Shown here: positions 1 to 64,000 of the stretch, in pieces | How positions within the stretch are numbered: position 1 is the stretch's first letter | How the letters are laid out: the number at the start of each line of letters is the position of its first letter | Assembly: GCA_027491115.1 (NCBI GenBank) | Contig: JAIXWV010000020.1 | Coordinates: forward strand, 229,975 to 293,974 | Reading direction: 5' to 3' | Source of the DNA: Pseudomonadota bacterium | GTDB lineage: Bacteria > Bdellovibrionota > UBA1018 > CAIMNF01 | Length of the DNA stretch: 64,000 nucleotides | Program-made: the position numbers and the translations under genes | The notes under the pieces: generated by a model | What the model was told of the DNA's origin: nothing | Seen by the model: only the letters and a program-made list of their open reading frames with translations | Database searches by the model: none

Positions 1-2328
1 GTGGAAGAAGTCCTGGCTCGAAAGCAGCATCATCTGGGACTCCTTCTGACCCGTGGTGACATTCCTGAAGATCACACGACCGGGCAGGATCTCTACGATG
101 CCGGAGTCGTGGTTAAAATCCTGAAGCGGATCAAACTTCCCGATGGTTCGATCCAAATTCTCGTTCAGGGGCTCAAACGCTTCAAGGTCCGCAGGCTTCT
201 CTCCGAGCAACCCCACTTCGTGGTCGACGCTGAATATGCAGATGATGCGGTGCCCGAGAAAACGCTCGAGATCGACGCCCTCACCCGTTCGATCATCCAA
301 CACGTGAAAGATCTCTCGGAGACCCACCCGTTTTTCAATGAGGAGATGAAACTCGCCCTCTTGAATGCGCCTCACTCCGGTGTCGTGGCCGACATCGTCG
401 CCTTCGCGCTCGGACTGGACAAGAAAGACGCACAGGATTTCCTTGAAACCCTCCCGGTGAAATCCCGATTCGAAAAACTCCTCCTGTTCTTGAAGCGGGA
501 GCAGGATGTGGCCACCGTTCAGAAAAAAATCAACGACGAAGTGAACTCCAAGATCACGACTCTCCAGAGGGAGTTCTTTTTGCGGGAACAGCTGAAGCTC
601 ATCAAAAAAGAGCTCGGCATGGAAGAGGAAGGCAAAGACAAGAACAGCAGGACCTTCCGGGAACGGATCGCAACTGCAGGCATGCCAGAAGAAGTGCGGA
701 AGGTGGCACTCGAAGAGCTCGAAAAGTTCGAAACGCTGAGCGAGCAATCACCCGAGTACAATCTGGCACGCACCTATCTTGAAACACTTTGTTCACTTCC
801 ATGGTCCCACGAAACCGAGGATCGGCTCGAGCTCGCTCACGCTCGTGAAGTGCTCGACTCGGATCACACCGGACTCGAAAAGGTGAAGGAACGGATTCTC
901 GAATTTCTGGCAGTCCGGAATCTGCAGCGTCGACGGGACCAAAAAAGCGGCAAAGGGTCGATTCTGCTCCTGGTGGGCCCTCCCGGTGTGGGCAAGACCT
1001 CGATCGGAAAATCAGTGGCCAAGGCCATGGGACGGAACTTCTATCGTTTCTCCCTCGGAGGCATGCGGGATGAGGCTGAAATCAAGGGCCATCGCCGGAC
1101 CTATATCGGCGCCATGCCCGGAAAATTCATCCAAGCCGCCCGTCGGGCCGGCAGCAAGAACGCTGTCATTCTACTCGACGAGATCGACAAGTTGGCCTCC
1201 CACTACCAGGGCGATCCGGCCAGCGCCCTGCTTGAGGTCCTGGATCCGGAACAGAATTCCTCATTCCTCGATCATTACCTCGATGTGCCTTTTGATCTTT
1301 CCCGGATGATCTTCATCGCCACTGCCAACACCCTGCAGGGGATTCCCGCCCCTCTGCTCGATCGGATGGAAGTGATCGAGTTGAACGGCTACACCTTGGA
1401 GGAAAAAGAGAAGATCGCACGGACCCACCTCCTTCCCAAGGTACTTGAAGAAAATGCAATCGGTTCGGCCGATTTGAAGCTCGAAAAGACGGGCCTCAGA
1501 AAACTGATCCGGGACTATGCCCGTGAGCCGGGGCTCCGGATTCTCGAACAGATGCTCGCCAAGATCGCACGGAAGACCGCAACGCGGATCGTGGAACGCC
1601 GCGAGTCCCGTGAAAGAATCCGTCTTCCTGTTGTGATCCGTGACGAGGACCTCGAGACCCTGCTCGGCCCTGCCCGCCTCACCCAGGAACTCGCCGGCGC
1701 ACATCAGCTTCCCGGTGTCACGATCGGACTCGCCTGGACCGCACTCGGAGGAGACATCCTCTTTATCGAGGCGACCGAACTCCCCGGTTCGGGCCAACTC
1801 AAGCTCACCGGACAAATGGGCGACGTCATGCTCGAGAGTGCTCAGATCGCCTGGACCTTCGTGAAGAAGCGACTCCTCGACGAGATGGTGCTGACTCCGG
1901 GTCGCCTGAAAGATCGTGACCTCCATGTCCATATCCCCGCAGGCGCCATCCCGAAGGACGGTCCCTCGGCTGGCATCACCTTGGCGACGACCCTGTACTC
2001 GCTGTTCACCGGAGTGCCGGCCCGGGCCAAGACTGCCATGACCGGTGAGCTTTCGCTCACAGGTCGCGTGCTCCCGGTGGGAGGCATTCGCGAAAAACTC
2101 CTCGCTGCGCGCAGGGCCGGTGTCGAGCGGGTGATCCTGCCCCGTGAAAACCGCAGAGACCTTCATGATCTCCCCCTCGAATTGCTGAACAGCCTCGACA
2201 TCCGCTTTGTGGAGCACATCAACGAGGTGTTTCCTCTCGCCATCGGCAACCCTCCCCGTCCCAAGGTGATGAAGAAGTCACCCGTCAAGAAGCCGGCGCG
2301 TTCCGAGAGTCGGCACTTAAAGCAGTAG
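1..2328 (+). CDS. lon: ATP-dependent Lon protease, 5'-truncated by the window edge (N-terminal domain missing)
   Basis: Walker A GPPGVGKTS, AAA+ module, and the C-terminal proteolytic domain with the Ser-Lys dyad context PKDGPSAGIT. The ORF runs from position 1 with no upstream start. Confidence 0.9.
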   Translation: MEEVLARKQHHLGLLLTRGDIPEDHTTGQDLYDAGVVVKILKRIKLPDGSIQILVQGLKRFKVRRLLSEQPHFVVDAEYADDAVPEKTLEIDALTRSIIQHVKDLSETHPFFNEEMKLALLNAPHSGVVADIVAFALGLDKKDAQDFLETLPVKSRFEKLLLFLKREQDVATVQKKINDEVNSKITTLQREFFLREQLKLIKKELGMEEEGKDKNSRTFRERIATAGMPEEVRKVALEELEKFETLSEQSPEYNLARTYLETLCSLPWSHETEDRLELAHAREVLDSDHTGLEKVKERILEFLAVRNLQRRRDQKSGKGSILLLVGPPGVGKTSIGKSVAKAMGRNFYRFSLGGMRDEAEIKGHRRTYIGAMPGKFIQAARRAGSKNAVILLDEIDKLASHYQGDPASALLEVLDPEQNSSFLDHYLDVPFDLSRMIFIATANTLQGIPAPLLDRMEVIELNGYTLEEKEKIARTHLLPKVLEENAIGSADLKLEKTGLRKLIRDYAREPGLRILEQMLAKIARKTATRIVERRESRERIRLPVVIRDEDLETLLGPARLTQELAGAHQLPGVTIGLAWTALGGDILFIEATELPGSGQLKLTGQMGDVMLESAQIAWTFVKKRLLDEMVLTPGRLKDRDLHVHIPAGAIPKDGPSAGITLATTLYSLFTGVPARAKTAMTGELSLTGRVLPVGGIREKLLAARRAGVERVILPRENRRDLHDLPLELLNSLDIRFVEHINEVFPLAIGNPPRPKVMKKSPVKKPARSESRHLKQ

Positions 2329-2362
2329 CGGAGCGCCTGCCCTTCCTGCAAAATGAAAGGGC

Positions 2363-3172
2363 ATGAAAAAGCAAAAGATAGCCATCGTCGGCCTGGGAAA
2401 AATGGGTGAAGCGATCGCACAGGGCCTGATGAGCGGGAACCTGAGCGAGGACTATCAGATCAGCGGGACCACCCGGACGGAAGAATCCGCAAAAGATGCG
2501 AGAACCCGTCTCAAGATCCACTGCTCGACCGACAATTCCGAGGCATTCAATGAGGCGGACATCATCCTTCTCTCGGTGAAGCCCCACCAGGTGGAGAAGA
2601 TCTTGCGAGCGAATGCATCCCGGATCCATGAACGCCAGCTCTTGATCTCGATCTGCGCCGCCATCAGTACGGAGCAATTGTCCGAATGGAGCGGCGGCAA
2701 GGCCGCGATCATCCGGGCCATGCCGAACACGCCCTGCCTGATCAAGAGTGGCGTGACCGCCATCTGTGCGGGACCGAGGTGCGAAAAAACCCAACTCAAA
2801 ACAGCAGAAAAAATCTTCGGCGAACTCGGACTGGTGAGTGTGCTCGAAGAAAGCCTGTTTGACGGAGTGACCGGACTCTCGGGATGTGGCCCGGCGTACA
2901 TCTACCTGATGATTGAATCCCTCAGCGAGGCGGGGGTAAAAGTGGGGATTTCCCGCAAGCAGGCCACACTCCTCGCGGCCCAAACCATGATGGGTGCGGC
3001 CAAGATGGTGCTCGATCGTGAAGAGCATCCGGCTGCACTTAAAGATGAAGTCACGACCCCCGCAGGTTGCACCATCGACGGACTCATGGCTCTAGAAGAA
3101 GGCAAGCTCCGGGTGACCCTCATCAAGGCGGTCTTGGCCGCAACCAAACGCTCTAAACTGATGCGGGGCTGA
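2363..3172 (+). CDS. proC: pyrroline-5-carboxylate reductase
   Basis: N-terminal Rossmann motif IAIVGLGKMGEAIAQGL; length 269 aa and overall P5CR-like sequence. Confidence 0.85.
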   Translation: MKKQKIAIVGLGKMGEAIAQGLMSGNLSEDYQISGTTRTEESAKDARTRLKIHCSTDNSEAFNEADIILLSVKPHQVEKILRANASRIHERQLLISICAAISTEQLSEWSGGKAAIIRAMPNTPCLIKSGVTAICAGPRCEKTQLKTAEKIFGELGLVSVLEESLFDGVTGLSGCGPAYIYLMIESLSEAGVKVGISRKQATLLAAQTMMGAAKMVLDREEHPAALKDEVTTPAGCTIDGLMALEEGKLRVTLIKAVLAATKRSKLMRG

Positions 3173-3175
3173 TGC

Positions 3176-4435
3176 TCAAAATTTGACCGAATAATTCACC
3201 ATCAGGAACAGCTGACGGATGAACAAGGGCTTGTTCTCAAGATCGGGGTAAACAGGAGAAGAGTAGGTCCTTCCCGATGCGATCTGCGTGGAAGCGTTCA
3301 GATAGCGGTTCCCGACCAGGAATGCAAACTCGTCGTCGCGTTCCCTGAAAGGAGTGAAACGGATCCCTGCTCGGTAGAACAGGGTCCGCAGATCCTGCTG
3401 CCTCCTGAAGAACCAACTCACATATTCGGTTTCAGCAAAAAGGCGGTAAAACACATTGAATCGGATCTCGGCATCGGCCTGCAGAGTGAAGGTGTCGACA
3501 TCGTCGCCGTAGGCCATGATGTTCATCAATGTGGTGTAGGGTTTGTCGTTCTGGTCGTAGGCCACGAAGTTATGCATGACCCGACCCGGGAGCTGCCCCA
3601 GGATCCGACTGCCGTAATGCCGATACTGGGGCTTGATCCGGTAACCCAACATGCCCACATCTCCCTTGAACTCGGCATAAGCAAGAGAGGCCGAAGCATT
3701 GGAGTTGGCGCCGGCTTCAAGACCGTAAGAGAAACCGTTGTCGTAGACCTTGCGGCTGTAGAGGGTACCCGTCAGCCGGGGCGCACGGAAATCCGTCTGG
3801 ATTTCTTGCACCAGCACGGTCCCCCCGATCAGCCCGTTACCGAAAGACACATCCATTGTGGCCAGGCCTCCGTCGAGACGGAAACTCCCCGTTCCATCAA
3901 CCATCAGTTTGGCGGTGAATCCTTCGTCGGTCGCAGTGATCGAGCCCCCCACGGTCTCTTTCATCTCGACGAAGAGACCGGTTCCCACTGTCTGCCGGAC
4001 GATATCGCTCAGACGGAACTCCCAATCGAGCCCCAGAAAACGAGGCACCCGGTAAGTGAGCCCCACATGAGGAATCACAAAAGCCAGGAAGGTTGGGCCG
4101 TTGCTCGAGGTGCCTTGGGTCAGATCGAGTTTGACATTGATGCTCAAGTCGTCGACCGGGCGGTACTCGGACCGGAAACTCAACCAGAAGCCGTTGCCAT
4201 GATAGAAATCGAATTTGTAGAGGTTTGCATCGTTCGCACCGAGGAACATGGGCTTGAAGAAGTCGGCATCGACTGCGAACACCCACTTCTCGGTTCGTGG
4301 CAGGATCCTGAACGACTCATTCTCCACCTGACGGAAGAGGTACTCGTTCGGAGCATAATCCAAATAAGAAAGAGCCGTTCCCGGAAGGAACAGCGAGAAA
4401 AACAGAGCCGCGCCTAAGCGTCGGAGCGAATTCAC
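3176..4435 (-). CDS. outer-membrane beta-barrel protein of unknown function
   Basis: Signal peptide MNSLRRLGAALFFSLFLPGTALS, alternating amphipathic beta-strand pattern, and a terminal ...NYSVKF ending in aromatic Phe as expected for a BAM substrate. Confidence 0.5.
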   Translation of the reverse strand: MNSLRRLGAALFFSLFLPGTALSYLDYAPNEYLFRQVENESFRILPRTEKWVFAVDADFFKPMFLGANDANLYKFDFYHGNGFWLSFRSEYRPVDDLSINVKLDLTQGTSSNGPTFLAFVIPHVGLTYRVPRFLGLDWEFRLSDIVRQTVGTGLFVEMKETVGGSITATDEGFTAKLMVDGTGSFRLDGGLATMDVSFGNGLIGGTVLVQEIQTDFRAPRLTGTLYSRKVYDNGFSYGLEAGANSNASASLAYAEFKGDVGMLGYRIKPQYRHYGSRILGQLPGRVMHNFVAYDQNDKPYTTLMNIMAYGDDVDTFTLQADAEIRFNVFYRLFAETEYVSWFFRRQQDLRTLFYRAGIRFTPFRERDDEFAFLVGNRYLNASTQIASGRTYSSPVYPDLENKPLFIRQLFLMVNYSVKF

Positions 4436-4436
4436 T

Positions 4437-4658
4437 TCACAGTTCGCCGGGGAGCGGAGCTTCGTCTTCGCCCTTGTAAAGGGGCTTCACTTTGCCTGCG
4501 GCAATTTCGCGGAGGGAGGTCACGATCGTGCGGTTCTTGCACTTCACGAGAGAGTCAGAGCCCTTGAAAAGCTGGCGCGAGCGGCGGGTGGCCAGGTGGA
4601 TGAGCTCGTACATGTTATCCACGTGATCCAGACAGTCTTCGATTGTAACTCTTGCCAT
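4437..4658 (-). CDS. rpoZ: DNA-directed RNA polymerase subunit omega
   Basis: 73 aa beginning MARVTIEDC..., matching the conserved RpoZ N-terminus. Confidence 0.85.
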   Translation of the reverse strand: MARVTIEDCLDHVDNMYELIHLATRRSRQLFKGSDSLVKCKNRTIVTSLREIAAGKVKPLYKGEDEAPLPGEL

Positions 4659-4734
4659 GACAACTCTTCTCCTTGGGATTGCTAGTCTCTCGTTTGTACA
4701 CGAAAGGGCCGTCCCCTGTCCAGACGCGGCGCGT

Positions 4735-5238
4735 TTACCGCCGACTGCGCTTCATGGCCTGCTCGATCTCACGGTTCTGGCTGCGCTTTTTCTGGTCTTC
4801 CCGCTTATCGCCCTTCTTTTTGCCTTTGGCGAGAGCGATCTCGACCTTGACGCGGCCCTTCAGAAAGTACATGCGGGTCGGAACAATGGTCTTCCCGTCC
4901 TGAGTGGTCGCTCCGAAAAGCTTCCGGATCTGGTGGCTGTGCAACAGGAGTTTCCTCCGCCTCCTGGGCTCGTGGTTCCAGATGTTCCCGTGAGAGTACG
5001 GACCGATGTGAAGATTGACCAACCAGGCCTCGAGGGTCGGAGCGTTCTTCTCTCCCCGTTTTTTGTGAGTCACTTCGACAAAGGAATCCTTCAGGTTCGG
5101 ACTCTGGTTCCTGAGGCTCTTGATCTCGGTCCCCTGGAGCACGATACCGGCCTCGACAAACTCGTCGAGGAAGAAGTCGGCTCTTGCGGAAGGATTGGAG
5201 GCGATCAGCTTCTCGCCCCCGCCTTTCGTGTCACTCAT
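4735..5238 (-). CDS. smpB: SsrA-binding protein SmpB
   Basis: 167 aa with a conserved SmpB core (IASNPSARADFFLDEF...LQGTEIKSLR...) and a basic C-terminal tail. Confidence 0.9.
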   Translation of the reverse strand: MSDTKGGGEKLIASNPSARADFFLDEFVEAGIVLQGTEIKSLRNQSPNLKDSFVEVTHKKRGEKNAPTLEAWLVNLHIGPYSHGNIWNHEPRRRRKLLLHSHQIRKLFGATTQDGKTIVPTRMYFLKGRVKVEIALAKGKKKGDKREDQKKRSQNREIEQAMKRSRR

Positions 5239-5893
5239 GGGGAACCGCCACTCCCAGACTCAGGATGAGCCTGAAGGCTTCGTCCACTTTCAGACCGCTT
5301 TCGATGACCTCGCTCTCGCGAACCATGAGATGAAAACCGGCTGTCGGGTTCGGTACGGTGGGCACGAACACGCTGATGCAACCGGGAGGAAGGCCCTTGA
5401 ATGCCGCCTGGCCGGTCACAAAAGCCACGGCCCAGCATTCCTTGCGAGGGTACTCGACGAACACCACACGGTTGAACTGCTTGCCGCCGCTCGAGGACAC
5501 CGCAGAAAAAAGCTGATTCAACGAAGAATAGATCGCTCCGAAGAACGGGATCTTCTCGATTCCCTCTTTGAGCCACTCGAACACTTTGCGGCCGAAATAG
5601 AGCCTCGAAAAAAAACCGATTCCTGAGATGATCATCACACCTGAAAGCAGGACGCCGATCATCAACAGAAACTTGAGTACCCCGACAACCTCACTGGCAG
5701 GATTGTCGAAAAAGATCCGGAAGGGAACCTCTTCCATCCAGGCCATGATGCCCCCGAAGATCCATTGGAACACCACCGCCACGATCAAAATCGGAGCAAG
5801 CACGAGCAAGCCGGAAAGGAAATGGTCCTTCACGATCAGGAGGGGCTGTTTGAAGCGGCTACGGAAATCAGACACGTGCGGAGTCTCCCTCAA
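5231..5893 (-). CDS. DUF502-family membrane protein
   Basis: Two N-terminal TM helices followed by a soluble domain, typical of the DUF502 family. Confidence 0.55.
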   Translation of the reverse strand: MRETPHVSDFRSRFKQPLLIVKDHFLSGLLVLAPILIVAVVFQWIFGGIMAWMEEVPFRIFFDNPASEVVGVLKFLLMIGVLLSGVMIISGIGFFSRLYFGRKVFEWLKEGIEKIPFFGAIYSSLNQLFSAVSSSGGKQFNRVVFVEYPRKECWAVAFVTGQAAFKGLPPGCISVFVPTVPNPTAGFHLMVRESEVIESGLKVDEAFRLILSLGVAVPHE

Positions 5894-5910
5894 ATCTGAG
5901 TATCATGGAA

Positions 5911-6705
5911 TCAGCGATGTTGCCAAAGCGCGACCCACTCTTCCCATTCGAGCGCCTCCGCCCGCTTGGTCGGATCCACACCGGACTTGGTGAGAGCCTG
6001 CTGCCAAGGTGTCCCCGAGAGATTGGCCCGGAGCATCTTTCGACGGTGAGCGAAGGCAGACTTGAGAAGGGCGTTGAAGGCAGTGCGATCCTCGGGATTC
6101 GCCACCGGAATCCGCGGGTCGCTCCGACGCGTCAGCCGGACCACTTCCGACATCACCTTCGGGGCGGGACGGAAGGCTTCGGGTGGAACCAGCAGCAAGC
6201 GCTCCACATCCCACTCGTTCTGGATGTAAAGGGACAAACTGCCCCGATCGGGAGTCGAGGCATCGGCACGTAAGCGTCGGGCCACTTCAGCCTGGAACAT
6301 GAGGATCATCTCCGGAATCTGCCGCGAGCGCTCTGCCAGTTTCACCACAATGGCGGTCCCGGCCGAATAAGGAAGATTCGACACCACCACGAGGGGCCCG
6401 AGCACATCCAGAGTCTCATCGGACTGATCCAAAAAATCGCCTTTTAGGAGAGTCTGCACCCGGGACTCCCCCTGCCAGTACTCGATCAATTCCCGATCGC
6501 GCTCAGCCAGATGAAAAGGAATCTCAAGCGGCAACTGTTCGAGGAGAGGACGGGTCAAAGCACCCTTTCCGGGGCCGATTTCGAGCAACGCGTGCCCACT
6601 GTGACGTTTCACAGCTTCGATTGCCGCATCCCGGATCGAGCGGATCACACCCTCGTCCTTCAAGAAATTCTGACCGAATGCCCGCTGTTTGTCGAAAGTC
6701 GCCAT
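5911..6705 (-). CDS. rsmA: 16S rRNA (adenine1518/1519-N6)-dimethyltransferase RsmA/KsgA
   Basis: MATFDKQRAFGQNFL start, SAM-binding GPGKGALT and SNLPY motifs. The ORF-track start at 6825 is an upstream extension; I place the true start at MATFDK (about 6705), which abuts the tsaD stop. Confidence 0.85.
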   Translation of the reverse strand: MATFDKQRAFGQNFLKDEGVIRSIRDAAIEAVKRHSGHALLEIGPGKGALTRPLLEQLPLEIPFHLAERDRELIEYWQGESRVQTLLKGDFLDQSDETLDVLGPLVVVSNLPYSAGTAIVVKLAERSRQIPEMILMFQAEVARRLRADASTPDRGSLSLYIQNEWDVERLLLVPPEAFRPAPKVMSEVVRLTRRSDPRIPVANPEDRTAFNALLKSAFAHRRKMLRANLSGTPWQQALTKSGVDPTKRAEALEWEEWVALWQHR

Positions 6706-6707
6706 GG

Positions 6708-7766
6708 TCAATGCTCCGCGATCGCAAAAGCGTTCAGTTTCAGGAATCCGGACGGATCGAGTCCCTGTCCTTGGGAAAACCGGATCGCACCGGCCGCTGC
6801 GATCATGGCGGCATTGTCGGTGCAATAACGCAGGTCCGGGACGATCACAGGCACCGGAGATTCTTTCGACAAACGGGCTCGTAATCTGGAATTGGCAGCG
6901 ACTCCACCCACAACGACGATCGACTTCGCCTTCTTCTGCCGCGCGAGCAAGAGGGTCTTCTGGATCAATGGATCAAGAATGGCCTCTTGAATGCTCGCGC
7001 ATAAGTCCGGAATCGCCGCATCGAGGATCTTCTCCTGCTCGAGACGCTTGGCCAGCAACAGCACCGCGGTTTTGAGTCCACTGAAGGAAAAATCGAAACT
7101 GTCTTTTTGTTTGAGCCCCCGGGGCAGATCGAAGGCCTTCGGATCGCCATCTTTCGAAGCCTCGTCGATCCAACGCCCACCCGGATAGGGGTAGCCGAGG
7201 ATCTTCGCCGTTTTGTCAAAGGCCTCTCCGGCGGCGTCATCGATCGACCGGCCGATCAGCGAGTCCCGAAGCAAGGTGGGACTCCAGCCCTCTGGCGCGG
7301 ACTCGATGTGGTGAAGGTGCGTGTGGCCTCCAGAGACCATCAGGAACACGGCCGGAAACTCGATCCGTTTCGGGTCGTGTTTTTCGGATTGCAGGAAGGC
7401 ACTCATGAGATGCCCTTCCAGATGATGAACCGGAACGAGCGGCTTTTGCCTGGCATAGGCCATGGCTTTCGCCGCAGTCACTCCCACCAACAACGCACCG
7501 ATCAGTCCCGGACGATTGGTGACCGCGATGGCATCGAGATCCGCGATCTCGACCTTGGCCCGATCGAGAGCCTCGAAAATCACCGGCTCGATCTGCTCGA
7601 GGTGGTTCCGGGAAGCGACCTCGGGCACCACACCGCCGAAAGGTTGATGAAGTTCGATCTGCGAAAAGGTCACCACTGAAAGCGGGTTCAGGCGCTCTCC
7701 TTCATGATGAAGGACGGAGGCGCTGCACTCGTCGCAAGAAGTCTCGATACCGAGGATGACGCTCAT
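6708..7766 (-). CDS. tsaD: tRNA N6-adenosine threonylcarbamoyltransferase TsaD
   Basis: MSVILGIETSCDECSASV... Kae1/TsaD N-terminus with metal-binding His pair context; 352 aa. Confidence 0.9.
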   Translation of the reverse strand: MSVILGIETSCDECSASVLHHEGERLNPLSVVTFSQIELHQPFGGVVPEVASRNHLEQIEPVIFEALDRAKVEIADLDAIAVTNRPGLIGALLVGVTAAKAMAYARQKPLVPVHHLEGHLMSAFLQSEKHDPKRIEFPAVFLMVSGGHTHLHHIESAPEGWSPTLLRDSLIGRSIDDAAGEAFDKTAKILGYPYPGGRWIDEASKDGDPKAFDLPRGLKQKDSFDFSFSGLKTAVLLLAKRLEQEKILDAAIPDLCASIQEAILDPLIQKTLLLARQKKAKSIVVVGGVAANSRLRARLSKESPVPVIVPDLRYCTDNAAMIAAAGAIRFSQGQGLDPSGFLKLNAFAIAEH

Positions 7767-8626
7767 GGCTTGGCCTTCAGGCGTTTCTTGCCCAACATGC
7801 CCTCGGCGGTTTTCGGAAACTTGTCGACCAGCTCCGAATAGAAGGCCTTGGCCTCTTCTTTTTTCCCGAGAGCGTCGAAACTCTCTGCGATCTTCAGAAG
7901 CGCTTTCGGATGATACGAGGATTTGGGGAACTTTTCGGGGAATCGCGAGTAATCGACGATGGCCTTGTTGTACTGCTGTTTCTTAAACTGGGATTCTGCA
8001 CGGAAGAATGTGGCCTCTTCGGCTTCCTTACCCGATTCGGACGCACTCAAAGCCTGGGTGAAGAAGTGAACGGCCTCATCCAAGTTTCCGGCAAGGTAGG
8101 CGTCTTTCCCGGCTTGAAAATTCGATTTTCCTTCGGGCAAGGTCGGCACCTCAGGTGTGAGGTCCTTGAGTTGTTTTTCGAGCTGGGCGATCCGCTCTTG
8201 AGCCTTCTTGAGCGCCTCGGCGGTTGACGCCTCCGACTTCTCTTTTTCATGCCGGTATTCCTCGGCAAGTCCGGCCACACGGGCCAGCTCGGCTCGCAAC
8301 TCTTCCACGCCGTAATCGGCGGCCTCGGGCCTCAAAACCGGTACTGGAGTCGGCGACTGTGTCGCAGATGGAAGGGCGAAGGGAGGAGCCACCGAGACAG
8401 GAGCCGGCGTGGGGGCCTCGGGCGTTGGCGCAGGGGTCGGAGCCGTCTCGGGGACGACCTTGACCGGAGCGAGATCCTCGCTCTTCACAGGGCGGGCAGG
8501 TTCCTCGGCCGGAGGCGCGCCCTCCGGGCCTTCTTTCCGCATTTGATTGAGTTGCTCGCGCGTGGTCACACAAGATGACGAGAACAAAAACAGAACGAGC
8601 AACAAACGGGATCGATCAAACTTCAT
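7763..8626 (-). CDS. Tol-Pal-associated TPR lipoprotein (CpoB/YbgF-like)
   Basis: Lipoprotein signal (LFLFSSSC), Pro-rich linker, coiled-coil (AQERIAQLEKQLKDL) and C-terminal TPR repeats; sits immediately downstream of pal. Confidence 0.5.
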   Translation of the reverse strand: MKFDRSRLLLVLFLFSSSCVTTREQLNQMRKEGPEGAPPAEEPARPVKSEDLAPVKVVPETAPTPAPTPEAPTPAPVSVAPPFALPSATQSPTPVPVLRPEAADYGVEELRAELARVAGLAEEYRHEKEKSEASTAEALKKAQERIAQLEKQLKDLTPEVPTLPEGKSNFQAGKDAYLAGNLDEAVHFFTQALSASESGKEAEEATFFRAESQFKKQQYNKAIVDYSRFPEKFPKSSYHPKALLKIAESFDALGKKEEAKAFYSELVDKFPKTAEGMLGKKRLKAKP

Positions 8627-8644
8627 GTGAAGAATGTCTCACTT

Positions 8645-9088
8645 TCAGGGGGGATTGGGAACCCCACCCGGAGGAGGCGGAGGGGGGCCGCCCGGAGGTT
8701 TCGGCGCATCAAATGCGCTACCTTCGACAGGGGTCGACAAGGGTACCGGCGCATAAGAAGGGTCTGCCAGGGGGTCTGCCGGAACCAGGTCCCGCTTGGC
8801 ACCGTTCCGGATCGCCTCGAACTCAGCCCGTTCGGCATAAGCGCGGGCCTCGTCTGCGAGTTTTTTCGCAGCCTTGAAATTTTTCAGCCGGTAAGCCTGA
8901 CGAGCCTGCAGGCCCACTTCATTCGACATCCGGTACAACTCAGGCGCGAGCGTGTCGGCGTTCACTTCCTTTGCAGCGCGGATGCTGACTTCCATGTTGG
9001 ACATCTCTTGTGCTGGACGGAACGCCGTCACCGAGCAAGACGCCAAAAAAAAGGGGGCTACCAGTAGCCCCCTTTTCATGGATTTCAT
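8645..9088 (-). CDS. small lipoprotein with Pro-rich C-terminus (DUF4398-like)
   Basis: Signal plus lipobox FFLASC, helical domain, C-terminal PPGGPPPPPPGGVPNPP. Its start is trimmed so as not to run into pal. Confidence 0.4.
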   Translation of the reverse strand: MKSMKRGLLVAPFFLASCSVTAFRPAQEMSNMEVSIRAAKEVNADTLAPELYRMSNEVGLQARQAYRLKNFKAAKKLADEARAYAERAEFEAIRNGAKRDLVPADPLADPSYAPVPLSTPVEGSAFDAPKPPGGPPPPPPGGVPNPP

Positions 9089-9096
9089 TCTTCCGT

Positions 9097-9573
9097 TCAC
9101 CGTGCGGTCACGACGAAGTTCGCGCGACGGTTGCGGGCATACGCTTCTTCAGTCGTCCCTTGGTCGAGGAGTTTTTCCTTACCGAAGCTGATTACAGAAA
9201 CGCGATCGGCCGGAACGCCGAGCTCGATCAGGAATTTTTTCACCGAGTTGGCGCGCTTTTCGCCGAGAGCGACATTGTACTGGATCCCACCGCGCTGATC
9301 GCAATGGCCTTCGACTTGGATCTTGATCGAAGTCTTGTCCTTCAGGATCTGGGAGTTTGCTTTCAGAATCTCTTTAGCTTTTCCATCGAGGACGTAAGCG
9401 TCATATCCGAAGTTGATCGACTGAAGCCCCATGGCGTTGCCCCGATCGGAATCACCGATGTTCTCATCGGCATTGGCGGCGGACGCCAAGCCCGACTCAT
9501 CCGGCTTCGGCTTTTTGGAACACGCAGGCGCCGCGAGTGTGGCGGCAAGCAGCAACATGACCAGTTTATTCAT
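9097..9573 (-). CDS. pal: peptidoglycan-associated lipoprotein Pal (OmpA-family)
   Basis: Lipobox AAPAC, OmpA-like domain motifs (EGHCDQRG...NVALGEKRANSV...RRANFV). Confidence 0.85.
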   Translation of the reverse strand: MNKLVMLLLAATLAAPACSKKPKPDESGLASAANADENIGDSDRGNAMGLQSINFGYDAYVLDGKAKEILKANSQILKDKTSIKIQVEGHCDQRGGIQYNVALGEKRANSVKKFLIELGVPADRVSVISFGKEKLLDQGTTEEAYARNRRANFVVTAR

Positions 9574-9611
9574 CTTTTTGTCTCCTCAAAGGTTGGTTTA
9601 GCTCGCTCCAT

Positions 9612-10787
9612 TTAATCCTCTTTCACCCATTCCTGCAAGACATCCTCGTCAAAAACATGGTGCGTGCAGAGTCGGAACCCGGCGCCCGGCCCAGACTCCA
9701 GCCACTCCCTTTCAGAGAGTCGGTCGAACTTCTGTACCCCGGTGAACACGTGCGCCGCATCAAAAACTCCGCACCCGGCGAGAGTCCGGAGGAGGCGGGC
9801 GCCTCCCTCGACCATCACACTCTGGAGGGGCTTCTGAAACGGAAGGGATTCAAGGGTTGCCCTGAAGACGGCCCCGAGCTCGGGAGAATCCGGATCGGAC
9901 TCCATCCCCACAAAAACCGTTCCGTGTTGCCTGGCCTCGGGGATTCGGTCCCGACAAACCAAGACCTGGAAACCCACCAGCTCAGAGTCGGGAAGCTTCA
10001 ACAACTCGCCTTTCGGATCAAAGACCACGCGCTCGGGTTGCCGCTGCCTCGGAAGAGCGCAATCCCGGACGGTCAGGGCCGGACGGTCGAGCAAAAAGGT
10101 TCGAGCTCCGACCACCAGTGCATCGTACTTCTGCCGGAGCCAATGCGTGTAGGCCCGAGAATGCGCATGGGTGATCCACTTCGAGTTCCCGTCAACGTCT
10201 GCCAAGTGACCCGAAGGCATCCGCGCCCACTTGGCTACCCAGACGGTTTTTTTCAAACCTCGTGTCTTGATGAACGGAAACAGGAGGGCTCGCACCTCGG
10301 CCTCCAGCACTCCGGCATCCACCCGGATGCCCGAAGCCGCGAGCCGACGCAACCCCTCCCCGCTTACTCGAGGATCCGGATCACCTGCTGCGACCACGAC
10401 CCGGGAAATCCCCCTGCCCGGGAACAAGTCCGAACAAGGGGGCTGGAATCCGGTGTGCGAACACGGCTCCAGCGTGACAAAGACTTCGGCTCCCTCGAGA
10501 TTCACGTCCGAAGGCAGGGCACCGAAGGCCATGCGCTCGGCATGGGGATGCTTCCACGCCTGGGTGAACCCACGCGCCAGTTCGCGACCGTTCTTGACGA
10601 TCACGCAGCCCACGCCGGGATTCGGCGACGAGATCCCCACCGAGTTCATCGACTCGATCAAGGCTTGCTCCATCCAGAATTCGTCGGTGCCGGCCGGAAA
10701 GCACGAGTCTACCCGCTCGGACAAGGTCCGGTCGATTCTTCCTGACAGTCCGAATCCGGGGCGCAAAGGCATCCACTGCATTGGCAC
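9612..10787 (-). CDS. ribD: bifunctional riboflavin biosynthesis deaminase/reductase RibD
   Basis: CMP/dCMP-type zinc deaminase motifs (HAERMA...PCSHTG) followed by a RibD_C reductase domain. The true start is probably about 30-40 codons inside this ORF. Confidence 0.85.
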   Translation of the reverse strand: MPMQWMPLRPGFGLSGRIDRTLSERVDSCFPAGTDEFWMEQALIESMNSVGISSPNPGVGCVIVKNGRELARGFTQAWKHPHAERMAFGALPSDVNLEGAEVFVTLEPCSHTGFQPPCSDLFPGRGISRVVVAAGDPDPRVSGEGLRRLAASGIRVDAGVLEAEVRALLFPFIKTRGLKKTVWVAKWARMPSGHLADVDGNSKWITHAHSRAYTHWLRQKYDALVVGARTFLLDRPALTVRDCALPRQRQPERVVFDPKGELLKLPDSELVGFQVLVCRDRIPEARQHGTVFVGMESDPDSPELGAVFRATLESLPFQKPLQSVMVEGGARLLRTLAGCGVFDAAHVFTGVQKFDRLSEREWLESGPGAGFRLCTHHVFDEDVLQEWVKED

Positions 10788-10834
10788 AAGAATCGCAACC
10801 TCATCAGGTCAACACAACCTAAAAAGGAGGAATC

Positions 10835-11215
10835 ATGAGAGACATCAATCGAGTCATGTTACTGGGAAGGATCGGCAATGATCCAGTGGTGAGACAAACC
10901 AAGACCGGCATTCCCGTGGCCAATTTCAGCCTGGCGACCGAGTTCTGGAACCGAACCAAAAATGAGGGGGAAACCACCTGGCACCGGATTGTGGCTTGGG
11001 GCCGTCCAGCCGAATTGGCTGAACAAGAACTCAAAAAAGGAATGCCCTTGTTGGTCGAGGGAGGCATCCGGGTCAGGAAATACGAAGACGAAGAAGGTGA
11101 AGTCCATTACCTGCACGAAGTCCATGCGGAACAGCTTCACTTTTTGCACTCGAAACCGAAACTTGAAGCCACCGGCGACACACCTCCGGTTGAAGAAGGC
11201 GCTTCAGCGAGCTAA
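10835..11215 (+). CDS. ssb: single-stranded DNA-binding protein
   Basis: OB-fold SSB N-terminus (RVMLLGRIGNDPVVRQTKTGIPVANFSLA...WHRIVAWG); strong RBS AAAGGAGG upstream. The C-terminus lacks the canonical acidic D-D-D-I-P-F tip. Confidence 0.8.
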   Translation: MRDINRVMLLGRIGNDPVVRQTKTGIPVANFSLATEFWNRTKNEGETTWHRIVAWGRPAELAEQELKKGMPLLVEGGIRVRKYEDEEGEVHYLHEVHAEQLHFLHSKPKLEATGDTPPVEEGASAS

Positions 11216-11614
11216 ACGAACCAAGTCACCGATCATCACCGTCTGGGGCAGGAGCGAAACCTCCTGCTCCAGCGAAACAAAGCGATCCACCCGGGCGATG
11301 GCCGTCTTCTCGTCTGCATGGATGACCTTGATCCGACCGACCGGAATCACGTGTTCTCCACCGACCTTTTCAGAGAGGATATCAAAGCTGACAATCTTCC
11401 GGTAAACATCGAGTACCGAGCCTTTTTTCACGCCCTGGTTGCTTCCCATGTTCACAAAAATCTCTTTGGGCGGGGGGCGGTCCGATTCTCCGAGGTCCAC
11501 GGCACGGAAGACCTCATAGACACTGTAATCTGCGGCTAAGGCACGCAGGGGCATGACCATCTCCAGGATGCATGCGAATCCAATCAGGGCGGCAATTCCA
11601 AATTTGCTCTTCAT
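11204..11614 (-). CDS. hypothetical secreted protein
   Basis: Signal peptide MKSKFGIAALIGFACILEMVMPLRALA. Start placed at the internal Met of the longer ORF. Confidence 0.4.
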   Translation of the reverse strand: MKSKFGIAALIGFACILEMVMPLRALAADYSVYEVFRAVDLGESDRPPPKEIFVNMGSNQGVKKGSVLDVYRKIVSFDILSEKVGGEHVIPVGRIKVIHADEKTAIARVDRFVSLEQEVSLLPQTVMIGDLVRLAR

Positions 11615-11746
11615 GTTTCCTCTCCATGAGGCGTAACGATTTCTGCCGCATCCCTGGCAACACTTCGGGCGTCCTTGCCCATTCACTCATCGGGTCCGGA
11701 AGGACACGGCTTGAGTGTTTAAATCGTTCTCAAGGAAGAAACTGCG

Positions 11747-14413
11747 TCAACTTTTTGACAGCTTCTGAAGAACCAGCTCGCGCGCCGCGGCAATCGCCTG
11801 ATCAAGCTTCGAGGCATCCGCTCCACCGGCCTGTGCAAAATCGGGCTTCCCGCCACCCTTGCCACCGAAAACACCGGCTGAGTTCTTGATGATCTCGCCC
11901 GCATTCACTCCGAGCACCTTGGCACCGACCGCAACCACCAGGAAGGGCTTCTCGCCTGATTCACCGATTTCGCGGATCCCGAGCAAGGTCACCGAGGCCG
12001 GATCCTTCTGCTTGATCCGGTCTGCCATCTCGCGGAGCTTCTTCATGCCTTCTCCCGACGGGGCGGCCTGACCGGCCACCACTCGAACCCCCGAGTGGGT
12101 GCTCGCAGATTGAAGCAGGGTCTCGATCTCCACCCCTTGCTGGGCGGCTTCGAGTTTCTCGATGTGCTTCTTGAGTTCGCGGGTTTCGTCAAACAGTCGT
12201 TCGACCTTGGTCGGAATCTCATCCACATGGGAGGCCTTCAGTTGATCCCGGAGGGACTTGAGCTTTCCGTCTTGTTCGCGCAAGAACTGGAAAGCGCCCT
12301 TCGAGGTGTAGGCGATGATCCGCCTGACCCCGGCTGCAATACCGGCTTCAGACGCGATTTTGAAAAGGTGAATATCCGAGCTCTGATCGACATGGGTGCC
12401 GCCACAAAGCTCTGTCGAGTAATCCCCGACCTGCACGACCCGAACCTGGTCTCCATATTTTTCGCCGAAGAACGCGATGGCTCCGGAGGCGATCGCCTCA
12501 TCCTTGCTCATGACCTGTTTCTTGACCCGATCTGCACTCCAGACCTTGGCATTGATCAGATCTTCTACCCGGGCGAGCTCGTCTGGCCTCATCGCCTCGA
12601 AGTGAGAGAAATCAAATCTCAGAAGTTCAGGCGTCACAAGTGAACCCGCTTGCTTGACGTGGTTTCCAAGCACCGAGCGGAGGGCCCACTGGAGCATGTG
12701 AGTCGCCGTGTGGTTGCGTGCGGTGAGGGCACGGATCTCGTCGCTCACCTTTTGAACCGCACGATCGCCCACTTTCAGAATTCCTTTTTGCACCTTCAGG
12801 TGCGCCACGATCAACTCCGGCACCGGGCGCTTCACGTCGACCACTTCAGCCGAGAATTCTCCGGCGGTCACCGTTCCGCGATCGCCCACCTGGCCCCCGG
12901 ATTCGCCGTAGAACGGGGTCTTCGAGAACACCGCCAGCAGCAGATCCGAACCGTCTTCGCCTTTGGCCGGCATGACGGCCAGGGTCTCGCCCTCGGCCTG
13001 AAGCTGCTCGTAACCCACGAACTCGGGGAGCTTGCCGGATTTCTTGAGCGTGTCGACGAGGGTGAACCATTCGGCCTCGAGGACCTGGTCTCCGGTACCC
13101 TTCCAATGTTTGCGCGACTCTTCGCGCTGCTTTTCCATGGCAGTCTCGAAGCCATTTTCGTCCACCGTGATGCTGCGCTCGTCACAGATGGTGCGAGTCA
13201 GATCGAGAGGAAATCCGTAGGTGTCATAGAGCGTGAAGGCGACCGCACCCGGAAGTGTTTTACTCGAGCCGAGTTTTTTCAGCTCTTCGTCGAGGAGGCC
13301 CAGACCCCGGTCAAGCGTCTTGAAGAACTGCTCTTCTTCGGCGAGCACGGCACGCTCGATGAAGGTGCGCTTCTCGATCAGATCGGGATAGGCGTCTTTC
13401 ATCTGTTCGATCACAAATCCGCAAGCCTTGTGGAGGAACGGCCCTTCGAATCCGAGCTTGCGACCGTGACGGATCGCCCGCCGCATGATCCGGCGGAGCA
13501 CATACCCGCGACCTTCGTTCGAAGGCATGACGCCGTCTCCGATCAAGAAGGTCGTGGCGCGAGCATGGTCGGCCACCACACGAAAGGAGAACACGCTTTC
13601 GTCTTTCGATTTCGGATCGTATTTCTTGCCGGCGAGCTTGGAGGTTTTGGCAATGATGTCGACAAAAATGTCGGTGTCGTAGTTGGTCTCGACATCCTGG
13701 AGGATCGACGCCAGGCGCTCGAGTCCCGCGCCCGTGTCGACTGAGGGCTTCGGAAGCGGATTCAGTTTGCCGGTTGCATCGCGGTCGTACTGCATGAACA
13801 CGAGGTTCCAGAACTCCATATAGCGGTCGCAATCACAACCCATCTTGCAGGTGGGTTTACCGCAGCCGTATTTCTCACCCCGGTCGATGAAGAGCTCGGT
13901 GCAGGGGCCGCAAGGGCCGGTGTCGCCCATCGACCAGAAGTTGTCTTTTTCGCCGAAACGGTAAATGCGATCGAGCGGCACACCTTCTTGTTTGTGCCAG
14001 ATTTCGGCTGCCTCGTCGTCGGTCTCGAACACGGTCACGTAGAGCTTGTCTTTCGGGAGCTTGAGCTCCTTCGTGACCAACTCCCAGGCGAAGTGGATCG
14101 CGTCTTTTTTGAAGTAATCTCCGAACGAGAAATTCCCAAGCATCTCGAAGAAGGTGTGGTGGCGCGCGGTGAAGCCGACATTTTCGAGGTCGTTGTGCTT
14201 GCCGCCGGCCCGAACACATTTTTGGGAGGTTGAGGCGCGGGTGTAGGAACGCGGGTCCTTCCCGAGAAATACGTCCTTGAACTGGACCATGCCGGCCGTG
14301 GTGAACATGAGGGTCGGGTCGTTCGATGGAACCAGAGATGAACTCTCGAGGACCGTGTGGCCGTTTTTCTTGAAATAATCGAGGAAGATCTTACGAATCT
14401 GTGCGCCTGTCAT
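11747..14413 (-). CDS. alaS: alanine--tRNA ligase
   Basis: 888 aa with a class II AlaRS catalytic core (e.g. FTTAGMVQFK, FEMLGNFSFGDYFK), editing-domain motifs and a C-terminal DHHA1-like end. Confidence 0.95.
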   Translation of the reverse strand: MTGAQIRKIFLDYFKKNGHTVLESSSLVPSNDPTLMFTTAGMVQFKDVFLGKDPRSYTRASTSQKCVRAGGKHNDLENVGFTARHHTFFEMLGNFSFGDYFKKDAIHFAWELVTKELKLPKDKLYVTVFETDDEAAEIWHKQEGVPLDRIYRFGEKDNFWSMGDTGPCGPCTELFIDRGEKYGCGKPTCKMGCDCDRYMEFWNLVFMQYDRDATGKLNPLPKPSVDTGAGLERLASILQDVETNYDTDIFVDIIAKTSKLAGKKYDPKSKDESVFSFRVVADHARATTFLIGDGVMPSNEGRGYVLRRIMRRAIRHGRKLGFEGPFLHKACGFVIEQMKDAYPDLIEKRTFIERAVLAEEEQFFKTLDRGLGLLDEELKKLGSSKTLPGAVAFTLYDTYGFPLDLTRTICDERSITVDENGFETAMEKQREESRKHWKGTGDQVLEAEWFTLVDTLKKSGKLPEFVGYEQLQAEGETLAVMPAKGEDGSDLLLAVFSKTPFYGESGGQVGDRGTVTAGEFSAEVVDVKRPVPELIVAHLKVQKGILKVGDRAVQKVSDEIRALTARNHTATHMLQWALRSVLGNHVKQAGSLVTPELLRFDFSHFEAMRPDELARVEDLINAKVWSADRVKKQVMSKDEAIASGAIAFFGEKYGDQVRVVQVGDYSTELCGGTHVDQSSDIHLFKIASEAGIAAGVRRIIAYTSKGAFQFLREQDGKLKSLRDQLKASHVDEIPTKVERLFDETRELKKHIEKLEAAQQGVEIETLLQSASTHSGVRVVAGQAAPSGEGMKKLREMADRIKQKDPASVTLLGIREIGESGEKPFLVVAVGAKVLGVNAGEIIKNSAGVFGGKGGGKPDFAQAGGADASKLDQAIAAARELVLQKLSKS

Positions 14414-14455
14414 AGGCCTTAGACGCTACCGAAGTCAGGCCCTGAGTGGCAAGAC

Positions 14456-15136
14456 TCAACGCACCCTGCCAATCAAAAGATTGAGCACCCGTCCGGTCTT
14501 GTTCTCCTGGAGCTCGGGCCGGATCCGGATTCCCTTGGCGGCGATGAACCGCTGAAGCGCGGCCAGGGTAGCCTCCGCGCGCGCTGTTTCCACACGTGCC
14601 GACACCTCGAGGGTCATGCAGGCTCCGCCCGTTTCGCGGGTCCGAGACCAGCGCTCGAGAGAAATCTTCTTGCCCTCTTGCTCCCACTTCCAGCGCTCGC
14701 TCTCGATCTCTACCCGATTCCGGGCATCCGGCTTCTCCGGAGTCAATCTCGCCAACCAAGCGAGCTGCTCACGAGTGAATTGTCGGCCCTCCACCTTGAA
14801 AGACCAGGTGGTGACCCGGGACTTGAGAGTCCAATCGCCTTCACTCTCGATTCCGGGACCCGCAGGAGGATTCTCCGCGGTGGGCGTGCGTGGGCGGAAT
14901 TTCACGGTCACATCGTTGTGGTCTCCGGTCCGCTTGCGAAGGATGACTCCTGCCTTCAAAAAAGGCAGACCGCGCTTTTCAAAAAAAGTGAGGTGGTCGG
15001 TTTTCGGTTCCTTCACGACTTGGAGCCGCTCGAAGTCCGAGCAGTCGAGCCCGATCTTGACCTCGGTTTCTGCAGGTGCAGCATCGGCACTGGCGGCCGC
15101 CATCCATAAAGCAAGACTCAACCCCAGAAGACCCAT
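14456..15136 (-). CDS. hypothetical secreted protein
   Basis: Signal peptide MGLLGLSLALWMAAASADA; no recognised motif. Confidence 0.4.
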   Translation of the reverse strand: MGLLGLSLALWMAAASADAAPAETEVKIGLDCSDFERLQVVKEPKTDHLTFFEKRGLPFLKAGVILRKRTGDHNDVTVKFRPRTPTAENPPAGPGIESEGDWTLKSRVTTWSFKVEGRQFTREQLAWLARLTPEKPDARNRVEIESERWKWEQEGKKISLERWSRTRETGGACMTLEVSARVETARAEATLAALQRFIAAKGIRIRPELQENKTGRVLNLLIGRVR

Positions 15137-15202
15137 CCCTCGATTGTAGCCCAGGATTGCCTGCTTGCCCACCCCCACACCCTCGGCTAAACTGGGTTCA
15201 CT

Positions 15203-15670
15203 ATGAGCGCACTACCCACTCCGGCATTGTTGATTTACTTCAAGGATTACGAACAGTACCACCGTACGAAGGGTAACAAAATGACCCACATCCTCGGCAT
15301 CCCGGGCGTGCTGTTCAGTTTGCTCGGGCTCCTCGCCCAGGTGGTACTCTGGTCACCGGCCGAGGGATCCTTTTGGACTCTCGATCTGGGCGTGATCCTC
15401 CTTTTGGCCGGGGCCTTGTTCTCACTGAAAGTGGATTGGAAGCTCGGCATCCCGTTCACGCTTTTTGCGGTGATCAATTATTTCCTCGCCCGACTCCTTC
15501 CGATGCCGGCCCTGGTGGTCATTCAAATCCTGTCCTGGGTGCTCCAGCTGGTCGGGCATTATTTTTATGAAAAAAAGTCTCCTGCGTTTTTGACCTCGCT
15601 CGAACACCTGTTCATCGGACCCATGTGGATTTTTTCGTTTTTCATCGGTTACTACAAGCCGAGCACCTGA
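15203..15670 (+). CDS. DUF962/Mpo1-like small membrane protein
   Basis: About 155 aa with the YxxYHxxxxN N-terminal motif context and 3-4 TM helices. Confidence 0.4.
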   Translation: MSALPTPALLIYFKDYEQYHRTKGNKMTHILGIPGVLFSLLGLLAQVVLWSPAEGSFWTLDLGVILLLAGALFSLKVDWKLGIPFTLFAVINYFLARLLPMPALVVIQILSWVLQLVGHYFYEKKSPAFLTSLEHLFIGPMWIFSFFIGYYKPST

Positions 15671-16603
15671 ATGAAGCGCCTGTGGCCGCTCTTGCTCCTG
15701 CTCCCGGCTTGTGACTTTCATTGCAGTCCGGCGGCGGGCCCACTGCCCACGTTCGATGGTGATCACGCGCATGAGCTGATTCTCCAGTACGAGAAACTCG
15801 GTCCGAAACCCGCCGGGAGTGACGCCCTCGCACGGACCACAGGTTGGATCCGACAAGAGCTCGAATCCTCGGGAGCGAAAGTCCTCGTTCAGGAAGTGAA
15901 AGTGAAGCCTCCGGTGGGTCCTGAAGTCACCGCCCGCAATGTGATCGGGCAGTTCGACCCCGAAAAAAAGGAGCGCGTGCTGCTCTCCGCTCACTACGAC
16001 ACCCGCCCCTTCGCAGACGAGGAGTCCGACCCGAAGAAGCAAAAGCAGGCCGTCCCCGGTGTGAACGACGGAGGCAGTGGCACGGCTCTTCTTCTTGAGT
16101 TGGCTCGCGCACTCAAGACCTCGCGCCCGAAAGTGGGAGTGGATCTGCTTTTTTTGGACGCCGAGGATGCCGGATTGCCCCACGAAGCCAACAGCTACTG
16201 TTTGGGTACACAAGCCTGGGCCAAGAACCCGGTACCTGCAGGTTATCGAGCCCGATTTGGAATCAATTTTGACATGGTCGGTCGAATCGGGGCGGTTTTC
16301 CCGGTCGAAGGGCACTCCGGCACCCGGGCCGCCTCCGTGGTGGCAAAGGTCCACGCAGCGGCCAGAGACCTCGGACTTTCGGATTATTTTCCTGCTCAAC
16401 GTGCCGGATTCGTGATCGATGATCACGTGTACCTGATGGACGGACTCGGCATCCCGGTCATGGACATCATCCACCTTTCTCCTGAGGGCAGATTCCCTCC
16501 CGAGTGGCACACCCTTCGTGACACCTCCGAATTCATTTCCCGCGACACCTTGAAGGCGGTGGGTCAGGTGACGCTCCGGGTTTTGTGGTCTGAGGAGTTT
16601 TGA
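15671..16603 (+). CDS. M28-family aminopeptidase (lipoprotein)
   Basis: Signal/lipobox LLPAC; M28 metal-binding motifs [32 protein letters not shown]. Confidence 0.7.
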
Positions 16604-16635
16604 GGAACCGGCACCCCTGTGCTACCCTGCTCTGC

Positions 16636-17973
16636 ATGACTGATTCTAAGGAACTCACCAGCTTCCAAGACCTCGTTTCTCTTTGCAAACGTCGCGGGTT
16701 CATCTTCCCGTCGTCCGAAATTTATGGGGGCTTGGGCTCCTGCTGGGATTACGGCCCCCTCGGAGTCGAACTGAAGCTCAACATCAAGGAGTCCTGGTGG
16801 CGCGCCATGACCGACCGGGATGATGTCGAAGGTCTCGATGCCTCGATCCTCATGCATCCCCGCACTTGGGAAGCTTCGGGCCATGTCGAAGGATTCGTTG
16901 ATCCTCTCGTCGACTGCAAGACCTGCAAGGGCCGCTTCCGTGCCGACAAGCTCGAGCACGCGAACTGCGGTAAGAAGTCCTCGATGCGTCCGGGCCAGCA
17001 CGGTGAGTGTCAGCTGACCGAGCCGCGCCAGTTCAACCTCATGTTCAAGACCTTCATGGGTCCACTCGAAGACACCGCCAGCGTGGTGTACCTCCGCCCG
17101 GAAACGGCGCAGGGGATTTTCGTGAACTTCGAAAACGTCCAGCAAAGCTCCCGCCAGAAGATCCCGTTCGGGATCGCCCAAATCGGAAAAGCCTTCCGTA
17201 ACGAGATCACTCCCGGGAACTTCATTTTCCGCACGCGCGAGTTCGAACAGATGGAGATGCAGTTCTTCGTGAAGCCCGGAACCGACATGGAGTGGTTCGA
17301 GAATTGGAAGCAGACCCGCATCGACTGGCACCTTTCCAACGGCTTGCGTCGCTCGAAGCTCCGCTTCCACGAGCACGGGCCGAAGGAACTCGCCCACTAT
17401 GCGCGGGCGGCCTTTGATGTCGAGTACGAGTTCCCGATCGGCTGGCAGGAAATCGAGGGCGTTCACAACCGCTCCGATTTCGATCTGCGTCGTCACCAGG
17501 AGTTCTCGGGCAAGAAGTGCGAGTACTTCGAAGAGTCCACCAAAGAGAAGTTCATCCCCTATGTGATCGAGACCTCCGTAGGCTGTGACCGCGCCCTGCT
17601 CGCCACCCTTTGCGACGCTTATCGCGTCGAAGGTGAGCGCACGGTACTGAAGCTGCATCCGAAGCTCGCGCCCTACAAGGTCGCCGTATTCCCTCTCATG
17701 AAGAAGCCAGAGCTCCTCGAGATGACCGACAAGGTCTACGCCGAGATGAAGCGGAACTTCCGCGCCACTTACGACGAGGGCGGAACCATCGGGAAGCGTT
17801 ACCGCCGTCAGGACGAAATCGGAACGCCGTTCTGCGTGACCGTCGACTACGACGGACTCACGGATCAGACCGTGACCGTGCGTGAGCGCGACGGCATGAC
17901 CCAGGAGCGGATCCCGGCCGAGAAGCTGACTGCGTACATCCGTGACAAGATGGGCGCCTGGAAGTCGGAGTGA
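16636..17973 (+). CDS. glyQS: glycine--tRNA ligase (alpha2 GlyQS type)
   Basis: N-terminus ...[34 protein letters not shown], class II motifs, C-terminal anticodon-binding domain. Start set at MTDSKEL. Confidence 0.9.
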
Positions 17974-18002
17974 TCAGGGGCTCTTTTTCAGGAGCCCGAA
18001 AT

Positions 18003-19157
18003 TCAGCTGCTCACCCGGCGCCGCAAGGTCCTTTGGTAAATCTCGAGCAAGCGTCCGGTGCGATGACCCCGGTCGAAATTCTCACGGGCATATTGCACGG
18101 AACGCTGGCCCATTTTTTTCAGCTGCTCGGGATCTTCGAGGAGAATACGGAGTTTCCTTTGCAGATCGAAGGAATCGCCCGATCTCATGAGCAATCCGCT
18201 CTGGGAGTTTCCGGTCCACTCCATCGAATCAGGGCCGGCCGCACAGATGATCGGAGTTCCCATGGCCAGGGCCTCGATCGCCTGAAGTCCGAACATCGCC
18301 TTACTGGAGGGCAGGACATACACATCGAGCGATCCGAGAACCTTCGGAATGGACTCTTCGGCCGGTGCGAGGATGATCGACTCTTGCAAGTGAAATTGCC
18401 GAATGAGGTCGATGAGTTCCTCGTTTCCGTCGTGTTCGAATCCGACGATCACAAACTTGGTCCGCGCGGCCAGATCTTCATTCCGTAGAAAGGACGCGGC
18501 CGCCTTGATGAACGCGGCCTGCGCTTTCTTGTACTCACGGGAGGCGATCATTCCCACGACGTAATGAGACGATTCGATTCCCCATTTGCTCCGGAGGATC
18601 TTGAAGTCAAAATGATCGGGATTGAAGATATTGAAATCGAGTCCCGGGTGCACCACGCGAATCTTGCTAGCCAGAATAGGTCGCATCAGGGCCACGCGCT
18701 TTCTCAGGGTCGAGGTCGGGACCAACAATGCATCTATACGCGAGTAAAACAGGGACTGGAAAAAGTGGCGCAAGCGTTTCTGCACATTCGGTCCCTCACT
18801 AACAATGAGAGGCACGTCCGAAAACTTCAGCATCCAAGGCAGGATCGATCCCAAGTGATCGGTGTCGCAGCAATGAACGATCTTCACTTTGAACCGACCG
18901 ATCTCCATGTTCAAGAACTCAAGCAGGTTCCAATCAAGATTCTTGCGGGGAACCTGCTTCAAGGTTTCGACCCGGTCCGGGGCCAAAAGTTCGAGACGCC
19001 GATGAATCTCGGAATCCTGGATGCAGATGGCCCGCCAGGGGAGAGCTCGCCCGTGGAGCTCACACAGGTCCTCGAGGGCGAGCTGTTCGTCCTCCCCGAA
19101 TTTCCCGTTCAAAAACAAAAACAGAACCAGAGGGAGTTCAGGATTCAAGGAAGCCAC
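18003..19157 (-). CDS. glycosyltransferase family 4 (GT-B), probably LPS core
   Basis: GT1/GT4 C-terminal signature region (...LPSSKAMFGLQAIEALAMGTPII...). Confidence 0.7.
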   Translation of the reverse strand: MASLNPELPLVLFLFLNGKFGEDEQLALEDLCELHGRALPWRAICIQDSEIHRRLELLAPDRVETLKQVPRKNLDWNLLEFLNMEIGRFKVKIVHCCDTDHLGSILPWMLKFSDVPLIVSEGPNVQKRLRHFFQSLFYSRIDALLVPTSTLRKRVALMRPILASKIRVVHPGLDFNIFNPDHFDFKILRSKWGIESSHYVVGMIASREYKKAQAAFIKAAASFLRNEDLAARTKFVIVGFEHDGNEELIDLIRQFHLQESIILAPAEESIPKVLGSLDVYVLPSSKAMFGLQAIEALAMGTPIICAAGPDSMEWTGNSQSGLLMRSGDSFDLQRKLRILLEDPEQLKKMGQRSVQYARENFDRGHRTGRLLEIYQRTLRRRVSS

Positions 19158-20178
19158 TTTCGATCTCCTCCAATACGTGGGCTGGGTGGATTCCCTTCAA
19201 GCAGGCGTTTTTCCGATGATCATCGAATTTACAGAGATTCCGTTCACAAGGCCAGCACTCCACCGGATTCACCTTCACTTGAACGGCGCCAGGTCCGATG
19301 GGCTTGGTTCGACGCGGATCGGCCGCACCACAAACGATCTGCACCCGACTTCCACACAGGGCGGCGACATGAGCCAGACCAGATTCGTTGCACACTGTGA
19401 ATCGAGCTGCACGGAACAGCTTCCAGTGTGCGGCGACCCAGCCTTTTCCGGTATAATCCTCGATTTGAACTCCGCGTCTGAACAAGGCACCCGCAATCGC
19501 TTTCTCGGCAGCACCTCCCACCACCACGGCTTTCAAACCGTGTCGCGCCATGAGGGATTCAATGAGATCGGCGAATTGCTCGGGAGTCCAGCGACGAGAA
19601 TCAGCCGTCGCACCGGGAGCCACAATGAAGTAAGCACCCTCAGGGGGCTCAATGGGTTCGATTTCAGGCCAATGGATGTAGGGATCGAATGACCACTCTC
19701 CACTCCGATGCCAGTACTCCTGACCTTCGAAATCCGGTGTGGGTCCGGGTAAGAGGCCCAGATAAGCTTGAGCCCGGTGTGTGGAGCTATCCTGAGGGAA
19801 TTGGATCCGCTCTTGAAGCAAAAATCCACGTGCATCGGCATCGTAGCCACGCCGAACCCGGACTCCCGCAAATGCCATCATGAGAGCAGCACCGAAGGAA
19901 TTCGGAAGACTGATCCCAAGATCCCAGGGGCCTTTCTTTCTCAAAAAGACCGAAAACGCGATCAGGTTCCAGATCGTTTTGAAAATCGAATCTCCCTTTC
20001 TCCTCGGCAAAACCACTACCTCATCGACGGCACCCTTGAACTGGATGTCCTTCACCCATTCGGTGCAAACGACCGAGATCCAGGCGCCGGGATAACGCGC
20101 CCGGAGCGTGCGGTAAAAGGGATAGGCCATGATCTGATCGCCGATCCAATTCGGCGCCCGAACCAGAATGCGCTTCAT
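19138..20178 (-). CDS. ADP-heptose:LPS heptosyltransferase (GT9)
   Basis: MKRILVRAPNWIGDQIMAYPFYRTLR... heptosyltransferase N-terminus; GT9 fold. Confidence 0.75.
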   Translation of the reverse strand: MKRILVRAPNWIGDQIMAYPFYRTLRARYPGAWISVVCTEWVKDIQFKGAVDEVVVLPRRKGDSIFKTIWNLIAFSVFLRKKGPWDLGISLPNSFGAALMMAFAGVRVRRGYDADARGFLLQERIQFPQDSSTHRAQAYLGLLPGPTPDFEGQEYWHRSGEWSFDPYIHWPEIEPIEPPEGAYFIVAPGATADSRRWTPEQFADLIESLMARHGLKAVVVGGAAEKAIAGALFRRGVQIEDYTGKGWVAAHWKLFRAARFTVCNESGLAHVAALCGSRVQIVCGAADPRRTKPIGPGAVQVKVNPVECWPCERNLCKFDDHRKNACLKGIHPAHVLEEIESGFLES

Positions 20179-21134
20179 AGGATCTGATCCAAGGCGACGG
20201 CGAAGGATCCGATCTTGAGTTTCGTTTCGATCCGAAGCACCAGTCGTCTTTCATCATCGGAAAGCCAGATCTTGTTCTCGCGGTTACGTAGCTCGCCTTT
20301 GTGATGGTTCTCTACCTGATAAACCACCGCTTCCCGCTCTTTGCCCCCGGCATAAATCTTCTCTTTACCGGCATAGCGCAAAACCGACTCCCAGGGTTTC
20401 CCGTCCAGAATCACCGGATAACGAAATTCGGGACCCGCCTCACGCGGCAGATCGACCGTGCGGAGGAAATAGATGGCAGAGAGCGGATCCTGTGACCAAG
20501 GTCGGATTGAATAGGACTCCTTCTGTTCTATGAATCCCTTCTCGGAATGCTGGATCCGGTTCCAGAAGAAACTCATGTTCTTGTCATAATCGTACAGTTC
20601 GATCAATTTTCGAGACTGCTTCGACTCATCCAAATCCATGGTGAAACGGTGAGAAAACATTCCGTCAGCATCAAAGTAACTGAAGACATTGTCATCTACG
20701 CGGTAAACCAGGTCGAACACTGGGACGGTCTTGATCTTTGAGCGAATAGGAATGACTTTGCGCTCGGAAATCGACTTCTCGGGCATGACTTCAAGCTCCA
20801 TGTGAGCCGCTGTCACGCCGACAAACCGGATGTCGTAACGGAGCTTTTCTCCGACCACGAATGGCATAGCCTGAGGACGACGGATCGGAATGACTTTCGC
20901 CTTCGGGGTGGCGTCGACTTTCTTTTTCTTGCTCTTCTTCGGAGCCGGAGTCGGACTCGGAACCGGAGTCGCCGACGGAAGATCCTTGATTTCGAACTTC
21001 TTCGCGATGTCCTCAGACATCTCTTTGCCCAGATCGCCCTCCTCGAACTTGCGGAGGGGACCGGAGGAACATCCGGACAGGATGGACAATGCCAGCACCA
21101 GCTTCAATGCATCACAAACACGGGGTCGGACCAT
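20175..21134 (-). CDS. hypothetical lipoprotein
   Basis: Lipobox LSGCSS, Lys/Pro-rich linker (PVPSPTPAPKKSKKKK), beta-rich C-terminal domain. Confidence 0.45.
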   Translation of the reverse strand: MVRPRVCDALKLVLALSILSGCSSGPLRKFEEGDLGKEMSEDIAKKFEIKDLPSATPVPSPTPAPKKSKKKKVDATPKAKVIPIRRPQAMPFVVGEKLRYDIRFVGVTAAHMELEVMPEKSISERKVIPIRSKIKTVPVFDLVYRVDDNVFSYFDADGMFSHRFTMDLDESKQSRKLIELYDYDKNMSFFWNRIQHSEKGFIEQKESYSIRPWSQDPLSAIYFLRTVDLPREAGPEFRYPVILDGKPWESVLRYAGKEKIYAGGKEREAVVYQVENHHKGELRNRENKIWLSDDERRLVLRIETKLKIGSFAVALDQIL

Positions 21135-21161
21135 GCCGATAATTTTAATGCTTACGACAAC

Positions 21162-23258
21162 TTATTGCAAACCATCCAAACGATCCTCCACCGCATGGAG
21201 AACAGATGGATCAAGCATCCTGCGTCGAAGCACCCAAAGCCCATCAAAGCCCTTCGTCGGAAGTTTGACACGATCCTTCGGAGTCACCGCAAGAAGGGCT
21301 CCCTGCGACTCAGCCTCGATCATGCGTTGCCTGACCCACTCTGGGTCGAGCTCCGCGTGATCGGGCAGCGAAAACAAGCGATCCACACGAGCCCCGGCCT
21401 GCTGATAGAATCGCCTCACTTCTTCGGGATCACCGACTCCACACAAGATCCAGAGCGGCTTGCCAGGAAGTGGCGCACTCACCCAATCGATCGGGACCGC
21501 CTTTCCGAAACGCGACGTCGCACGTCCCTTCGCCTGAAATAGAAAATCCGCATGACGGGCCTGCGAGTCGAAGTCTCGGTACAACACCCGATCCCGATCC
21601 AGATCCGTCACCAAGAGTACCGTGACCTTCGGCTCGAAACCGAGATTCTGGAACCCGTCGTCGAGAATGAGGACTTGAGCCCCAGCTCGCTTCAGCTCAT
21701 GCGCAGCCCTTACCCGATTGGAATCCACTCCGAGTAAGACCCCGGGCAATTCGTCGAGCATCTCTCGGGCTTCATCTCCGATAAGTGTGGCCGTATCCGA
21801 GGATGACGCCAGATGAAACCTTCCGGAAACACTTCCACCATATCCCCGAGTGATGATCCCCACCCGCTTGCCTCGATCCATCAAGCCTCGGGCGAGCTCA
21901 ATCACAACAGGGGTTTTTCCGGTGCCGCCCGCCTGAAGATTGCCCACGAGGACCGCCGGCAAGGGTAAGGATTCGATTTTTCCGACTCCGTGTCGAACAG
22001 CAAATCTTCGCATGCCGTTCACCACAGACCACAACCACGAGAGTGCCGCGATTCCGAGCTTACGGGGAGGCAGACGTAAGGGCACAGGTCTCTTTTCGAT
22101 CCATCCACTGATTCGCGCTGCGACCGCGGCAGGAACATCCCGGAAGGGGACGAGGCTTTCTTTCAGGGATGCCCCCTGATTTTGCAATTCGCGGAGACGG
22201 GACTGATCCTCGATCAAACGGAACAACCCAACAGCAAGGGCCTGCGGAGTGGCATCGACTCCGAGCCATTCCTGAAAGGGAGCGTCGATCTTCCGCTTCG
22301 CGCCGAGCAAGATGTTCGGAAGTCCGACCGGGCCTGAATAACGCACGATAAAATTAAAAATGAACTCAGACAGCGGACTCACCTTGTAGAAAATGACCGG
22401 CACACAACCCAGCACCGCTGCCTCGAGGGTCGAAGTCCCAGACTTGATCAACCCCAGGGAGTTCCGTGCCAGCACCTCGTGAGATCCATCCTTGAAAAAG
22501 GAATACTCCACCCGGTCCGTACTGGCCAGTTCCCGGCGGATCAAGGCCTCGCCCACTCCACTTGGAACGGGAACCTCGGCGTGGACCCGCTTTCCACTCA
22601 GTCCCGACAATTCTTGCAGGGCCTTTGGAATCACCTTCAGGTGTTGCTTGAGCTCTGCTTCCCGGCTTCCGGGCATCACCGCGATTCGGACATCTGAATC
22701 GGTGAGCCAAGGGGTCTTCAACGGATCCCCTTCGCGGAACAAATCGGCGACTAGCGGATTCCCCTCGTAAATGACGGGAATCCCCCGGGACTCGTAAAAA
22801 TCGCGTTCAAAGGGCAGGATCGTCCACACCCCGTCGTAAAGAGCCCGGATCCGCTCGACCCGGTGTTGGCGCCAGACCCAGACTTTCGGCGGGATCCCAC
22901 AAATCTTCAGCGTGCCTGAAAGCTCGGGCATTCCGGCAACCGCCTCCATGAGCGAAAGGTGGAATTCGGGATAATCAAACGTGAGGATCACATCGGGTGG
23001 GTTTCGCTTCAACTCCGACAACACCCGGTCTCGGATCCGACGTAGCTCACGCAATTTGAATAGGACTTCTGTGAATCCCATCGCCCGGAGGTTTTCTGCC
23101 TCCTCCCAAGCGGTGAAGCCCGGAATCGATCGGAGAGAAGGACCTCCGATGCCGAACACCTCGATGCCACCCTGAGGGTGGTGATCAAGCAGGGCCCGGA
23201 CGATTTTGGCCGCATGAAGATCGGACGAGATCTCGGCCGCGGAGACGAAAATCCTCAT
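21162..23258 (-). CDS. lpxB: fused lipid-A-disaccharide synthase (LpxB) / tetraacyldisaccharide 4'-kinase (LpxK)
   Basis: N-terminal about 380 aa match LpxB (MRIFVSAAEISSDLHAAKIV...). C-terminal about 320 aa carry the LpxK P-loop region LVGNLQAGGTGKTPVVIELA...GIITRGYGG. One uninterrupted 698-aa ORF. Confidence 0.8.
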   Translation of the reverse strand: MRIFVSAAEISSDLHAAKIVRALLDHHPQGGIEVFGIGGPSLRSIPGFTAWEEAENLRAMGFTEVLFKLRELRRIRDRVLSELKRNPPDVILTFDYPEFHLSLMEAVAGMPELSGTLKICGIPPKVWVWRQHRVERIRALYDGVWTILPFERDFYESRGIPVIYEGNPLVADLFREGDPLKTPWLTDSDVRIAVMPGSREAELKQHLKVIPKALQELSGLSGKRVHAEVPVPSGVGEALIRRELASTDRVEYSFFKDGSHEVLARNSLGLIKSGTSTLEAAVLGCVPVIFYKVSPLSEFIFNFIVRYSGPVGLPNILLGAKRKIDAPFQEWLGVDATPQALAVGLFRLIEDQSRLRELQNQGASLKESLVPFRDVPAAVAARISGWIEKRPVPLRLPPRKLGIAALSWLWSVVNGMRRFAVRHGVGKIESLPLPAVLVGNLQAGGTGKTPVVIELARGLMDRGKRVGIITRGYGGSVSGRFHLASSSDTATLIGDEAREMLDELPGVLLGVDSNRVRAAHELKRAGAQVLILDDGFQNLGFEPKVTVLLVTDLDRDRVLYRDFDSQARHADFLFQAKGRATSRFGKAVPIDWVSAPLPGKPLWILCGVGDPEEVRRFYQQAGARVDRLFSLPDHAELDPEWVRQRMIEAESQGALLAVTPKDRVKLPTKGFDGLWVLRRRMLDPSVLHAVEDRLDGLQ

Positions 23259-24046
23259 TTGATGCAGCCGTTGCCACTTCCACGGATGAATTGGAGGAGA
23301 CGCTTCACTTCTTCGATCTCACCGTACTGGCTCTCGATCTCGAGCAGACACTGTTCCTTCATCACATCCGGACGCTTCCAGAGCTTGAGCGAATCGTTGA
23401 TGGCTGAAATGACATCATTCTTGAACCCTTTACGACGGAGCCCGATGATGTTCGCCCCCTTCACTTCTGCAGGTCGTGACCCGACCACGACGGCAAAAGG
23501 TGGCACATCACGGTCCATGATCGAACACCCGCCGATGTAAGAGTAAGCACCCACTCGGATGAACTGGATCACGCCCGTCATGCCACCGATGTTGGCATAA
23601 TCTTCGACCACCACATGCCCGGCGAGATTGACCGAGTTGGCGATGATGCAATGATTTCCGACAATGGTGTCGTGACCGAAGTGGACATAAGCCATCAGGA
23701 GATTGTGGTTGCCGAGGGCGGTCTTGCCACCGCCCTGGACGGTACCGAGATTGAGCGTCACCGACTCGCGGATGGTATTGTCGTCACCGATGATCAGCTC
23801 GGTCGGCTCATTCTTGTACTTGAGATCCTGCGGGACGGCACCGATCGAACCGAACGGAAAGAACACATTGTTCTTGCCGATCCGGGTGTGCCCGTCGACA
23901 TAGACGTGATTCATGAAGCGGGTTCCGGAGTCCACTTTGACATGGGGACCGATCACGCAATAAGGACCGACTTCGACATCGGGAGCGAGCTCGGCTCCCG
24001 GGTGGATGATCGCGGTCGGATGGATGCGGGTCTTCGAATCAGCCAT
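23255..24046 (-). CDS. lpxA: acyl-ACP--UDP-N-acetylglucosamine O-acyltransferase
   Basis: MADSKTRIHPTAIIHPGAELAPDVEVGPYCVIG hexapeptide-repeat LpxA N-terminus; 263 aa. Confidence 0.9.
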   Translation of the reverse strand: MADSKTRIHPTAIIHPGAELAPDVEVGPYCVIGPHVKVDSGTRFMNHVYVDGHTRIGKNNVFFPFGSIGAVPQDLKYKNEPTELIIGDDNTIRESVTLNLGTVQGGGKTALGNHNLLMAYVHFGHDTIVGNHCIIANSVNLAGHVVVEDYANIGGMTGVIQFIRVGAYSYIGGCSIMDRDVPPFAVVVGSRPAEVKGANIIGLRRKGFKNDVISAINDSLKLWKRPDVMKEQCLLEIESQYGEIEEVKRLLQFIRGSGNGCIK

Positions 24047-24047
24047 G

Positions 24048-24572
24048 TTATTTCCCCTGGTTCATTCCGGCCATCACCAAATTGGCCATGATTCTCGCTT
24101 CGGCGACAAGCTTGCCGTCAACGGTGGCCTTGCACTCGAAAGTCCAGAGGGTCGAACGACAGGACACGACTTCGGTTTCGACACGAAGGCTGTCACCCGG
24201 AGTGACCGGGACCCTGAATCGGGCCTCGTCGACCCCGACCAGGAAACACTGGAAGCCGTGATTCGGATCCTGCGCAAGATGTCTCATGCTCGGGTACATC
24301 GAAAAGCTGGCGACCTGGGCCATGGTCTCGACCATCAACACGCCGGGCATGATGGGCAAGGTCGGAAAATGACCGGCAAAATGAGGCTCTGTAGCGGTCA
24401 CTTGCTTGATCCCGATCACGCGGATTCCGACCTTGTTCTTCGAGCCCTCTTGCTGCATCCCTTCAGGTCCTTGAATGTCTAGGATCCGGTCCACCATCAA
24501 AAAAGGATGACGATGGGGTAAAAAAGCGAGGATGTCCTTCTGGACCAATGGGAATTCCAAGTTCGAATTCAT
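24048..24572 (-). CDS. fabZ: 3-hydroxyacyl-ACP dehydratase FabZ
   Basis: LPHRHPFLMVDRIL motif, hot-dog fold length (174 aa), position between lpxD and lpxA. Confidence 0.9.
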   Translation of the reverse strand: MNSNLEFPLVQKDILAFLPHRHPFLMVDRILDIQGPEGMQQEGSKNKVGIRVIGIKQVTATEPHFAGHFPTLPIMPGVLMVETMAQVASFSMYPSMRHLAQDPNHGFQCFLVGVDEARFRVPVTPGDSLRVETEVVSCRSTLWTFECKATVDGKLVAEARIMANLVMAGMNQGK

Positions 24573-25654
24573 CTCTTCTTCCTTTCACGGAGAAGCTTCT
24601 GTTGGAGCGCAAGCAAGCGGTAATGTTCCTTCATCGGACGAGCCGGATAACCTGCCATCTCGGAATGGGCCTCGACATCCTTCGTGGGCGCGGAATACGA
24701 GGCGATCATGGAATAATCACCGACCTGAACCTTGGTGGCCAATCCGGCCTGTGGCCCGAGGATGGCAAAACGCCCCAGAGACGATCCTCCAGCCATTCCA
24801 GCACACCCACAGACAATCGCACCCTCTCCGATACGACAGTTGTGACCGACCTGGACCTGATTGTCGATCTTCGCACCCTTGCCGATCACGGTGTCCCCGA
24901 AAGTGCCACGATCAATGGTTGTTCCAGCCCCGATCTCGACTTCGTCCTCGATGAGGACTCCGCCCAAGTGGTAGATCTTCACCTGCCGCTCGGGGAGCTT
25001 GGTTTCAGAATTTTTCTGGGGTGCGTAGCCAAAGCCATCCGAGCCGACAGTCGAGTTGGCGTGGATCCGGCAGGATTTCCCGATCCGGGTTCCCTCGTAA
25101 ACCGCCACATGCGGAAACAAAACTGAATCGGCACCAATTCGGACTTTCCGTCCGACATAAACCTGAGGATACAACACCACGCCGTCACCGATCACGGCTC
25201 CAGCCTCAATCACCACTCCGGCACCGATCTGCACCAAGGACCCGAGCTTAGCAGAGGGATCGATCACGGCGGATGGGTGGATCTCGGATGCAGAAGCCCG
25301 CTCTTGGTGATCGTGTGCCGAAAAGAGCTTGGATACTTCAGCTGTTGCTCTTGCCATGGCGAGGTAGGGATCTCTTGCCGCGAGGATCACGGCGTTCTTC
25401 CAAACAGGCAGTCCGGATGCCTTCAGGGGTTCCACAAAGGCCTCACCGGTCAGGATCAAGCCAGCCTGAGTCACTTTGAGATCATCTTCGTAAAGTTTTG
25501 AAAAAAAGAAGGCTGCATCCTGAGGACCGGCGTCCTCGAGGGTGGCCAGACGGGCAAGGTCCATAGAGTGAAAAAGCGCGGCGGGTCCGGCCTCGTCACC
25601 ATTCACCCACCGCGCTTCACACCAGTTCGAAAATTGTGCCGGGGTAAACATCAC
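24569..25654 (-). CDS. lpxD: UDP-3-O-(3-hydroxyacyl)glucosamine N-acyltransferase
   Basis: Left-handed beta-helix hexapeptide repeats; conserved position upstream of fabZ. Confidence 0.85.
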   Translation of the reverse strand: MMFTPAQFSNWCEARWVNGDEAGPAALFHSMDLARLATLEDAGPQDAAFFFSKLYEDDLKVTQAGLILTGEAFVEPLKASGLPVWKNAVILAARDPYLAMARATAEVSKLFSAHDHQERASASEIHPSAVIDPSAKLGSLVQIGAGVVIEAGAVIGDGVVLYPQVYVGRKVRIGADSVLFPHVAVYEGTRIGKSCRIHANSTVGSDGFGYAPQKNSETKLPERQVKIYHLGGVLIEDEVEIGAGTTIDRGTFGDTVIGKGAKIDNQVQVGHNCRIGEGAIVCGCAGMAGGSSLGRFAILGPQAGLATKVQVGDYSMIASYSAPTKDVEAHSEMAGYPARPMKEHYRLLALQQKLLRERKKR

Positions 25655-25671
25655 CGCCGTCCCTCGGGCGC

Positions 25672-26181
25672 TCAGTCGAGAGCTTTGAGGACATCTTCAG
25701 TGATGTCGGTCTTGCCGTCGCTGTAGATCACGATGTTATCATTCTTCTCGAGTACGAGCCCGAAGCTCCGCTTGCGAGCAATCTCTGCGACTTTCTCACG
25801 GATCTTGCGGATGATCGGCTCGCTCATTTCCTGTTCTTTTTTCTGGATGTCGGCCTGGGACTTCTGCACCAACTCCTGGTACTTCATCACTTTTTCCTGG
25901 AACTTGGCTTGCTGTTCTTTTTTGGCCGCGTCAGAGAGGGCGGCCGCCTTTTTCATGATCTCTTCCTGCTGCTTCTTGAGAGAAGCCTCTTGGTCCTGGA
26001 GTTCCTTTTTCTTCTTGTTAAATGTTCCTTCGAGCTCGGCACGAGCACGCTTGCCGGCACTGGAGGTCTGGATGCACTTCTGCATGTCGACGACTCCGAC
26101 CAACTGGCCATCCGCACTGGCGATACCGGCATTCAGGATGAGACTACACAGGATGAAGATGTAAGTTGCGAGTTTGTTCAT
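25672..26181 (-). CDS. skp: periplasmic chaperone Skp/OmpH
   Basis: Signal peptide, 169 aa, Lys/Glu/Gln-rich coiled-coil; located between bamA and lpxD. Confidence 0.75.
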   Translation of the reverse strand: MNKLATYIFILCSLILNAGIASADGQLVGVVDMQKCIQTSSAGKRARAELEGTFNKKKKELQDQEASLKKQQEEIMKKAAALSDAAKKEQQAKFQEKVMKYQELVQKSQADIQKKEQEMSEPIIRKIREKVAEIARKRSFGLVLEKNDNIVIYSDGKTDITEDVLKALD

Positions 26182-26195
26182 GACACCACCTTAAC

Positions 26196-28550
26196 CTAAA
26201 ACGGCTGTCCGATAAAGAAAATGAATGAGGGACTTGCCTCAACCTGACCGGTAGTCCGGATGAGACCCGGATTGACCGGGAAGCCCCATTCGAAGCGCAA
26301 GGGTCCGAGCGGAGAGAACCAACGGATTCCGAAGCCGTAGTTCTGCCTGAGCCGATAGGGGTTTTCCGGGTCTTCCGCATCGATTCCCGGGAATCCAGCG
26401 AAAGAGTTCCCCACATCGTAGAAGAGGACCCACTTGATCCCTGCCTCGCGAATGAGTGGGTGCTCAAGCTCAAAGAGGGAGTACACCTGTGAAACGCCGC
26501 CGAGCTTTTCGTAACTGGCGCCGAGTACCGGATCCATGTAGGTCCGTACCGGAGACAGCGAGAATACGTCGAAGCCCCTCATGTTCCAGGGGCCACCCAG
26601 GAAGAATTTCTCGGAAGGCGGGATACCCCGTCCTCCGGTGTTGAAGAGGGCTCCCACCTCGGTGCTGTTCTTGAAAACGAAGTTCCCGATGATGTTGTTG
26701 TAGTATCGGTTGTTGGCCGTGAACTTGGCGAAGTTCTTCACCCCACCGAGCCCGGCCAGCTCCAGCGCCACATTCTGGTAGTTCCCACCGGTGGTCTCGA
26801 AACGGTTATTGCGCTTGTCGCGAATCACACTGACCACCACGCTCGACAGGATCCCCTTGTCGAGCGAATCGTCCGCACGAAGAGGCGGAAGCCCGAGCGA
26901 AGGATTCGCGGCCAGGAGCGCGTTCCGGTCTTCCGCATAGTTCGCAAGCACCCGGAGGTGTTCGAACTTGTAGGTCACAAAGCCCTGTACATCGTCTGTA
27001 ATCGGATAACCCGCCCGAAGATTGAACCCGGAACGACGGATGAGGTAACGGTCGGGAATCGGGGAGTTCGCCATGAAGAGGTCGAAACCCGCACTCCACT
27101 TGGTATCGAAGGCGTACGGATCCAGGAACGAAAGCGAGAAGCTTCTGACCAGATCCTGCCGACCCCACTGGGTCTCGAAGCTCAGGTTCTGTCCGCGACC
27201 GAGGAGGTTGATCTCCTGGATCCGCCCCTGGAAAAAGAACCCTTGAACCGAGCTGTAGCCGGCTCCGAGCGTCACTGATCCGGTCGAACGCTCCTTGACG
27301 ACAATCTCGATGTCCACCACGTCATCTCGACCCTTGCGGGGAATTTGATTGAACTGGATCTCTCCGGGAGCGAAGAATCCGAGACGCTCTACACGCTCTT
27401 TCGAGACTCGGAGCATCGAGCCACTGTAGAGCTCGCCTTCGTAAATGCGAAGCTCGCGACGGATCACCCGGTCGTAGGTCTTGGTGTTGCCAACCACCCG
27501 GATCTCACCAAACCGAACCAGCGAGCCTTTTTCAAAGGAGTAATCCAGGCTCACCGTCTTGAGCTCATCGTTGAAATCCATCTTCGGGATCACGTTCACG
27601 AAGGCGTAACCCAGGTCCTGGTATTTCTCGGTGAGGCGCTGGATATCCGCGTTCCGGCCCGAAATCGAAAAAACCTGTCCGTCGCCCATCTGGATTTCCT
27701 TGCGAAGCTCATCTCTCGGGAAAAGCAGATCTCCACTGAAATCGAACGATCCGATCGAGTAACGATCGCCTTCTTCGACATAAATCGAAATGAACACGTA
27801 TCGTTTGTCTTCACTGATAGTCGTGACCGGGGACTCGTGACGAAACTTCAGGTACCCGTTTTCGAGGTACCAATACGTCAGTCGCTGGAGGTCCATCTTG
27901 AATGATGCCTCGCGGAAAGTACCGGAGTTCGAGAAAAACCCCATCGAGCTGCCTTCCTTGGTTTCGCCGAACACTCCCTTCAGTTTCTCGTCGGTGTAGT
28001 GCCGGTTATTCAGGAACACGATGCGTTTGATCTCAACCTTGTCGTAGTCCGAAACCTTGTAGACGAGCTTCACTTCCCCGGTCTTGTCAGGACGGAGCTC
28101 GTGAGAAACTTTCGCAAGGTAGTAACCCTTCTCTTCGTACTGTTTCTGGATGATCTCAATGTCCGCTTGGACCTTGTTCACATCGAGGATGGACCACTTC
28201 TTGACCTTGATCGCCTCCTGGAGATCGGAGGTCGAGATCTTCTCGTTCCCCTCGAACAGGATCTCATTGATCAGCGGACGCTCTTCGAAAGCGAAGGTGA
28301 GCACCACGCCGTTCGGAGCCGGGTCCTTTGAGATCACGATGTCATCGAAATACCCCATGCCATACAAGGACTCGATGTCGGTCCGGATGCGGTCGGCATC
28401 GTACTCGGTACCCGGGCGGGAGAGGATCTTTTCGAGGATCGCGGCCCGTTCAATCCGCTTCAAACCCGTGGTCTTGACTTCAGCGATGGGAGCGGCAAAG
28501 GCCCCATGAATCCAAAAGCTTGATGCGAGGAGAAAAGTCAAAAATCTCAC
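26196..28550 (-). CDS. bamA: outer membrane protein assembly factor BamA
   Basis: 784 aa with a signal peptide, POTRA repeats and a C-terminal beta-barrel ending in ...GQPF. Confidence 0.9.
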   Translation of the reverse strand: MRFLTFLLASSFWIHGAFAAPIAEVKTTGLKRIERAAILEKILSRPGTEYDADRIRTDIESLYGMGYFDDIVISKDPAPNGVVLTFAFEERPLINEILFEGNEKISTSDLQEAIKVKKWSILDVNKVQADIEIIQKQYEEKGYYLAKVSHELRPDKTGEVKLVYKVSDYDKVEIKRIVFLNNRHYTDEKLKGVFGETKEGSSMGFFSNSGTFREASFKMDLQRLTYWYLENGYLKFRHESPVTTISEDKRYVFISIYVEEGDRYSIGSFDFSGDLLFPRDELRKEIQMGDGQVFSISGRNADIQRLTEKYQDLGYAFVNVIPKMDFNDELKTVSLDYSFEKGSLVRFGEIRVVGNTKTYDRVIRRELRIYEGELYSGSMLRVSKERVERLGFFAPGEIQFNQIPRKGRDDVVDIEIVVKERSTGSVTLGAGYSSVQGFFFQGRIQEINLLGRGQNLSFETQWGRQDLVRSFSLSFLDPYAFDTKWSAGFDLFMANSPIPDRYLIRRSGFNLRAGYPITDDVQGFVTYKFEHLRVLANYAEDRNALLAANPSLGLPPLRADDSLDKGILSSVVVSVIRDKRNNRFETTGGNYQNVALELAGLGGVKNFAKFTANNRYYNNIIGNFVFKNSTEVGALFNTGGRGIPPSEKFFLGGPWNMRGFDVFSLSPVRTYMDPVLGASYEKLGGVSQVYSLFELEHPLIREAGIKWVLFYDVGNSFAGFPGIDAEDPENPYRLRQNYGFGIRWFSPLGPLRFEWGFPVNPGLIRTTGQVEASPSFIFFIGQPF

Positions 28551-28565
28551 GTAGATCCGGTCTTA

Positions 28566-29243
28566 TCACGAGTTCGTGATTTTTCCATCTCTCATCGTCA
28601 GGACCCGCTTCATTCGACGGGCCACGTCATGGTCATGAGTGACGATGAGGATGGCGATTCCGAACTCACGATTCAGATCGAGCAGCAGGTCGATCACCTT
28701 GCGGCTGTTTTCGGAATCGAGATTGCCAGTGAGCTCGTCACCGAGAAGCAGCTTCGGACGAAGGATGACAGAACGCGCAATCGCCACACGCTGCTGCTCT
28801 CCCCCGGATAGTTCAGCCGGTTTGTGATCGAGACGCTCGCCCAAACCCACAAACCGGAGCAGCTCGGAGGCCTTTTTTGAGGCCTGATCTCGATCCATGC
28901 CCGAAATGAGCGCAGGCATCATCACGTTCTCGACCGCCGAGAACTCCGGCAAGAGATAATGAAACTGGAACACGAAACCGAGGTTGCGATTCCGGAAGTC
29001 AGAGAGCTCCTCATCGGACATTTTCCAGAGATTCACCGACTTTTCGCCGAAGAAGATCTCGCCCTGCGAGGGACGGTCGAGCGCACCCAGAATCTGGAGC
29101 AAGGTCGACTTCCCGGCGCCGGAGGCTCCCATGATCGCCAGACAGTCACGTTCGTGGATGTCGAGCGATACGCCCTTCACCACCTGGATGCGCTCACGCT
29201 CCTTCACGAACTCCTTGAAAACGCTTCTGGCTCTCAGAATCAC
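28566..29243 (-). CDS. lolD: lipoprotein-releasing system ATP-binding protein LolD
   Basis: Walker A GASGAGKST, signature LSGGEQQRVAIAR, Walker B LLLGDE. Start placed at the GTG that overlaps the lolC/E stop (GTGA). Confidence 0.75.
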   Translation of the reverse strand: MILRARSVFKEFVKERERIQVVKGVSLDIHERDCLAIMGASGAGKSTLLQILGALDRPSQGEIFFGEKSVNLWKMSDEELSDFRNRNLGFVFQFHYLLPEFSAVENVMMPALISGMDRDQASKKASELLRFVGLGERLDHKPAELSGGEQQRVAIARSVILRPKLLLGDELTGNLDSENSRKVIDLLLDLNREFGIAILIVTHDHDVARRMKRVLTMRDGKITNS

Positions 29244-30484
29244 ATGGTCCACTTGAGTCCCTCGACCGGATTGCGCCTGGCGATCCGGGCGGCAGGGCCG
29301 ACCGTGGCCAGAAAGCAGATCACAAACGCCATTAGACCAATCGCACACCACTCTGTCCAGCGCACAACCACAGGCAGGTACTCGAGGTGATAGACCTCAG
29401 CAGGCAGGCGAATGAAGCGGTAGTGCCGGAGCACCCAGACGGCCACGAGCCCCACCACGACCCCGAGCAAGGTCCCGATGAGCCCGAAGAACGAGCCGAT
29501 AAATGAAAAAAGATGGAACTGGTCGCGACGCCGCACCCCCAGAACCCGGAGGATGGCGATCTCTTTTTCTTTCTCGTGGACCATCATCAGCAACGCACTG
29601 ATCACATTGAAGGCCGCCACGACCATGATCGCGGTCAGCAGCACGCTGATCACGACTTTTTCAAGCGCGATGGCATAGAGGAGGTTCTTGTTGAGCTGAC
29701 TCCAATCGCGCACCCGGTAAGGGAAACCGAAGTGCTTCGAGAGTTCGGCCGCCACCTCGCGTGCCCGATCGGGGTTCTTGAGCTTGATGCGAAAAGAAGT
29801 GATGTGGTCGCGCGACTCGTTGAAAACCAATTGCTGGACGGACTTGAGCGGCGCGTAGGCATATTTGGAGTCGTAATCGTACATACCGAGATGCACGATG
29901 CCAGTGACCTTGAAGTCTTGGACGCGCGGAGACCCGAAGCCTTGATCCTCGTCGTCGCTGAGACCGGCAAACGGAATGATCACCCGGACGGTGTCACCGA
30001 CCGCGGTACCGAGCTTCTCTGCCAGAGCGGATCCGAGCAGGATTTCGCCCTCGTTCTCGGGAAGGGCCCCACCCGGAGCCAGGCGTTCACCCACGGAGAT
30101 CACCTGTAACCACGTTGCGGGATCGACCCCTTCGAGCGCACCCCCGGCCACCCCGTTCGGCCCCCCGAACATGACCTCACTGACAAACGAGCCGGTGATG
30201 TCCTTGATCCCGGGCGCGAATTGCCAGATCTTCCGTTCCAGGTCCTGCCGATCGCGGATCGGCGCCCCTCGGGTGTAAAAGAGCACATCGCCCTGGGTCC
30301 CGGAAATCACACGAGAAAGCTCGTTCTCAAATCCGTTCACCACACTCGTGACGACGAGCAAGGCCACCACCCCCACACAGACTCCTGCGATCGAGATGGC
30401 GGTGACAAAAGAAAGGAATCCGCCTCGGGTCTTCGAGCGGAGGAACCGGAGAGCGATCTCGATGGACAGGCCCAGCCGGCTCAC
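29240..30484 (-). CDS. lolC: lipoprotein-releasing system permease LolC/LolE (FtsX-like)
   Basis: LSIEIALRFLRSKTRGGFLSFV N-terminus, large periplasmic domain, C-terminal FtsX 3-TM bundle. Start probably the GTG just after the trxB stop. Confidence 0.7.
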   Translation of the reverse strand: MSRLGLSIEIALRFLRSKTRGGFLSFVTAISIAGVCVGVVALLVVTSVVNGFENELSRVISGTQGDVLFYTRGAPIRDRQDLERKIWQFAPGIKDITGSFVSEVMFGGPNGVAGGALEGVDPATWLQVISVGERLAPGGALPENEGEILLGSALAEKLGTAVGDTVRVIIPFAGLSDDEDQGFGSPRVQDFKVTGIVHLGMYDYDSKYAYAPLKSVQQLVFNESRDHITSFRIKLKNPDRAREVAAELSKHFGFPYRVRDWSQLNKNLLYAIALEKVVISVLLTAIMVVAAFNVISALLMMVHEKEKEIAILRVLGVRRRDQFHLFSFIGSFFGLIGTLLGVVVGLVAVWVLRHYRFIRLPAEVYHLEYLPVVVRWTEWCAIGLMAFVICFLATVGPAARIARRNPVEGLKWTM

Positions 30485-30486
30485 AC

Positions 30487-31416
30487 TCAGCCGTGCTGAT
30501 TCTCGAGCCAGCGCTCGGCATCGATGGCCGCCATGCAACCGGTGCCTGCGGCAGTGATCGCCTGACGGTACACGTGATCGGCCACGTCACCCGCGGCGAA
30601 TACACCCTCGATTTCGGTCTTGGTCGTTCCGGGTACGACAATCAGGTAGCCGGCGTCATCGGTCTTCAGCTGGTTCTGGAAGAGCTTGGTGTTCGGCTGG
30701 TGACCGATGGCTACGAAGAGGCCAGTCACCACCAAGTCAGAAAGCTCACCTGTTTTCAGGTTCTTCAACTTGAGCCCGGTGACTTCGTTCTCGCCGACGA
30801 TATCCTCGACCGCAGTGTCATAGATCACTTTGATCTTTGGGTTCTTGAGCGTGCGGTCCTGCATCACCTTGGAGGCGCGGAAGGTGTCGCGACGGTGAAT
30901 GAGGGTCACACTTTTTGCAAAGCGGGTCAGGAAGTTCGCTTCTTCCATGGCGGTGTCGCCCCCGCCCACGATGGCGATTTCCTGATTGCGGAAGAAGAAC
31001 CCGTCGCAGGTGGCGCAGGCAGAAACGCCGCGACCCATGAGGCGTGATTCGTTCTTGAGACCGAGCAGCTTGGCCGAGGCTCCGGTCGAGATAATGAGAG
31101 TCTTGGTTTTGACTTCACTGCCGTCGGCGAGAGTGAGGGTGAAGGGACGCTTCGAGAGGTCGACCTTCTGCACATCCCCTTGCTTGAAGCGGGTGCCGAA
31201 GCGCTCGGCCTGCTGGCGGAAGCCGATCATCATCTCAGGGCCCTGAACACCATGCGGAAAGCCGGGAAAATTCTCGACCTCGGTGGTGATGGTGAGCTGA
31301 CCGCCGGGCTGGGTGCCTTCGACACACAGAGGGCTCAGGTTCGCTCGAGCCGCGTAGATGGCGGCAGTGAGCCCTGCGGGGCCCGTGCCGAGGATGGTGA
31401 CATTCTCGATGTCCAT
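30487..31416 (-). CDS. trxB: thioredoxin-disulfide reductase
   Basis: FAD motif ILGTGPAGLTAAIYAARANL, redox-active CATCDG, NADPH motif IVGGGDTAMEEA. Confidence 0.9.
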   Translation of the reverse strand: MDIENVTILGTGPAGLTAAIYAARANLSPLCVEGTQPGGQLTITTEVENFPGFPHGVQGPEMMIGFRQQAERFGTRFKQGDVQKVDLSKRPFTLTLADGSEVKTKTLIISTGASAKLLGLKNESRLMGRGVSACATCDGFFFRNQEIAIVGGGDTAMEEANFLTRFAKSVTLIHRRDTFRASKVMQDRTLKNPKIKVIYDTAVEDIVGENEVTGLKLKNLKTGELSDLVVTGLFVAIGHQPNTKLFQNQLKTDDAGYLIVVPGTTKTEIEGVFAAGDVADHVYRQAITAAGTGCMAAIDAERWLENQHG

Positions 31417-31420
31417 TTGC

Positions 31421-31590
31421 TCAATCTTCCAATTCATCCAGACTGGTGAACAGCGCGTTCTCGCTGTCATCGGGAAGCTTTTCGATCGCGGTCTTGACTT
31501 CTTTGTCAGAGACGACGTTCCGAACGAGATTCCTCTCGATCATGCGGGTATCGAACTTCTTGTCTTGAATGGCTTCGTGAAGGAGTGACA
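31421..31590 (-). CDS. small 56-aa ORF immediately upstream of trxB (not in the supplied ORF track)
   Basis: Read by hand from the minus strand: ATG...TGA giving MSLLHEAIQDKKFDTRMIERNLVRNVVSDKEVKTAIEKLPDDSENALFTSLDELED. Its stop lies 4 nt before the trxB ATG. No clear SD. Confidence 0.3.
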
Positions 31591-31625
31591 TAGGAGGTCA
31601 GATTTAGCGGAAAATCCGCAATCCG

Positions 31626-32138
31626 TCAACGGCGGTAGAGGTTTCCGTTCGCAAAGAGCGTGGAAGCCGCACTGCGACTGATCATTCGGGAGTACCCGAG
31701 ACGGGATCCGTCAGTGTGAAACTGGAATTTTCCCTCGAGGGTGTTGAATCCGGTGTTGTAGTTGGAGTAGCTGCCCACGACGGTGAGGGTACGAGTTTCG
31801 GGGTCGAACTTGGCCCGACCGAGAGAGAGATCGAAGTCCTGGAAATCAACGCGCCACTCGCCCTTGTTTTCGGTAGGGATCAGGAGCCCGTCGCGCACCG
31901 AGCTGCAAAAACCGCCCATGGGGGCGAAGCCTTCTTCAAGCCACACCATTTGGTAGCGTCCTTGGCCTGCATCAAAAAACTCAACCGTGGCGTCGGTCAC
32001 GCGGCACCATTCATTGAAGGGGTTATTGCTGACCGAACCCTGGTAACGCCCGCCGGGGAGCTGGGCATGGGCCGCCAGGCTCAGGAGCAGGGTGGAGAGG
32101 GCGAGAAGCAGGGTACGGGAAATGGAGGTGTGCATGGG
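31626..32138 (-). CDS. hypothetical secreted protein
   Basis: Signal peptide MHTSISRTLLLALSTLLLSLAAHAQ; two Cys; no recognised motif. Confidence 0.4.
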   Translation of the reverse strand, partial: PMHTSISRTLLLALSTLLLSLAAHAQLPGGRYQGSVSNNPFNEWCRVTDATVEFFDAGQGRYQMVWLEEGFAPMGGFCSSVRDGLLIPTENKGEWRVDFQDFDLSLGRAKFDPETRTLTVVGSYSNYNTGFNTLEGKFQFHTDGSRLGYSRMISRSAASTLFANGNLYRR

Positions 32139-32200
32139 GCCTGTATAACGCAAAGCGCGTGCTTTCGCAACCCAACCCGAATGCCCCCCTCAGCTTGCCA

Positions 32201-32938
32201 TTAATGCCAAGTTCGAGGGCCACCGCCCCGCTCGTCTTCCTCGCCCGACTCGTCCTTCACCAGGCGCAGGTGGTTCGGACGCTTCTTCGACCCCGATGAA
32301 CCCCCGCCCGACGGTCTCGGTTTACGACGGAAGCTCATCCCTTTTGCCTGAAGGACCAGAAACAGGTATCCCGCCCCCATCCCCGACAAGTGAGCAATGG
32401 CACCGAGACGCCCCTGGCCCGAGTACAGAGTCTGCAAGAACTCCACTCCGGCCAGCACCCAGACAAATTGCTTGGCCTTCATGGGCAGGAACATCATGAA
32501 GAGCATCTCGCGGTCCGGGAACAGGATCCCGTAAGCCAGCAAGAGTCCGTAGATTCCGCCCGAAGCCCCCACCATGGGGAGCCGGAGCGAAAGGGGATCG
32601 TACATCAGCAGCTGAAGGACCAGGTAAAAGAGCCCGGCCATCAGGGTACAGTAGAAAAAGAATACCAAGAACTTGCGACGCCCCCAGATCGACTCGATGT
32701 CGGAGCCGACAAACACGAGCACCATCATGTTCAACACCAGGTGCATGACATCGGCGTGGAGGAATCCGTAGGTCAGGATCTGCCAGATCCGGCCATTCAG
32801 GATGTCGACCGGAGTGAGTGCGAACCAGCCCCGGAGATTCCCTCCGAAGAACTGATCAACCACACTTTGCACCACGAAAACGCCTACAAAAACGTAAAGG
32901 AGACGCTTCAGGGTCTCACTGATTCGGATGGGCATCAC
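32201..32938 (-). CDS. rhomboid-family intramembrane serine protease
   Basis: 6-7 TM helices, GASGGIYGLL catalytic Ser motif and a downstream His in a TM helix. Confidence 0.75.
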   Translation of the reverse strand: MMPIRISETLKRLLYVFVGVFVVQSVVDQFFGGNLRGWFALTPVDILNGRIWQILTYGFLHADVMHLVLNMMVLVFVGSDIESIWGRRKFLVFFFYCTLMAGLFYLVLQLLMYDPLSLRLPMVGASGGIYGLLLAYGILFPDREMLFMMFLPMKAKQFVWVLAGVEFLQTLYSGQGRLGAIAHLSGMGAGYLFLVLQAKGMSFRRKPRPSGGGSSGSKKRPNHLRLVKDESGEEDERGGGPRTWH

Positions 32939-33353
32939 GAGCCTCCATGAGTTCGATCAGGACTCCACCAGCTGTGGCGGGGTGGATGAAGTTGATGCGC
33001 ATGCCTTGCGCGCCCGCCTTCGGTGTTTCGTAAGTAAATTTGAAGCCTTCGGCAGTGAGGGTCTTCATGAGCGGATCCAAGCCGCCCTCTTCAACCAAAA
33101 AAGACAAGTGATGGATGCCGGGGCCTCGCTTTTCGATGAATTTGGCCACAGATCCGGCAGGATCCCGGACCTCGAGGAGCTCCAGATGCGGAGGCGTTCC
33201 CTCCAGGTTGAAAAAGTGGACATCCACGCCCTGTTCGGCGACCTGCTCACTGACGCCTCGAGTGATCCCGAGGAGACGGAAGAGTTTCTCGAGCTGGGTG
33301 TTCCCGGCAGCCGTAGCGATGCCGATATGATTCAAGCTGACCTGGAAAGCCAT
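32916..33353 (-). CDS. VOC-family protein, methylmalonyl-CoA epimerase-like
   Basis: Two glyoxalase-like beta-alpha-beta-beta-beta modules (LNHIGIA...HHLSF...), 145 aa. Confidence 0.6.
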   Translation of the reverse strand: MAFQVSLNHIGIATAAGNTQLEKLFRLLGITRGVSEQVAEQGVDVHFFNLEGTPPHLELLEVRDPAGSVAKFIEKRGPGIHHLSFLVEEGGLDPLMKTLTAEGFKFTYETPKAGAQGMRINFIHPATAGGVLIELMEARDAHPNQ

Positions 33354-33568
33354 GATTCGAGAGTAACGAAAAAAAAAGGAGCCGTCATCACCTGTGCTGT
33401 ACCCCGGATTGACCTCCTCAGTCAGTGGTCCTTCCGAAATCAGATGATGCGGCCCCCAGTCAAGTGCCCAAGCGTTTTAGCACCCACCAAAGTGCCTCCA
33501 ACCTGGACAATGTTCTCTTCGGCGGCACTAAAGGGAACTTGAGGCTTTTTTTCTCCGAGACGAGAAAA

Positions 33569-33597
33569 ATTTAACTCGTTGCAAAATACCCCCTGAT
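33569..33597 (+). promoter_or_regulatory. near-consensus sigma70-type promoter (TTGCAA-N17-TATAGT)
   Basis: -35 TTGCAA at 33569-33574, exact 17-nt spacer, -10 TATAGT at 33592-33597. It sits in a 680-bp intergenic region upstream of the RCC1-repeat gene. Confidence 0.45.
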
Positions 33598-33882
33598 CGC
33601 CTATAGTTCGCCCCGACTATGGCAGCGACCGAGCGAGTGACCCTCATTCAGACCGAATCCGAGCGCCTCCGAACCCTTCCCCTTCAGGGAGGCGAGACTG
33701 CAGGATTGCGGATCATGGCGCGTACGACGACCGCTTCGCTTTCTGATTACCCGGAGTGGAGCCTGGATGAACTTCGAAGCTACCGCCGCGATGCCGTTGT
33801 GACCGACGGTGCTTGTTCCTGAGTGCCCCAACTTGAGAATCACTGAGTCGTCCACCCCAATCCCAAGACAAAAAAGTACATA

Positions 33883-33920
33883 ATTTCAACGATATGGGTT
33901 GAAATTCCTGGATTTCAACC
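33883..33920. promoter_or_regulatory. triple inverted-repeat operator-like element (AATTTCAAC / GTTGAAATT / ATTTCAACC)
   Basis: AATTTCAAC-gatatgg-GTTGAAATT-cctgg-ATTTCAACC: three 9-bp half-sites in alternating orientation, about 110 bp upstream of the GTG start of the RCC1 gene. Confidence 0.4.
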
Positions 33921-34031
33921 GAGACAGACGAGCCGCTGTGCGCTAGCCTGTAAAGGGGATGATTTTGCTCAAGAATTCGGTGCGGGCGACCGATCCGATT
34001 CTGACGCTCATCCGCGCCAGAAAGGGAGTTC

Positions 34032-37000
34032 GTGCTCACCAGGGTTCACCTGAGTACTATTTTCTTCCTCACTCTCCTCACCCTGACAGGGTGTGGAAGG
34101 ATGCGTTCACCCGATTGGGGACAAGCTGGCAATCGTACAGGCGACACGGGGTTAGCACCTTCCAAGATCCGGACAGTCAAAACCTCCTCAAGCCATTCTT
34201 GCGCAATCAACGATTCTGGCGCCTTGTATTGCTGGGGAAATAACAACTCTGGGCAAGTCATGCCCCCTCCTGAATGGACACCCCAAACGGTAAGGAGGCC
34301 CTCCTCTGCCAGCCTCTCCACCATCGACACCGCCCCCAGCTCCCCCACACTTTATGACCCCATACATAGGAAAACCATCACCTCTCTGTCTGCGCAGAGT
34401 AGCTCCCTCGTAAGCGTGAAACACTTTTGCATGATTGTCGGCGACAACATCCCACCGAAAGGAAACGTGGTGTGCCTGGGCAAGGCAGATCCTATGCAGC
34501 TCTTGGGCGGTGCAGGTAGCGATGGCGTGCTGCCGGCGCCCAACGGAATGAGATTCACACGCGTCAAAACCGGCAAACAGGTCACATGCGCTTTGGGCGC
34601 GGATGGCGCGTTGTACTGCGCAGGTGTTTCACCCGCCTTGCCCGGTGGCGTGAGCAGTACCTTGACCCGCTTGGAGTGGGGACTCGCTTCATCGGTAGTC
34701 ATCGATTTTGCGGTCGGGGATGGTCACATCTGCGCAATTCACCAAAACGAAAAACTCTACTGCTGGGGAGACAACTCTGAAGGCCAGGTCGGTCCACAAG
34801 GAGGATCAATTGATCAGCTCCCAGATGGAACCCTGGATCCCTTTACTCAGGTGATCGAATCACAAACGATCGATAACTTCACGCAGGTCTTCGCCTCCGA
34901 CACCCAGACCTGCGCTATTGCGAAAAACGAACAAATTTACTGCTGGGGACGTAACACAGGCCCGCCCCGTCGGGTCTCGAACCTGGGCTGGAAAGTCGTA
35001 TCGGCCTCGCTCGGCCCCTTCCACAATTGTCTGATTTACAATGAGGGAGTGACGGTAAGTGGCAGAGTCGCTTGCGCCGGAGCCAACATGAACGGACAGC
35101 TCGGGCTTGGTTATTCCTCTGTGATGTTTCCAGTGCCTGCGACAGGCGATCTCAGCCCCGTGCTCCGAACCCCCGGGGTCCAACTGGCGAATGTGGTCCA
35201 AGTTTCAGTGGGACTTCAAAATACTTGTGCTGTTGATGGCACCAACAAGGTTTGGTGTTGGGGCGAGAACTCGTCAGCCTACGAAATCGACCAACCCACC
35301 CCAGCTGTTTATCCCTTTGCATTACTCACCCGAACATCGTCGAATGCGGAACAAGTGGTCACCGGCTCCGGCTTCACCTGCGTGGTTCGGACTGATGGCT
35401 CCCTGACCTGCAATGGGATCAATGTGTTCCAGCAAATTCAAGAGCCAATGAGTGTCACCACCGAATTCCTGAGTTCGACCACCGTTCTCGGGCCGCATCT
35501 TTTCGGCTCAAGTATCCCCATGCCGCTCGGATTCCAGCTCCAGCCGATCATTCACCCCCTGTCATCGAATAAAGCCAGTACCTGTGCTTCCGTTAGCGAG
35601 GAGGGCGGACGCCTCTACTGTTGGGGATCGATGTTGGATCTCAACCTCCCCGATCAGCCGACGAGCAAAATCTACCAAAGTCCGGTTCCGATTCCTGGAC
35701 TCGAAGATGGCGTCACTTCAGTTTCGCTGGGAAAAGAACATGCTTGTGCCATCAGGGCGGGAGCACTCTACTGCTGGGGGAACAATCAGTCCGGTCAAGT
35801 GAATGGAAAGTGGGTGAGTGACCCTGGTGCAGCAGGATCCGTGATCGTATTGCCTCAGTTGATTTTCAGGTCCGGGGTTTCTGCCGTGGCAGCAGGAGGC
35901 GATCACACCTGCGCCGTGGTCGTAGACCAAGTCATGTGCTGGGGCGCCAATCAAGTGGGCCAAGTCGGAGCCGGGCGGGTTTCGAAAAATATTCCCTACC
36001 CGGTCGCGGTTCTCCAAGGTCCGATCGTGGCGCTCACTGCGGGTGCGAACCATACCTGCGCGATTCAGGGTCCCTCTCCTGGAACGATTTTTTGCTGGGG
36101 AGACGGATCAAAGGGACAGCTCGGATTAGGGACCACCGCCTTCGATCGTCCGACCTTGATTTCCTTGAACCCTGCTCTGGGAGTTTACGACCCAGTCGAA
36201 ATCGTTGCGGGCGACTATCACACCTGCATGAAAGCTCTGAATGGATCCCTCGAGCCTCACTTGCTTTGTACGGGCCGAAACGACCACGGACAAATTGGGC
36301 TTCCCATCGGAGTCCCACAACAAGAAAGCTTTGTCCGTCCGAACGGATTGGTTTTGGCGGATACGACTGCCATCGCGGCATCCGGGGAACTGACCTGCCT
36401 GGTGGCCGATACCCCGGGTATCATGCACGATTTCCAATGCATGGGGAATAACACCTCCGGGCAACGCGCCATCGGGTACCCGACGCAACCTGGGGCTCCA
36501 GGAACTGAAAGTATTCGCATGGTCGATCCCTCAGCCATCCTTCACCTCGCCCCAGGAACAAATCACCTTTGCTTTAGTGAAGGAAATGTACTTTGTGTGG
36601 GTTCGAACGCAAATGGTCAGCTCGGAAACGGCTCTCAGTTTCAGCTCGCATTCTACAGTCCGCAGCTGGTGCTGGACGGTGGAGTCACAGATGTGACCCT
36701 GGGATCCGAGCATACCTGCGCACTGAAAGAGGGGAACCTCCATTGCTGGGGCAGCAACCAGGCCCACCAACTGCCGGTAATTGACCCCGCCACTCCTTAT
36801 CTGGTCTCAGCCACCACACCCCTGGTGAGTGGAGTGAGCCATGTGGCTACAAAAGGTGACACGGTTTGCATGGTCCGAAACCGCGAAGTCCGGTGTTGGG
36901 GACAAAATGCGAACGGAACTCTCGGGCTCGATAGCAACACCACTCAATTGACATACGTCGACTCGATCGCTTCACCCCCTATTTTCAGCCAAGACATCTC

Positions 37001-37583
37001 GCAGTTGGTGGTGGGTCAAACGAATACGTGCGCGGTCCTGATGGATGGGGCCCTTTGGTGCTGGGGCCAAAATGATAAGGAGCAAATTGCTCCAACTGGA
37101 GAAGTGGGAGGCCCCGGCTGGGTGATTCAGCCATTTCATGTGAACACGAACAGCACATCCGTGGCAAAGGTCATCGCAGAAGAAACGCTGTGCTGGGTGG
37201 GCATGGATGGATCGCTCGGGTGCAGAGGAAATGTGCCATTCGCGACTGAAGTGAACAACCTGAGTGCACAAATCAGCCCGGTTGCAGATCTCATATCTGG
37301 AGCCGATGCACTGTGTGCTCTCACAAAATCAGGGGAGATCTACTGCGGAGGAAACAACTCGGATCAGATCCTTGACCCCAATGCACCCCAAACTACAAAC
37401 CTACCCTTCAGGAAAGTCCGGAATGGATTCGAAGTGACCTCGTTTTCGATATCGAATTTCCATGGCTGTGGAGTCGAGGCCGGAATACTGAAATGCTGGG
37501 GAGACAACAAGGAGGGCGCCCTGGGGATCGGGGAAGTCGACCTGGGGATTCATCTGACTCCGATCGAGGTGGTATTCCCATGA
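34032..37583 (+). CDS. giant lipoprotein composed of about 20 RCC1/ATS1-like beta-propeller repeats
   Basis: GTG start with RBS AAAGGGAG; lipobox LTLTGC; a recurring about 50-aa unit H-x-C-A-[IV]-x(4-8)-[LVI]-[YWH]-C-W-G-x-N-x-x-G-Q-[LV]-G, for example HSCAINDSGALYCWGNNNSGQ, DHTCAVVVDQVMCWGANQVGQVG, EHTCALKEGNLHCWGSNQAHQL. Confidence 0.75.
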   Translation: MLTRVHLSTIFFLTLLTLTGCGRMRSPDWGQAGNRTGDTGLAPSKIRTVKTSSSHSCAINDSGALYCWGNNNSGQVMPPPEWTPQTVRRPSSASLSTIDTAPSSPTLYDPIHRKTITSLSAQSSSLVSVKHFCMIVGDNIPPKGNVVCLGKADPMQLLGGAGSDGVLPAPNGMRFTRVKTGKQVTCALGADGALYCAGVSPALPGGVSSTLTRLEWGLASSVVIDFAVGDGHICAIHQNEKLYCWGDNSEGQVGPQGGSIDQLPDGTLDPFTQVIESQTIDNFTQVFASDTQTCAIAKNEQIYCWGRNTGPPRRVSNLGWKVVSASLGPFHNCLIYNEGVTVSGRVACAGANMNGQLGLGYSSVMFPVPATGDLSPVLRTPGVQLANVVQVSVGLQNTCAVDGTNKVWCWGENSSAYEIDQPTPAVYPFALLTRTSSNAEQVVTGSGFTCVVRTDGSLTCNGINVFQQIQEPMSVTTEFLSSTTVLGPHLFGSSIPMPLGFQLQPIIHPLSSNKASTCASVSEEGGRLYCWGSMLDLNLPDQPTSKIYQSPVPIPGLEDGVTSVSLGKEHACAIRAGALYCWGNNQSGQVNGKWVSDPGAAGSVIVLPQLIFRSGVSAVAAGGDHTCAVVVDQVMCWGANQVGQVGAGRVSKNIPYPVAVLQGPIVALTAGANHTCAIQGPSPGTIFCWGDGSKGQLGLGTTAFDRPTLISLNPALGVYDPVEIVAGDYHTCMKALNGSLEPHLLCTGRNDHGQIGLPIGVPQQESFVRPNGLVLADTTAIAASGELTCLVADTPGIMHDFQCMGNNTSGQRAIGYPTQPGAPGTESIRMVDPSAILHLAPGTNHLCFSEGNVLCVGSNANGQLGNGSQFQLAFYSPQLVLDGGVTDVTLGSEHTCALKEGNLHCWGSNQAHQLPVIDPATPYLVSATTPLVSGVSHVATKGDTVCMVRNREVRCWGQNANGTLGLDSNTTQLTYVDSIASPPIFSQDISQLVVGQTNTCAVLMDGALWCWGQNDKEQIAPTGEVGGPGWVIQPFHVNTNSTSVAKVIAEETLCWVGMDGSLGCRGNVPFATEVNNLSAQISPVADLISGADALCALTKSGEIYCGGNNSDQILDPNAPQTTNLPFRKVRNGFEVTSFSISNFHGCGVEAGILKCWGDNKEGALGIGEVDLGIHLTPIEVVFP

Positions 37584-37918
37584 AGACCTCCGGTGACATT
37601 CTTTGCCGAGCCCTGCTTTGGGGAGCAATCGCATGGGCCCTTCCTTCCTGCACCAGCCCCCCGCCTTTTGGTGCGAAGCCGGGCGAGGTGTGGAATCAAA
37701 AGCCCGCGCCTGTGGCGGAGGCTCCGTCTCCGAGCCCGACCCCCAAGAAGGAGCCGGAGTTTAAATGGCGCTGTCAGGCCCTGAACGGTGCCGGCAGGAT
37801 CTTTGTCGGTCTCCATGAAGATCGTTATATGGCCCAGCGTGCAGCATTAACCCCCTGTGAACGACAGTACCGGGGGTGTTCGATTTTGAACTGCAAGGAG
37901 ATTGAGGAGGAGAAGTAA
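37580..37918 (+). CDS. small secreted Cys-containing protein (DUF4189-like?), translationally coupled to the RCC1 gene
   Basis: ATGA start/stop overlap with the upstream gene; signal peptide, Pro-rich linker (APSPSPTPKKEP), C-terminal about 50 aa with 4 Cys (WRCQALNGAGRIFVG...TPCERQYRGCSILNC). Confidence 0.5.
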   Translation: MKTSGDILCRALLWGAIAWALPSCTSPPPFGAKPGEVWNQKPAPVAEAPSPSPTPKKEPEFKWRCQALNGAGRIFVGLHEDRYMAQRAALTPCERQYRGCSILNCKEIEEEK

Positions 37919-37949
37919 AGAAGCCTTAACTGCCATGTGACTCTCACAC

Positions 37950-39656
37950 TTATCGGAACACAAAGGTGATACCCTCGGCCTCGAATAAATAGGGCTGTAA
38001 GGCTTTCAAGCTAGCAATCTCAGATGCAAGTGCTGGGTCACCCAGCGCAATCAGGACACCCGATTCTGGAGAACCAGCAAGAAGTCCCTGCCGAATCCTT
38101 TCAAGTTCCGCATCGATCGACTGAGTCGCGCTTCTGGCCACATAACTTGGACCAATCGGAAGCCGGTTACTGAGCGCCAGCCAAGTGAGTCGCCCTTCTG
38201 GTAATGCGTCACTCCCATACAGAACTAGCCTTCGTGCGTTCCGAAGAGCTTCCTCTAATCTCGGTTCGACCACCCCAGTGACTTTCAGTCCAATTTTTCT
38301 CAGGTTCCTATGTTCATCACGGATTACAGAAACCCAAGGAAAGACACTCAATGTTTGAATGGCAAGAGCAAGTCCGATCCACACCGAACGAAGCCTAAGG
38401 GTAAAAAGAAAATAGATCGACACATAGATCAATACCCAGCCCCCGCGACCACTCGAGCGGGCCATGAGGTTTGAAAGATAAACCAACCCAGTCAGCGCCA
38501 TCGAAAGAACCCCTGCCACCAACGGGGTAAACCTTTGGATCCATCGAAAGAAAAACAGAGAAACGATAAGATAAGTCGCCAATGTAACCGGTACAGCGAA
38601 CCGCCATTCACCGACCGCTAGAGAGCTTGATAAGGAATAGAGCAACACGAAAAAGAACAGCACTAAATCAGGCGAACCTCTGCTGCATTGCAAGCGCCGA
38701 CAGATGTCCGCACGGTTCTTAGGATCCATGAGTGCTGAAAATACCAAAAAAAGTAACCCGAACCCCATGAACAGATTACCCTCAATCTGCTCTGGGTAAT
38801 TCACACTCAGGAAAGGGCTTACGGGTGAAAAAAGATTCATGGAAAACTCACCCAATGTTCCAGTGTTCACACTTGAGATTGGAATCTCAAAGTAACCGAA
38901 TCCCAAAGCTGACAACAAAAGCACCGCGATCAATGCCAATTCGCCTCGAGTGGGGAGGCGGAATTTCATCCAACGATAGCGGGACAATACAAAGACCATC
39001 CCGGAAAAGAAGAAGAAATAAAAATGAGTGCCTAGCTCGAACCACAAAAGCGCCCCCCAAACCCAGAGAGGCATCCGCTTTCCCTTCTTCATCTCAACAT
39101 GATTGAAAAGTATCGAAAGAATTAATAAAAAATGAGCAAAGAGGGTGTAGTGTCGGGTCCAACCCGTCACCCGGGAAAGATACGTTGGAAGAGTTCCGAT
39201 AAAAAGTGCCCCCATCAACGCCTTACTGCGGGACCCACACGCATGGAGTAAAAACAGATATCCCGTGACTAACTGAGCCACCCAACAAAACAATATCCAG
39301 ATCCCGTGAAACTGAGTGACTGCCTTTACTCCCAACATCTTCAGGAAGATCGAGAGTACCGGAATAGAATCGGTGTAAACCAGCGATGTCCCAAAAGGAG
39401 CGTTATACTCCGTGATTCGACCCAGGATCCAACTCCAAGAGGTGTTCAAATAAGCATTGAAGCCGAAAAAGTGCTGCCCTGAATCCCCGGACAGGAGCCA
39501 TCGATTATTATTCGGATTAAGCAGATCAAAACCGAAAGCTAAACTAAAGAGAAAGAAACCGACACCAGCCAAACCGAGCAGTTGAACGCCATGCTGTTTG
39601 ATTGCCTTCATCAACCTCGATCCACTCCAGCCCCATTCACGATATGATCTCTTCAA
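37950..39656 (-). CDS. polytopic integral membrane protein (possible GT-C-type glycosyltransferase or polymerase)
   Basis: 568 aa with more than 10 predicted TM helices and a C-terminal soluble domain; first gene of the low-GC region. Confidence 0.35.
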   Translation of the reverse strand: MKRSYREWGWSGSRLMKAIKQHGVQLLGLAGVGFFLFSLAFGFDLLNPNNNRWLLSGDSGQHFFGFNAYLNTSWSWILGRITEYNAPFGTSLVYTDSIPVLSIFLKMLGVKAVTQFHGIWILFCWVAQLVTGYLFLLHACGSRSKALMGALFIGTLPTYLSRVTGWTRHYTLFAHFLLILSILFNHVEMKKGKRMPLWVWGALLWFELGTHFYFFFFSGMVFVLSRYRWMKFRLPTRGELALIAVLLLSALGFGYFEIPISSVNTGTLGEFSMNLFSPVSPFLSVNYPEQIEGNLFMGFGLLFLVFSALMDPKNRADICRRLQCSRGSPDLVLFFFVLLYSLSSSLAVGEWRFAVPVTLATYLIVSLFFFRWIQRFTPLVAGVLSMALTGLVYLSNLMARSSGRGGWVLIYVSIYFLFTLRLRSVWIGLALAIQTLSVFPWVSVIRDEHRNLRKIGLKVTGVVEPRLEEALRNARRLVLYGSDALPEGRLTWLALSNRLPIGPSYVARSATQSIDAELERIRQGLLAGSPESGVLIALGDPALASEIASLKALQPYLFEAEGITFVFR

Positions 39657-39681
39657 TACTTCTTGCCCATAAATTTTGGAA

Positions 39682-40482
39682 TCACTTGGCTGGTTTCTTC
39701 ACGCGATATACTCCCTTGTGCTCATTCGAATCAGCACGTCGACGAATCAGCTCGGCAATATCCGGATCGTGCTTTTGCGACTCCCTCGGAGCAAACAAAG
39801 CCCTCTCTCGAGGAGATGCCCCTTCCTGGGGAGCACAAAGGTAATAAACAGCAAGCGACTTCCTATAGATCCCAACGGGAAGCTCAACCGGACGACTCAT
39901 TCCATGCCAACTATTCTTGGTTGTATCGAAAATCACCGCCGTATTAAACGAGGGCGCATATTCCTCGATCAACTTCCCCGGGGAGTGGGTCTCTGCGTCA
40001 TTTTGCCAAAACCCCAGATGCCCCCCATGTTCTGGCCTAATTCCTGAAGACAGGTACACAATGATGTTCAACCTACGTTGTAACTTGAGCTTGGGATGGA
40101 TTGAATAGTCCAAATGAGGGTTTAGATTACCTCCTCTGCCGTGAATGTGCCATCCGCCTCCATGAAGTCCGGGGTCTGGAAAAAGCGGGGTTCCAACTTG
40201 TGAAGACAAGAGGTTCACGAATTCACTCGAGCATAATTCAGCCATCACCCTGTAAGTCAGAATAGGAAAATAAGCCCAATTGTTGAGTGCCTTCTTGTTT
40301 TCAATAGGATTCTCATAGGTAAACCAGCGAGAATCATCGTACTCTGGAAAATCATTCTCCAGCGACCTCGCAACCTGCTCAGGAAAAAAATCGGGAATAA
40401 CCCAATGGTCGAAAGGATCGCTCTTTTTCGAACAGGTCAACTTTCGATGTAGATTCGTGACGTCAAATAAAGCTGTATCCAT
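39682..40482 (-). CDS. 2OG-Fe(II) oxygenase superfamily protein (prolyl-4-hydroxylase-like)
   Basis: HxD...H facial triad context (NPHLDYSIHP ... EHGGHLGFW) with a downstream basic residue; about 266 aa. Confidence 0.55.
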   Translation of the reverse strand: MDTALFDVTNLHRKLTCSKKSDPFDHWVIPDFFPEQVARSLENDFPEYDDSRWFTYENPIENKKALNNWAYFPILTYRVMAELCSSEFVNLLSSQVGTPLFPDPGLHGGGWHIHGRGGNLNPHLDYSIHPKLKLQRRLNIIVYLSSGIRPEHGGHLGFWQNDAETHSPGKLIEEYAPSFNTAVIFDTTKNSWHGMSRPVELPVGIYRKSLAVYYLCAPQEGASPRERALFAPRESQKHDPDIAELIRRRADSNEHKGVYRVKKPAK

Positions 40483-40571
40483 CCGTAAGGATTATCCCTT
40501 GCCCGGAGAAAAAGAAAAGATGGTTCTTAGCACTGTTCGCGAAATCACTAAATAAAATGTAGAATCAGATC

Positions 40572-41240
40572 ATGAGACTTCTACTGGACCTCCTTGGCAA
40601 AACCCATCAACGTTTTGTTTTCCAACGCCGTTCCCAAGTATTAGCAAGAAATATTTCCGCACTGCTTGAGGAAGGGTCATCAGTCCTCGACGTGGGCTGC
40701 GGAAATGGGCAAATTGCAGCACTGATGATCCAAGAAAAACCAAGCCTCCGAGTGACCGGGGTTGACATCCATGCGCGCCCAAGTTGCGCCATTCCCTTTG
40801 CTCTTTATGATGGAACCACAATTCCCTATCCGGACAGGTATTTTGACGCCGTCATTCTAGTGGATGTGCTTCATCACACTCACAGACCTGCCGAGTTACT
40901 ACAAGAATGCGTGAGGGTTGCGAAATCCAATGTCATCATCAAGGATCACTACGCTGAGGGCTATTTCGACCATAAGGTCTTAGCGTTTATGGATTGGGTT
41001 GGGAATCGAGCTTGGAACGTAAAACTCACCTATCACTATCTATCCAGACGAGAGTGGATAGATCTATTTAAACGACTACAACTTAAAACCGAGAAGCTCT
41101 ATGAAAAAGGAATTGGACTCTATCCACTGTTGTTCAAGCCATTCTTCGAGAATGGTCTACACTTTATCGTCAAACTTAAACCACTCTCGACCGAGACAGT
41201 AAACCAATCGCAATCAAGACACTCGCAAGAAAGCACATGA
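40572..41240 (+). CDS. class I SAM-dependent methyltransferase
   Basis: Motif I VLDVGCGNGQIA; acidic post-motif II (VDIH); length 222 aa. Confidence 0.7.
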   Translation: MRLLLDLLGKTHQRFVFQRRSQVLARNISALLEEGSSVLDVGCGNGQIAALMIQEKPSLRVTGVDIHARPSCAIPFALYDGTTIPYPDRYFDAVILVDVLHHTHRPAELLQECVRVAKSNVIIKDHYAEGYFDHKVLAFMDWVGNRAWNVKLTYHYLSRREWIDLFKRLQLKTEKLYEKGIGLYPLLFKPFFENGLHFIVKLKPLSTETVNQSQSRHSQEST

Positions 41241-42540
41241 ATGCAGGGAAATAATACCTAAATACACAGTCAGGGCCATCGACGATGAAAATCGAATAAT
41301 AGAGCAATCCTGCTACGCAAAACATAAGCGGTGAGTAGTCTTTTTTCCGTAGGACCGCCACTGACGAAAGAAATAGCGCAATCAGGATCATGATATAGGG
41401 GCGCCCAAGAAACCCGTAAAACCCATAGGTGTAGGCTTCCATGCGACCCCAGTAGTCCATTCGGACCGGATTAAAAACCATCTTGTATTCATCATTGATG
41501 GAGGGGGTGTTATTCATAATTTCACTAATCACCCCCTGATCCATTGGGGCCTGAATACCCAGAAAATTCCCAGCAAAGATTAAATTATTCTTAATCCAGA
41601 TCTTAGGCTCCTTGATAGCGAAATCAAAAAAACATCTTACCTGTTCAACGGTTGAGCCCTCTTTTTTTATGTTTTGATAGATCTCCTTGCACAAAACCGT
41701 TCTGTAACAGCGATCATCAAATATCCTCTCTTCGTTGTGAAATACCCCTTTGATGCTATTTCTGATGCAAGAGCTTTCCTTCTCCCGAAGAAAGGAAAGG
41801 TTCCTCATCAATACCCCATGAAACGCTGTATCCATAGGATACACATTAAAGTACCGAGTCCCCAAGATCGACGCAACCACACCCAGAGGCAAAAGTATGG
41901 CCACGCAAGACCTCAAAGTCAGCCTCGATCGAGACCGGTATAGGCTCACCGGGATGAAGAAAAGTAGCGGGAGGAGGCTGACAAAATTGTATCGAAAAAG
42001 CAGACTCAAAGCCAAAAGCCCAGAGGCAAGGTAGAGATAGAATAGCTTCTTCGTGCGAAGGAAATTTAAAGCAAATGCGGTCATAAACAGCAAAATGATC
42101 GCAGCCGGCGTATCCGCTGAGTGAAAAATTCCGTAATTAATCAGAAAAGGCGTGAGACAGACGAGCACACCAGAGATAACCGAGTACCAACCCAATGAAG
42201 TGAAAGAAATCAAAACATAAAAAATGCTCAGGTTAGTAAGAAAAGACTGAATCACTGCGTAAGTGGATGGGCCCACCCCTAACTTCAAACACATCAGCTT
42301 GAAGAACGTGTTGAACAAGGGCCATTGTGATGTGATGCCGAACTTACTTAGATCGGCATCAAAACCATCATTAAGTTGGTAGGCCCAACCCCATTGGGAA
42401 GCCGAATCCCAAAACAACCAGCCCGGAGAAAGTCTGACTCCATGATAAACTGAAGACGCCAAACTAAATAGGACTACGAAAGAGACCCATAGCTGCTTCT
42501 TGTTAAGAATATCCATTTCCCAACTCAGCCTTTCCTTCAA
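41176..42540 (-). CDS. polytopic membrane protein (candidate GtrC-like or GT-C transferase)
   Basis: 454 aa with more than 10 TM helices, divergently adjacent to a GtrB-like GT2; its 3' end overlaps the convergent methyltransferase by about 65 nt. Confidence 0.35.
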   Translation of the reverse strand: MKERLSWEMDILNKKQLWVSFVVLFSLASSVYHGVRLSPGWLFWDSASQWGWAYQLNDGFDADLSKFGITSQWPLFNTFFKLMCLKLGVGPSTYAVIQSFLTNLSIFYVLISFTSLGWYSVISGVLVCLTPFLINYGIFHSADTPAAIILLFMTAFALNFLRTKKLFYLYLASGLLALSLLFRYNFVSLLPLLFFIPVSLYRSRSRLTLRSCVAILLPLGVVASILGTRYFNVYPMDTAFHGVLMRNLSFLREKESSCIRNSIKGVFHNEERIFDDRCYRTVLCKEIYQNIKKEGSTVEQVRCFFDFAIKEPKIWIKNNLIFAGNFLGIQAPMDQGVISEIMNNTPSINDEYKMVFNPVRMDYWGRMEAYTYGFYGFLGRPYIMILIALFLSSVAVLRKKDYSPLMFCVAGLLYYSIFIVDGPDCVFRYYFPAFMCFLASVLIAIGLLSRSRVV

Positions 42541-42677
42541 AACTCGGCCGACGATAGTAAAGTATTCTTCTCGGCTCCCTTAGAGAATCCTTGAATTAAG
42601 TAGAATACCTGTCAAAAAAAAGTCTAAATCACAAAGACTCTGGTCAGCTTGACGGGTTCTTCGCTGGGCATTATCTT

Positions 42678-43448
42678 TTGAGCATGACAGGCCAGACCGA
42701 CCTCACCCATTCGTTAAAAAAACCGGTTGTGGCCATTATCATTCCATCGTTCAACGAAGGTCCTCGGCTACTGAGGACTCTCAGAACCCTGGTCTCCTAC
42801 ATAGAGGAGGCAAACCATCCCACGATCCGCGAAAGAGACTTCCACATCTTGGTCGTGGATGACGGTTCTCACCCCCTTACCGACACCAAGACATTACAAG
42901 AGTCTCGAGGTAGCCAGTGCCAGATTTTTCTACTGCGACACTGGGTGAATCTCGGACAAGGCGCTGCTCTTCAAACTGGGATCGAGTTCGCCCGAGAAAA
43001 AATTCATCCGGATCATTTTGTTACCATGGATGCTGATGGGCAACATTCACCATCCGATCTTCCACTACTTCTGGAAACCATCATCAAAACAGAAACTGAC
43101 ATTGTGTTCGGAAATCGTTTTATAGGTATCTCCAACACCCCCGCGCTCAGGCGAGCTGTTCTCGCAGCTGCTGGCTGGTTTGAATACTGGATGACAGGAC
43201 TGAAGCTCGGAGACGCTCACAACGGATACCGTATTTTCAACTCAAAGCTCGGTGATGCCATCAACCTGAAATATAATCGCATGGCCCACGCAACGGAGTT
43301 TAAGGAGTTTGTCGGAAAATACGGGTTCCGCTTTACGGAAGCAAAGGTCAGCATCCACTACTCCCAAGAGTCACTCGCAAAGGGTCAAAGCAACATAGGC
43401 GCATTCAGGATAATTAGAGACCTGATTGCGGGCCACATTTTTGACTAG
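42678..43448 (+). CDS. GT2 polyprenol-phosphate glycosyltransferase (GtrB/DPM1/ArnC-like)
   Basis: VVAIIIPSFNEG...ILVVDDGSHP...DADGQH motifs of GT2 Und-P/Dol-P sugar transferases; 256 aa. Confidence 0.75.
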   Translation: MSMTGQTDLTHSLKKPVVAIIIPSFNEGPRLLRTLRTLVSYIEEANHPTIRERDFHILVVDDGSHPLTDTKTLQESRGSQCQIFLLRHWVNLGQGAALQTGIEFAREKIHPDHFVTMDADGQHSPSDLPLLLETIIKTETDIVFGNRFIGISNTPALRRAVLAAAGWFEYWMTGLKLGDAHNGYRIFNSKLGDAINLKYNRMAHATEFKEFVGKYGFRFTEAKVSIHYSQESLAKGQSNIGAFRIIRDLIAGHIFD

Positions 43449-43454
43449 GAGCTT

Positions 43455-43781
43455 ATGTACCGATACCACGTCGTCCTATTCCTGTTCATTATCGCTCTAC
43501 TTGTCTGGGATTGGATTTTTCTGGAAAAACCTTTCCGGCGAGTACTCGGCTGGCTCCTATTCTTTTTGACCTTGGTTACGGTAGGCTGTCTCAATTCCGG
43601 ACTGGTGGTGAGAGCGGAACGTCTTCTTCAGGCCCAGAGTCTGTCGGACCTATTCATTTATATTGTTTGTGTTCTTTTTACCCGTGAAGTGATCCTCAGC
43701 CGGGCTCGCAACAACAAGAAAAACGTTGAATTCACAAAAGTGGTCCGGGCCTTGGCGAAAGAGCGCGCTGAGAGACTTTGA
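43455..43781 (+). CDS. small membrane protein (GtrA/DUF2304-like flippase candidate)
   Basis: 108 aa, 3-4 TM helices, immediately downstream of and co-directional with the GT2 gene. Confidence 0.4.
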   Translation: MYRYHVVLFLFIIALLVWDWIFLEKPFRRVLGWLLFFLTLVTVGCLNSGLVVRAERLLQAQSLSDLFIYIVCVLFTREVILSRARNNKKNVEFTKVVRALAKERAERL

Positions 43782-44586
43782 GCGCAAAATCCCGGTAGGT
43801 AGAAACGCGTACGCTCTGGTTCGTGAGGTTTTTAAGTCGACTTAGTGCGTCTCTCCTGTTCCAGTAGAGCAATAAATTGAGGAGTGGATTTCTATTTACC
43901 CCTCCATGCATGTAATACTCCTCGTCTGGGTCAAAGTCATACGGGTGGAAGTAGGTAGGAATCGCTTCCCCTGAAGCAATGGAACGACGGACAGCGCTGA
44001 ATAACATTCCACGCGGAAGCAGCCTAAAGTACACCCCTCCTACGGGTACGGACCAAGGTCCTAATTTTACAGGCCTCATTGGGATCTCTACCACTCCTGC
44101 CGCAATCCTGGGCTCCGGACCATATCCGGCCCAGCCATGAAGCGGGTTGGCTGCTGGTAGAATGGAGGAAGAGTATATGAACCCTGCTTTACCCAATTCC
44201 TCATGAGCCCAGTTGGATTCGGGTGTGAGGGAGAAAATGGGAGCTCGGTATCCGAGTATCGGAACTCCAAGTTGCTGCTCGAAATCTTTAGCAATCCAGA
44301 GATCCTTCCGGAACTCTTCCCGGGACATCTCATTCAATGGTCGATGGGAGTCTGAGTGCCAAGCGAGCTCATGTCCGGCGGCAATCACCTTAGCGATCAG
44401 TTCGGGGTGATTCCGCATGATGTTGCCGACAGTGAAGAAGGTACACTTGAGCGATAGGGGCTCAAGCAGAGAGAGGAACTTTTCCGTATTGAACACTACG
44501 CGCGAGGGATAGCGACACCCCCTCTCAGAGTCAAGACGAGGATCTTCCAGATCGAGACTCAATAGTAGTTCGCCATCGTTTCTCAA
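43732..44586 (-). CDS. polysaccharide deacetylase (CE4 NodB-like, DUF3473-type)
   Basis: TFFTVGNI...HELAWHSDSH...GYRAP motifs of the CE4 family. Confidence 0.65.
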   Translation of the reverse strand: MRNDGELLLSLDLEDPRLDSERGCRYPSRVVFNTEKFLSLLEPLSLKCTFFTVGNIMRNHPELIAKVIAAGHELAWHSDSHRPLNEMSREEFRKDLWIAKDFEQQLGVPILGYRAPIFSLTPESNWAHEELGKAGFIYSSSILPAANPLHGWAGYGPEPRIAAGVVEIPMRPVKLGPWSVPVGGVYFRLLPRGMLFSAVRRSIASGEAIPTYFHPYDFDPDEEYYMHGGVNRNPLLNLLLYWNRRDALSRLKNLTNQSVRVSTYRDFALKVSQRALSPRPGPLL

Positions 44587-44587
44587 T

Positions 44588-46171
44588 CTATAACTCCCCT
44601 TTCTTCAATAGGTCGACAGCATGATGGCAAGCTCTGGCCGTGAGTGCCATGTAGGTGATGCTTGGATTCTGACAGGCACTTGATGCCATGCACGCTCCAT
44701 CAGTCACGAATAGGTTTGCCACCTCATGAGACTGATTCCACCCATTCAAAAACGAGTCTCTCTTGTCCCGCCCCATCCTAGCTCCGCCCATTTCATGGAT
44801 CGAGTGACCTGGAATGGCGGGCTCTTGAATGGGAATCACCTCTTCCGCTCCAGCGGCCTCAAGCATTTCTACGGCACTCGCCTGCATGTCCCCCCTCATG
44901 GCGTACTCATTTGCGCCGTATTCAAAATGAATTCGAACCAAAGGCATTCCGTAAGAGTCGCTCTGAGTCCTATCTAGCTCAATGAAATTCGATTGACTGG
45001 GCAGAGTCTCTCCAAACCCATGAAAATTCACTAGCCAGTCTCCCTCATTGTCAATCATCCCGGAACTGACTTGGTAGCCGAATCCGCGAAGGTAGTCTCG
45101 AGAAGGCTCCACGCCTAGGTTACGGAACCGTGGAACATACGAGCCCCAGGGAACTTCAGATTCCTGGTTCGAGATGTCACTGGGTAGTCTAATCCTTGCA
45201 TTGGCCCCAGACTTCCAATGATGGTCGACAAGATATCTCCCGAGAACTCCACTACTGTTACCGATCCCGGTTGGAAACTGCCGCGAAGTACTATTCAACA
45301 GAATCTGGTTGGTGGGAATAGTTGATGCGCACAAAAAAACAATTCGGGCCTGATACTCCGCCTCAGCCTTCGACGTAGCATCGATGACCCTCACCCCCGA
45401 GGCGCGCCCGCTTCGGTGATCCAGGAGCACAGAATGAACTATCGATCCGGTTTTTACAGCGAGTCTTCCGGTAGCCATCGCCTCGGGGAGCGCACCGTTA
45501 ATGCTAGAATAGTACACAACTCCATCGGAGTGAGTTTCACCACAAAACTGACAAGACCTCTTCCCATTTGAGCGTCCCTCGGCGATACGACTCGGAGTGA
45601 GCAGCCTAGTAAATTTACCCTGAAGAGTTTTCCGAAGATGCTCCTCCACAGCATTGAGAGACCTTGCCTTACCGAACTCACCGTCTGGAATCTGGGGGAC
45701 TCCTTCTTTCCTTCCAGTCAACCCAATCAGTCGCTCGACCTTCGAATACCAAGGGGCGAGATCCGTATAGCGAATGGGCCAGTCACAACCCGCACCGTCA
45801 ACAAGATTCGCATTGAAATCAAGATCACTCCACCTGTACGACTGCCCGGCCCAGGTGGCAGAACGCCCCCCGAGCTGATATCCACGAATCCACCAAAAAG
45901 GCGCATCTGGATCGCTCAGATAAGGATGCTCTCGATCATTCACAAAATAATGGGCCAGGTTAGGCCCTTCGAAAAGGTAACAGTTCCGCTGGATATGAAA
46001 ATCATCAAGGTCGATACTTGGAAATGACGATGCGGGTAGACTCGGACAAAGCCTAGGCGATCCCCTCTCAAGCAATAAGACCTCGAGCCCCGCTTGGGTC
46101 AGCTCTCTTGCCGCCAAAGACCCAGTTAATCCACTTCCTACCACTATCGCATCATAATGAGTCTTCATCAT
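44588..46171 (-). CDS. GMC-family FAD-dependent oxidoreductase
   Basis: N-terminal YDAIVVGSGLTGSLAARELTQAGLEVLLLERG dinucleotide fold and a C-terminal GMC signature region. Confidence 0.8.
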   Translation of the reverse strand: MMKTHYDAIVVGSGLTGSLAARELTQAGLEVLLLERGSPRLCPSLPASSFPSIDLDDFHIQRNCYLFEGPNLAHYFVNDREHPYLSDPDAPFWWIRGYQLGGRSATWAGQSYRWSDLDFNANLVDGAGCDWPIRYTDLAPWYSKVERLIGLTGRKEGVPQIPDGEFGKARSLNAVEEHLRKTLQGKFTRLLTPSRIAEGRSNGKRSCQFCGETHSDGVVYYSSINGALPEAMATGRLAVKTGSIVHSVLLDHRSGRASGVRVIDATSKAEAEYQARIVFLCASTIPTNQILLNSTSRQFPTGIGNSSGVLGRYLVDHHWKSGANARIRLPSDISNQESEVPWGSYVPRFRNLGVEPSRDYLRGFGYQVSSGMIDNEGDWLVNFHGFGETLPSQSNFIELDRTQSDSYGMPLVRIHFEYGANEYAMRGDMQASAVEMLEAAGAEEVIPIQEPAIPGHSIHEMGGARMGRDKRDSFLNGWNQSHEVANLFVTDGACMASSACQNPSITYMALTARACHHAVDLLKKGEL

Positions 46172-47316
46172 TGATCTCCGTTCCGAGGTGAACCCACCGC
46201 AGCTGCATCCTGTTCCAGCCTTTTCTCAACTTCCGAAACAACCAAACTGACACCGAGCGGATTCCAGTGCGTGTCGTCTGATTGATGCAGAAACTGGCCC
46301 GTTCTTTCGAAGTGATCCTTGAAAGCACGAATCGTGTTCACATACTCGAACCGGAGTGACCCTCGCCTATTTCGGACTTTTTCAAGAAACTCCGGAAAAC
46401 GTTCTCCAAATCTCCCTGGGGCCTCACCCGAAAGCTTGGGATAAAGAATGTTCTTCCTAGGCATCAGACTCAAGTAGAGTCGGCTTCCGAGCTTTTGCAG
46501 CTCTCCGCCGAACCGATCCAGACTAAGAACAATTTCCTCAAGCTCCTCATCACTCCAACTATCCGGCTGCCTAAATGCAGATGCCTCGTCGAAAAGCTGG
46601 CGCGGCTGGGTGCCAAAGGGGTAGGTACCCATGAACTCATCGGGTGGAGTGAAAGACCTGAAAAGAGCGGAATGGAGCCCGTGAGACTCTCTAAAGTTCC
46701 AATATGGATTTTTTCTGATCCTCGAGTAGGCAGTCAACAGCCTCGGAAAAGGGATCACCGACTCGCTCCCGGGCTTGACATCCGCGGCCCTAAATCGATC
46801 CACAATCTGAGCAAGAGGAAGTGCTACATAGTCCCCAACCGAGATCAATATCCACTTAGGTCGATAGCCAAGATTGTAAGCATGCTCCACATCGAATCTG
46901 AAGTTAGATCCGGCAAAGGATCTGACGCATCTTCCTTTTGAAAGAAGTGCCGTCAACGTTTCATCCTGGGACAAGGATGCCCCAGCGGCGGTGCTGTCAC
47001 CGATCACAATACCCTCTGGCTCTTGACACGAGTCATTAGAGTTTCTGTAGCCATCTTGATCGGTCTCCCATCGGGTACGTTTTGGGACCGAATCCTCAGT
47101 ATATGGCCCTAGATCACCCATCTCTGTTGAGTCAAGCCGCTGGTTCGGAAAGAAGTTTCCGTTCCAGTAATCTCCGTGAACAACCAAAGCCTCCCATGCG
47201 CGGAAAGTGTACTGGTTGAGAGGAAGGCTCAGCTGCCAGACAAACCAAACCAATGCCGGCGTTGATACCAAAGCCAAACGCAGAACCAAAGTTATGAAGG
47301 ATTTTTGATTATTCAT
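46168..47316 (-). CDS. SGNH/AlgX-AlgJ-like O-acetyltransferase partner protein
   Basis: N-terminal TM anchor, SGNH block I IVIGDSTAAG and block V DDTHWN; located directly downstream of the MBOAT gene. Confidence 0.55.
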   Translation of the reverse strand: MNNQKSFITLVLRLALVSTPALVWFVWQLSLPLNQYTFRAWEALVVHGDYWNGNFFPNQRLDSTEMGDLGPYTEDSVPKRTRWETDQDGYRNSNDSCQEPEGIVIGDSTAAGASLSQDETLTALLSKGRCVRSFAGSNFRFDVEHAYNLGYRPKWILISVGDYVALPLAQIVDRFRAADVKPGSESVIPFPRLLTAYSRIRKNPYWNFRESHGLHSALFRSFTPPDEFMGTYPFGTQPRQLFDEASAFRQPDSWSDEELEEIVLSLDRFGGELQKLGSRLYLSLMPRKNILYPKLSGEAPGRFGERFPEFLEKVRNRRGSLRFEYVNTIRAFKDHFERTGQFLHQSDDTHWNPLGVSLVVSEVEKRLEQDAAAVGSPRNGDQ

Positions 47317-47317
47317 A

Positions 47318-48721
47318 TCAGAACTGGAAGTAAATAAATTGTTCACCAGAAAAATGCGCTCCGAATAGGAACACAATCAAAATCAAAAAATAAAGTCCCC
47401 AACGCAATAATCCTGGAAGAGATCTCACCCTCTTCCAGAAGGGTTTCTTTTCGTCCCACCATTCGAAGAAATACATCGCAACTAGTAGAACCACGAACTC
47501 GTAAACCACGTCCCGTCTCAGAAGGTCAAATCCCATTAGGAACGGACGGAAAAAGCCCTTGAACATATCGGCTACACACTCCATGGTTTCTGAGCGGAAG
47601 AAGATCCAGGTGATCATCATCGCCAGGAAGACATAAACTCTTCCTAGCCACTTAGGCCAATTCTCACTCCGATACTTCGTTGGCACGAGGCCCTCGAGGA
47701 TAACATAGCCACCTTGAGTGGCCCCCCATAGAATAAATTGCCAACTCGGCCCGTGCCAGAATCCACTCAAAACGAAAGTAATCATGAGATTGAGCCGAGT
47801 CCTGAAAGCACCATGCTTACTTCCCCCCAGTGGGATATAGACATAGTCCCTAAACCATGAGGACAGAGAAATATGCCACCTCTTCCAAAACTCAGTCATC
47901 GAGGTTGCAAAAAAGGGCTTATCAAAATTCACCATGACCTCAATCCCGAGAATCTTTCCTGACCCTCGAGCGATATCGGAATATCCACTGAAGTCACCAT
48001 AACAACGTAGGGCCAGAGCGCTACACGCCAGAAAAATGACCAAACCCCCGAAGCGAGAAGGGGCTTCAAAGACACCATTAATGAGGAGCGCAACCCCATC
48101 AGAGAGAATGCACTTCTTAAATAGGCCCTGGGCGATCAGATAAAGTCCGGAGACCACCCGCTCATAGTCGAACTCGTTCTTCCGCCAAAGCTGAGGGATC
48201 ATATTTGCAGGCCGCTCGATCGGCCCTGCAACCAACTGTGGGAAGTACATGACGTAAACGGAGTAGACCAAAAGATTCTTTTCAGCAGTCCATTTTCCTC
48301 GATAAACATCGATGACATAAGATAAAGACTGAAAAGTGTGGAACGAGAGGCCAATAGGAAGAATGATTTCTAGTGCTTGGATAGAATAGTTCCAGTGGAG
48401 CGACTTAGCGAGTGCATTGATATTTTCGATCAAAAAATTTGAGTACTTGAAGAAAAACAGAATAGAAAGGTTCGACAGTACACTTAGGGCCAAATACCAT
48501 TTTTTCTTTTCTGTTGTGCCTGCGGCCTGAATCATTCGTCCCGCAAAATAGTCGATAAGAATGATCGCATAGAGAATCAGAAGATACTTTGGCATGAAAA
48601 AGCCGTAGAAGATCGAGCTCGAAACTAAGAGGAGCCAAAGGCGATTGCGCTGCCCGAGCATGAAGTAGGCCGCACAGACGAGAGGCATGAAAATCAGAAA
48701 TTCAAATGAATTGAATAGCAT
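47318..48721 (-). CDS. MBOAT-family membrane-bound O-acyltransferase (AlgI/DltB/PatA-like)
   Basis: MLFNSFEFLIFMPL... N-terminus, multi-TM, conserved His in ...FWHGPSW...; 467 aa. Confidence 0.8.
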   Translation of the reverse strand: MLFNSFEFLIFMPLVCAAYFMLGQRNRLWLLLVSSSIFYGFFMPKYLLILYAIILIDYFAGRMIQAAGTTEKKKWYLALSVLSNLSILFFFKYSNFLIENINALAKSLHWNYSIQALEIILPIGLSFHTFQSLSYVIDVYRGKWTAEKNLLVYSVYVMYFPQLVAGPIERPANMIPQLWRKNEFDYERVVSGLYLIAQGLFKKCILSDGVALLINGVFEAPSRFGGLVIFLACSALALRCYGDFSGYSDIARGSGKILGIEVMVNFDKPFFATSMTEFWKRWHISLSSWFRDYVYIPLGGSKHGAFRTRLNLMITFVLSGFWHGPSWQFILWGATQGGYVILEGLVPTKYRSENWPKWLGRVYVFLAMMITWIFFRSETMECVADMFKGFFRPFLMGFDLLRRDVVYEFVVLLVAMYFFEWWDEKKPFWKRVRSLPGLLRWGLYFLILIVFLFGAHFSGEQFIYFQF

Positions 48722-48739
48722 ACTTTCCCCTTGACCGCT

Positions 48740-51709
48740 TCACACGCGAGTCTCCCGATCCGACTCGAAATCGTTTCCTGCATTCAACATTTCAAAATAC
48801 TTTCCTCGGGTCGACATCAGGAAATCATGATCTCCTTCCTCGATTACGTGCCCCCCCTCCACAACCAGAATACGATCGACATTCCTCACAGTGGAGAGAC
48901 GATGGGCGATGATAATCGCCGTACTCCCATGAAACACTTCCTTGAGGTTCCTCGCCACAATCCCCTCTGAGTCTGCGTCGAGAGAGGAGGTCGCCTCATC
49001 AAGAATGATCACGCGGTTTCTACGGTAGAGTGCCCGAGCGAGGATCAACCTCTGCTTCTGGCCTCCTGAGAGGCCCAATCCCCCCTCCCCCAGTCGATAT
49101 TCGTACTGGTTCGGAAGCTCATGGATGAACTCATCGCAGTTCGCTAGGCCAGCAGCCCACCGGATCCGGTCCATGTCGGGGGTATCGTCTCCATAAGCGA
49201 TATTGTCGCTAATCGTACCCGAGAACACCTTGGAGTCCTGGTTCACATATGCGACTTGACTACGAACTGTAGACAGATTGAGGGAGTTGATGTTGACCCC
49301 GTCGAGTTCAATTGCACCCTTTTGAACCCTATAGAATCCTGCGATGAGGTTCGCGATGGTCGACTTCCCTGATCCGCTACTGCCCACGATCGCTACGACC
49401 TCACCTGGCCGTACCCTGAAGTCCATGTCACGGAGAACTGGGGGGCCCTCCGGGCGGTACTGAAACGAGACACACTTGAAACAGATTTCGCCGCGTAATG
49501 AAATACGGATTCCCGACCCGACATCGTCCTGAGACTGTTCAGACGGTGACAACAGGATCTGTCCTACTCTTTCGAGTGAAAGTTTCACATTCTCCCAGTC
49601 CAATACCATCGAGCTCAAGCTTGAAACTGGACTAGAAACCATCTTCAAATAAAGGTTAATCGAGATCAGCTCGCCCGGCGTGAGCCGCCCATCGAGCACT
49701 CCGCGGGCAGCCAGATACAATCCCACAACCGATCCCGTACCAGAAATCAACGAAGTCACTAAACCGAAGTGATTCATCCTCATTTGAAGCCGATAACCTC
49801 GAGCTCCGAGGGAAACGAGCAATCCCTCCCAACGATCGAGAATCTCGCGCGTTACGGAATTAGCTTTGATGGTCTGGATCGAAGACACCATTTCCGCAAG
49901 GAAGCTATCTAGCTTTACCTCATCCCTGAATAACAGTTTCGATTCCTCGACATATCCTTTTTTAAAAATCAGATTGCCGAACAAAAGACTTACAAAAATG
50001 GCTGCTGGTATAGCGAGGTACTCTGCTCCAAAGGTAGAGAGCATCACGCTCCCCGCCACGACCATGAGGACATCCACTAACAGGCTAATGGCGCCTGTCG
50101 AAATGAAGCGTCGAATTCCGCTCATTTCAGACATCCGAGCAACCACCTCCCCGATTCGGTCTCCAGTAAAAAGATTGGGATGAGCCGCAAGGTACCGATG
50201 ATAAAAAACAGAACTCAGATGGAAGTTTGACTGATTAGTGAATTCATTGATCACAAACTTCTGAGCTGTCCTCGAGACAATTGAAAAAAGTCCTAGAGCA
50301 AAAATCAATCCGACCACTCCCCAGACGAGTCCGGGTTCCTTCAGGGGCAGAATGTCGTCAAACAGGTACTGCATCACTTTTGGAAGAATGGTCTCAATCC
50401 CGACTACAAGTCCGAGTAGCATCAGAAAGGTCAGAAAAAACGACCGATAAGGACTCAGCAACTCCCAGATGATTCTCATGACTCGAAATTGCTTGCGCTC
50501 CGTCGATTCACCCTCAGGAACCCCCTCAGCCCGGGATCTAACCTCGATCAGGGTCCTGTTCCAGATCTTTCCGATCTCATCGAGAGAAGCCCTTCGGAGT
50601 CCCGACATTCCATCATAAAGAATCCACTCACTCGCTTTACATTCGAGCACCACCACAACTCGCTTGTTCACTAGAATACAAAATGGACAGCGATTCTGGG
50701 GCCCCGCTCTTTCTGCTTTCCAAATTTTTACATATAAGCCCTGTGACTCAAGGACCTCAGCCAAAACTAAGGGGGTCCTTGCACGCTTGAGCGACAACCC
50801 CTTGGCTAGTGCTTCGGAATCAACAACCACTCCCGCCAGAGATCCATAAACACGGAGCGCATCGACGGTAGCCTCAGTGAGCGTCTTGGCCTGACGGGAA
50901 CGCTGATCGATCTGCGACCACCGCTCATCTTCCATCGACTCGCCAACCATCTCGATCACTTCCGATCCCACCACGGGGACCGCCCTAATTGCACGCTTCA
51001 GGCAGGAGTTTGAATCAAGAACCATCATCAATTCAGCGAAATCATCCTTAGGAAGCGGCATGGAATTGATCACTGCCGCGGTAAGGGCTTCGCAAGAAAA
51101 CCGATCTAGGACGAACCAGGAGCCCGACCCGAGAAACTGGGGAGTAGCATACTCAGAATCGGAGGCGTCCGGATGAAGAAGAACCTCTCCTTCATCTACC
51201 CAATAAAGAGCCCCCTGATCGTTTCTACTTAGCACTTCACCTTTTTGAAGCGACTGCCCCTTACCGTTTGTTTCGCCGAAAAAACGCACCAAACGACCCG
51301 CAGGAATTCCGCTGGAGCGGAACAAGGCATCGAGATTCTCTAAAGCGGAACAACTGAATACGGTCTTGAGATACCAACTCCCCTCATTGTTTTTTCGGAA
51401 AGACGTTTCAATCAGGTCGACTGAAACACTTAGGAACCATACAGGGAAAGGGGCTATGTAATCTTGTGCATGCGTTTGATTGAGGATCCACTCCCGAAGA
51501 CCATAGGCCCATGGAGAACTCAGCCCGGATACGGAAAAAAGTATATGCTTAACCGATTCTCCCTTTCGAAAGATCAGCTCTCCCTCTTTGTAGGAAACTA
51601 TCCTGCTCGAGATCAAGCAATCTGTTTCAAGACTGGGAAACAACTCCAGCAAACGCTTGAACTGGGAGGAACGATGGATCACCTGGGAAACATTCATGCC
51701 CGGAGTCAT
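48740..51709 (-). CDS. NHLM-type ABC exporter with N-terminal cNMP-binding-like domains and a degenerate C39-like domain
   Basis: 989 aa. N-terminal cNMP-binding-like segments (e.g. YKEGELIFRKGESVKHILFSVSGL), a C39-like region lacking the catalytic Cys context, a 6-TM ABC exporter domain, Walker A GSSGSGKST, signature LSGGQKQR, Walker B ILDEATS. Confidence 0.75.
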   Translation of the reverse strand: MTPGMNVSQVIHRSSQFKRLLELFPSLETDCLISSRIVSYKEGELIFRKGESVKHILFSVSGLSSPWAYGLREWILNQTHAQDYIAPFPVWFLSVSVDLIETSFRKNNEGSWYLKTVFSCSALENLDALFRSSGIPAGRLVRFFGETNGKGQSLQKGEVLSRNDQGALYWVDEGEVLLHPDASDSEYATPQFLGSGSWFVLDRFSCEALTAAVINSMPLPKDDFAELMMVLDSNSCLKRAIRAVPVVGSEVIEMVGESMEDERWSQIDQRSRQAKTLTEATVDALRVYGSLAGVVVDSEALAKGLSLKRARTPLVLAEVLESQGLYVKIWKAERAGPQNRCPFCILVNKRVVVVLECKASEWILYDGMSGLRRASLDEIGKIWNRTLIEVRSRAEGVPEGESTERKQFRVMRIIWELLSPYRSFFLTFLMLLGLVVGIETILPKVMQYLFDDILPLKEPGLVWGVVGLIFALGLFSIVSRTAQKFVINEFTNQSNFHLSSVFYHRYLAAHPNLFTGDRIGEVVARMSEMSGIRRFISTGAISLLVDVLMVVAGSVMLSTFGAEYLAIPAAIFVSLLFGNLIFKKGYVEESKLLFRDEVKLDSFLAEMVSSIQTIKANSVTREILDRWEGLLVSLGARGYRLQMRMNHFGLVTSLISGTGSVVGLYLAARGVLDGRLTPGELISINLYLKMVSSPVSSLSSMVLDWENVKLSLERVGQILLSPSEQSQDDVGSGIRISLRGEICFKCVSFQYRPEGPPVLRDMDFRVRPGEVVAIVGSSGSGKSTIANLIAGFYRVQKGAIELDGVNINSLNLSTVRSQVAYVNQDSKVFSGTISDNIAYGDDTPDMDRIRWAAGLANCDEFIHELPNQYEYRLGEGGLGLSGGQKQRLILARALYRRNRVIILDEATSSLDADSEGIVARNLKEVFHGSTAIIIAHRLSTVRNVDRILVVEGGHVIEEGDHDFLMSTRGKYFEMLNAGNDFESDRETRV

Positions 51710-52281
51710 GATCGATCAGCCGCGACTCCGATGTTGAACCAATCTCGCAAGATCTTACCCAAGGGGGTCCAATAACCCTGCACCACCATCGCGTTAACGT
51801 GCATCCCTGGCCGTAGGGCTGAGTCTCCAGACAAAATTCTGGCATCATTCGAAAATGGTCCGGACACCGCAGCAGAATAAGTTGGGGGTGAACCCATCGG
51901 CTCATTCCGGATCGACTCAATCACTCCCTCAAAAGGTGGAATCAACTTTTCCGAGACCCCATCCACTCTCAAAATGACTCGCATTCCTTTTTTTATCTGG
52001 AGTGTTTCAGAGACACCCAATTGGACCAAGGCGATTAGACGGGAGTCCTTGCCATCGATCTGTGCGAGAACCCCCCTTGAACTCACCGTATGCGGTGCCT
52101 CGAAAAAAGAAGCGTACCCCACCGTCAATCCAAGCAACACCAGCAGGAGTCGCACCGAATAACTAACCGCGGCACTTGGTCTTGAAGCGACAAACTCAGC
52201 CATCCCCCAAGATACCTTCGACGGGCTGTACGTCACCGCTTCTTCGGAGGAGTCGGAACGCTCGGCGGGTTCAATGTGCAT
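51706..52281 (-). CDS. short HlyD-family periplasmic adaptor lacking the coiled-coil hairpin
   Basis: 191 aa with a single N-terminal TM and a beta-rich C-terminal membrane-fusion-protein domain (GMRVILRV...GMHVNAMV); overlaps the ABC gene stop by 4 nt. Confidence 0.55.
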   Translation of the reverse strand: MHIEPAERSDSSEEAVTYSPSKVSWGMAEFVASRPSAAVSYSVRLLLVLLGLTVGYASFFEAPHTVSSRGVLAQIDGKDSRLIALVQLGVSETLQIKKGMRVILRVDGVSEKLIPPFEGVIESIRNEPMGSPPTYSAAVSGPFSNDARILSGDSALRPGMHVNAMVVQGYWTPLGKILRDWFNIGVAADRS

Positions 52282-52367
52282 ACCTTAATTTCAACATATT
52301 TCTCCCTCTTTTGCACAGCTCTTGCTAAAATAATTGTGTCCTGAACCCTGACAGAAATGGATCCTTC

Positions 52368-54899
52368 TTGAGTAATGAACACACAAAGGCGTTACTGACT
52401 CTTGCAAGCGATCTCACATTCTTCAACTTCAACGAAGTGGAGATTCATGAAACTCTAGAACTGTTTCGACAGATGAGTGAGAATCTTCAGCCGCGAACCG
52501 GCGAACGAGCCGTGATCATATCGCTCGAATCGGGCGCTTACCGGATGACGCTCGGCCCCCCCCGACCCGAACCTGGGTTCGACGGGGAGCTGATTTTCCT
52601 TACCGAAGAAACTTGGTCTTCCCGAGTAGGCAAGGAGAAGACTGCACCCTTCCTGGATTTCCTCGAGCATGAGATTCCCAGCGAAGCTCACCTCAGCGGT
52701 GAACAAACCACAACTGACCCAGACGAGGAGATTCGGCTTTTCCACAAAAACTCAAATGCACCAGAAGGAAAACCCGTATTTATCCCTCAACACGACGAGA
52801 TGGACTGCGGAGCCGCCTGTCTTTCGATGATCGCGCATTATTACGGGAAAAAGATATCTGTCCCTGACTATCGCTCAAGAGTCCATGTTACCCGCGAAGG
52901 GGCCTCCATGCTCGCCCTCAAACGCGCGGCCGAACAAACCGGTTTCGACGCAATCGGAATCTACTCTGGATTAAACTCGAATCTACTTCAGGTTCGCACT
53001 CCGTTCATCGCCCTCATGGACTATCATTTTGTCGTGGTCTATACGGTGACGGAGAAAGAATTCCTAGTTGGGGATCCCGCAGTTGGAATTAGATCAATCC
53101 CACTGGAAGAAATAAGAAAGTCGTGGTCGAAGTTCCTGCTCCTATTGAAGCCAAACTCCACTTTCAAAGACCAGAAAGAGAGCTCACCTACATTTAGAAA
53201 GTATCGACGTGTTTTTCAAGGAGAAGGAGGCCGCCTTTTCGATATCGCGACCGCATCGATCTTGAGCTTATCTGTAGGGGTGATCACACCACTCTTCATG
53301 CAAACCGTTTTCGATCGTGTATTCAGCGAAAAAAGCCAGGATGGACTCACGGCCTTGGTCATTGCCTCAGTGGCCGCCACAGTCGCATCGACTTTCTTGG
53401 GCTGGGTGAGCACCTACACATTCTCCCATTTATCCATTCGTCTAGATTCCAAGTTCTCCGCTCTGTTCATGCGACACACCCTATCTCTACCCTCTGGATT
53501 TTTCGCTGTGAGGCGGGTCGGAGACATTACCACACGTGTTCAAGAGTTGGGCGTGTTGAGGAGTTTTTTTACTGGGGATCTCCTCGCGTTGCTGATGTCA
53601 CTCCTGTCTGCGGTCATGTATTCAGTTCTTGCGGCGCTTTACGACTGGAGAATCCCTCTTCTGGTATTCTGTCTTCTTTTCTTTCAGGTACTTTTCGTTC
53701 TTAAAATTTCAAAGAAAATCTCTGAAATTTACCAGCAGTCCTTTAAGTCTTCGACGAAGAGTCAAAGCCTTCTTTATGAACAGATCCATTCGATCGAGAC
53801 GCTTAAAATCCTCAATCAGACAACTCCGGCCCGCTGGCGATGGGAAGAAACTCTTCTAGACTCCCTCAGGCTTCAAAGAAAACTCGGTCTATATACTGCA
53901 ATTTCAGCAGGCAGCTCGGAATTCTTTAGAGAAGCCTCCCTCAATATTTGTATCTTTCTATGCCTTTATCTTTACCTACTGAACGATCTGACTCTCGGTC
54001 AGATTGTGGCGGTCACTGCCCTGATCGGGAACATCACACCGGCGATTGTTCATCTGGTAGAGTCACTTACTACCATCAGCCAAATCAAGGTCTCTCTTGC
54101 AAGGGTGGATGACGTGATCACTTCGTCTCCAGAGAAGACCGAGGGTCGCATGGATTTCGATCCTTACGGAAAGATCGAGTTCAGAGGAGTATCATTCCAG
54201 TACGGAAATGAGTTATCGCCATATGCCCTCCGGAATGTGGATCTAACCATCAACTCCGGGCAGTCGGTGGCTTTTGTGGGAACAAGCGGTTCTGGCAAAA
54301 CAACTCTTGCCCAGATGATCGGGCTACTCCATCGCCCCACACAAGGCAGTATCCTGATTGATGGTGTCGACATCACCACTTTGGACCTGGAGAGACTCAG
54401 ACAGCATGTCGGAATGGTCCTTCAGGAAAACAACCTCTTCAGCGCGAGCGTACTAGACAACATCACCCTAGGGGACCCAAACCCATCCCGACAAAAGGCG
54501 ATCGAGGCAGCCAAGATCGCTCAGATCGACGAACTGATTCAGACTCTGCCTGGGACATATGATTATCTGATCGACCCAGTTCACTCCGGCCTTTCGATGG
54601 GCCAAAAGCAAAGAATTGGAATTGCGCGAGCAGCCTATAGGAATCAAGCCATCCTTATCCTAGATGAGGCAACCTCTGCGCTTGATGGAATCACAGAGAA
54701 AAAAATCATTGAAGCTCTGATGCGGCACCGGAAAGGCAAGACAACAGTGGTAATCGCTCACCGGCTTTCTACTGTTTCTGGAGTGGACCAGATCTGTGTT
54801 TTTGAAAAGGGCACTCTGGCTGAAAAGGGAACCCTGAAGACTCTCACTCGAAGAAGGGGGAGATTCAGCGAACTATTCGCCAATCAACTTCAATTCTGA
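52368..54899 (+). CDS. peptidase-C39-containing ABC transporter (PCAT, double-glycine leader processing exporter)
   Basis: C39 catalytic motif QHDEMDCGAACLSMIAHYYG, 6-TM exporter domain, Walker A GTSGSGKTT, signature LSMGQKQR, Walker B ILDEATS; 843 aa. Confidence 0.85.
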   Translation: MSNEHTKALLTLASDLTFFNFNEVEIHETLELFRQMSENLQPRTGERAVIISLESGAYRMTLGPPRPEPGFDGELIFLTEETWSSRVGKEKTAPFLDFLEHEIPSEAHLSGEQTTTDPDEEIRLFHKNSNAPEGKPVFIPQHDEMDCGAACLSMIAHYYGKKISVPDYRSRVHVTREGASMLALKRAAEQTGFDAIGIYSGLNSNLLQVRTPFIALMDYHFVVVYTVTEKEFLVGDPAVGIRSIPLEEIRKSWSKFLLLLKPNSTFKDQKESSPTFRKYRRVFQGEGGRLFDIATASILSLSVGVITPLFMQTVFDRVFSEKSQDGLTALVIASVAATVASTFLGWVSTYTFSHLSIRLDSKFSALFMRHTLSLPSGFFAVRRVGDITTRVQELGVLRSFFTGDLLALLMSLLSAVMYSVLAALYDWRIPLLVFCLLFFQVLFVLKISKKISEIYQQSFKSSTKSQSLLYEQIHSIETLKILNQTTPARWRWEETLLDSLRLQRKLGLYTAISAGSSEFFREASLNICIFLCLYLYLLNDLTLGQIVAVTALIGNITPAIVHLVESLTTISQIKVSLARVDDVITSSPEKTEGRMDFDPYGKIEFRGVSFQYGNELSPYALRNVDLTINSGQSVAFVGTSGSGKTTLAQMIGLLHRPTQGSILIDGVDITTLDLERLRQHVGMVLQENNLFSASVLDNITLGDPNPSRQKAIEAAKIAQIDELIQTLPGTYDYLIDPVHSGLSMGQKQRIGIARAAYRNQAILILDEATSALDGITEKKIIEALMRHRKGKTTVVIAHRLSTVSGVDQICVFEKGTLAEKGTLKTLTRRRGRFSELFANQLQF

Positions 54900-55651
54900 T
54901 CGTCCCGATCCACCCAGGAAAGAGTCATCTCGATCCGCACTCGTCTCCGATCCTCGATACAGCTTTCAAGCAGATATCTTGCCTCCTCCTGATACTGTGC
55001 GCAGGAGAACTGCGATGCAAGCCTAGATTCGATCCTCTCAACTAAACCTGCCGTCCACTTGAAGTGATGAACTGGAACCGCTAGCTCCGCTCTCTTGACC
55101 GAAGCAGGATCTTCAAGCACCCGATGGAGCCCGGGGCCCAATCGCACGACCGGCCTTGATAGGGGAACCTTGGTGGAAGAACCCTTCAGAATGTCGGCTG
55201 TGAAAAGCGCCTGAACCGGAAACTGCGCAAAGATCGAAGTGGTCCCCAAGACCGGGTTCAAAGCTCCAAGAGGAGCGAATCGATCAATTAGAGTTCCTCC
55301 CAGATAGTCGTACGGACTAACAATCAGCTGGGAAAGAAACCCCGGGTCCAAGCTCACGAATTCGTCACTATCCACTGTCCAGACCCACTGGTCAGACTTC
55401 AAGACCGTGGACTTGTACTCGGAGATCTTGGCCACTCTTTGCAACTCGTCCACCGAACCCACACTCGACTCGATCAGGGTCACTGGATTCTGCGCGAACA
55501 AAGCCAGGTAAGGGTGCACCGAATCCTGGATTCCAAGAGGATTACTGAAAAAAAGATGAAATCTCTCAACTCCCATCTTTCGGTAAAAGCGGAACCATTG
55601 CGACAGGATGTCGATCGAGTCTGCGGTCGAAACATAGGCAACCAGATTCAT
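54890..55651 (-). CDS. GT92-like (former DUF23) nucleotide-sugar glycosyltransferase
   Basis: ILSQWFRFYRKMGVERFHLFF resembles the GT92 EWIEYH..GV.HFYIY block; DxD-type VDSDEFV. Confidence 0.45.
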   Translation of the reverse strand: MNLVAYVSTADSIDILSQWFRFYRKMGVERFHLFFSNPLGIQDSVHPYLALFAQNPVTLIESSVGSVDELQRVAKISEYKSTVLKSDQWVWTVDSDEFVSLDPGFLSQLIVSPYDYLGGTLIDRFAPLGALNPVLGTTSIFAQFPVQALFTADILKGSSTKVPLSRPVVRLGPGLHRVLEDPASVKRAELAVPVHHFKWTAGLVERIESRLASQFSCAQYQEEARYLLESCIEDRRRVRIEMTLSWVDRDDQN

Positions 55652-55669
55652 GTTGCGACACCACTCGTT

Positions 55670-56758
55670 TCAAAACCGTACATACTGATCTCCCCTAACC
55701 AATAACCCCAACCCCATCATCGACTCGATTTCACGAGGATTGAAAAAAGCAATCTCCTCACGGTAGTATTCCGGCAAGAGGGCCTCTTTCCCGGCCAGAA
55801 CCATATCTCGGGCCTCTGGAATCACCCCCTCGGGCCGAATTCCACTCTCCGACTCCTCGTACTGGTTGATCCGATGGAGGTTGAAACCCGAGACTCGACG
55901 GCGGAACATCTCGAACCCACACATCGGGAAATGGAGAATAAGTGCGCTCATACTGTCATCAATCACCACTGAAGCATTGGTAAGATCGGGGTGGTAGTGA
56001 TGCACCGTAGAGGGAGTTTCGATATCTATGAAGTGCCTCGGCCTGAAAACACTCTTTCCATGAGCATACCCGACGAAAGGAAATCTCCGAAAGGCGCGAT
56101 ATCTCATGTACAACCATTGCTTCTCACTCAATATGAAGCGGGTCTTTTTAAAGAGTGCCACCTCTCGAAAGGCGTCTCGGTACTCAATCTGCTGGGGAAC
56201 TGCCTCAACATTAGGAACAAATACCTCTGAGACACGATCATCGAATCGACTCAGATACTCGCTCACTCCGCCACAGGTTCTATCGACCCCAAATAGCTCG
56301 TCTGAATCGAGGTGACAAAGCCAGTCTATTCCCTCCTGAGCAGCGAGTCGTGTGGCATACCCAGTATTGAGCTGCTGCCGCGTCACCACTCTTCTGGAGT
56401 AGGTCTCAGCATGATTCTGATAAAAAATAGTTTTTTGGAGCACCTGCAAGAGGCGGTCGTCATGCTGAATAATCTGCACAAAAGAAGAAAATTCTGACGC
56501 CTGTAGAAGTTCCAAAAATGCGGCGTCATAAGCTGGATCATCCAGAAAAAGATACACCTTTTCAAACCCAACTGAACGGTGGTGACTTAGAAAACTAAAA
56601 AATCCGGAATCAAGCCCTTTGGCTGTAGTCACCAGTGCGGACTTCAACCCATCCCCCAAAAAAGAAAAAGGGCGTCCTTCTTCAACAAAGAAGGACGCCC
56701 CGAAATCATTACTTACCGCCGGCTTTGACCGCACCAGGCTTAGCCCCGGCAGGAGCAA
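55670..56758 (-). CDS. GT92-like glycosyltransferase (second copy)
   Basis: SVGFEKVYLFLDDP and LDSDELFG motifs, a paralog of the preceding gene. The first-listed start is TTG; the true start is uncertain and may lie downstream. Confidence 0.45.
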   Translation of the reverse strand: MLLPGLSLVRSKPAVSNDFGASFFVEEGRPFSFLGDGLKSALVTTAKGLDSGFFSFLSHHRSVGFEKVYLFLDDPAYDAAFLELLQASEFSSFVQIIQHDDRLLQVLQKTIFYQNHAETYSRRVVTRQQLNTGYATRLAAQEGIDWLCHLDSDELFGVDRTCGGVSEYLSRFDDRVSEVFVPNVEAVPQQIEYRDAFREVALFKKTRFILSEKQWLYMRYRAFRRFPFVGYAHGKSVFRPRHFIDIETPSTVHHYHPDLTNASVVIDDSMSALILHFPMCGFEMFRRRVSGFNLHRINQYEESESGIRPEGVIPEARDMVLAGKEALLPEYYREEIAFFNPREIESMMGLGLLVRGDQYVRF

Positions 56759-57146
56759 CGCCTTGCTTCACCGCGGTGGCGGCACTTGCCTTCTGGAATG
56801 GGAACTTGGATGCTGCTCTGAAGCCAGCGCCACCCACCACCAGGTTCGCAAACCGGGCGGATGCGGTGAGCTCGTCGGTGGAGATACCACCTCCGGCGAG
56901 AACCGCCATCTGGGAATCACTCAGCTTCTTCATTCCCCATTCGGAGTCGAAATGAATCAGGTCATCGAACTCTTCAAAGGTTGAGCAAACTCTGGCGACT
57001 TTACCGAGTGACAGTGCGTCTGCTGCGTCAACGGTAGGTCCGAGTAGTTTTGCTTTGGCTTTGATAGAGGTTTCGTCATCCCTTCTAAACGACTCATAAA
57101 CAGACTTCAGAATCACCTTTGGAATACGCCCCTTGGACATCGACAT
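56709..57146 (-). CDS. candidate RiPP precursor: NHLP/Nif11-like leader ending in a double-glycine motif plus a Gly/Ala/Lys-rich core
   Basis: Strong RBS (GGTAAGGAGAAAGC-ATG) and an AT-rich upstream region. Residues 1 to about 86 form the leader, with ...MKKLSDSQMAVLAGG(G) at 72-87 matching the LSxxELxxVxGG consensus. KAKLLGPTVDAADALSLG resembles the NHLP/Nif11 helical block. The 58-59-aa core is ISTDELTASARFANLVVGGAGFRAASKFPFQKASAATAVKQGVAPAGAKPGAVKAGGK. Flanked by a C39-PCAT cassette. Confidence 0.55.
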   Translation of the reverse strand: MSMSKGRIPKVILKSVYESFRRDDETSIKAKAKLLGPTVDAADALSLGKVARVCSTFEEFDDLIHFDSEWGMKKLSDSQMAVLAGGGISTDELTASARFANLVVGGAGFRAASKFPFQKASAATAVKQGVAPAGAKPGAVKAGGK

Positions 57147-57308
57147 GCTTTCTCCTTACCAGCGGAATAAAAGTAACCGCTTTTACATGATTGTAATGTT
57201 TCCTTGTCGGATCAGGTAACAAATAATTAATATTTTTTATGTAAAAAAAGCCGTCTGATTCAAGGGGTTCCATAGAGGTGTCAAAAATGACACTCACCAA
57301 TTCGAGCC

Positions 57309-57992
57309 TCACCTCATGAAGTATTCAATAAATGGCTCGATATTGGCCTTCTGATCCGGACCCCCATTTCCATGGATAATGAGTGGCTGCGTCCCGGTGA
57401 GGACATTTTCAACTCGACCCCCGCTCATCGTATAATCCCAGCCGATAAATCCCGGCGAGAAAAGGGTATAGAATAGCTCGCACCGATGATCGAGTTTAAT
57501 CAGGCCCGGGTTCTCGAGAAACAACCGGGTGTAGAACCTCTGGTCATCCCCCCAGATGTCGACTCCTGAGAAGTTAAAACGCAATGCCGCATTGCGAAAA
57601 TACTCAATCTCAGCCATGAAGCACCCAGCATTGAGGAAACGCCAAGGTGTTTCACAGGGGGGATAGCGGTCTTCCATACCGGCGTCCGGCCAGCAACTCT
57701 GTTCGGCATTAAACACCCAAGGATGTTGAAGTTCGATAAAGCGACGCTCCACCTCCTGTAAGGGAGCTGTGACGACTACATCAAACGCGTCCATGACTAG
57801 TACATGGGTGAATTGATCGCGCATTTCCTCGATAGTTTCGAAAACTCGCTTGATCTTGAGGGCATGAGAGTACTTGGGGAACCCCTCGGGCCAAACGTTT
57901 CGAACCTCGTAACCAAACGAATTCCAGATCCTCGAGCACTCCTTGAAATAGCCACCTTCTCCGTTCCACATGGATAGCACCAGTGTTTTCAT
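57309..57992 (-). CDS. glycosyltransferase homologous to the N-terminal GT domain of lysyl hydroxylase LH3/PLOD (collagen Hyl-glycosyltransferase-like)
   Basis: Motif-by-motif resemblance to the LH3 GT domain as I recall it: DxxD MDAFDV (LH3 VDSYDV), AEQSCWPD (AESFCWPE), WRFLNAGCF (KRFLNSGGF), DDQRFYTRLFL (DDQLFYTRLYL), LDHRCELF (LDHKSRIF), PLIIHGNGG (PIVVHGNGP). Confidence 0.5.
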   Translation of the reverse strand: MKTLVLSMWNGEGGYFKECSRIWNSFGYEVRNVWPEGFPKYSHALKIKRVFETIEEMRDQFTHVLVMDAFDVVVTAPLQEVERRFIELQHPWVFNAEQSCWPDAGMEDRYPPCETPWRFLNAGCFMAEIEYFRNAALRFNFSGVDIWGDDQRFYTRLFLENPGLIKLDHRCELFYTLFSPGFIGWDYTMSGGRVENVLTGTQPLIIHGNGGPDQKANIEPFIEYFMR

Positions 57993-58639
57993 GGACTCAT
58001 AAACCTCGCGACTTCACGATAACGATTGAGATTCTCCGGTGGGATGCCGGCCCTGAAATACTTGTACACTTCTTCCACTTCGACGAAATCGAGCTCCTGG
58101 AACACCTCTACCGGACCGATCGGCAACTGGTACCAAAATCCGGCTAATTCCGTTCGATAGATCCCAGAAAGAATATCGAGCTTAAGCGAGAACTGATCTG
58201 AGGAAAGAGTATGAGCGGTGTAGTTTCTGGAGAATGCTCCCGGTGAAAACACCGGAACGCCAAGCTCGGCGGCCGCCCAATGAACTGCATACGAGACATC
58301 CTGATGCTGGATGTGCCCATACTCGCCGTGTGGAGAATGGGTATAGACCACCTTGTATCCTCCCGAGCGGATCAAGTTCAGAACCGCCTCGTACACTTCC
58401 TCTACGGGCAGTCGCTCGCGAAAGCTATCTTTCAGACTAAGGAGTTCAATCCGAGGCACACCGAGCGCCTGACCGGCGGAATGGAGCTGCGCCATTCGTG
58501 CCTGACCCCTGCCCTCATAGTTTCCGTCGGTCACACAACACAAATCTGCAGCACCGGGGTAAAGCACCGTGAACACCGAAGTAAAGAACAAGGTCTCATC
58601 ATCAGGGTGGGCAGCAACCACTAGCGCTTCACTCTTCAT
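57989..58639 (-). CDS. PIG-L/LmbE-family N-acetylglucosaminyl deacetylase
   Basis: AAHPDDETLFF zinc-binding signature at the N-terminus; 216 aa. Confidence 0.75.
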   Translation of the reverse strand: MKSEALVVAAHPDDETLFFTSVFTVLYPGAADLCCVTDGNYEGRGQARMAQLHSAGQALGVPRIELLSLKDSFRERLPVEEVYEAVLNLIRSGGYKVVYTHSPHGEYGHIQHQDVSYAVHWAAAELGVPVFSPGAFSRNYTAHTLSSDQFSLKLDILSGIYRTELAGFWYQLPIGPVEVFQELDFVEVEEVYKYFRAGIPPENLNRYREVARFMSP

Positions 58640-58752
58640 CAGGTCTTAATCTACACCATCAATCAAGGAATACGGAGAGGCCAATGCATCGTCAGAAATC
58701 CGTCGCTATGCCCAAGCATTGGGAAAGGATAATTTAGCTGAAGGAGCACACG

Positions 58753-59808
58753 ATGCGAACGAAAATCCGGGTGCATTTTCACATCCCCGAGCCCGATGTG
58801 GGCGGTGCCGAGGTTCACGCACTGAACCTATGGAAAACCATCGATCGGTCGAAGTTTGAGCTTACAGTGAGCGCTCCTCCGATGAGGCCAGAGTTCCAGT
58901 GGTTCGAGGAAGAGATCAGGCGCCACGCTCCACTTCACATCTTTTCACGCTCTCCATCCGAGATCGCTCATTTCCTGAGTTCGGTTCGCCCATCCTTGAT
59001 TCAGTTCTACAACAGCATTGATTTTTGTGATGCTCTCGACACTATCGATTTCCCCTTCGCCGGGATCGAGCTCATTCACGCAAAAAAGTTCTGGGGACAG
59101 GACATTACCAAGACTCCAAAGCACCACGTCCGCATCATCATTGGAGTCAGTGATGATGCCTGTAGGTTTTACCTTGATAACCGACTGGAGCGGGACATCG
59201 AGGTCAGAACCATTTGGAATGGGATTGATACCGGGAGATTCCCGCCGAGGCGTAAGGAAGACCCGGATCGATTACGATTCCTCTCGGTCTCTCGACTCAG
59301 TATCGAGGATAAGCGACTCGACGATTTGATTTACTTCTTCAACCGACTCGGGGTTTCCACACACGAACTCCACCTGGTCGGGGAAGGCTCGGATGAGGGC
59401 GTTCTTCGTGAGTTTGCGGAGTCACTCGGGGCTGGAAACGTTCGGTTTCGTGGCTTTCTTGAGGATCCCTCAACCGCTTATTCGGAAGCAGACGTCTATA
59501 TCTCGCTGTCCGAACGCGAGGGGTATGGCCTAAGCCTGGCTGAGGCAGCCGCATGCGGACTTCCAATCCTCAGCTGGAACTGCGGAGGGGTCATGGATCT
59601 ATTTGAGGACGGCAAAAATGCTCTGATCCTTGAAAAAGACGGAGACATTCTTCCGGCGATGTCCCGGATGCTCAAGGATTCCGAGCTCAGGAGAATGCTC
59701 GGACAGAACGCTCGTGCCCTGGCTCAAGCAAAGTTTGATCTCAGAGGAATGACCCGGAGCTACGAGAAACTCTACGAGGAACTCTTGACTCCCCATTCAT
59801 TCGGTTGA
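58753..59808 (+). CDS. glycosyltransferase family 4 (GT-B)
   Basis: RBS AAGGAG; C-terminal EGYGLSLAEAAACGLPILS... GT4 signature (E-x7-E region). Confidence 0.75.
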   Translation: MRTKIRVHFHIPEPDVGGAEVHALNLWKTIDRSKFELTVSAPPMRPEFQWFEEEIRRHAPLHIFSRSPSEIAHFLSSVRPSLIQFYNSIDFCDALDTIDFPFAGIELIHAKKFWGQDITKTPKHHVRIIIGVSDDACRFYLDNRLERDIEVRTIWNGIDTGRFPPRRKEDPDRLRFLSVSRLSIEDKRLDDLIYFFNRLGVSTHELHLVGEGSDEGVLREFAESLGAGNVRFRGFLEDPSTAYSEADVYISLSEREGYGLSLAEAAACGLPILSWNCGGVMDLFEDGKNALILEKDGDILPAMSRMLKDSELRRMLGQNARALAQAKFDLRGMTRSYEKLYEELLTPHSFG

Positions 59809-59861
59809 CGGCGGCTGTCTGCTCAATTGCACTTTAAGCCGAATCCTGCCACGATTGTTGC

Positions 59862-61250
59862 ATGGGGAATCACCTCTACCGCTGGGACGAAATCCAAAAG
59901 CTAAAGGATCTAGCGATCCGGCCGGAGGTTGCCTCTCCATTCGTCGAAGGCTCGGTTCGGACTGGCACTCCGATCGTCCTACGGAACCCGGTCGGGGGTG
60001 CTCTTTTTACAGAAAGGGACACCCTCGAAGTGATCCGAGATATTTTCCTGAATCCCTTCAGGGATCTTCCGAATCCGAAAATCATCCTCGGAGACTCAGA
60101 ACTCTTCTCTGATTACAGCAACGATCCCGACGGGCTCGCCGAGAAACTGCTTCGCCTTGCGCCGTTACCCGATGAAGAGACCGTGAGCAGTTATGTGGAA
60201 CGAGTGAAGCGAGAGACTGGCTCGAGCGAACTTTTCTATTATATGAAGATCCGTTCAGCAAATCATCCCCTCCTCTGGTTCAAAGTCCGGGAGGTGCAGA
60301 AACACATCTTTAACCGAATGCCCTATCCGGCCGGAGGTGTCGAGCTGGATATTTTCTTCGGCGATTACTCCAAAACACCCACTAACATCCATCGGGACGG
60401 AGCCGGCTTCATTTATGTCGTGAGTGGATCAAAAAAATTTCATGTGTGGCCGTTCGACCGATTCAGCGGACTCGATTCGGTCAAAAACGATGCCCGATTG
60501 AGGCCCGCTTACTTTCTTGGCGAATCTGTACGCTTCGAAGATGCGGTGGCGACAGGAATCCCACTCGAGGGGAGTCGAGGCGACATCATCTTCTGGCCAG
60601 ACGACCATTGGCATATCGCGGAGGGAGACGGAAGCATTGCGATCACTTTCTGCATGAGTTTTTTCTTTAACTTCTCCATTCTCAGTGAAATCGAGCCCGC
60701 ACTCCAGTCCATCGGTGCAGGGGATCCACAATCATTAGTCCCGCGCGAGCTATCGAAATCGGGAGGATCAGGTCCGGATGTGACTCCGTTAAATAATGAG
60801 CTGGTCACAGCCCTCGATCGCTGGTGGAAGGATACCAGCGTCATTTACAGTAGGCTACGAGAAGCCTATACACTGAAACAAATCGAGAGGACGAGCGGAG
60901 CAGGTTTCAACCAGCCCTTTTTTCCAGTTAGGATCGATCGGGAAAGCCTGATTGGGGTTCGCCTGAAATGTGATCCGGAGTTCCCCTTGCATCATGTTGT
61001 CCTGGGCAAGGTCACCCATGTTGCCGCAAATGGCATAAGCAGCGCCTTCACGGACGCTTGTGAACCGCTTATTCCATTTCTTACCTGGCTCAACACAGGG
61101 GCGGAGTTCACGACCGACACAGCAACCATATTGTTCCAGGAGACGACACGGCAATCGGTCAACGAGCGCGAGCGTAGAACTCTTGAAAGCTGCCTCGAAT
61201 TCGTTCTGTCGATGAGAGCGGCATTCATTGTAAACGGAAGCGGTCCATGA
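59862..61250 (+). CDS. JmjC/cupin-like domain protein (candidate 2OG-dependent hydroxylase)
   Basis: Cupin beta-sandwich with a HxD...H arrangement (NIHRDGAGFIYVVSG...FHVWPFD ... IIFWPDDHWHIAEG); 462 aa with an extra C-terminal domain. Confidence 0.4.
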   Translation: MGNHLYRWDEIQKLKDLAIRPEVASPFVEGSVRTGTPIVLRNPVGGALFTERDTLEVIRDIFLNPFRDLPNPKIILGDSELFSDYSNDPDGLAEKLLRLAPLPDEETVSSYVERVKRETGSSELFYYMKIRSANHPLLWFKVREVQKHIFNRMPYPAGGVELDIFFGDYSKTPTNIHRDGAGFIYVVSGSKKFHVWPFDRFSGLDSVKNDARLRPAYFLGESVRFEDAVATGIPLEGSRGDIIFWPDDHWHIAEGDGSIAITFCMSFFFNFSILSEIEPALQSIGAGDPQSLVPRELSKSGGSGPDVTPLNNELVTALDRWWKDTSVIYSRLREAYTLKQIERTSGAGFNQPFFPVRIDRESLIGVRLKCDPEFPLHHVVLGKVTHVAANGISSAFTDACEPLIPFLTWLNTGAEFTTDTATILFQETTRQSVNERERRTLESCLEFVLSMRAAFIVNGSGP

Positions 61251-62341
61251 GTTCCGTCCTCGACCTTCTGCGCACCCTGGACTTGCCGAAGTCCAATCTC
61301 GCTGTTTCCATGCTCGAGCAACGCTCCATGGAGCCAGATGATGGCGGGGTACGGATTTTCTTCTATGACTCCCCAGAATGGTTGGAGCTCGAAGAAAAAG
61401 CTGTTCGCGCCTTCAACGATGAAGGGCACGTCTATCCGGAGGACATTGCGCTCTATGTCCTGCTCAGAGACCGATTCTGGCAACATCGCGTCCATCGGCC
61501 GGAGGAAGCCGACTTCGTTTTCACTCCCTTTCCTGCGACTACGGCCCGATGCATTCCTCAAGACGAGTTCAACAGGGCACTTGGACGCATGAGCCTTTTG
61601 GGTAAGATTCCACACCTGCTCATCGACACCCACGACGCCTATTCCCGCCCAGGATACGCGCAAGGGAATCCTTCGCGGGAATCGTTGGCGGAACTCAAGC
61701 AAGCTCTCTTCGGCTGGATCAGCGCGGATTTCACGCTTTTGTATCTTGACTCGACCCCGCAGGACCATCCGGATGATATCCCTGTCCTTCCGTTTTGTGG
61801 CTTCGAAACGATCCCACCTGATGCGACCGAGAGGCCCTACTCCACCGGCTTCGTCGGCACCCTGGGTCAGGAGCATTGGCCAGCAGGAAACATCCGCGGG
61901 AAAGACGCGTTTCAGAATTGGATGGATCTCAAGGATTCCTTTGGTACCGATGCTTTTATAGGCTCCAACATGGAAGCAATCCTCACTCTTTCGGGTATCA
62001 CATCCCCCCTGATTGAGCTTCCTCGACTCTCTAAGACTTGGCTTTGTCCGCGAGGATTCAGTTCTTATACCTACCGAATCTCGGAGTCGGTACTGAGCGG
62101 TGCTGTACCGTGGATCTTGGCCGACGACTACCGTCTCCCGTTTGAACAGCTCATCGATTGGAGTGGGTTCTCCATCCGGAGCCGGGAGTCCGATTTACCC
62201 CACCTGAAGGAGACTTTCGTTCAGAACCGTCTCCCTATCGAACAAAAGATCAAAAAACTCCATGATTTCCAGCATTATTTTACTCCGGAGGGGCTATTCC
62301 AGTTGATCCGGATGGAACTCAAGAGGAGGAGGAAAGAATGA
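61247..62341 (+). CDS. exostosin/GT47-like glycosyltransferase
   Basis: C-terminal exostosin hallmark: WLCPRGFSSYTYRISESVLSGAVPWILADDYRLPFEQLIDWSGFSIRSRESD (compare F.LCP.G...R..EA...GCIPVI..D...LPF...IDW..FSV). ATGA overlap with the upstream gene. Confidence 0.5.
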   Translation: MSSVLDLLRTLDLPKSNLAVSMLEQRSMEPDDGGVRIFFYDSPEWLELEEKAVRAFNDEGHVYPEDIALYVLLRDRFWQHRVHRPEEADFVFTPFPATTARCIPQDEFNRALGRMSLLGKIPHLLIDTHDAYSRPGYAQGNPSRESLAELKQALFGWISADFTLLYLDSTPQDHPDDIPVLPFCGFETIPPDATERPYSTGFVGTLGQEHWPAGNIRGKDAFQNWMDLKDSFGTDAFIGSNMEAILTLSGITSPLIELPRLSKTWLCPRGFSSYTYRISESVLSGAVPWILADDYRLPFEQLIDWSGFSIRSRESDLPHLKETFVQNRLPIEQKIKKLHDFQHYFTPEGLFQLIRMELKRRRKE

Positions 62342-63531
62342 AACACGAGCCACCTCTTTTTGGAGCCTACTTCTACCCCATTAGTAGCAAGTGCCCGGTC
62401 CGAAATTCCCGCGCTGAAACCCTCGCTCTGCCCCAGGTGCCGAATGAGTGCACTCTGGCATTGAATGCCACACCGCTGTTTCCCGGCCACGAGCAACCAC
62501 AAAAGTACTGCATTGATCGAGAGCTCACCACCACTTGGGATGATGCTGACCCCGAAACAATGAGGAAGCATGTCCAGCTCGCCAAGGAACACGGGATCGA
62601 CTTTTTCCTGTTCGATACCTACCTCGGGCTCAAGGACGGAAAGGTTTACCATGAGCTGAAGGAGTGCATTGACCTCGGAATGCTTTCTCAGCAGCTCGGT
62701 GACTTCAAGTTCGCGGTTATGAATGTACCCGCCAGTCCTCGAGTCATCCTTCCGATGCCGAAAAACCTCGAGAAACGACTCTCAGACTTTTATCGCGAAG
62801 AGCGGTTCTACGAAATCTCTGAGGCCTGCGCCGAAGTAATTGTCGACCACAATCAATCGAAATATTGGGGACATGCCAATTATCTTCATATCGACGGACG
62901 CCCGGTTCAAGCCCTGTTCATCGGCGATTTCCGCTTTGAAGATCCAGAGCTTGAACGAAAGCGAGTGCTCGATTTTCTGCTTCGATTCAAGAGCTACTCC
63001 TTTGAAAAATACGGTGTCCGTCCTTATGTCATTGCCGTCATGGTGAACAGCCTCGACTTCATCGAAGAGTGCATGGCTGCAGAGGTCGATGCGATTACCG
63101 GTTATGGATTGCTAGCCTATTTTGAGAAATACGAGTCGAGCGTCCAGAACTACCCCGACCTTGTAGAGCGACGGATCGAAGACTGGCCACTGATCCAGTC
63201 GATGATCGGAGATATCCCTTTCATTCCCCCCATCGTCCCTGGCTTTGACTCCTCTCCACGCGGAGAGAATCACACCAAGCTGGAAGAGGTGACGGGGCGC
63301 TATCCATTCACGCCCGTCGTTGCGAACTCTAATCCCGAGTCCTTCGAGAACATGATGTCTGCGGCGCGGACCTTCATCGAGAGTCCGTTCCCAAACCGTC
63401 CTCCGCTTTATTTGTTTTCCACCTGGAACGAGATCACGGAAGGAATGGCCCTTCTCCCCAAGGCTAACCGCGGAACCTTCGATTCGACCCTACTCGAGCG
63501 GGTCAAAAAATTTAAGGAAACACTCAAATGA
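62338..63531 (+). CDS. WbsX-like (GH99-like) glycosyltransferase family protein
   Basis: N-terminus ...LFGAYFYPISS resembles the FYLPQFHP start of WbsX-family proteins; 397 aa. Weak call. Confidence 0.3.
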   Translation: MKHEPPLFGAYFYPISSKCPVRNSRAETLALPQVPNECTLALNATPLFPGHEQPQKYCIDRELTTTWDDADPETMRKHVQLAKEHGIDFFLFDTYLGLKDGKVYHELKECIDLGMLSQQLGDFKFAVMNVPASPRVILPMPKNLEKRLSDFYREERFYEISEACAEVIVDHNQSKYWGHANYLHIDGRPVQALFIGDFRFEDPELERKRVLDFLLRFKSYSFEKYGVRPYVIAVMVNSLDFIEECMAAEVDAITGYGLLAYFEKYESSVQNYPDLVERRIEDWPLIQSMIGDIPFIPPIVPGFDSSPRGENHTKLEEVTGRYPFTPVVANSNPESFENMMSAARTFIESPFPNRPPLYLFSTWNEITEGMALLPKANRGTFDSTLLERVKKFKETLK

Positions 63532-64000
63532 GCTCAACTGAAAATAAGAAGCTACTCCTTACCATCGCTTGTGGAGATTACTATCAACGAATGGCGGAAA
63601 TCACCCATCCCTTCCTGAGGAGCTATGCGGAAAAGATCGGCGCGGACTTCCATTGCATCTCGGAACACCGTTCAGAGCTTCCCGCCCATTTTCAGAAGAT
63701 GTCCATCTATGAATTCCTGGAGCGCTACGATCGGATCCTCTTCATGGATACGGACATTCTGGTTCGACCTGAGGCTCCAGATCTTTTTTCTATTGTAGAT
63801 GAGCAGCACCTCGGTCTTCTGGACCAGTCCCAACACTATTCTTCGAGTCCGATCCAGTTTAGATCCGCCGTGAGCCTGTGGGGGTATGACCTTTCACCCG
63901 AACGCTATTACAACACCGGAGTGATGGTGATCTCGAAGATCCACCGCAATCTTTTCCGCATACCTGTTGACATCCGACCGGAGCAGGTCCCCTTCGACCA
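63528..64000 (+). CDS. GT8/GT34-like nucleotide-sugar glycosyltransferase, 3'-truncated by the window end
   Basis: ATGA overlap start; YAEKIGADFHCI, DxD MDTDILV and YYNTGVMVI motifs typical of GT8/GT34 (Mnn10/GMA12-like) retaining GT-A enzymes. Confidence 0.4.
   Translation, partial: MSSTENKKLLLTIACGDYYQRMAEITHPFLRSYAEKIGADFHCISEHRSELPAHFQKMSIYEFLERYDRILFMDTDILVRPEAPDLFSIVDEQHLGLLDQSQHYSSSPIQFRSAVSLWGYDLSPERYYNTGVMVISKIHRNLFRIPVDIRPEQVPFD

Follow-up and report, generated by a model that had tools for sequence, protein, structure and literature searches.

What is the function of a 145-amino-acid (aa) protein encoded among glycosyltransferase (GT) genes in a 64,000-nucleotide stretch of DNA (referred to here as the window)? 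A preliminary description of this locus, made from the sequence, proposed a precursor peptide with an NHLP/Nif11-class leader and a collagen-like core that would be hydroxylated on Lys and Pro and subsequently O-glycosylated. Our analysis favors a different reading, to which we assign a probability of about 55%: the small open reading frame (ORF) would encode a new type of leader-plus-core substrate that receives its sugars in the cytoplasm and, once cut behind Gly86, leaves the cell as a cationic peptide of 59 aa. The coordinates of the relevant features are collected in Table 1.

Table 1 Features of the small gene and its neighborhood (positions in the window)
Feature	Position	Strand	Remarks
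Small gene (ORF)	56709..57146	-	145 aa; stop codon included
N-terminal four-helix domain, aa 1-71	56934..57146	-	alignments A2, A4; conserved family-wide
Double-glycine leader segment, aa 72-86, MKKLSDSQMAVLAGG	56889..56933	-	predicted cleavage after G86
Predicted core, aa 87-145	56712..56888	-	59 aa, 5660 Da, pI 10.7, charge +6, no Cys
S113-K-F-P-F117 (family motif S-[KS]-F-P-[WF])	56796..56810	-	disordered tail
Shine-Dalgarno sequence AAGGAGA	57151..57157	-	ATG 4 nt further on; read in sequence
-10-like hexamer TACAAT	57190..57195	-	44 nt upstream of ATG; read in sequence
Intrinsic terminator	56659..56701	-	15-bp stem, 8 GC pairs, T-run; begins 7 nt past the small-gene stop
GT-X, GT-A-type glycosyltransferase	55670..56647	-	PF13704; DxD = D116-S-D118
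GT-Y, second GT-A-type protein	54890..55651	-	PF13704-like, D-S-D-E-F; co-conserved with small gene
PLOD-type glycosyltransferase (PLOD-GT)	57309..57992	-	PF25342, E 6e-30; directly upstream of small gene
PIG-L family de-N-acetylase	57989..58639	-	PF02585, E 1e-17; co-conserved in most lineages
GT4 glycosyltransferase	58753..59808	+	co-conserved in most lineages
Cupin/JmjC-like putative 2OG oxygenase, 462 aa	59862..61250	+	weak PF13621, E 0.004
C39 + TMD + NBD peptidase-containing ABC transporter	52368..54899	+	PF03412, E 7e-32
Single-TM protein, 191 aa, possibly a short membrane-fusion-like partner	51706..52281	-	one TM-like segment
Second ABC exporter, 989 aa	48740..51709	-	cNMP-binding-like N-terminus

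The small ORF is genuine and translated at full length. Its previously reported coordinates and sequence match the window DNA, and the homologues P0001-P0003 back the reality of the gene. Purifying selection spans residues 1-120, and translation therefore does not begin at Met72; a start only at that codon was ruled out, as aa 1-71 are under strong purifying selection (9 non-synonymous versus 40 synonymous changes, with synonymous sites saturated) and homologous to a domain found family-wide. The strong Shine-Dalgarno sequence described earlier is present, with a counterpart, AAAGGAGA, in the L001 and L024 homologues. Regarding the promoter, the -10-like hexamer and its AT-rich surroundings, a 162-bp spacer following the PLOD-GT gene, stood up to inspection, but for want of a good -35 element a consensus scan did not recognize a complete sigma-70 promoter there.

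Directly 3' of the small gene lies an intrinsic terminator, its hairpin and T-run spanning 56701..56669, that is absent from the preliminary description. T-run hairpins of an equivalent kind follow the gene in L002, L024, L017, L021 and L022, and the paired positions of the stem differ between the window and L002. A strong Shine-Dalgarno sequence together with a terminator right behind the gene is found in two distant clades, an arrangement that suggests stoichiometric, high-level expression. For GT-X, we infer a TTG start located past the terminator. The window contains no tRNA or rRNA genes.

The double-glycine motif, MKKLSDSQMAVLAGG followed by Gly, was also correctly recognized. The stretch L75-S-D-S-Q-M-A-V-L-A-G-G86 matches the double-glycine consensus, and the predicted cut after G86 places L83 at -4, M80 at -7, Ser at -11, L75 at -12 and M72 at -15. 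Substrates of C39 peptidases were defined by GG (or GA/GS) at -2/-1, hydrophobic residues at -4, -7, -12 and -15, and an amphipathic helix; the small protein has G85-G86, hydrophobic residues at all four positions and an AlphaFold2 (AF2) helix at 77-86. When all six frames of the 64 kb were translated, a regular expression for the leader pattern matched 7 times (an expectation of about 0.8% for a 145-aa ORF), and only the match in the small gene falls within a small ORF standing on its own. Homologues with saturated synonymous sites show little or no variation in this segment, and its dN/dS against L002 is 0.018. It constitutes an insertion of about 15-17 aa relative to family members lacking it, appearing as a gap in 9 of the 14 sequences of alignment A4; these nine relatives share the N-terminal domain and the C-terminal helix-plus-motif and are without precisely the GG segment. 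Besides P0004, the sole lineage with the insertion is the one in which the C39 transporter is also encoded, whereas the loci of GG-less relatives hold only peptidase-less ABC exporters. P0004, the only other GG-bearing lineage, has the GG site and is devoid of the S-K-F-P motif; because its contigs are only ~500 bp long, the link between insertion and C39 transporter rests on one clade.

The C39 transporter, which goes unmentioned in the corresponding finding of the preliminary description, is located 1.8 kb from the small gene, with the second ABC protein and a short protein resembling an MFP beside it. It bears a ~135-aa N-terminal extension, and alignment of its C39 domain (aa ~135-270) to PCAT1 revealed conservation of the Gln, Cys, His and Asp residues, indicating a catalytically intact peptidase; the catalytic Cys lies within DCGAACL. 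Judged by eye, the second ABC exporter contains a Cys-less C39-like domain. No Pfam model matched the 191-aa protein of the window, and its L024 homologue gave a faint match to Beta-barrel_AprE. The general reading of the small protein as precursor-like is thus borne out by full-length translation, a consensus GG site and a nearby intact C39 peptidase-ABC exporter, and cleavage after GG with export by the neighboring transporter would be the expected outcome.

Assignment to the NHLP/Nif11 class, by contrast, did not survive comparison with the family models. Searches with TIGR03793, TIGR03798 and PF07862 yielded no match at E<=10 for any of 14 family members, and the homology to the alpha subunit of nitrile hydratase that marks NHLP leaders was likewise not found. 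Two motifs characterize NHLP leaders (PMC2887384, Table 3): motif 1 (IKKAWSDEEFKQALLNN-like) was absent on reading aa 1-71, while KLSDSQMAVLAGG of the small protein resembles motif 2 of NHLP/N11P, ELSDEQLDAVAGG (PMC2887384; general form ELSDE[EQ]L[ED]AVAGG), with identity to the NHLP motif at 7/13 positions and hydrophobic residues at -4 and -7. This match is not diagnostic of NHLP because class II bacteriocin leaders share motif 2. Further points of likeness are a leader of ~86 aa (87 in NHLP) ending in LSD-x-Q/E-hydrophobic-xx-hydrophobic-A-G-G, and export genes comprising paired ABC exporters, one with and one without C39, plus an MFP-like protein (PMC2887384). Among NCBIfam models the C39 transporter does match TIGR03796 best, yet the score of 470.7 bits falls well short of the 853.3-bit cutoff; the second ABC protein scores 316 against 709 for TIGR03797, and TIGR03794 did not match the 191-aa protein, so that scores lie at about half of the family cutoffs and none of those of the NHLP-type export system (TIGR03794/03796/03797) is reached. 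In NHLP/N11P, similarity ends at Gly-Gly, the core is hypervariable and rich in Cys/Ser/Thr, and precursors form paralogous sets; here, conservation continues past GG, the core is neither hypervariable nor Cys/Ser/Thr-rich, and a single GG-leader small ORF occurs within 64 kb. No cyclodehydratase is found here, and a scan of the ORFs between 37.9 kb and the end of the window turned up no YcaO, rSAM or LanM enzyme, in agreement with the earlier statement that none lies nearby.

The earlier description of the core also needs correction. The core was given as 58 aa and computes to 59 aa; its freedom from Cys was correctly noted. The calculated masses are 15,068 Da for the full-length protein and 9,426 Da for the leader. 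It consists of a helix (90-105), a GGAG hinge, an SKFPFQKA motif, a variable Ala/Pro/Lys tail and a conserved terminal AGGK. The tail had been called collagen-like, but it lacks G-X-Y periodicity (the Gly residues of the final 30 aa are spaced 5, 4, 5, 1), is less conserved than any other part of the protein (dN/dS ~0.3) and has Arg at the Lys140 position in a homologue. A collagen-type modification would be consistent with the adjacent PLOD-GT, which aligns with the GT domain of human LH3 and with mimivirus R699 at E of about 1e-20 to 1e-21, the latter being a collagen Gal-Hyl glucosyltransferase (PMC9546862), and with two further proteins of the cluster, a 2OG-Fe(II) oxygenase and the cupin/JmjC-like protein, in which H177-x-D179 ... 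H249/H251 is invariant relative to a 60%-identical L024 homologue. However, PLOD-GT was found only in the window's clade and is absent from distant lineages. Hydroxylation of the core, suggested by the adjacent PLOD-type enzyme and the weak JmjC-like match, is only a lead, and an NHLP/Nif11 leader preceding a hydroxylated, O-glycosylated collagen-like core is very improbable.

Judged by sequence comparison, the N-terminal domain defines a new, very rare family instead. The family comprises 13 sequences among 5.8 billion and is characterized by the four-helix N-domain and by a conserved C-terminal helix followed by the S-[KS]-F-P-[WF] motif. The N-domain displays the pattern R7-I-P-K-V-I-L-K-S-x-Y-E-S-F ... 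F57..F60, and AF2 places its helices at 10-22, 25-35, 41-53 and 57-69 with a pLDDT of ~80. Apart from weak leader-only matches to NF038167 (CTB family bacteriocin; E 0.3-0.45), no Pfam or NCBIfam model matched the 14 members; in the small protein itself this match covers aa 75-101 only, at 10.7 bits (E 0.45), below the 32-bit cutoff. The PDB holds no fold or sequence relative, the family profile reaching only E ~1 against PDB sequences, PADLOC defence models matched neither the small protein nor five of its neighbors, and a tblastn search of plasmids with the small protein and GT-X gave no match. One candidate from a representative search, P0006 (2998 aa), was rejected as a repeat-protein artefact (pairwise E 0.015). 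We propose that the N-domain most likely serves as an enzyme-recognition "leader", or docking, domain for the co-conserved cytoplasmic enzymes.

Alternatively, the small protein might be a folded cytoplasmic accessory, scaffold or regulator in the glycan pathway, for instance an adaptor of GT-X and GT-Y, in which the GG site mediates neither cleavage nor export. AF2 models aa 10-105, including the GG helix, as one compact helical bundle (pTM 0.58), which is compatible with a stably folded, never-cleaved protein. [quoted passage not shown] Nevertheless, the GG segment is a clean, strongly constrained insertion with consensus residues at all key positions, lying alongside an intact C39 exporter; the expression signals suggest a product made in stoichiometric amounts; and the conserved motif in the disordered tail is typical of a modification site. 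We therefore regard an accessory role as unlikely and retain the leader-plus-core substrate as the preferred reading.

The nature of the modification is suggested by the genes that accompany the small gene. The small gene, GT-X and GT-Y occur together in the window and in L024, L013/14, L017, L021 (Enhygromyxa salina) and L022, although enzyme identities are only 33-37%: GT-X is 36% identical to its L013 and L021 partners (E 4e-66 and 6e-63), and GT-Y is 33% identical to its Enhygromyxa partner (E 4e-49). At most one gene separates GT-X from the small gene in the relatives, L022 excepted, whose GT-X is 7.7 kb away in the same cluster; the H-L-D-x-D-E-L motif of GT-X is invariant. Most of these loci also encode PIG-L (tblastn matches in L013, L021 and L022) and GT4 (L013 and L022). 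Gene order across the cluster, which exceeds 20 kb, is kept in a lineage whose GT-X is only 62% identical. The AF2 model of GT-X, built from a 5-sequence alignment, reached a pLDDT of only 43.6, too low to be of use, and PDB sequence searches with GT-X and the cupin-like protein gave no matches. Additional cluster members include an exostosin-like GT47 and a GT8, and at least eight GTs are present. GT-X, GT-Y and PLOD-GT have no transmembrane segments, and in the cupin protein only aa 259-277 are weakly hydrophobic (score 1.68); these four proteins are therefore most likely cytoplasmic and able to act before export. The earlier proposal of glycosylation in place of classical RiPP chemistry is strengthened by the co-occurrence of GT-X and GT-Y with the small gene in all divergent lineages, usually with GT4 and PIG-L, while its hydroxylation component does not advance beyond the lead described above.

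Pathways for polysaccharides or lipid-linked glycans typically include genes such as several others of this cluster, which encode a PpgS-like GT2, GT-C-like membrane proteins, an MBOAT/AlgX-like pair and an XrtA-type polysaccharide deacetylase; an ordinary glycan could therefore be what the GTs make. In a second rival reading, the small protein would be a class-II-like bacteriocin or a secreted signal peptide that carries no modification, has a leader of unusual length and leaves through the C39 transporter, the surrounding GTs belonging to an unrelated polysaccharide cluster. A GG leader with an intact C39 ABC transporter, a cationic, Cys-free, Gly/Ala-rich core with a GGAG hinge, and the weak CTB family bacteriocin leader match are all consistent with such a peptide. 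On the other hand, GT-X and GT-Y accompany the small gene even in lineages where C39 and GG are absent, which makes the association with the GTs independent of the export signal and places its origin earlier. In addition, no immunity-like small membrane protein was identified adjoining the small gene, and a simple class II peptide would have no use for the conserved 71-aa N-domain. An unmodified peptide is thus quite improbable, and we return to the modified substrate.

Within the predicted core, the candidate modification site is Ser113 of the S113-K-F-P-F117 motif. This residue is nearly invariant in alignment A4, the AF2 pLDDT falls below 50 around the motif, and aa 88-120 show a dN/dS of 0.04-0.12, the helix and S-K-F-P motif being common even to GG-less members. 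A conserved motif within a region modeled as disordered is what a modification site typically looks like, and we propose Ser113 as the site of O-glycosylation.

These features can be assembled into a working model in which the small protein is the substrate of a very rare system, not described before, that glycosylates and exports a peptide. The protein would have three parts: a docking domain of ~70 aa, a GG leader segment inserted only in this clade, and the cationic core. Its gene would be strongly transcribed from its own promoter and insulated by the terminator. O-glycosylation would take place in the cytoplasm, most plausibly at the near-invariant Ser of the motif, with the GT4 and PIG-L pair installing GlcNAc and then converting it to GlcN. 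The glycan could be extended by GT-X and GT-Y and, in this clade, also by PLOD-GT and other GTs. The C39 domain would then bind the amphipathic GG helix and cut after Gly86, and the modified core would leave through the C39 transporter, with the second ABC protein and the short MFP-like one taking part in export. A more elaborate version, possible if doubtful, is a peptide-primed glycoconjugate pathway yielding a "proteoglycan-like" RiPP. Here, the small protein would act as the primer for a cytoplasmic glycan initiated by GT4/PIG-L and extended by eukaryote-like enzymes (PLOD-GT, exostosin GT47, GT8 and a JmjC-type hydroxylase), possibly with O-acylation, before release at the newly acquired GG site and peptidase-ABC export; the N-domain would represent a GT-recruiting leader type shared by unrelated Gram-negative bacteria, including myxobacteria.

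Several known systems resemble parts of this model. In glycocins, sugars are added while the leader is still in place, and a C39 ABC transporter afterwards removes the leader and exports the product. Similar to sublancin, glycocin F, pallidocin and enterocin F4-9 (PMC6405829, PMC12457901, PMC8620827), the small gene would encode a ribosomal peptide with a double-glycine leader, and a predicted cytoplasmic GT-A enzyme gene beside the precursor and a C39-peptidase ABC transporter for leader removal and export are again present. Glycocins, however, come from Firmicutes and have leaders of ~15-40 aa and Cys-containing helix-loop-helix cores with nested disulfides, whereas the host here is Gram-negative, a folded 71-aa domain precedes GG and the core has no Cys. 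Whereas glycocins rely on a single SunS-type GT2 adding one or two monosaccharides through S- or O-glycosylation, the present cluster combines its GTs with a PIG-L deacetylase and oxygenases, and the adjacent GTs match PF13704/GT92-like and PLOD-GT models rather than PF00535. Homologues of the small protein without any GG site, found across the family, also set it apart from glycocins.

The RaxX system provides a Gram-negative example, in which a GG-leader peptide with a short leader and a Tyr-sulfation site is modified by a cytoplasmic tailoring enzyme of non-classical type and exported by a PCAT/MFP system. This sulfated RiPP of Xanthomonas (RaxX-RaxST-RaxA-RaxB) is mentioned in PMC8872720. 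Distant relatives of the small gene adjoin sulfotransferases, but no sulfotransferase was found in the window, and RaxX shares no sequence similarity with the small protein. A precedent for the proposed first sugar is offered by GT4 and PIG-L pairs that produce a GlcN-O-acceptor, namely PIG-A/PIG-L in GPI, MshA/MshB in mycothiol and BshA/BshB in bacillithiol biosynthesis. Both enzyme types are co-conserved with the small gene, with matches that remain below cutoff: for GT4, TIGR03088 (PEP-CTERM/XrtA system glycosyltransferase) is best among NCBIfam models (E 6e-24), followed by BshA (E 1e-21) and SdgB (E 2e-14), and PIG-L weakly matches BshB1 (E 2e-5). The acceptors in those pathways are small molecules or lipids, whereas here the acceptor would be a peptide Ser.

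If the small protein is the acceptor, the locus would establish both a new kind of leader domain and, for Gram-negative bacteria, a new class of ribosomal peptides that carry sugars; none of the enzyme families by which genome-mining tools recognize RiPPs would be involved in making them. Export would have been added to a pre-existing modification module, a minimal GG leader, found together with a C39 transporter, having come to separate the recognition domain from the modified segment. With PLOD-type and exostosin-like GTs, a JmjC-like oxygenase and GT4/PIG-L in one cluster, it would furthermore offer a tractable bacterial model of protein-directed glycan assembly. No account of the small-protein family or its gene combination was found in the literature, and given the rarity of the family, a scan that reads sequences is among the few ways of finding it. 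A metagenome scan added only one already known locus, and a genome scan recovered one isolate, Enhygromyxa salina SWB005.

The 145-aa open reading frame is present as the preliminary description had it, preceded by the strong Shine–Dalgarno sequence reported there (AAGGAGA, 4 nt before the ATG). The TACAAT proposed as part of an AT-rich promoter region lies within a 162-bp AT-rich spacer, although a simple sigma-70 scan called no full promoter. An intrinsic terminator (hairpin plus T-run), missing from that description, is found directly 3' of the gene here and in the homologous loci L002, L024, L017, L021 and L022. The adjoining glycosyltransferase gene, GT-X, is annotated in ORF lists and in public gene calls as beginning at 56758 or 56734 (362 or 354 aa), starts that would overlap the 3' end of the small gene and cross the terminator on the minus strand. 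Because GT-X homologues begin after the terminator, a TTG at 56647 (minus strand), preceded by GGGGGA, is likely the start.

Three close homologues of the small protein, all metagenomic, were identified: P0001 (97% identical), P0002 (80%) and P0003, a contig-end fragment. Synonymous sites are saturated relative to the 80%-identical homologue; within residues 1–71, 40 of about 48 synonymous sites have changed versus 9 of 164 non-synonymous ones, and residues 53–71 are invariant across all three homologues. This substitution pattern shows that the N-terminal 71 residues are coding and strongly constrained, and translation only from Met72 was rejected on that ground. dN/dS is 0.018 for the double-glycine (GG) segment, residues 72–86, compared with L002, and about 0.3 for the tail (residues 121–145), which had been called collagen-like and proved neither periodic nor conserved.

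The double-glycine motif itself is borne out: a predicted cut after G86 places L83, M80, L75 and M72 at −4, −7, −12 and −15 and Ser at −11, in the classical register. The predicted core comprises 59 residues (5660 Da, pI 10.7, charge +6) and, as had been noted, no cysteine. When all six reading frames of the window were scanned with a regular expression for this register, seven stretches matched. The other six lie within large enzymes, in Walker A or FAD-binding loops, or span stop codons, which leaves the small protein as the window's sole plausible precursor. The nearby export machinery is predicted to be competent: when the peptidase domain of the C39 peptidase-ABC transporter is aligned to the structurally solved PCAT1, the oxyanion Gln, the catalytic Cys, and the His and Asp are all retained, the Cys being the position mutated to Ala in entry 7N87. 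An unannotated N-terminal extension of about 135 aa in this transporter is conserved in the close lineage, L024.

Assignment of the leader to the NHLP/Nif11 class was not upheld. Neither the query nor any of the 14 family members gave a match at E ≤ 10 to an NHLP or Nif11 model in NCBIfam, which includes TIGR03793 and TIGR03798, or in Pfam, which includes PF07862. The sole profile signal, below threshold, was NF038167 ("CTB family bacteriocin"; score 10.7 bits, cutoff 32; residues 75–101), restricted to the four GG-bearing members. NHLP and N11P are defined by their HMMs, NHLP also by motif 1 (IKKAWSDEEF...), and both share motif 2, ELSDEQLDAVAGG; similarity within a family stops at the GG, cores are hypervariable and Cys/Ser/Thr-rich, and paralogous expansion occurs (Haft et al., PMC2887384). 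Only motif 2 is found in the small protein (7 of 13 positions identical), a motif also common to ordinary class II leaders. The best NCBIfam match of the C39 transporter is the NHLP-type peptidase exporter TIGR03796, at about half its cutoff. True membership of the NHLP/Nif11 class is very improbable.

As judged from database searches, the small-protein family is new and very rare. Exhaustive phmmer against 1.8 billion representatives returned five matches, one spurious, and 13 sequences out of 5.8 billion were recovered with a profile; a single member, ENSA5_23330, belongs to the genome of an isolate, Enhygromyxa salina SWB005. Conservation in the family alignment is concentrated in two parts: an N-domain (N-R-[IV]-P-K-[IV]-I-L-K-S-L-Y-E-S-F-R..D-E..A-R.K-L..V.G-[LM]-D..[DE]-G-[LM]-A-[LM]-A......F.[ED]-F) and a C-terminal part (A-A-[KR]-R-L-A-L..A-A..S-[KS]-F-P-W-[EQ]) that leads into a short tail of variable sequence. 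The GG is absent from nine members, which are 101–109 aa long. About 17 extra residues (...MKKLSDSQMAVLAGG or, in P0004, ...VQLSETQMGLLAGG) are present in the window protein, in P0001–P0003 and in the 32%-identical P0004. Since these residues fall exactly between the two parts common to the GG-less members, the leader is read as a segment inserted into an older protein made of these two parts. No description of the leader domain, the enzyme set or this inserted-leader arrangement was found in the literature searched, and no entry of Pfam, NCBIfam, PADLOC or the PDB covers them. By analogy, the system pairs a probably glycosylated GG-leader peptide with a C39 exporter and is thus a variation on kinds already known, resembling glycocins or, in architecture, NHLP.

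The minus-strand order in the window is PIG-L, PLOD-type glycosyltransferase, small gene, terminator, GT-X and a second GT-A-type glycosyltransferase, GT-Y, this operon being convergent with the C39 transporter. The P0002 lineage (L024) shares its gene order with the window for more than 20 kb, even though GT-X is only 62% identical; the small protein (80%) is the most conserved product, followed by the PLOD-type enzyme (75%), the C39 transporter (64%) and, at 41%, the 191-aa protein. Homologues of GT-X and GT-Y (33–37% identity; E 6e-63 to 4e-66 and 4e-49, respectively) also accompany the distant GG-less members L013/14, L017, L021 (Enhygromyxa) and L022, usually with PIG-L and GT4. These loci contain no C39 domain or PLOD-type glycosyltransferase; extra genes encode sugar epimerases, methyl-, carbamoyl- and sulfotransferases, an rSAM-SPASM protein and a peptidase-less ABC exporter. 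The GT-A DxD signature is retained, with H-L-D-x-D-E-L invariant among GT-X sequences and D-S-D-E-F of GT-Y aligning with D-C-D-E-F. That the product is a plain, unmodified bacteriocin is quite unlikely, as this would leave the glycosyltransferase association in transporter-less lineages unexplained.

Table. Coordinates and annotation of features in the window.
Feature	Position	Strand	Remarks
LpxB–LpxK fusion	21162-23258	minus	698 aa
RCC1-like-repeat protein	34032-37583	plus	1183 aa
Polytopic membrane protein	37950-39656	minus	Flanks PpgS-like gene
Polytopic membrane protein	41176-42540	minus	Flanks PpgS-like gene
PpgS-like GT2/polyprenyl-phospho-sugar synthase	42678-43448	plus	NF058614, E 1e-47, below cutoff
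GT4; 462-aa cupin/JmjC-like protein; exostosin-like GT47; WbsX-like GT		plus	Upstream of the operon (GT4 at 58753-59808, cupin/JmjC-like protein at 59862-61250)
AlgX/SGNH-like single-TM protein	46168-47376	minus	Paired with MBOAT
MBOAT	47318-48721	minus	Best NCBIfam match DltB, E 6e-42, below cutoff
989-aa ABC protein	48740-51709	minus	Beyond C39 transporter, divergent; cNMP-binding-like N-terminus; Cys-less C39-like domain by eye
191-aa single-TM protein; GMC oxidoreductase; XrtA-type polysaccharide deacetylase			Beyond C39 transporter, divergent from it
C39 transporter	52368-54899	plus	
N-terminal extension of C39 transporter	52368-52780	plus	
Intrinsic terminator	56701-56669	minus	15-bp GC-rich stem, begins 7 nt past stop
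Small gene	56709-57146	minus	145 aa

The simplest account is that the small protein would be the substrate of a co-conserved cytoplasmic glycosylation module, with the N-domain as its recognition ("leader") element and the disordered, motif-bearing tail as the part modified; in this clade a GG leader would have been inserted, allowing the C39 transporter to release the last 59 residues, once modified, and export them. GlcNAc transfer by GT4 is followed by de-N-acetylation by PIG-L when GPI, mycothiol and bacillithiol are made. The GT4/PIG-L pair of the cluster suggests the same sequence by analogy (sub-cutoff matches of GT4 to BshA at E 1e-21 and of PIG-L to BshB1 at E 2e-5); GT4 matches best to TIGR03088, an XrtA-system glycosyltransferase. 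We infer the chemistry, including this GlcN pathway and the acceptor site; the acceptor is most likely Ser113, which is nearly invariant, whereas Lys114 is Ser in three members. Glycocins provide the precedent for such a route: they are glycosylated before the leader is removed, and a C39 ABC transporter then cleaves and exports them (PMC6405829, PMC12457901).

The PLOD-type enzyme is clearly related to the LH3 glycosyltransferase domain and to R699, a collagen Gal-Hyl glucosyltransferase from mimivirus (PMC9546862), and an H-x-D...H triad is conserved in the cupin-like protein; from these similarities hydroxylysine-type glycosylation emerges as a lead, although both genes are clade-specific. 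In myxobacterial-type relatives, an rSAM-SPASM gene (L022, 11399-12391; L021, 14244-15257; both minus) and sulfotransferases adjoin the small gene. The S-K-F-P-W motif in their tails, with Lys and Trp three residues apart, recalls streptide-type Lys-Trp crosslinks, but the Lys is Ser in three family members. At L027/L028, a 27%-identical GT-X relative (P0019) adjoins a 552-aa cadherin-repeat protein, an FGE-sulfatase-like protein, a sulfotransferase, a GT1-family glycosyltransferase (weak Glycos_transf_1) and a weak PIG-L, with no recognisable small-protein homologue; GT-X-like enzymes may have other protein partners.

The remainder of the cluster bears on a further alternative. The PpgS-like gene is flanked by a DUF6311 protein with about eight TM-like segments and a 454-aa protein, without a Pfam match, with about nine; together they look like a periplasmic GT-C-type glycosylation branch. 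The MBOAT/AlgX-like pair lies directly downstream of the second ABC exporter, and no DltA or DltC was seen. Given these lipid-linked or polysaccharide-type genes, including the XrtA-type deacetylase, the glycosyltransferases could be building an ordinary glycan, for which the small protein would serve as an accessory factor, a reading also favoured by its compact AF2 bundle and its being the most conserved product, but on balance unlikely.

The window is chromosomal DNA of a Gram-negative bacterium, with housekeeping genes encoding Lon, TsaD, RibD, AlaRS, LpxA/D and BamA. GC content is 0.55–0.59 over positions 1–38000 versus 0.45–0.53 over 38000–64000; the lower-GC block, from about 38 kb onward, takes in the whole cluster and suggests a horizontally acquired island. 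The RCC1-like-repeat protein sits at this border, and in the housekeeping part lipid-A-disaccharide synthase (LpxB) and tetraacyldisaccharide 4'-kinase (LpxK) are fused in one reading frame.

Follow-up and report, generated by a model that had tools for sequence, protein, structure and literature searches.

What does a relative of the human LH3 glycosyltransferase (GT) domain do in an uncultured Gram-negative bacterium, where it is encoded beside a small exported peptide? We addressed this question in a 64,000-nucleotide stretch of metagenomic sequence, hereafter the window. An ATG-started open reading frame fills exactly positions 57309–57992 of the minus strand and encodes a 227-aa protein, which matched the Pfam family PF25342 (GT_PLOD) with E = 6.1e-30 and 104.6 bits (cut-off, 27) across profile positions 54–230 of 246. 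When the PDB was searched with phmmer, the best match was mimivirus R699 (E = 1e-21), together with the GT domain of human LH3 (E = 9e-21). An AlphaFold2 model of the protein (pLDDT 94.7, pTM 0.92) was compared with the PDB structures by Foldseek, and ranks 1–15 were occupied entirely by LH3 and R699 chains (E = 1e-16 to 9e-20, TM 0.75–0.82), with PBCV-1 A64R as the next fold (E = 3e-8, TM 0.59). The product of 57309–57992 is therefore a true homolog of the GT domain of LH3/PLOD. This agrees with the original prediction of a standalone bacterial member of that family, as profile and structure searches returned PLOD/LH3 and R699 and not generic GT2 matches only.

The sequence motifs named in that prediction are all present and in the order given: MDAFDV (residues 67–72), AEQSCWPD (96–103), RFLNAGCF (118–125), GDDQRFYTRL (148–157), LDH (167–169), and HGNG (207–210). 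However, what had been described as a poly-Asp block consists of only two Asp residues (D149 and D150), compared with five in LH3, and HGNG is not the terminus, as 17 residues forming a C-terminal helix come after it. The protein contains a single domain and so does not share the multifunctional architecture of LH3, L230, and R699, with their accessory and/or 2OG lysyl-hydroxylase domains. The standalone, bacterial state is not unusual for this family: at E ≤ 1e-10, PF25342-type GTs fell into 743 representative clusters, many with lengths of ~220 aa, and were present in giant viruses and phages as well as in bacteria and archaea.

The catalytic center appears to be intact. The Mn ligands D68, D71, and H207 align to D112, D115, and H253 of LH3 and are invariant across 55 standalone homologs. 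In the alignment with R699 (Acanthamoeba polyphaga mimivirus; collagen glucosyltransferase/kojibiose synthase; PDB 9dyt, 9e92), K46, E97, W101, N121, D149, D150, Q151, H207, and N209 correspond to the nine identical residues K62, E114, W118, N138, D162, D163, Q164, H216, and N218, which form the contacts with Mn, UDP, and the two glucose units of bound kojibiose and whose mutation inactivates R699 (PMC12279948). All of these except H207, already matched above, align in the same order to K89, E141, W145, N165, D190, D191, Q192, and N255 of LH3. The substitutions E141A, W145A, D190A/S, and D191A abolish the glucosyltransferase activity of LH3, and D190 separates the active LH3 from the weak LH1 (PMC10342707). 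All residues experimentally essential for glucose transfer in LH3 or R699 are kept in the 227-aa GT, which, judging by its sequence, is apparently active and Mn2+-dependent. It is most likely a retaining UDP-hexose transferase with UDP-glucose as the donor; R699 itself uses a retaining mechanism that requires no catalytic base (PMC12279948).

In R699 and LH3, the conserved residues bind the glucose of the donor and a sugar as acceptor. The most likely role of the GT is thus to attach a second sugar, not to glycosylate hydroxylysine or hydroxyproline directly. Its donor and linkage specificity can be proposed from these relatives, and α-1,2-glucosylation would be the expected outcome by analogy. 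However, two residues of the proposed galactose-acceptor pocket of LH3 differ (F143 is S99 here, and N223 is F178), which means that a hexose of the known type may not be the acceptor. The similarity to LH3 (PLOD3, galactosylhydroxylysyl glucosyltransferase; PDB 6wfv, 6fxr) includes the shared PF25342 domain and GT-A fold at a TM of ~0.8 and 26–27% identity. By contrast, the bacterial protein is cytoplasmic, has a shorter glycoloop and neither accessory nor lysyl-hydroxylase domain, and has no collagen substrate. R699 has a C-terminal accessory domain, forms a cooperative homodimer, and binds collagen in a cleft, whereas the 227-aa GT does not have this domain, through which both R699 and LH3 dimerize.

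A candidate substrate is encoded on the same strand, starting 162 nt downstream of the GT. This 145-aa precursor peptide (56709–57146, minus strand; GGAG Shine-Dalgarno sequence 9 nt upstream) comprises a leader of ~86 aa and a core of ~59 aa. The leader ends in MKKLSDSQMAVLAGG, with G as the first residue of the core, and carries hydrophobic residues at positions −4, −7, −12, and −15; in its final stretch, M72-KKLSDSQMAVLAGG-86, these are L83, M80, L75, and M72, which are invariant or conservatively replaced in 4/4 homologs. No match to Nif11, NHLP, or any Pfam or NCBIfam model was obtained for the leader at E ≤ 0.1. Compared with a second lineage carrying the same cluster (L018–L020), pN was only 0.06 in the leader, 0.32 in the C-terminal tail of the core, and 0.12 in the rest of the core, with values of 0.17–0.30 for the enzymes and pS saturated at ~0.8. 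The precursor is thus a real, coding double-glycine peptide gene under strong purifying selection. A shorter version of 74 aa starting at M72 was rejected: nowhere is the gene more conserved than in the 71 codons upstream, and in both lineages M1 follows a Shine-Dalgarno sequence. A second GG (VVGG/AG, residues 105–106) was rejected as the cleavage site because the hydrophobic register does not fit. The 67–72-aa open reading frame at 57094–57312, between the GT and the precursor, is spurious, since the corresponding region of the sister lineage is just an AT-rich spacer of 119 nt.

The core is rich in Ala, Gly, and Lys, with a conserved N-terminal half and a variable tail ending in AGGK. Its invariant residues across four homologs include three Lys (K114, K119, and K145) and two Pro (P116 and P132), and it contains seven Ser/Thr and no Cys. 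The earlier description of a Lys-rich core was right for composition but extends to only three conserved positions. The peptide was likewise correctly recognized as an exported core peptide beside the GT, now identified as a double-glycine precursor sharing one operon with a C39 exporter, but it is not collagen-like: Gly residues are spaced at 18, 1, 2, 21, 5, 4, 5, and 1 along the core, with no triplet repeats and no Gly-X-Y periodicity. Directly after the stop codon lies a hairpin with a T-run resembling an intrinsic terminator (56669–56701, minus strand; 15-bp stem with 8 GC pairs), which is likely an attenuator between the precursor and the GT genes downstream.

These two genes sit within a dense set of sugar-modifying and export genes. 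Upstream of the GT on the minus strand, a 216-aa PIG-L family de-N-acetylase (57989–58639) has a stop codon that overlaps the GT start by 4 nt, an arrangement of translational coupling also found in L018. Beyond the hairpin, a GT-A glycosyltransferase (55670–56758, minus strand; Glyco_tranf_2_4, with a weak GT92 match) has a maximal open reading frame of 362 aa, but translation probably begins near 56650, past the terminator, as orthologs measure 327–354 aa. It is followed by a 253-aa GT-A-like protein (54890–55651, minus strand; Glyco_tranf_2_4 just under threshold) whose gene lies beside the precursor in L007 and L018. Sequence searches of the PDB with these 362-aa and 253-aa GTs gave no match. 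Export functions come next: an 843-aa Peptidase-C39 ABC exporter (52368–54899, plus strand) with a DCGAACL catalytic-Cys motif, whose closest model is TIGR03796 (NHLP bacteriocin ABC1, E = 7e-141) and whose L018 ortholog is matched by PF03412; a short, 191-aa HlyD/AprE-like membrane-fusion adaptor with one TM segment (51706–52281, minus strand; 190 aa in L018); and a 989-aa second ABC exporter subunit (48740–51709, minus strand) with a long N-terminal extension, for which TIGR01846 (HlyB) was the best model and TIGR03796 and TIGR03797 also matched.

On the other side, the plus strand encodes a 351-aa GT4 (GT-B) glycosyltransferase (58753–59808), a 462-aa JmjC/cupin-8-type 2OG protein hydroxylase candidate (59862–61250), a 364-aa exostosin-type GT47 glycosyltransferase (61247–62341), a 397-aa WbsX-like protein (62338–63531), and a GT8 glycosyltransferase interrupted by the window end (63528–64000). 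Past this end, the 99%-identical contig L001 and L018 continue with a GT4, a 485-aa PIG-L protein, a 222-aa protein, and an Acetyltransf_9 protein. In all, the cluster encodes at least nine soluble GTs or GT-like proteins (one cut by the window end and one beyond it), two PIG-L proteins, one acetyltransferase, and the JmjC-type hydroxylase candidate. The GT families are PLOD-type, GT4 (twice), GT47, GT8, GT2_4/GT92-like, a sub-threshold GT2_4-like, and WbsX-like; none of the cluster genes in the window, L001, or L018 matched GT25 (PF01755). The cluster core holds no membrane-bound polysaccharide machinery, with no priming transferase, flippase, polymerase, or polysaccharide exporter, and its tailoring enzymes are all soluble. 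Adjoining it at 38–48.7 kb is a low-GC module with genes for GT-C-like membrane proteins and for MBOAT and AlgX-like proteins. The island, in which GC content drops from ~38 kb onward, also encodes a GtrB-like GT2 and a polysaccharide deacetylase. The GT-C-like, MBOAT, and AlgX-like genes leave room for a glycan-centered function of the island as a whole.

The peptide and the GT are conserved together. The cluster is collinear in L018–L020 at 41–80% amino acid identity, with the precursor kept between GT genes, and contigs 99% identical to the window were present in several sequencing runs. No other proteins of the cluster are as well conserved as the precursor and the PLOD-type GT; the GT is 75% identical between the lineages even though synonymous sites are saturated, with a pN of 0.17. 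Word-indexed homology searches recovered two to three clusters each for the GT, precursor, and hydroxylase, and thus yielded no deep alignments for the last two. A first scan of genome contigs with the single GT protein returned no relative; the search pattern was built from a 10-sequence subset, the 55-sequence alignment being too diverse.

Relatives of the GT occur in several settings. Those closest to it among the multi-domain proteins are generic multi-GT glycan builders, so the family has no intrinsic peptide specificity; others lie in prophage regions or are fused to sugar methyltransferase-like domains. GT25 was found in 3/10 multi-domain relatives. One locus (L009) encodes a GT25, GT_PLOD, and 2OG fusion, and cyanophage annotations likewise join PLOD-type GTs to hydroxylase or GT25-type domains. 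Such fusions in prokaryotes and phages indicate that the link between hydroxylases and this GT is old and not exclusive to animals. The pairing of a PLOD-type GT with a double-glycine peptide also recurs independently in Mucilaginibacter, where a same-strand operon (L012) encodes a GG peptide, a C39 ABC transporter, HlyD, GT2, a methyltransferase, GT_PLOD, and GT61; an equivalent cluster (L013) is present in Mucilaginibacter galii CCM 8711 (NZ_BMDO01000011.1). These operons share with ours the GG peptide, C39 ABC transporter, HlyD protein, PF25342 GT, and further GTs. However, their GTs are only 25–27% identical to the 227-aa GT, their peptides are Cys-rich with short leaders, they contain no hydroxylase or PIG-L gene, and the partner enzymes are GT2, GT61, methyltransferase, carbamoyltransferase, and sulfation proteins.

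Taking these observations together, we lean, at slightly better than even confidence, toward the GT being one step in a leader-guided pathway in which a multi-sugar O-glycan is built up on the precursor core before cleavage and export. Cytoplasmic enzymes guided by the leader would assemble the glycan on the core of the double-glycine precursor, and the PLOD-type GT would extend a hexose already on the peptide, by α-1,2-glucosylation if the analogy holds, rather than modify an amino-acid side chain. Cleavage behind the GG motif would follow, and the C39 ABC transporter pair, with the HlyD-like adaptor, would export the glycopeptide. We infer the precursor as substrate, the order of the steps, and the attachment residue, which may be Ser/Thr or else a side chain that the JmjC candidate has hydroxylated. 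The product is most likely a multi-sugar glycosylated RiPP.

Known peptide systems resemble parts of this arrangement. In glycocins (sublancin, glycocin F, and the thermophile glycocins; O- or S-glycosylated), a ribosomal peptide is likewise paired with dedicated GT activity, and a double-glycine leader and C39 ABC export are used. The glycocin GT belongs to the SunS/GT2 type and attaches one or two sugars. In the glycocin publications found, a cluster depends on a single dedicated GT (e.g., ThgS) that modifies a disulfide-containing peptide. By contrast, the core here has no Cys and is accompanied by at least nine GT or GT-like genes of other families, unlike the SunS-type GT2 and Cys-stabilized helix-loop-helix core of glycocins. 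NHLP/Nif11-type bacteriocin systems are similar in their unusually long GG leader (~86 aa here) and in the two-ABC exporter with an adaptor, for which the matches here include TIGR03796/TIGR03797; by contrast, our leader matches no model and our adaptor is truncated to ~190 aa.

The original prediction placed the glycan elsewhere, on hydroxylysine or hydroxyproline. A JmjC or 2OG oxygenase would hydroxylate Lys (or Pro) in the core, and the glycan, with the glucose that the GT contributes, would be O-linked there as the RiPP counterpart of collagen Glc-Gal-Hyl. A candidate JmjC-type hydroxylase is conserved in the cluster, as are the Lys and Pro residues noted above, other prokaryotes and phages have PLOD-type GT domains in one polypeptide with 2OG oxygenase and GT25 domains, and biphenomycin BipG, a JmjC ornithine hydroxylase, is a precedent for a 2OG hydroxylase of this type acting on a RiPP precursor, albeit in a pathway without glycosylation. 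Yet we consider this reading unlikely. The collagen pathway (LH, GT25/COLGALT, and GGT) requires a Gly-X-Y/X-Lys-Gly substrate and a GT25 partner to make the Gal-Hyl acceptor, both of which are absent here, and the retained GT residues bind a sugar acceptor. Seven core Ser/Thr are available for ordinary O-glycosylation, and the Mucilaginibacter GG-peptide operons combine a PLOD-type GT with a peptide and no hydroxylase.

The hydroxylase candidate itself also lends no support to Lys specificity. It has a putative H177-x-D179 (H177-R-D179)...H251 triad with K191 and a three-domain layout like that of ribosomal oxygenases, with a C-terminal β3-α3 unit. Cupin_8 fell below threshold in 3/3 family members (best E = 4e-4), JmjC_2 reached 5e-3 in one, a family profile searched against the PDB found only JMJD5 and FIH (E 0.2–1.5), and the single sequence found no match there. 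The top 50 Foldseek matches were all JmjC hydroxylases, led by ribosomal oxygenases (His/Arg) and FIH (Asn) and not by lysyl hydroxylases, although the weak model (pLDDT 52) makes these fold matches only a hint. The conserved hydroxylase candidate is probably of the JmjC type, and no PLOD/P4H-type 2OG lysyl hydroxylase is conserved with the GT. The oxygenases cited in the original prediction thus include one gene of the conserved cluster, whereas the 2OG-FeII_Oxy_3 gene at 39682–40482 was rejected as a member: it lies beyond the conserved core at a distance of 17 kb and is unrelated to the 2OG gene near L018, and genes of this family are not conserved between both lineages. M16 peptidase, 2OG, and PhyH genes lie beside L018 with no counterpart in the window, and the hydroxylase family recurs elsewhere beside tandem small peptides. 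A version in which a JmjC-hydroxylated side chain (hydroxylysine or another) bears a large oligosaccharide, de-N-acetylated or re-acylated in part, with the PLOD-type GT installing a collagen-like α-1,2-glucose, seems to us improbable.

The peptide could also be incidental to the sugar chemistry. The GTs, deacetylases, and acetyltransferase might build a free, nucleotide-, lipid-, or small-molecule-linked glycan, with the peptide and ABC module as mere neighbors in a horizontally acquired island. The lower GC content from ~38 kb and the further glycan-related genes of the island noted above are consistent with this, as are the many GT relatives in multi-GT glycan builders, prophage regions, and methyltransferase-like fusions, and the combination of GT4 and PIG-L resembles bacillithiol- or mycothiol-type small-molecule pathways. 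Nevertheless, the precursor lies between same-strand GT genes in an interleaving that survives in the second lineage, the two best-conserved proteins are the precursor and the PLOD-type GT, the core has no polysaccharide assembly or export machinery, and conservation of the 38–48.7 kb module together with the cluster cannot be demonstrated; we therefore judge this scenario fairly unlikely. That the GT plays no part in the cluster product, being either a free-sugar disaccharide synthase of the kojibiose type or a catalytically idle relic, is very improbable. R699 does make kojibiose from UDP-glucose and free glucose, with the same sugar-contacting residues as here, but a relic would be hard to reconcile with the retained catalytic residues, the constraint on the GT across lineages, and its overlap with PIG-L in both, and a stand-alone kojibiose synthase has no reason to be in a peptide-export operon.

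If the preferred reading of a leader-guided, multi-sugar O-glycan is true, it would give the PLOD/LH3 GT family its first biological role in prokaryotes. Glycosylated RiPPs are rare, and the cluster would greatly extend the glycan load possible on a ribosomal peptide. As the original prediction anticipated for its proposed modification, the searchable literature contains neither a PLOD-type GT nor a hydroxylysine glycan in a RiPP. Were the hydroxy-amino-acid reading to hold instead, the product would represent a bacterial, RiPP-based equivalent of collagen Glc-Gal-Hyl and would surpass all known RiPPs by a wide margin in its degree of glycosylation. As a compact, soluble 227-aa enzyme with a fully conserved LH3 active site, the GT could serve as a model for work on LH3 inhibitors or for the synthesis of kojibiose-type glycosides. 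Finally, the spread of the family and its fusions to GT25 and 2OG domains bear on the origin of the animal collagen-modifying enzymes.

The ATG-initiated ORF at 57309-57992(-) encodes a 227-aa protein whose similarity to the collagen glycosyltransferase (GT) domain is statistically secure. All of the LH3 motifs named in the original prediction are present, in the order given. The protein matches Pfam PF25342 (GT_PLOD) at E=6.1e-30 (104.6 bits; cut-off 27), and the only PDB sequences found by phmmer were mimivirus R699 (E=1e-21) and chains of human LH3 (E=9e-21 to 4e-19). AlphaFold2, given 55 homologues, produced a confident model (pLDDT 94.7, pTM 0.92), and Foldseek ranks 1-15 against PDB were all LH3 or R699 chains (E=1e-16 to 9e-20, TM 0.75-0.82). 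The nearest other fold, PBCV-1 A64R, was far weaker (E=3e-8, TM 0.59). Because profile, sequence and structure searches all point to LH3 and R699 rather than only to generic GT2 families, the predicted homology to the LH3/PLOD GT domain is borne out.

As an enzyme, this GT adds a new member to a known family, and there is nothing unusual about a standalone prokaryotic one. When 1.84 billion representatives were scanned exhaustively with HMMER, 1929 family clusters were recovered at E<=1e-3, against 743 at E<=1e-10; many are 210-235 aa long. A pattern scan of GTDB species genomes found members in Verrucomicrobiia, Pseudomonadota, Bacteroidota (including the cultured Mucilaginibacter galii), Lentimicrobiaceae and the archaeon Nitrosotalea. 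Homologues also occur in cyanophages, and UniProt names those of giant viruses “PLOD1-3-like GT domain-containing protein”. Still, the lineage studied here is rare, with >50% identity in only two clusters among 5.8 billion proteins searched. GT25 is present in 3 of the 10 closest multi-domain relatives, and others join the GT domain to GT10, GT11 or methyltransferase domains. Given these varied architectures, we read GT_PLOD as a general sugar-extending module that is often, but not always, coupled to a hydroxylase or GT25. One Pseudomonadota MAG (JBCCGE010000001.1; locus L009, 8497-11101) encodes a 646-aa GT25, GT_PLOD and 2OG-FeII_Oxy_3 fusion beside a second 2OG-FeII_Oxy_3 gene, a bacterial all-in-one collagen-type set of hydroxylase, galactosyltransferase and glucosyltransferase domains. 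In a Nitrosotalea MAG (L010, 3951-8057), a phage major capsid gene lies two genes upstream of a standalone GT_PLOD, which is itself followed by GT2 and methyltransferase genes; this suggests an archaeal viral or proviral glycosylation module. Another standalone, 30% identical copy (L004, 572-2766; Logan SRR29078154) follows a GT2 gene among many very short ORFs in a context that looks phage-like.

Residues were compared through phmmer alignments related to published numbering by adding 23 to the LH3 chain index and subtracting 3 from that of R699. The Mn2+ ligands D68, D71 and H207 align with LH3 D112, D115 and H253. In the crystal structure of R699 with UDP and kojibiose, nine residues touch the donor-derived and acceptor glucose (K62, E114, W118, N138, D162, D163, Q164, H216 and N218), and mutants at these residues are inactive (PMC12279948). 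All nine are identical in the window GT by alignment (K46, E97, W101, N121, D149, D150, Q151, H207 and N209). In LH3, mutagenesis showed that Glc-T activity cannot do without E141, W145, D190 and D191, that N165 and Q192 are required for acceptor transfer, and that D190 distinguishes active LH3 from weak LH1 (PMC10342707); the window GT keeps all six. By contrast, the proposed Gal-acceptor cavity residues of LH3, F143 and N223, are replaced by S99 and F178, and the window GT lacks the accessory domain that mediates dimerisation of R699 and LH3. The plain reading of these residues is an active retaining UDP-glucose transferase whose acceptor would be a sugar, not an amino-acid hydroxyl. This would shift the predicted mechanism from direct glycosylation of Hyl/Hyp, to which the conserved residues do not point, to the addition of a second sugar.

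A PIG-L deacetylase gene (57989-58639(-)) shares 4 nt with the GT gene, its stop overlapping the GT start. The same strand carries, 162 nt after the GT gene, a 145-aa ORF (56709-57146(-)) with a Shine-Dalgarno sequence in front and a terminator with a 15-bp stem behind. We consider this precursor ORF real because of its conserved leader with a GG motif, its divergent tail and its low pN at saturated pS. Across four homologues, the 86-aa N-terminal region is near-invariant and ends MKKLSDSQMAVLAGG/G, with hydrophobic residues at -4, -7, -12 and -15, and the C-terminal tail diverges. Between the two lineages carrying the cluster, synonymous sites are saturated (pS ~0.8). The leader has a pN of 0.06, core residues 87-120 one of 0.12 and the tail one of 0.32; the corresponding values are 0.17 (GT), 0.30 (PIG-L) and 0.27 (hydroxylase candidate). 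Flanking genes encode two ABC subunits, one of them a C39-peptidase exporter, and a short HlyD-like adaptor; the ABC pair matches NHLP exporter models TIGR03796/TIGR03797. A peptide gene beside the GT was correctly anticipated, but the description of its product as partly collagen-like is unsupported, because the ~59-aa core (15 Ala, 9 Gly, 6 Lys, no Cys) lacks Gly-X-Y periodicity and its lysines are invariant only at K114, K119 and K145.

A contig 99% identical to the window runs past the window end, and three independent assemblies of a sister lineage (L018-L020) hold the entire cluster at 41-80% amino acid identity. The unchanged order is ABC2, HlyD-like, ABC1(C39), GT(253), GT(362), precursor, GT_PLOD, PIG-L, GT4, JmjC-like, GT47, WbsX-like, GT8, GT4, PIG-L(~490 aa), a 222-aa protein and Acetyltransf_9. 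Conservation is highest for the precursor (80%) and the PLOD-type GT (75%). After the sister cluster (L018, 18627-21386) come an M16 peptidase with a signal-like N-terminus, a 2OG-FeII_Oxy_3 oxygenase and a PhyH-family oxygenase; these have no window counterparts and may be extra lineage-specific tailoring or processing genes. The host is a diderm bacterium and the locus is chromosomal, as the high-GC part of the window carries BamA, LolCE, LpxB-LpxK, AlaRS and GlyRS genes. At ~38 kb, GC falls from ~57% to ~49%. A 1183-aa RCC1-like-repeat protein (34032-37583; recurring “CWG.N..GQ” motifs, read by eye) with a lipoprotein-like N-terminus sits at this boundary. Between it and the peptide cluster, a low-GC module (37950-48721) encodes a DUF6311 protein and a 454-aa multi-TM protein (both GT-C-like), an MBOAT, a GtrB/GtrA-like pair (GT2 plus a 108-aa 3-TM protein), a 2OG-FeII_Oxy_3 oxygenase, a methyltransferase, a polysaccharide deacetylase, a GMC oxidoreductase and an AlgX-like SGNH protein.

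JmjC and 2OG oxygenases had also been predicted nearby. The 2OG-FeII_Oxy_3 gene (39682-40482) lies 17 kb off, outside the conserved core, and is unrelated to the one adjoining the sister cluster; the JmjC-like gene (59862-61250(+)) does belong to the cluster. Its 462-aa product has an H177-R-D179...H251 arrangement. Cupin_8 was matched below threshold by 3/3 family members and JmjC_2 by one, and a profile search of PDB returned only JMJD5 and FIH, on the distal-His strand and not significantly. A structure model, though weak (pLDDT 52), had nothing but JmjC protein hydroxylases among its best 50 fold matches: the three-domain ribosomal oxygenases NO66, MINA53 and YcfD (His/Arg hydroxylases) ranked first, followed by FIH (Asn). 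These results are consistent with a JmjC assignment, though weakly, and a lysyl hydroxylase is unsupported. The best-predicted part of the model, the C-terminal residues ~365-455, comprises three predicted beta-strands then three helices, a topology also seen in PqqD-like RiPP recognition elements and in the winged-helix domain of ribosomal oxygenases. The family recurs beside small peptides: a 443-aa homologue (23% identity) directly follows three tandem 67-aa peptides (L021, 7732-9787; also L022 and L023). These read “...KRSDVKDLPAQP..DVSGG/ATIRSAEPCVRPAIDPCWKPAGLPGTISTPIKGH”, with cores “...SGG/ATIR...KPA...”, and look like an uncharacterised RiPP family. This homologue has HRG at the metal motif, vs. 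HRD in the window protein, and possibly a 2-His iron site. A JmjC hydroxylase acting on a RiPP, BipG, has been published, and a protein or peptide hydroxylase in our cluster is reasonably supported.

PLOD-type GTs also accompany double-glycine peptides elsewhere. In an uncultured Mucilaginibacter (L012, 2014-11658), a same-strand operon with gaps of 3-31 nt after the peptide gene encodes a GG-leader Cys-rich peptide, C39 ABC, HlyD, GT2, methyltransferase, GT_PLOD and GT61. M. galii (L013, 3586-20318) has an equivalent cluster plus a carbamoyltransferase, an APS kinase and a weak sulfotransferase-like match. Beside double-glycine Cys-rich peptides, the gene sets at these two loci include a VKOR-C39-thioredoxin fusion, C39 ABC, HlyD or OEP, GT2, GT_PLOD and GT61. 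The peptides are candidate bacteriocins, multiply glycosylated and possibly also sulfated or carbamoylated, from a genus with cultured members. At a third Bacteroidota locus (L016), a C39 ABC lies <=6 kb from the GT. Because these GTs are only ~25% identical to ours and the peptides and partner enzymes are unrelated, the association with an exported double-glycine peptide has arisen or persisted independently.

We consider it somewhat better than an even bet that an active PLOD-type retaining glucosyltransferase lengthens a peptide-linked glycan by one sugar, as one step in a pathway by which several cytoplasmic enzymes glycosylate a double-glycine RiPP precursor with a long leader. The main alternative, a glycoconjugate pathway independent of the peptide, has a modest chance of being right. 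No TM segments are predicted in the cluster tailoring enzymes, nor does the conserved core contain a priming phosphoglycosyl transferase, a flippase, a polymerase or a polysaccharide exporter, which favours glycosylation of a soluble substrate, the peptide, in the cytoplasm before GG cleavage and export. Slightly less probable again is the Hyl/Hyp-linked glycan of the original prediction; the cluster has its hydroxylase candidate, and the Mucilaginibacter GT_PLOD/double-glycine clusters have no hydroxylase. A free-sugar synthase or idle relic is improbable. The searchable literature contains no PLOD-type GT or hydroxylysine glycan in any RiPP. Judged by its gene content, peptide glycosylation of this kind would be a new variant among glycosylated RiPPs, with an unprecedented GT content.
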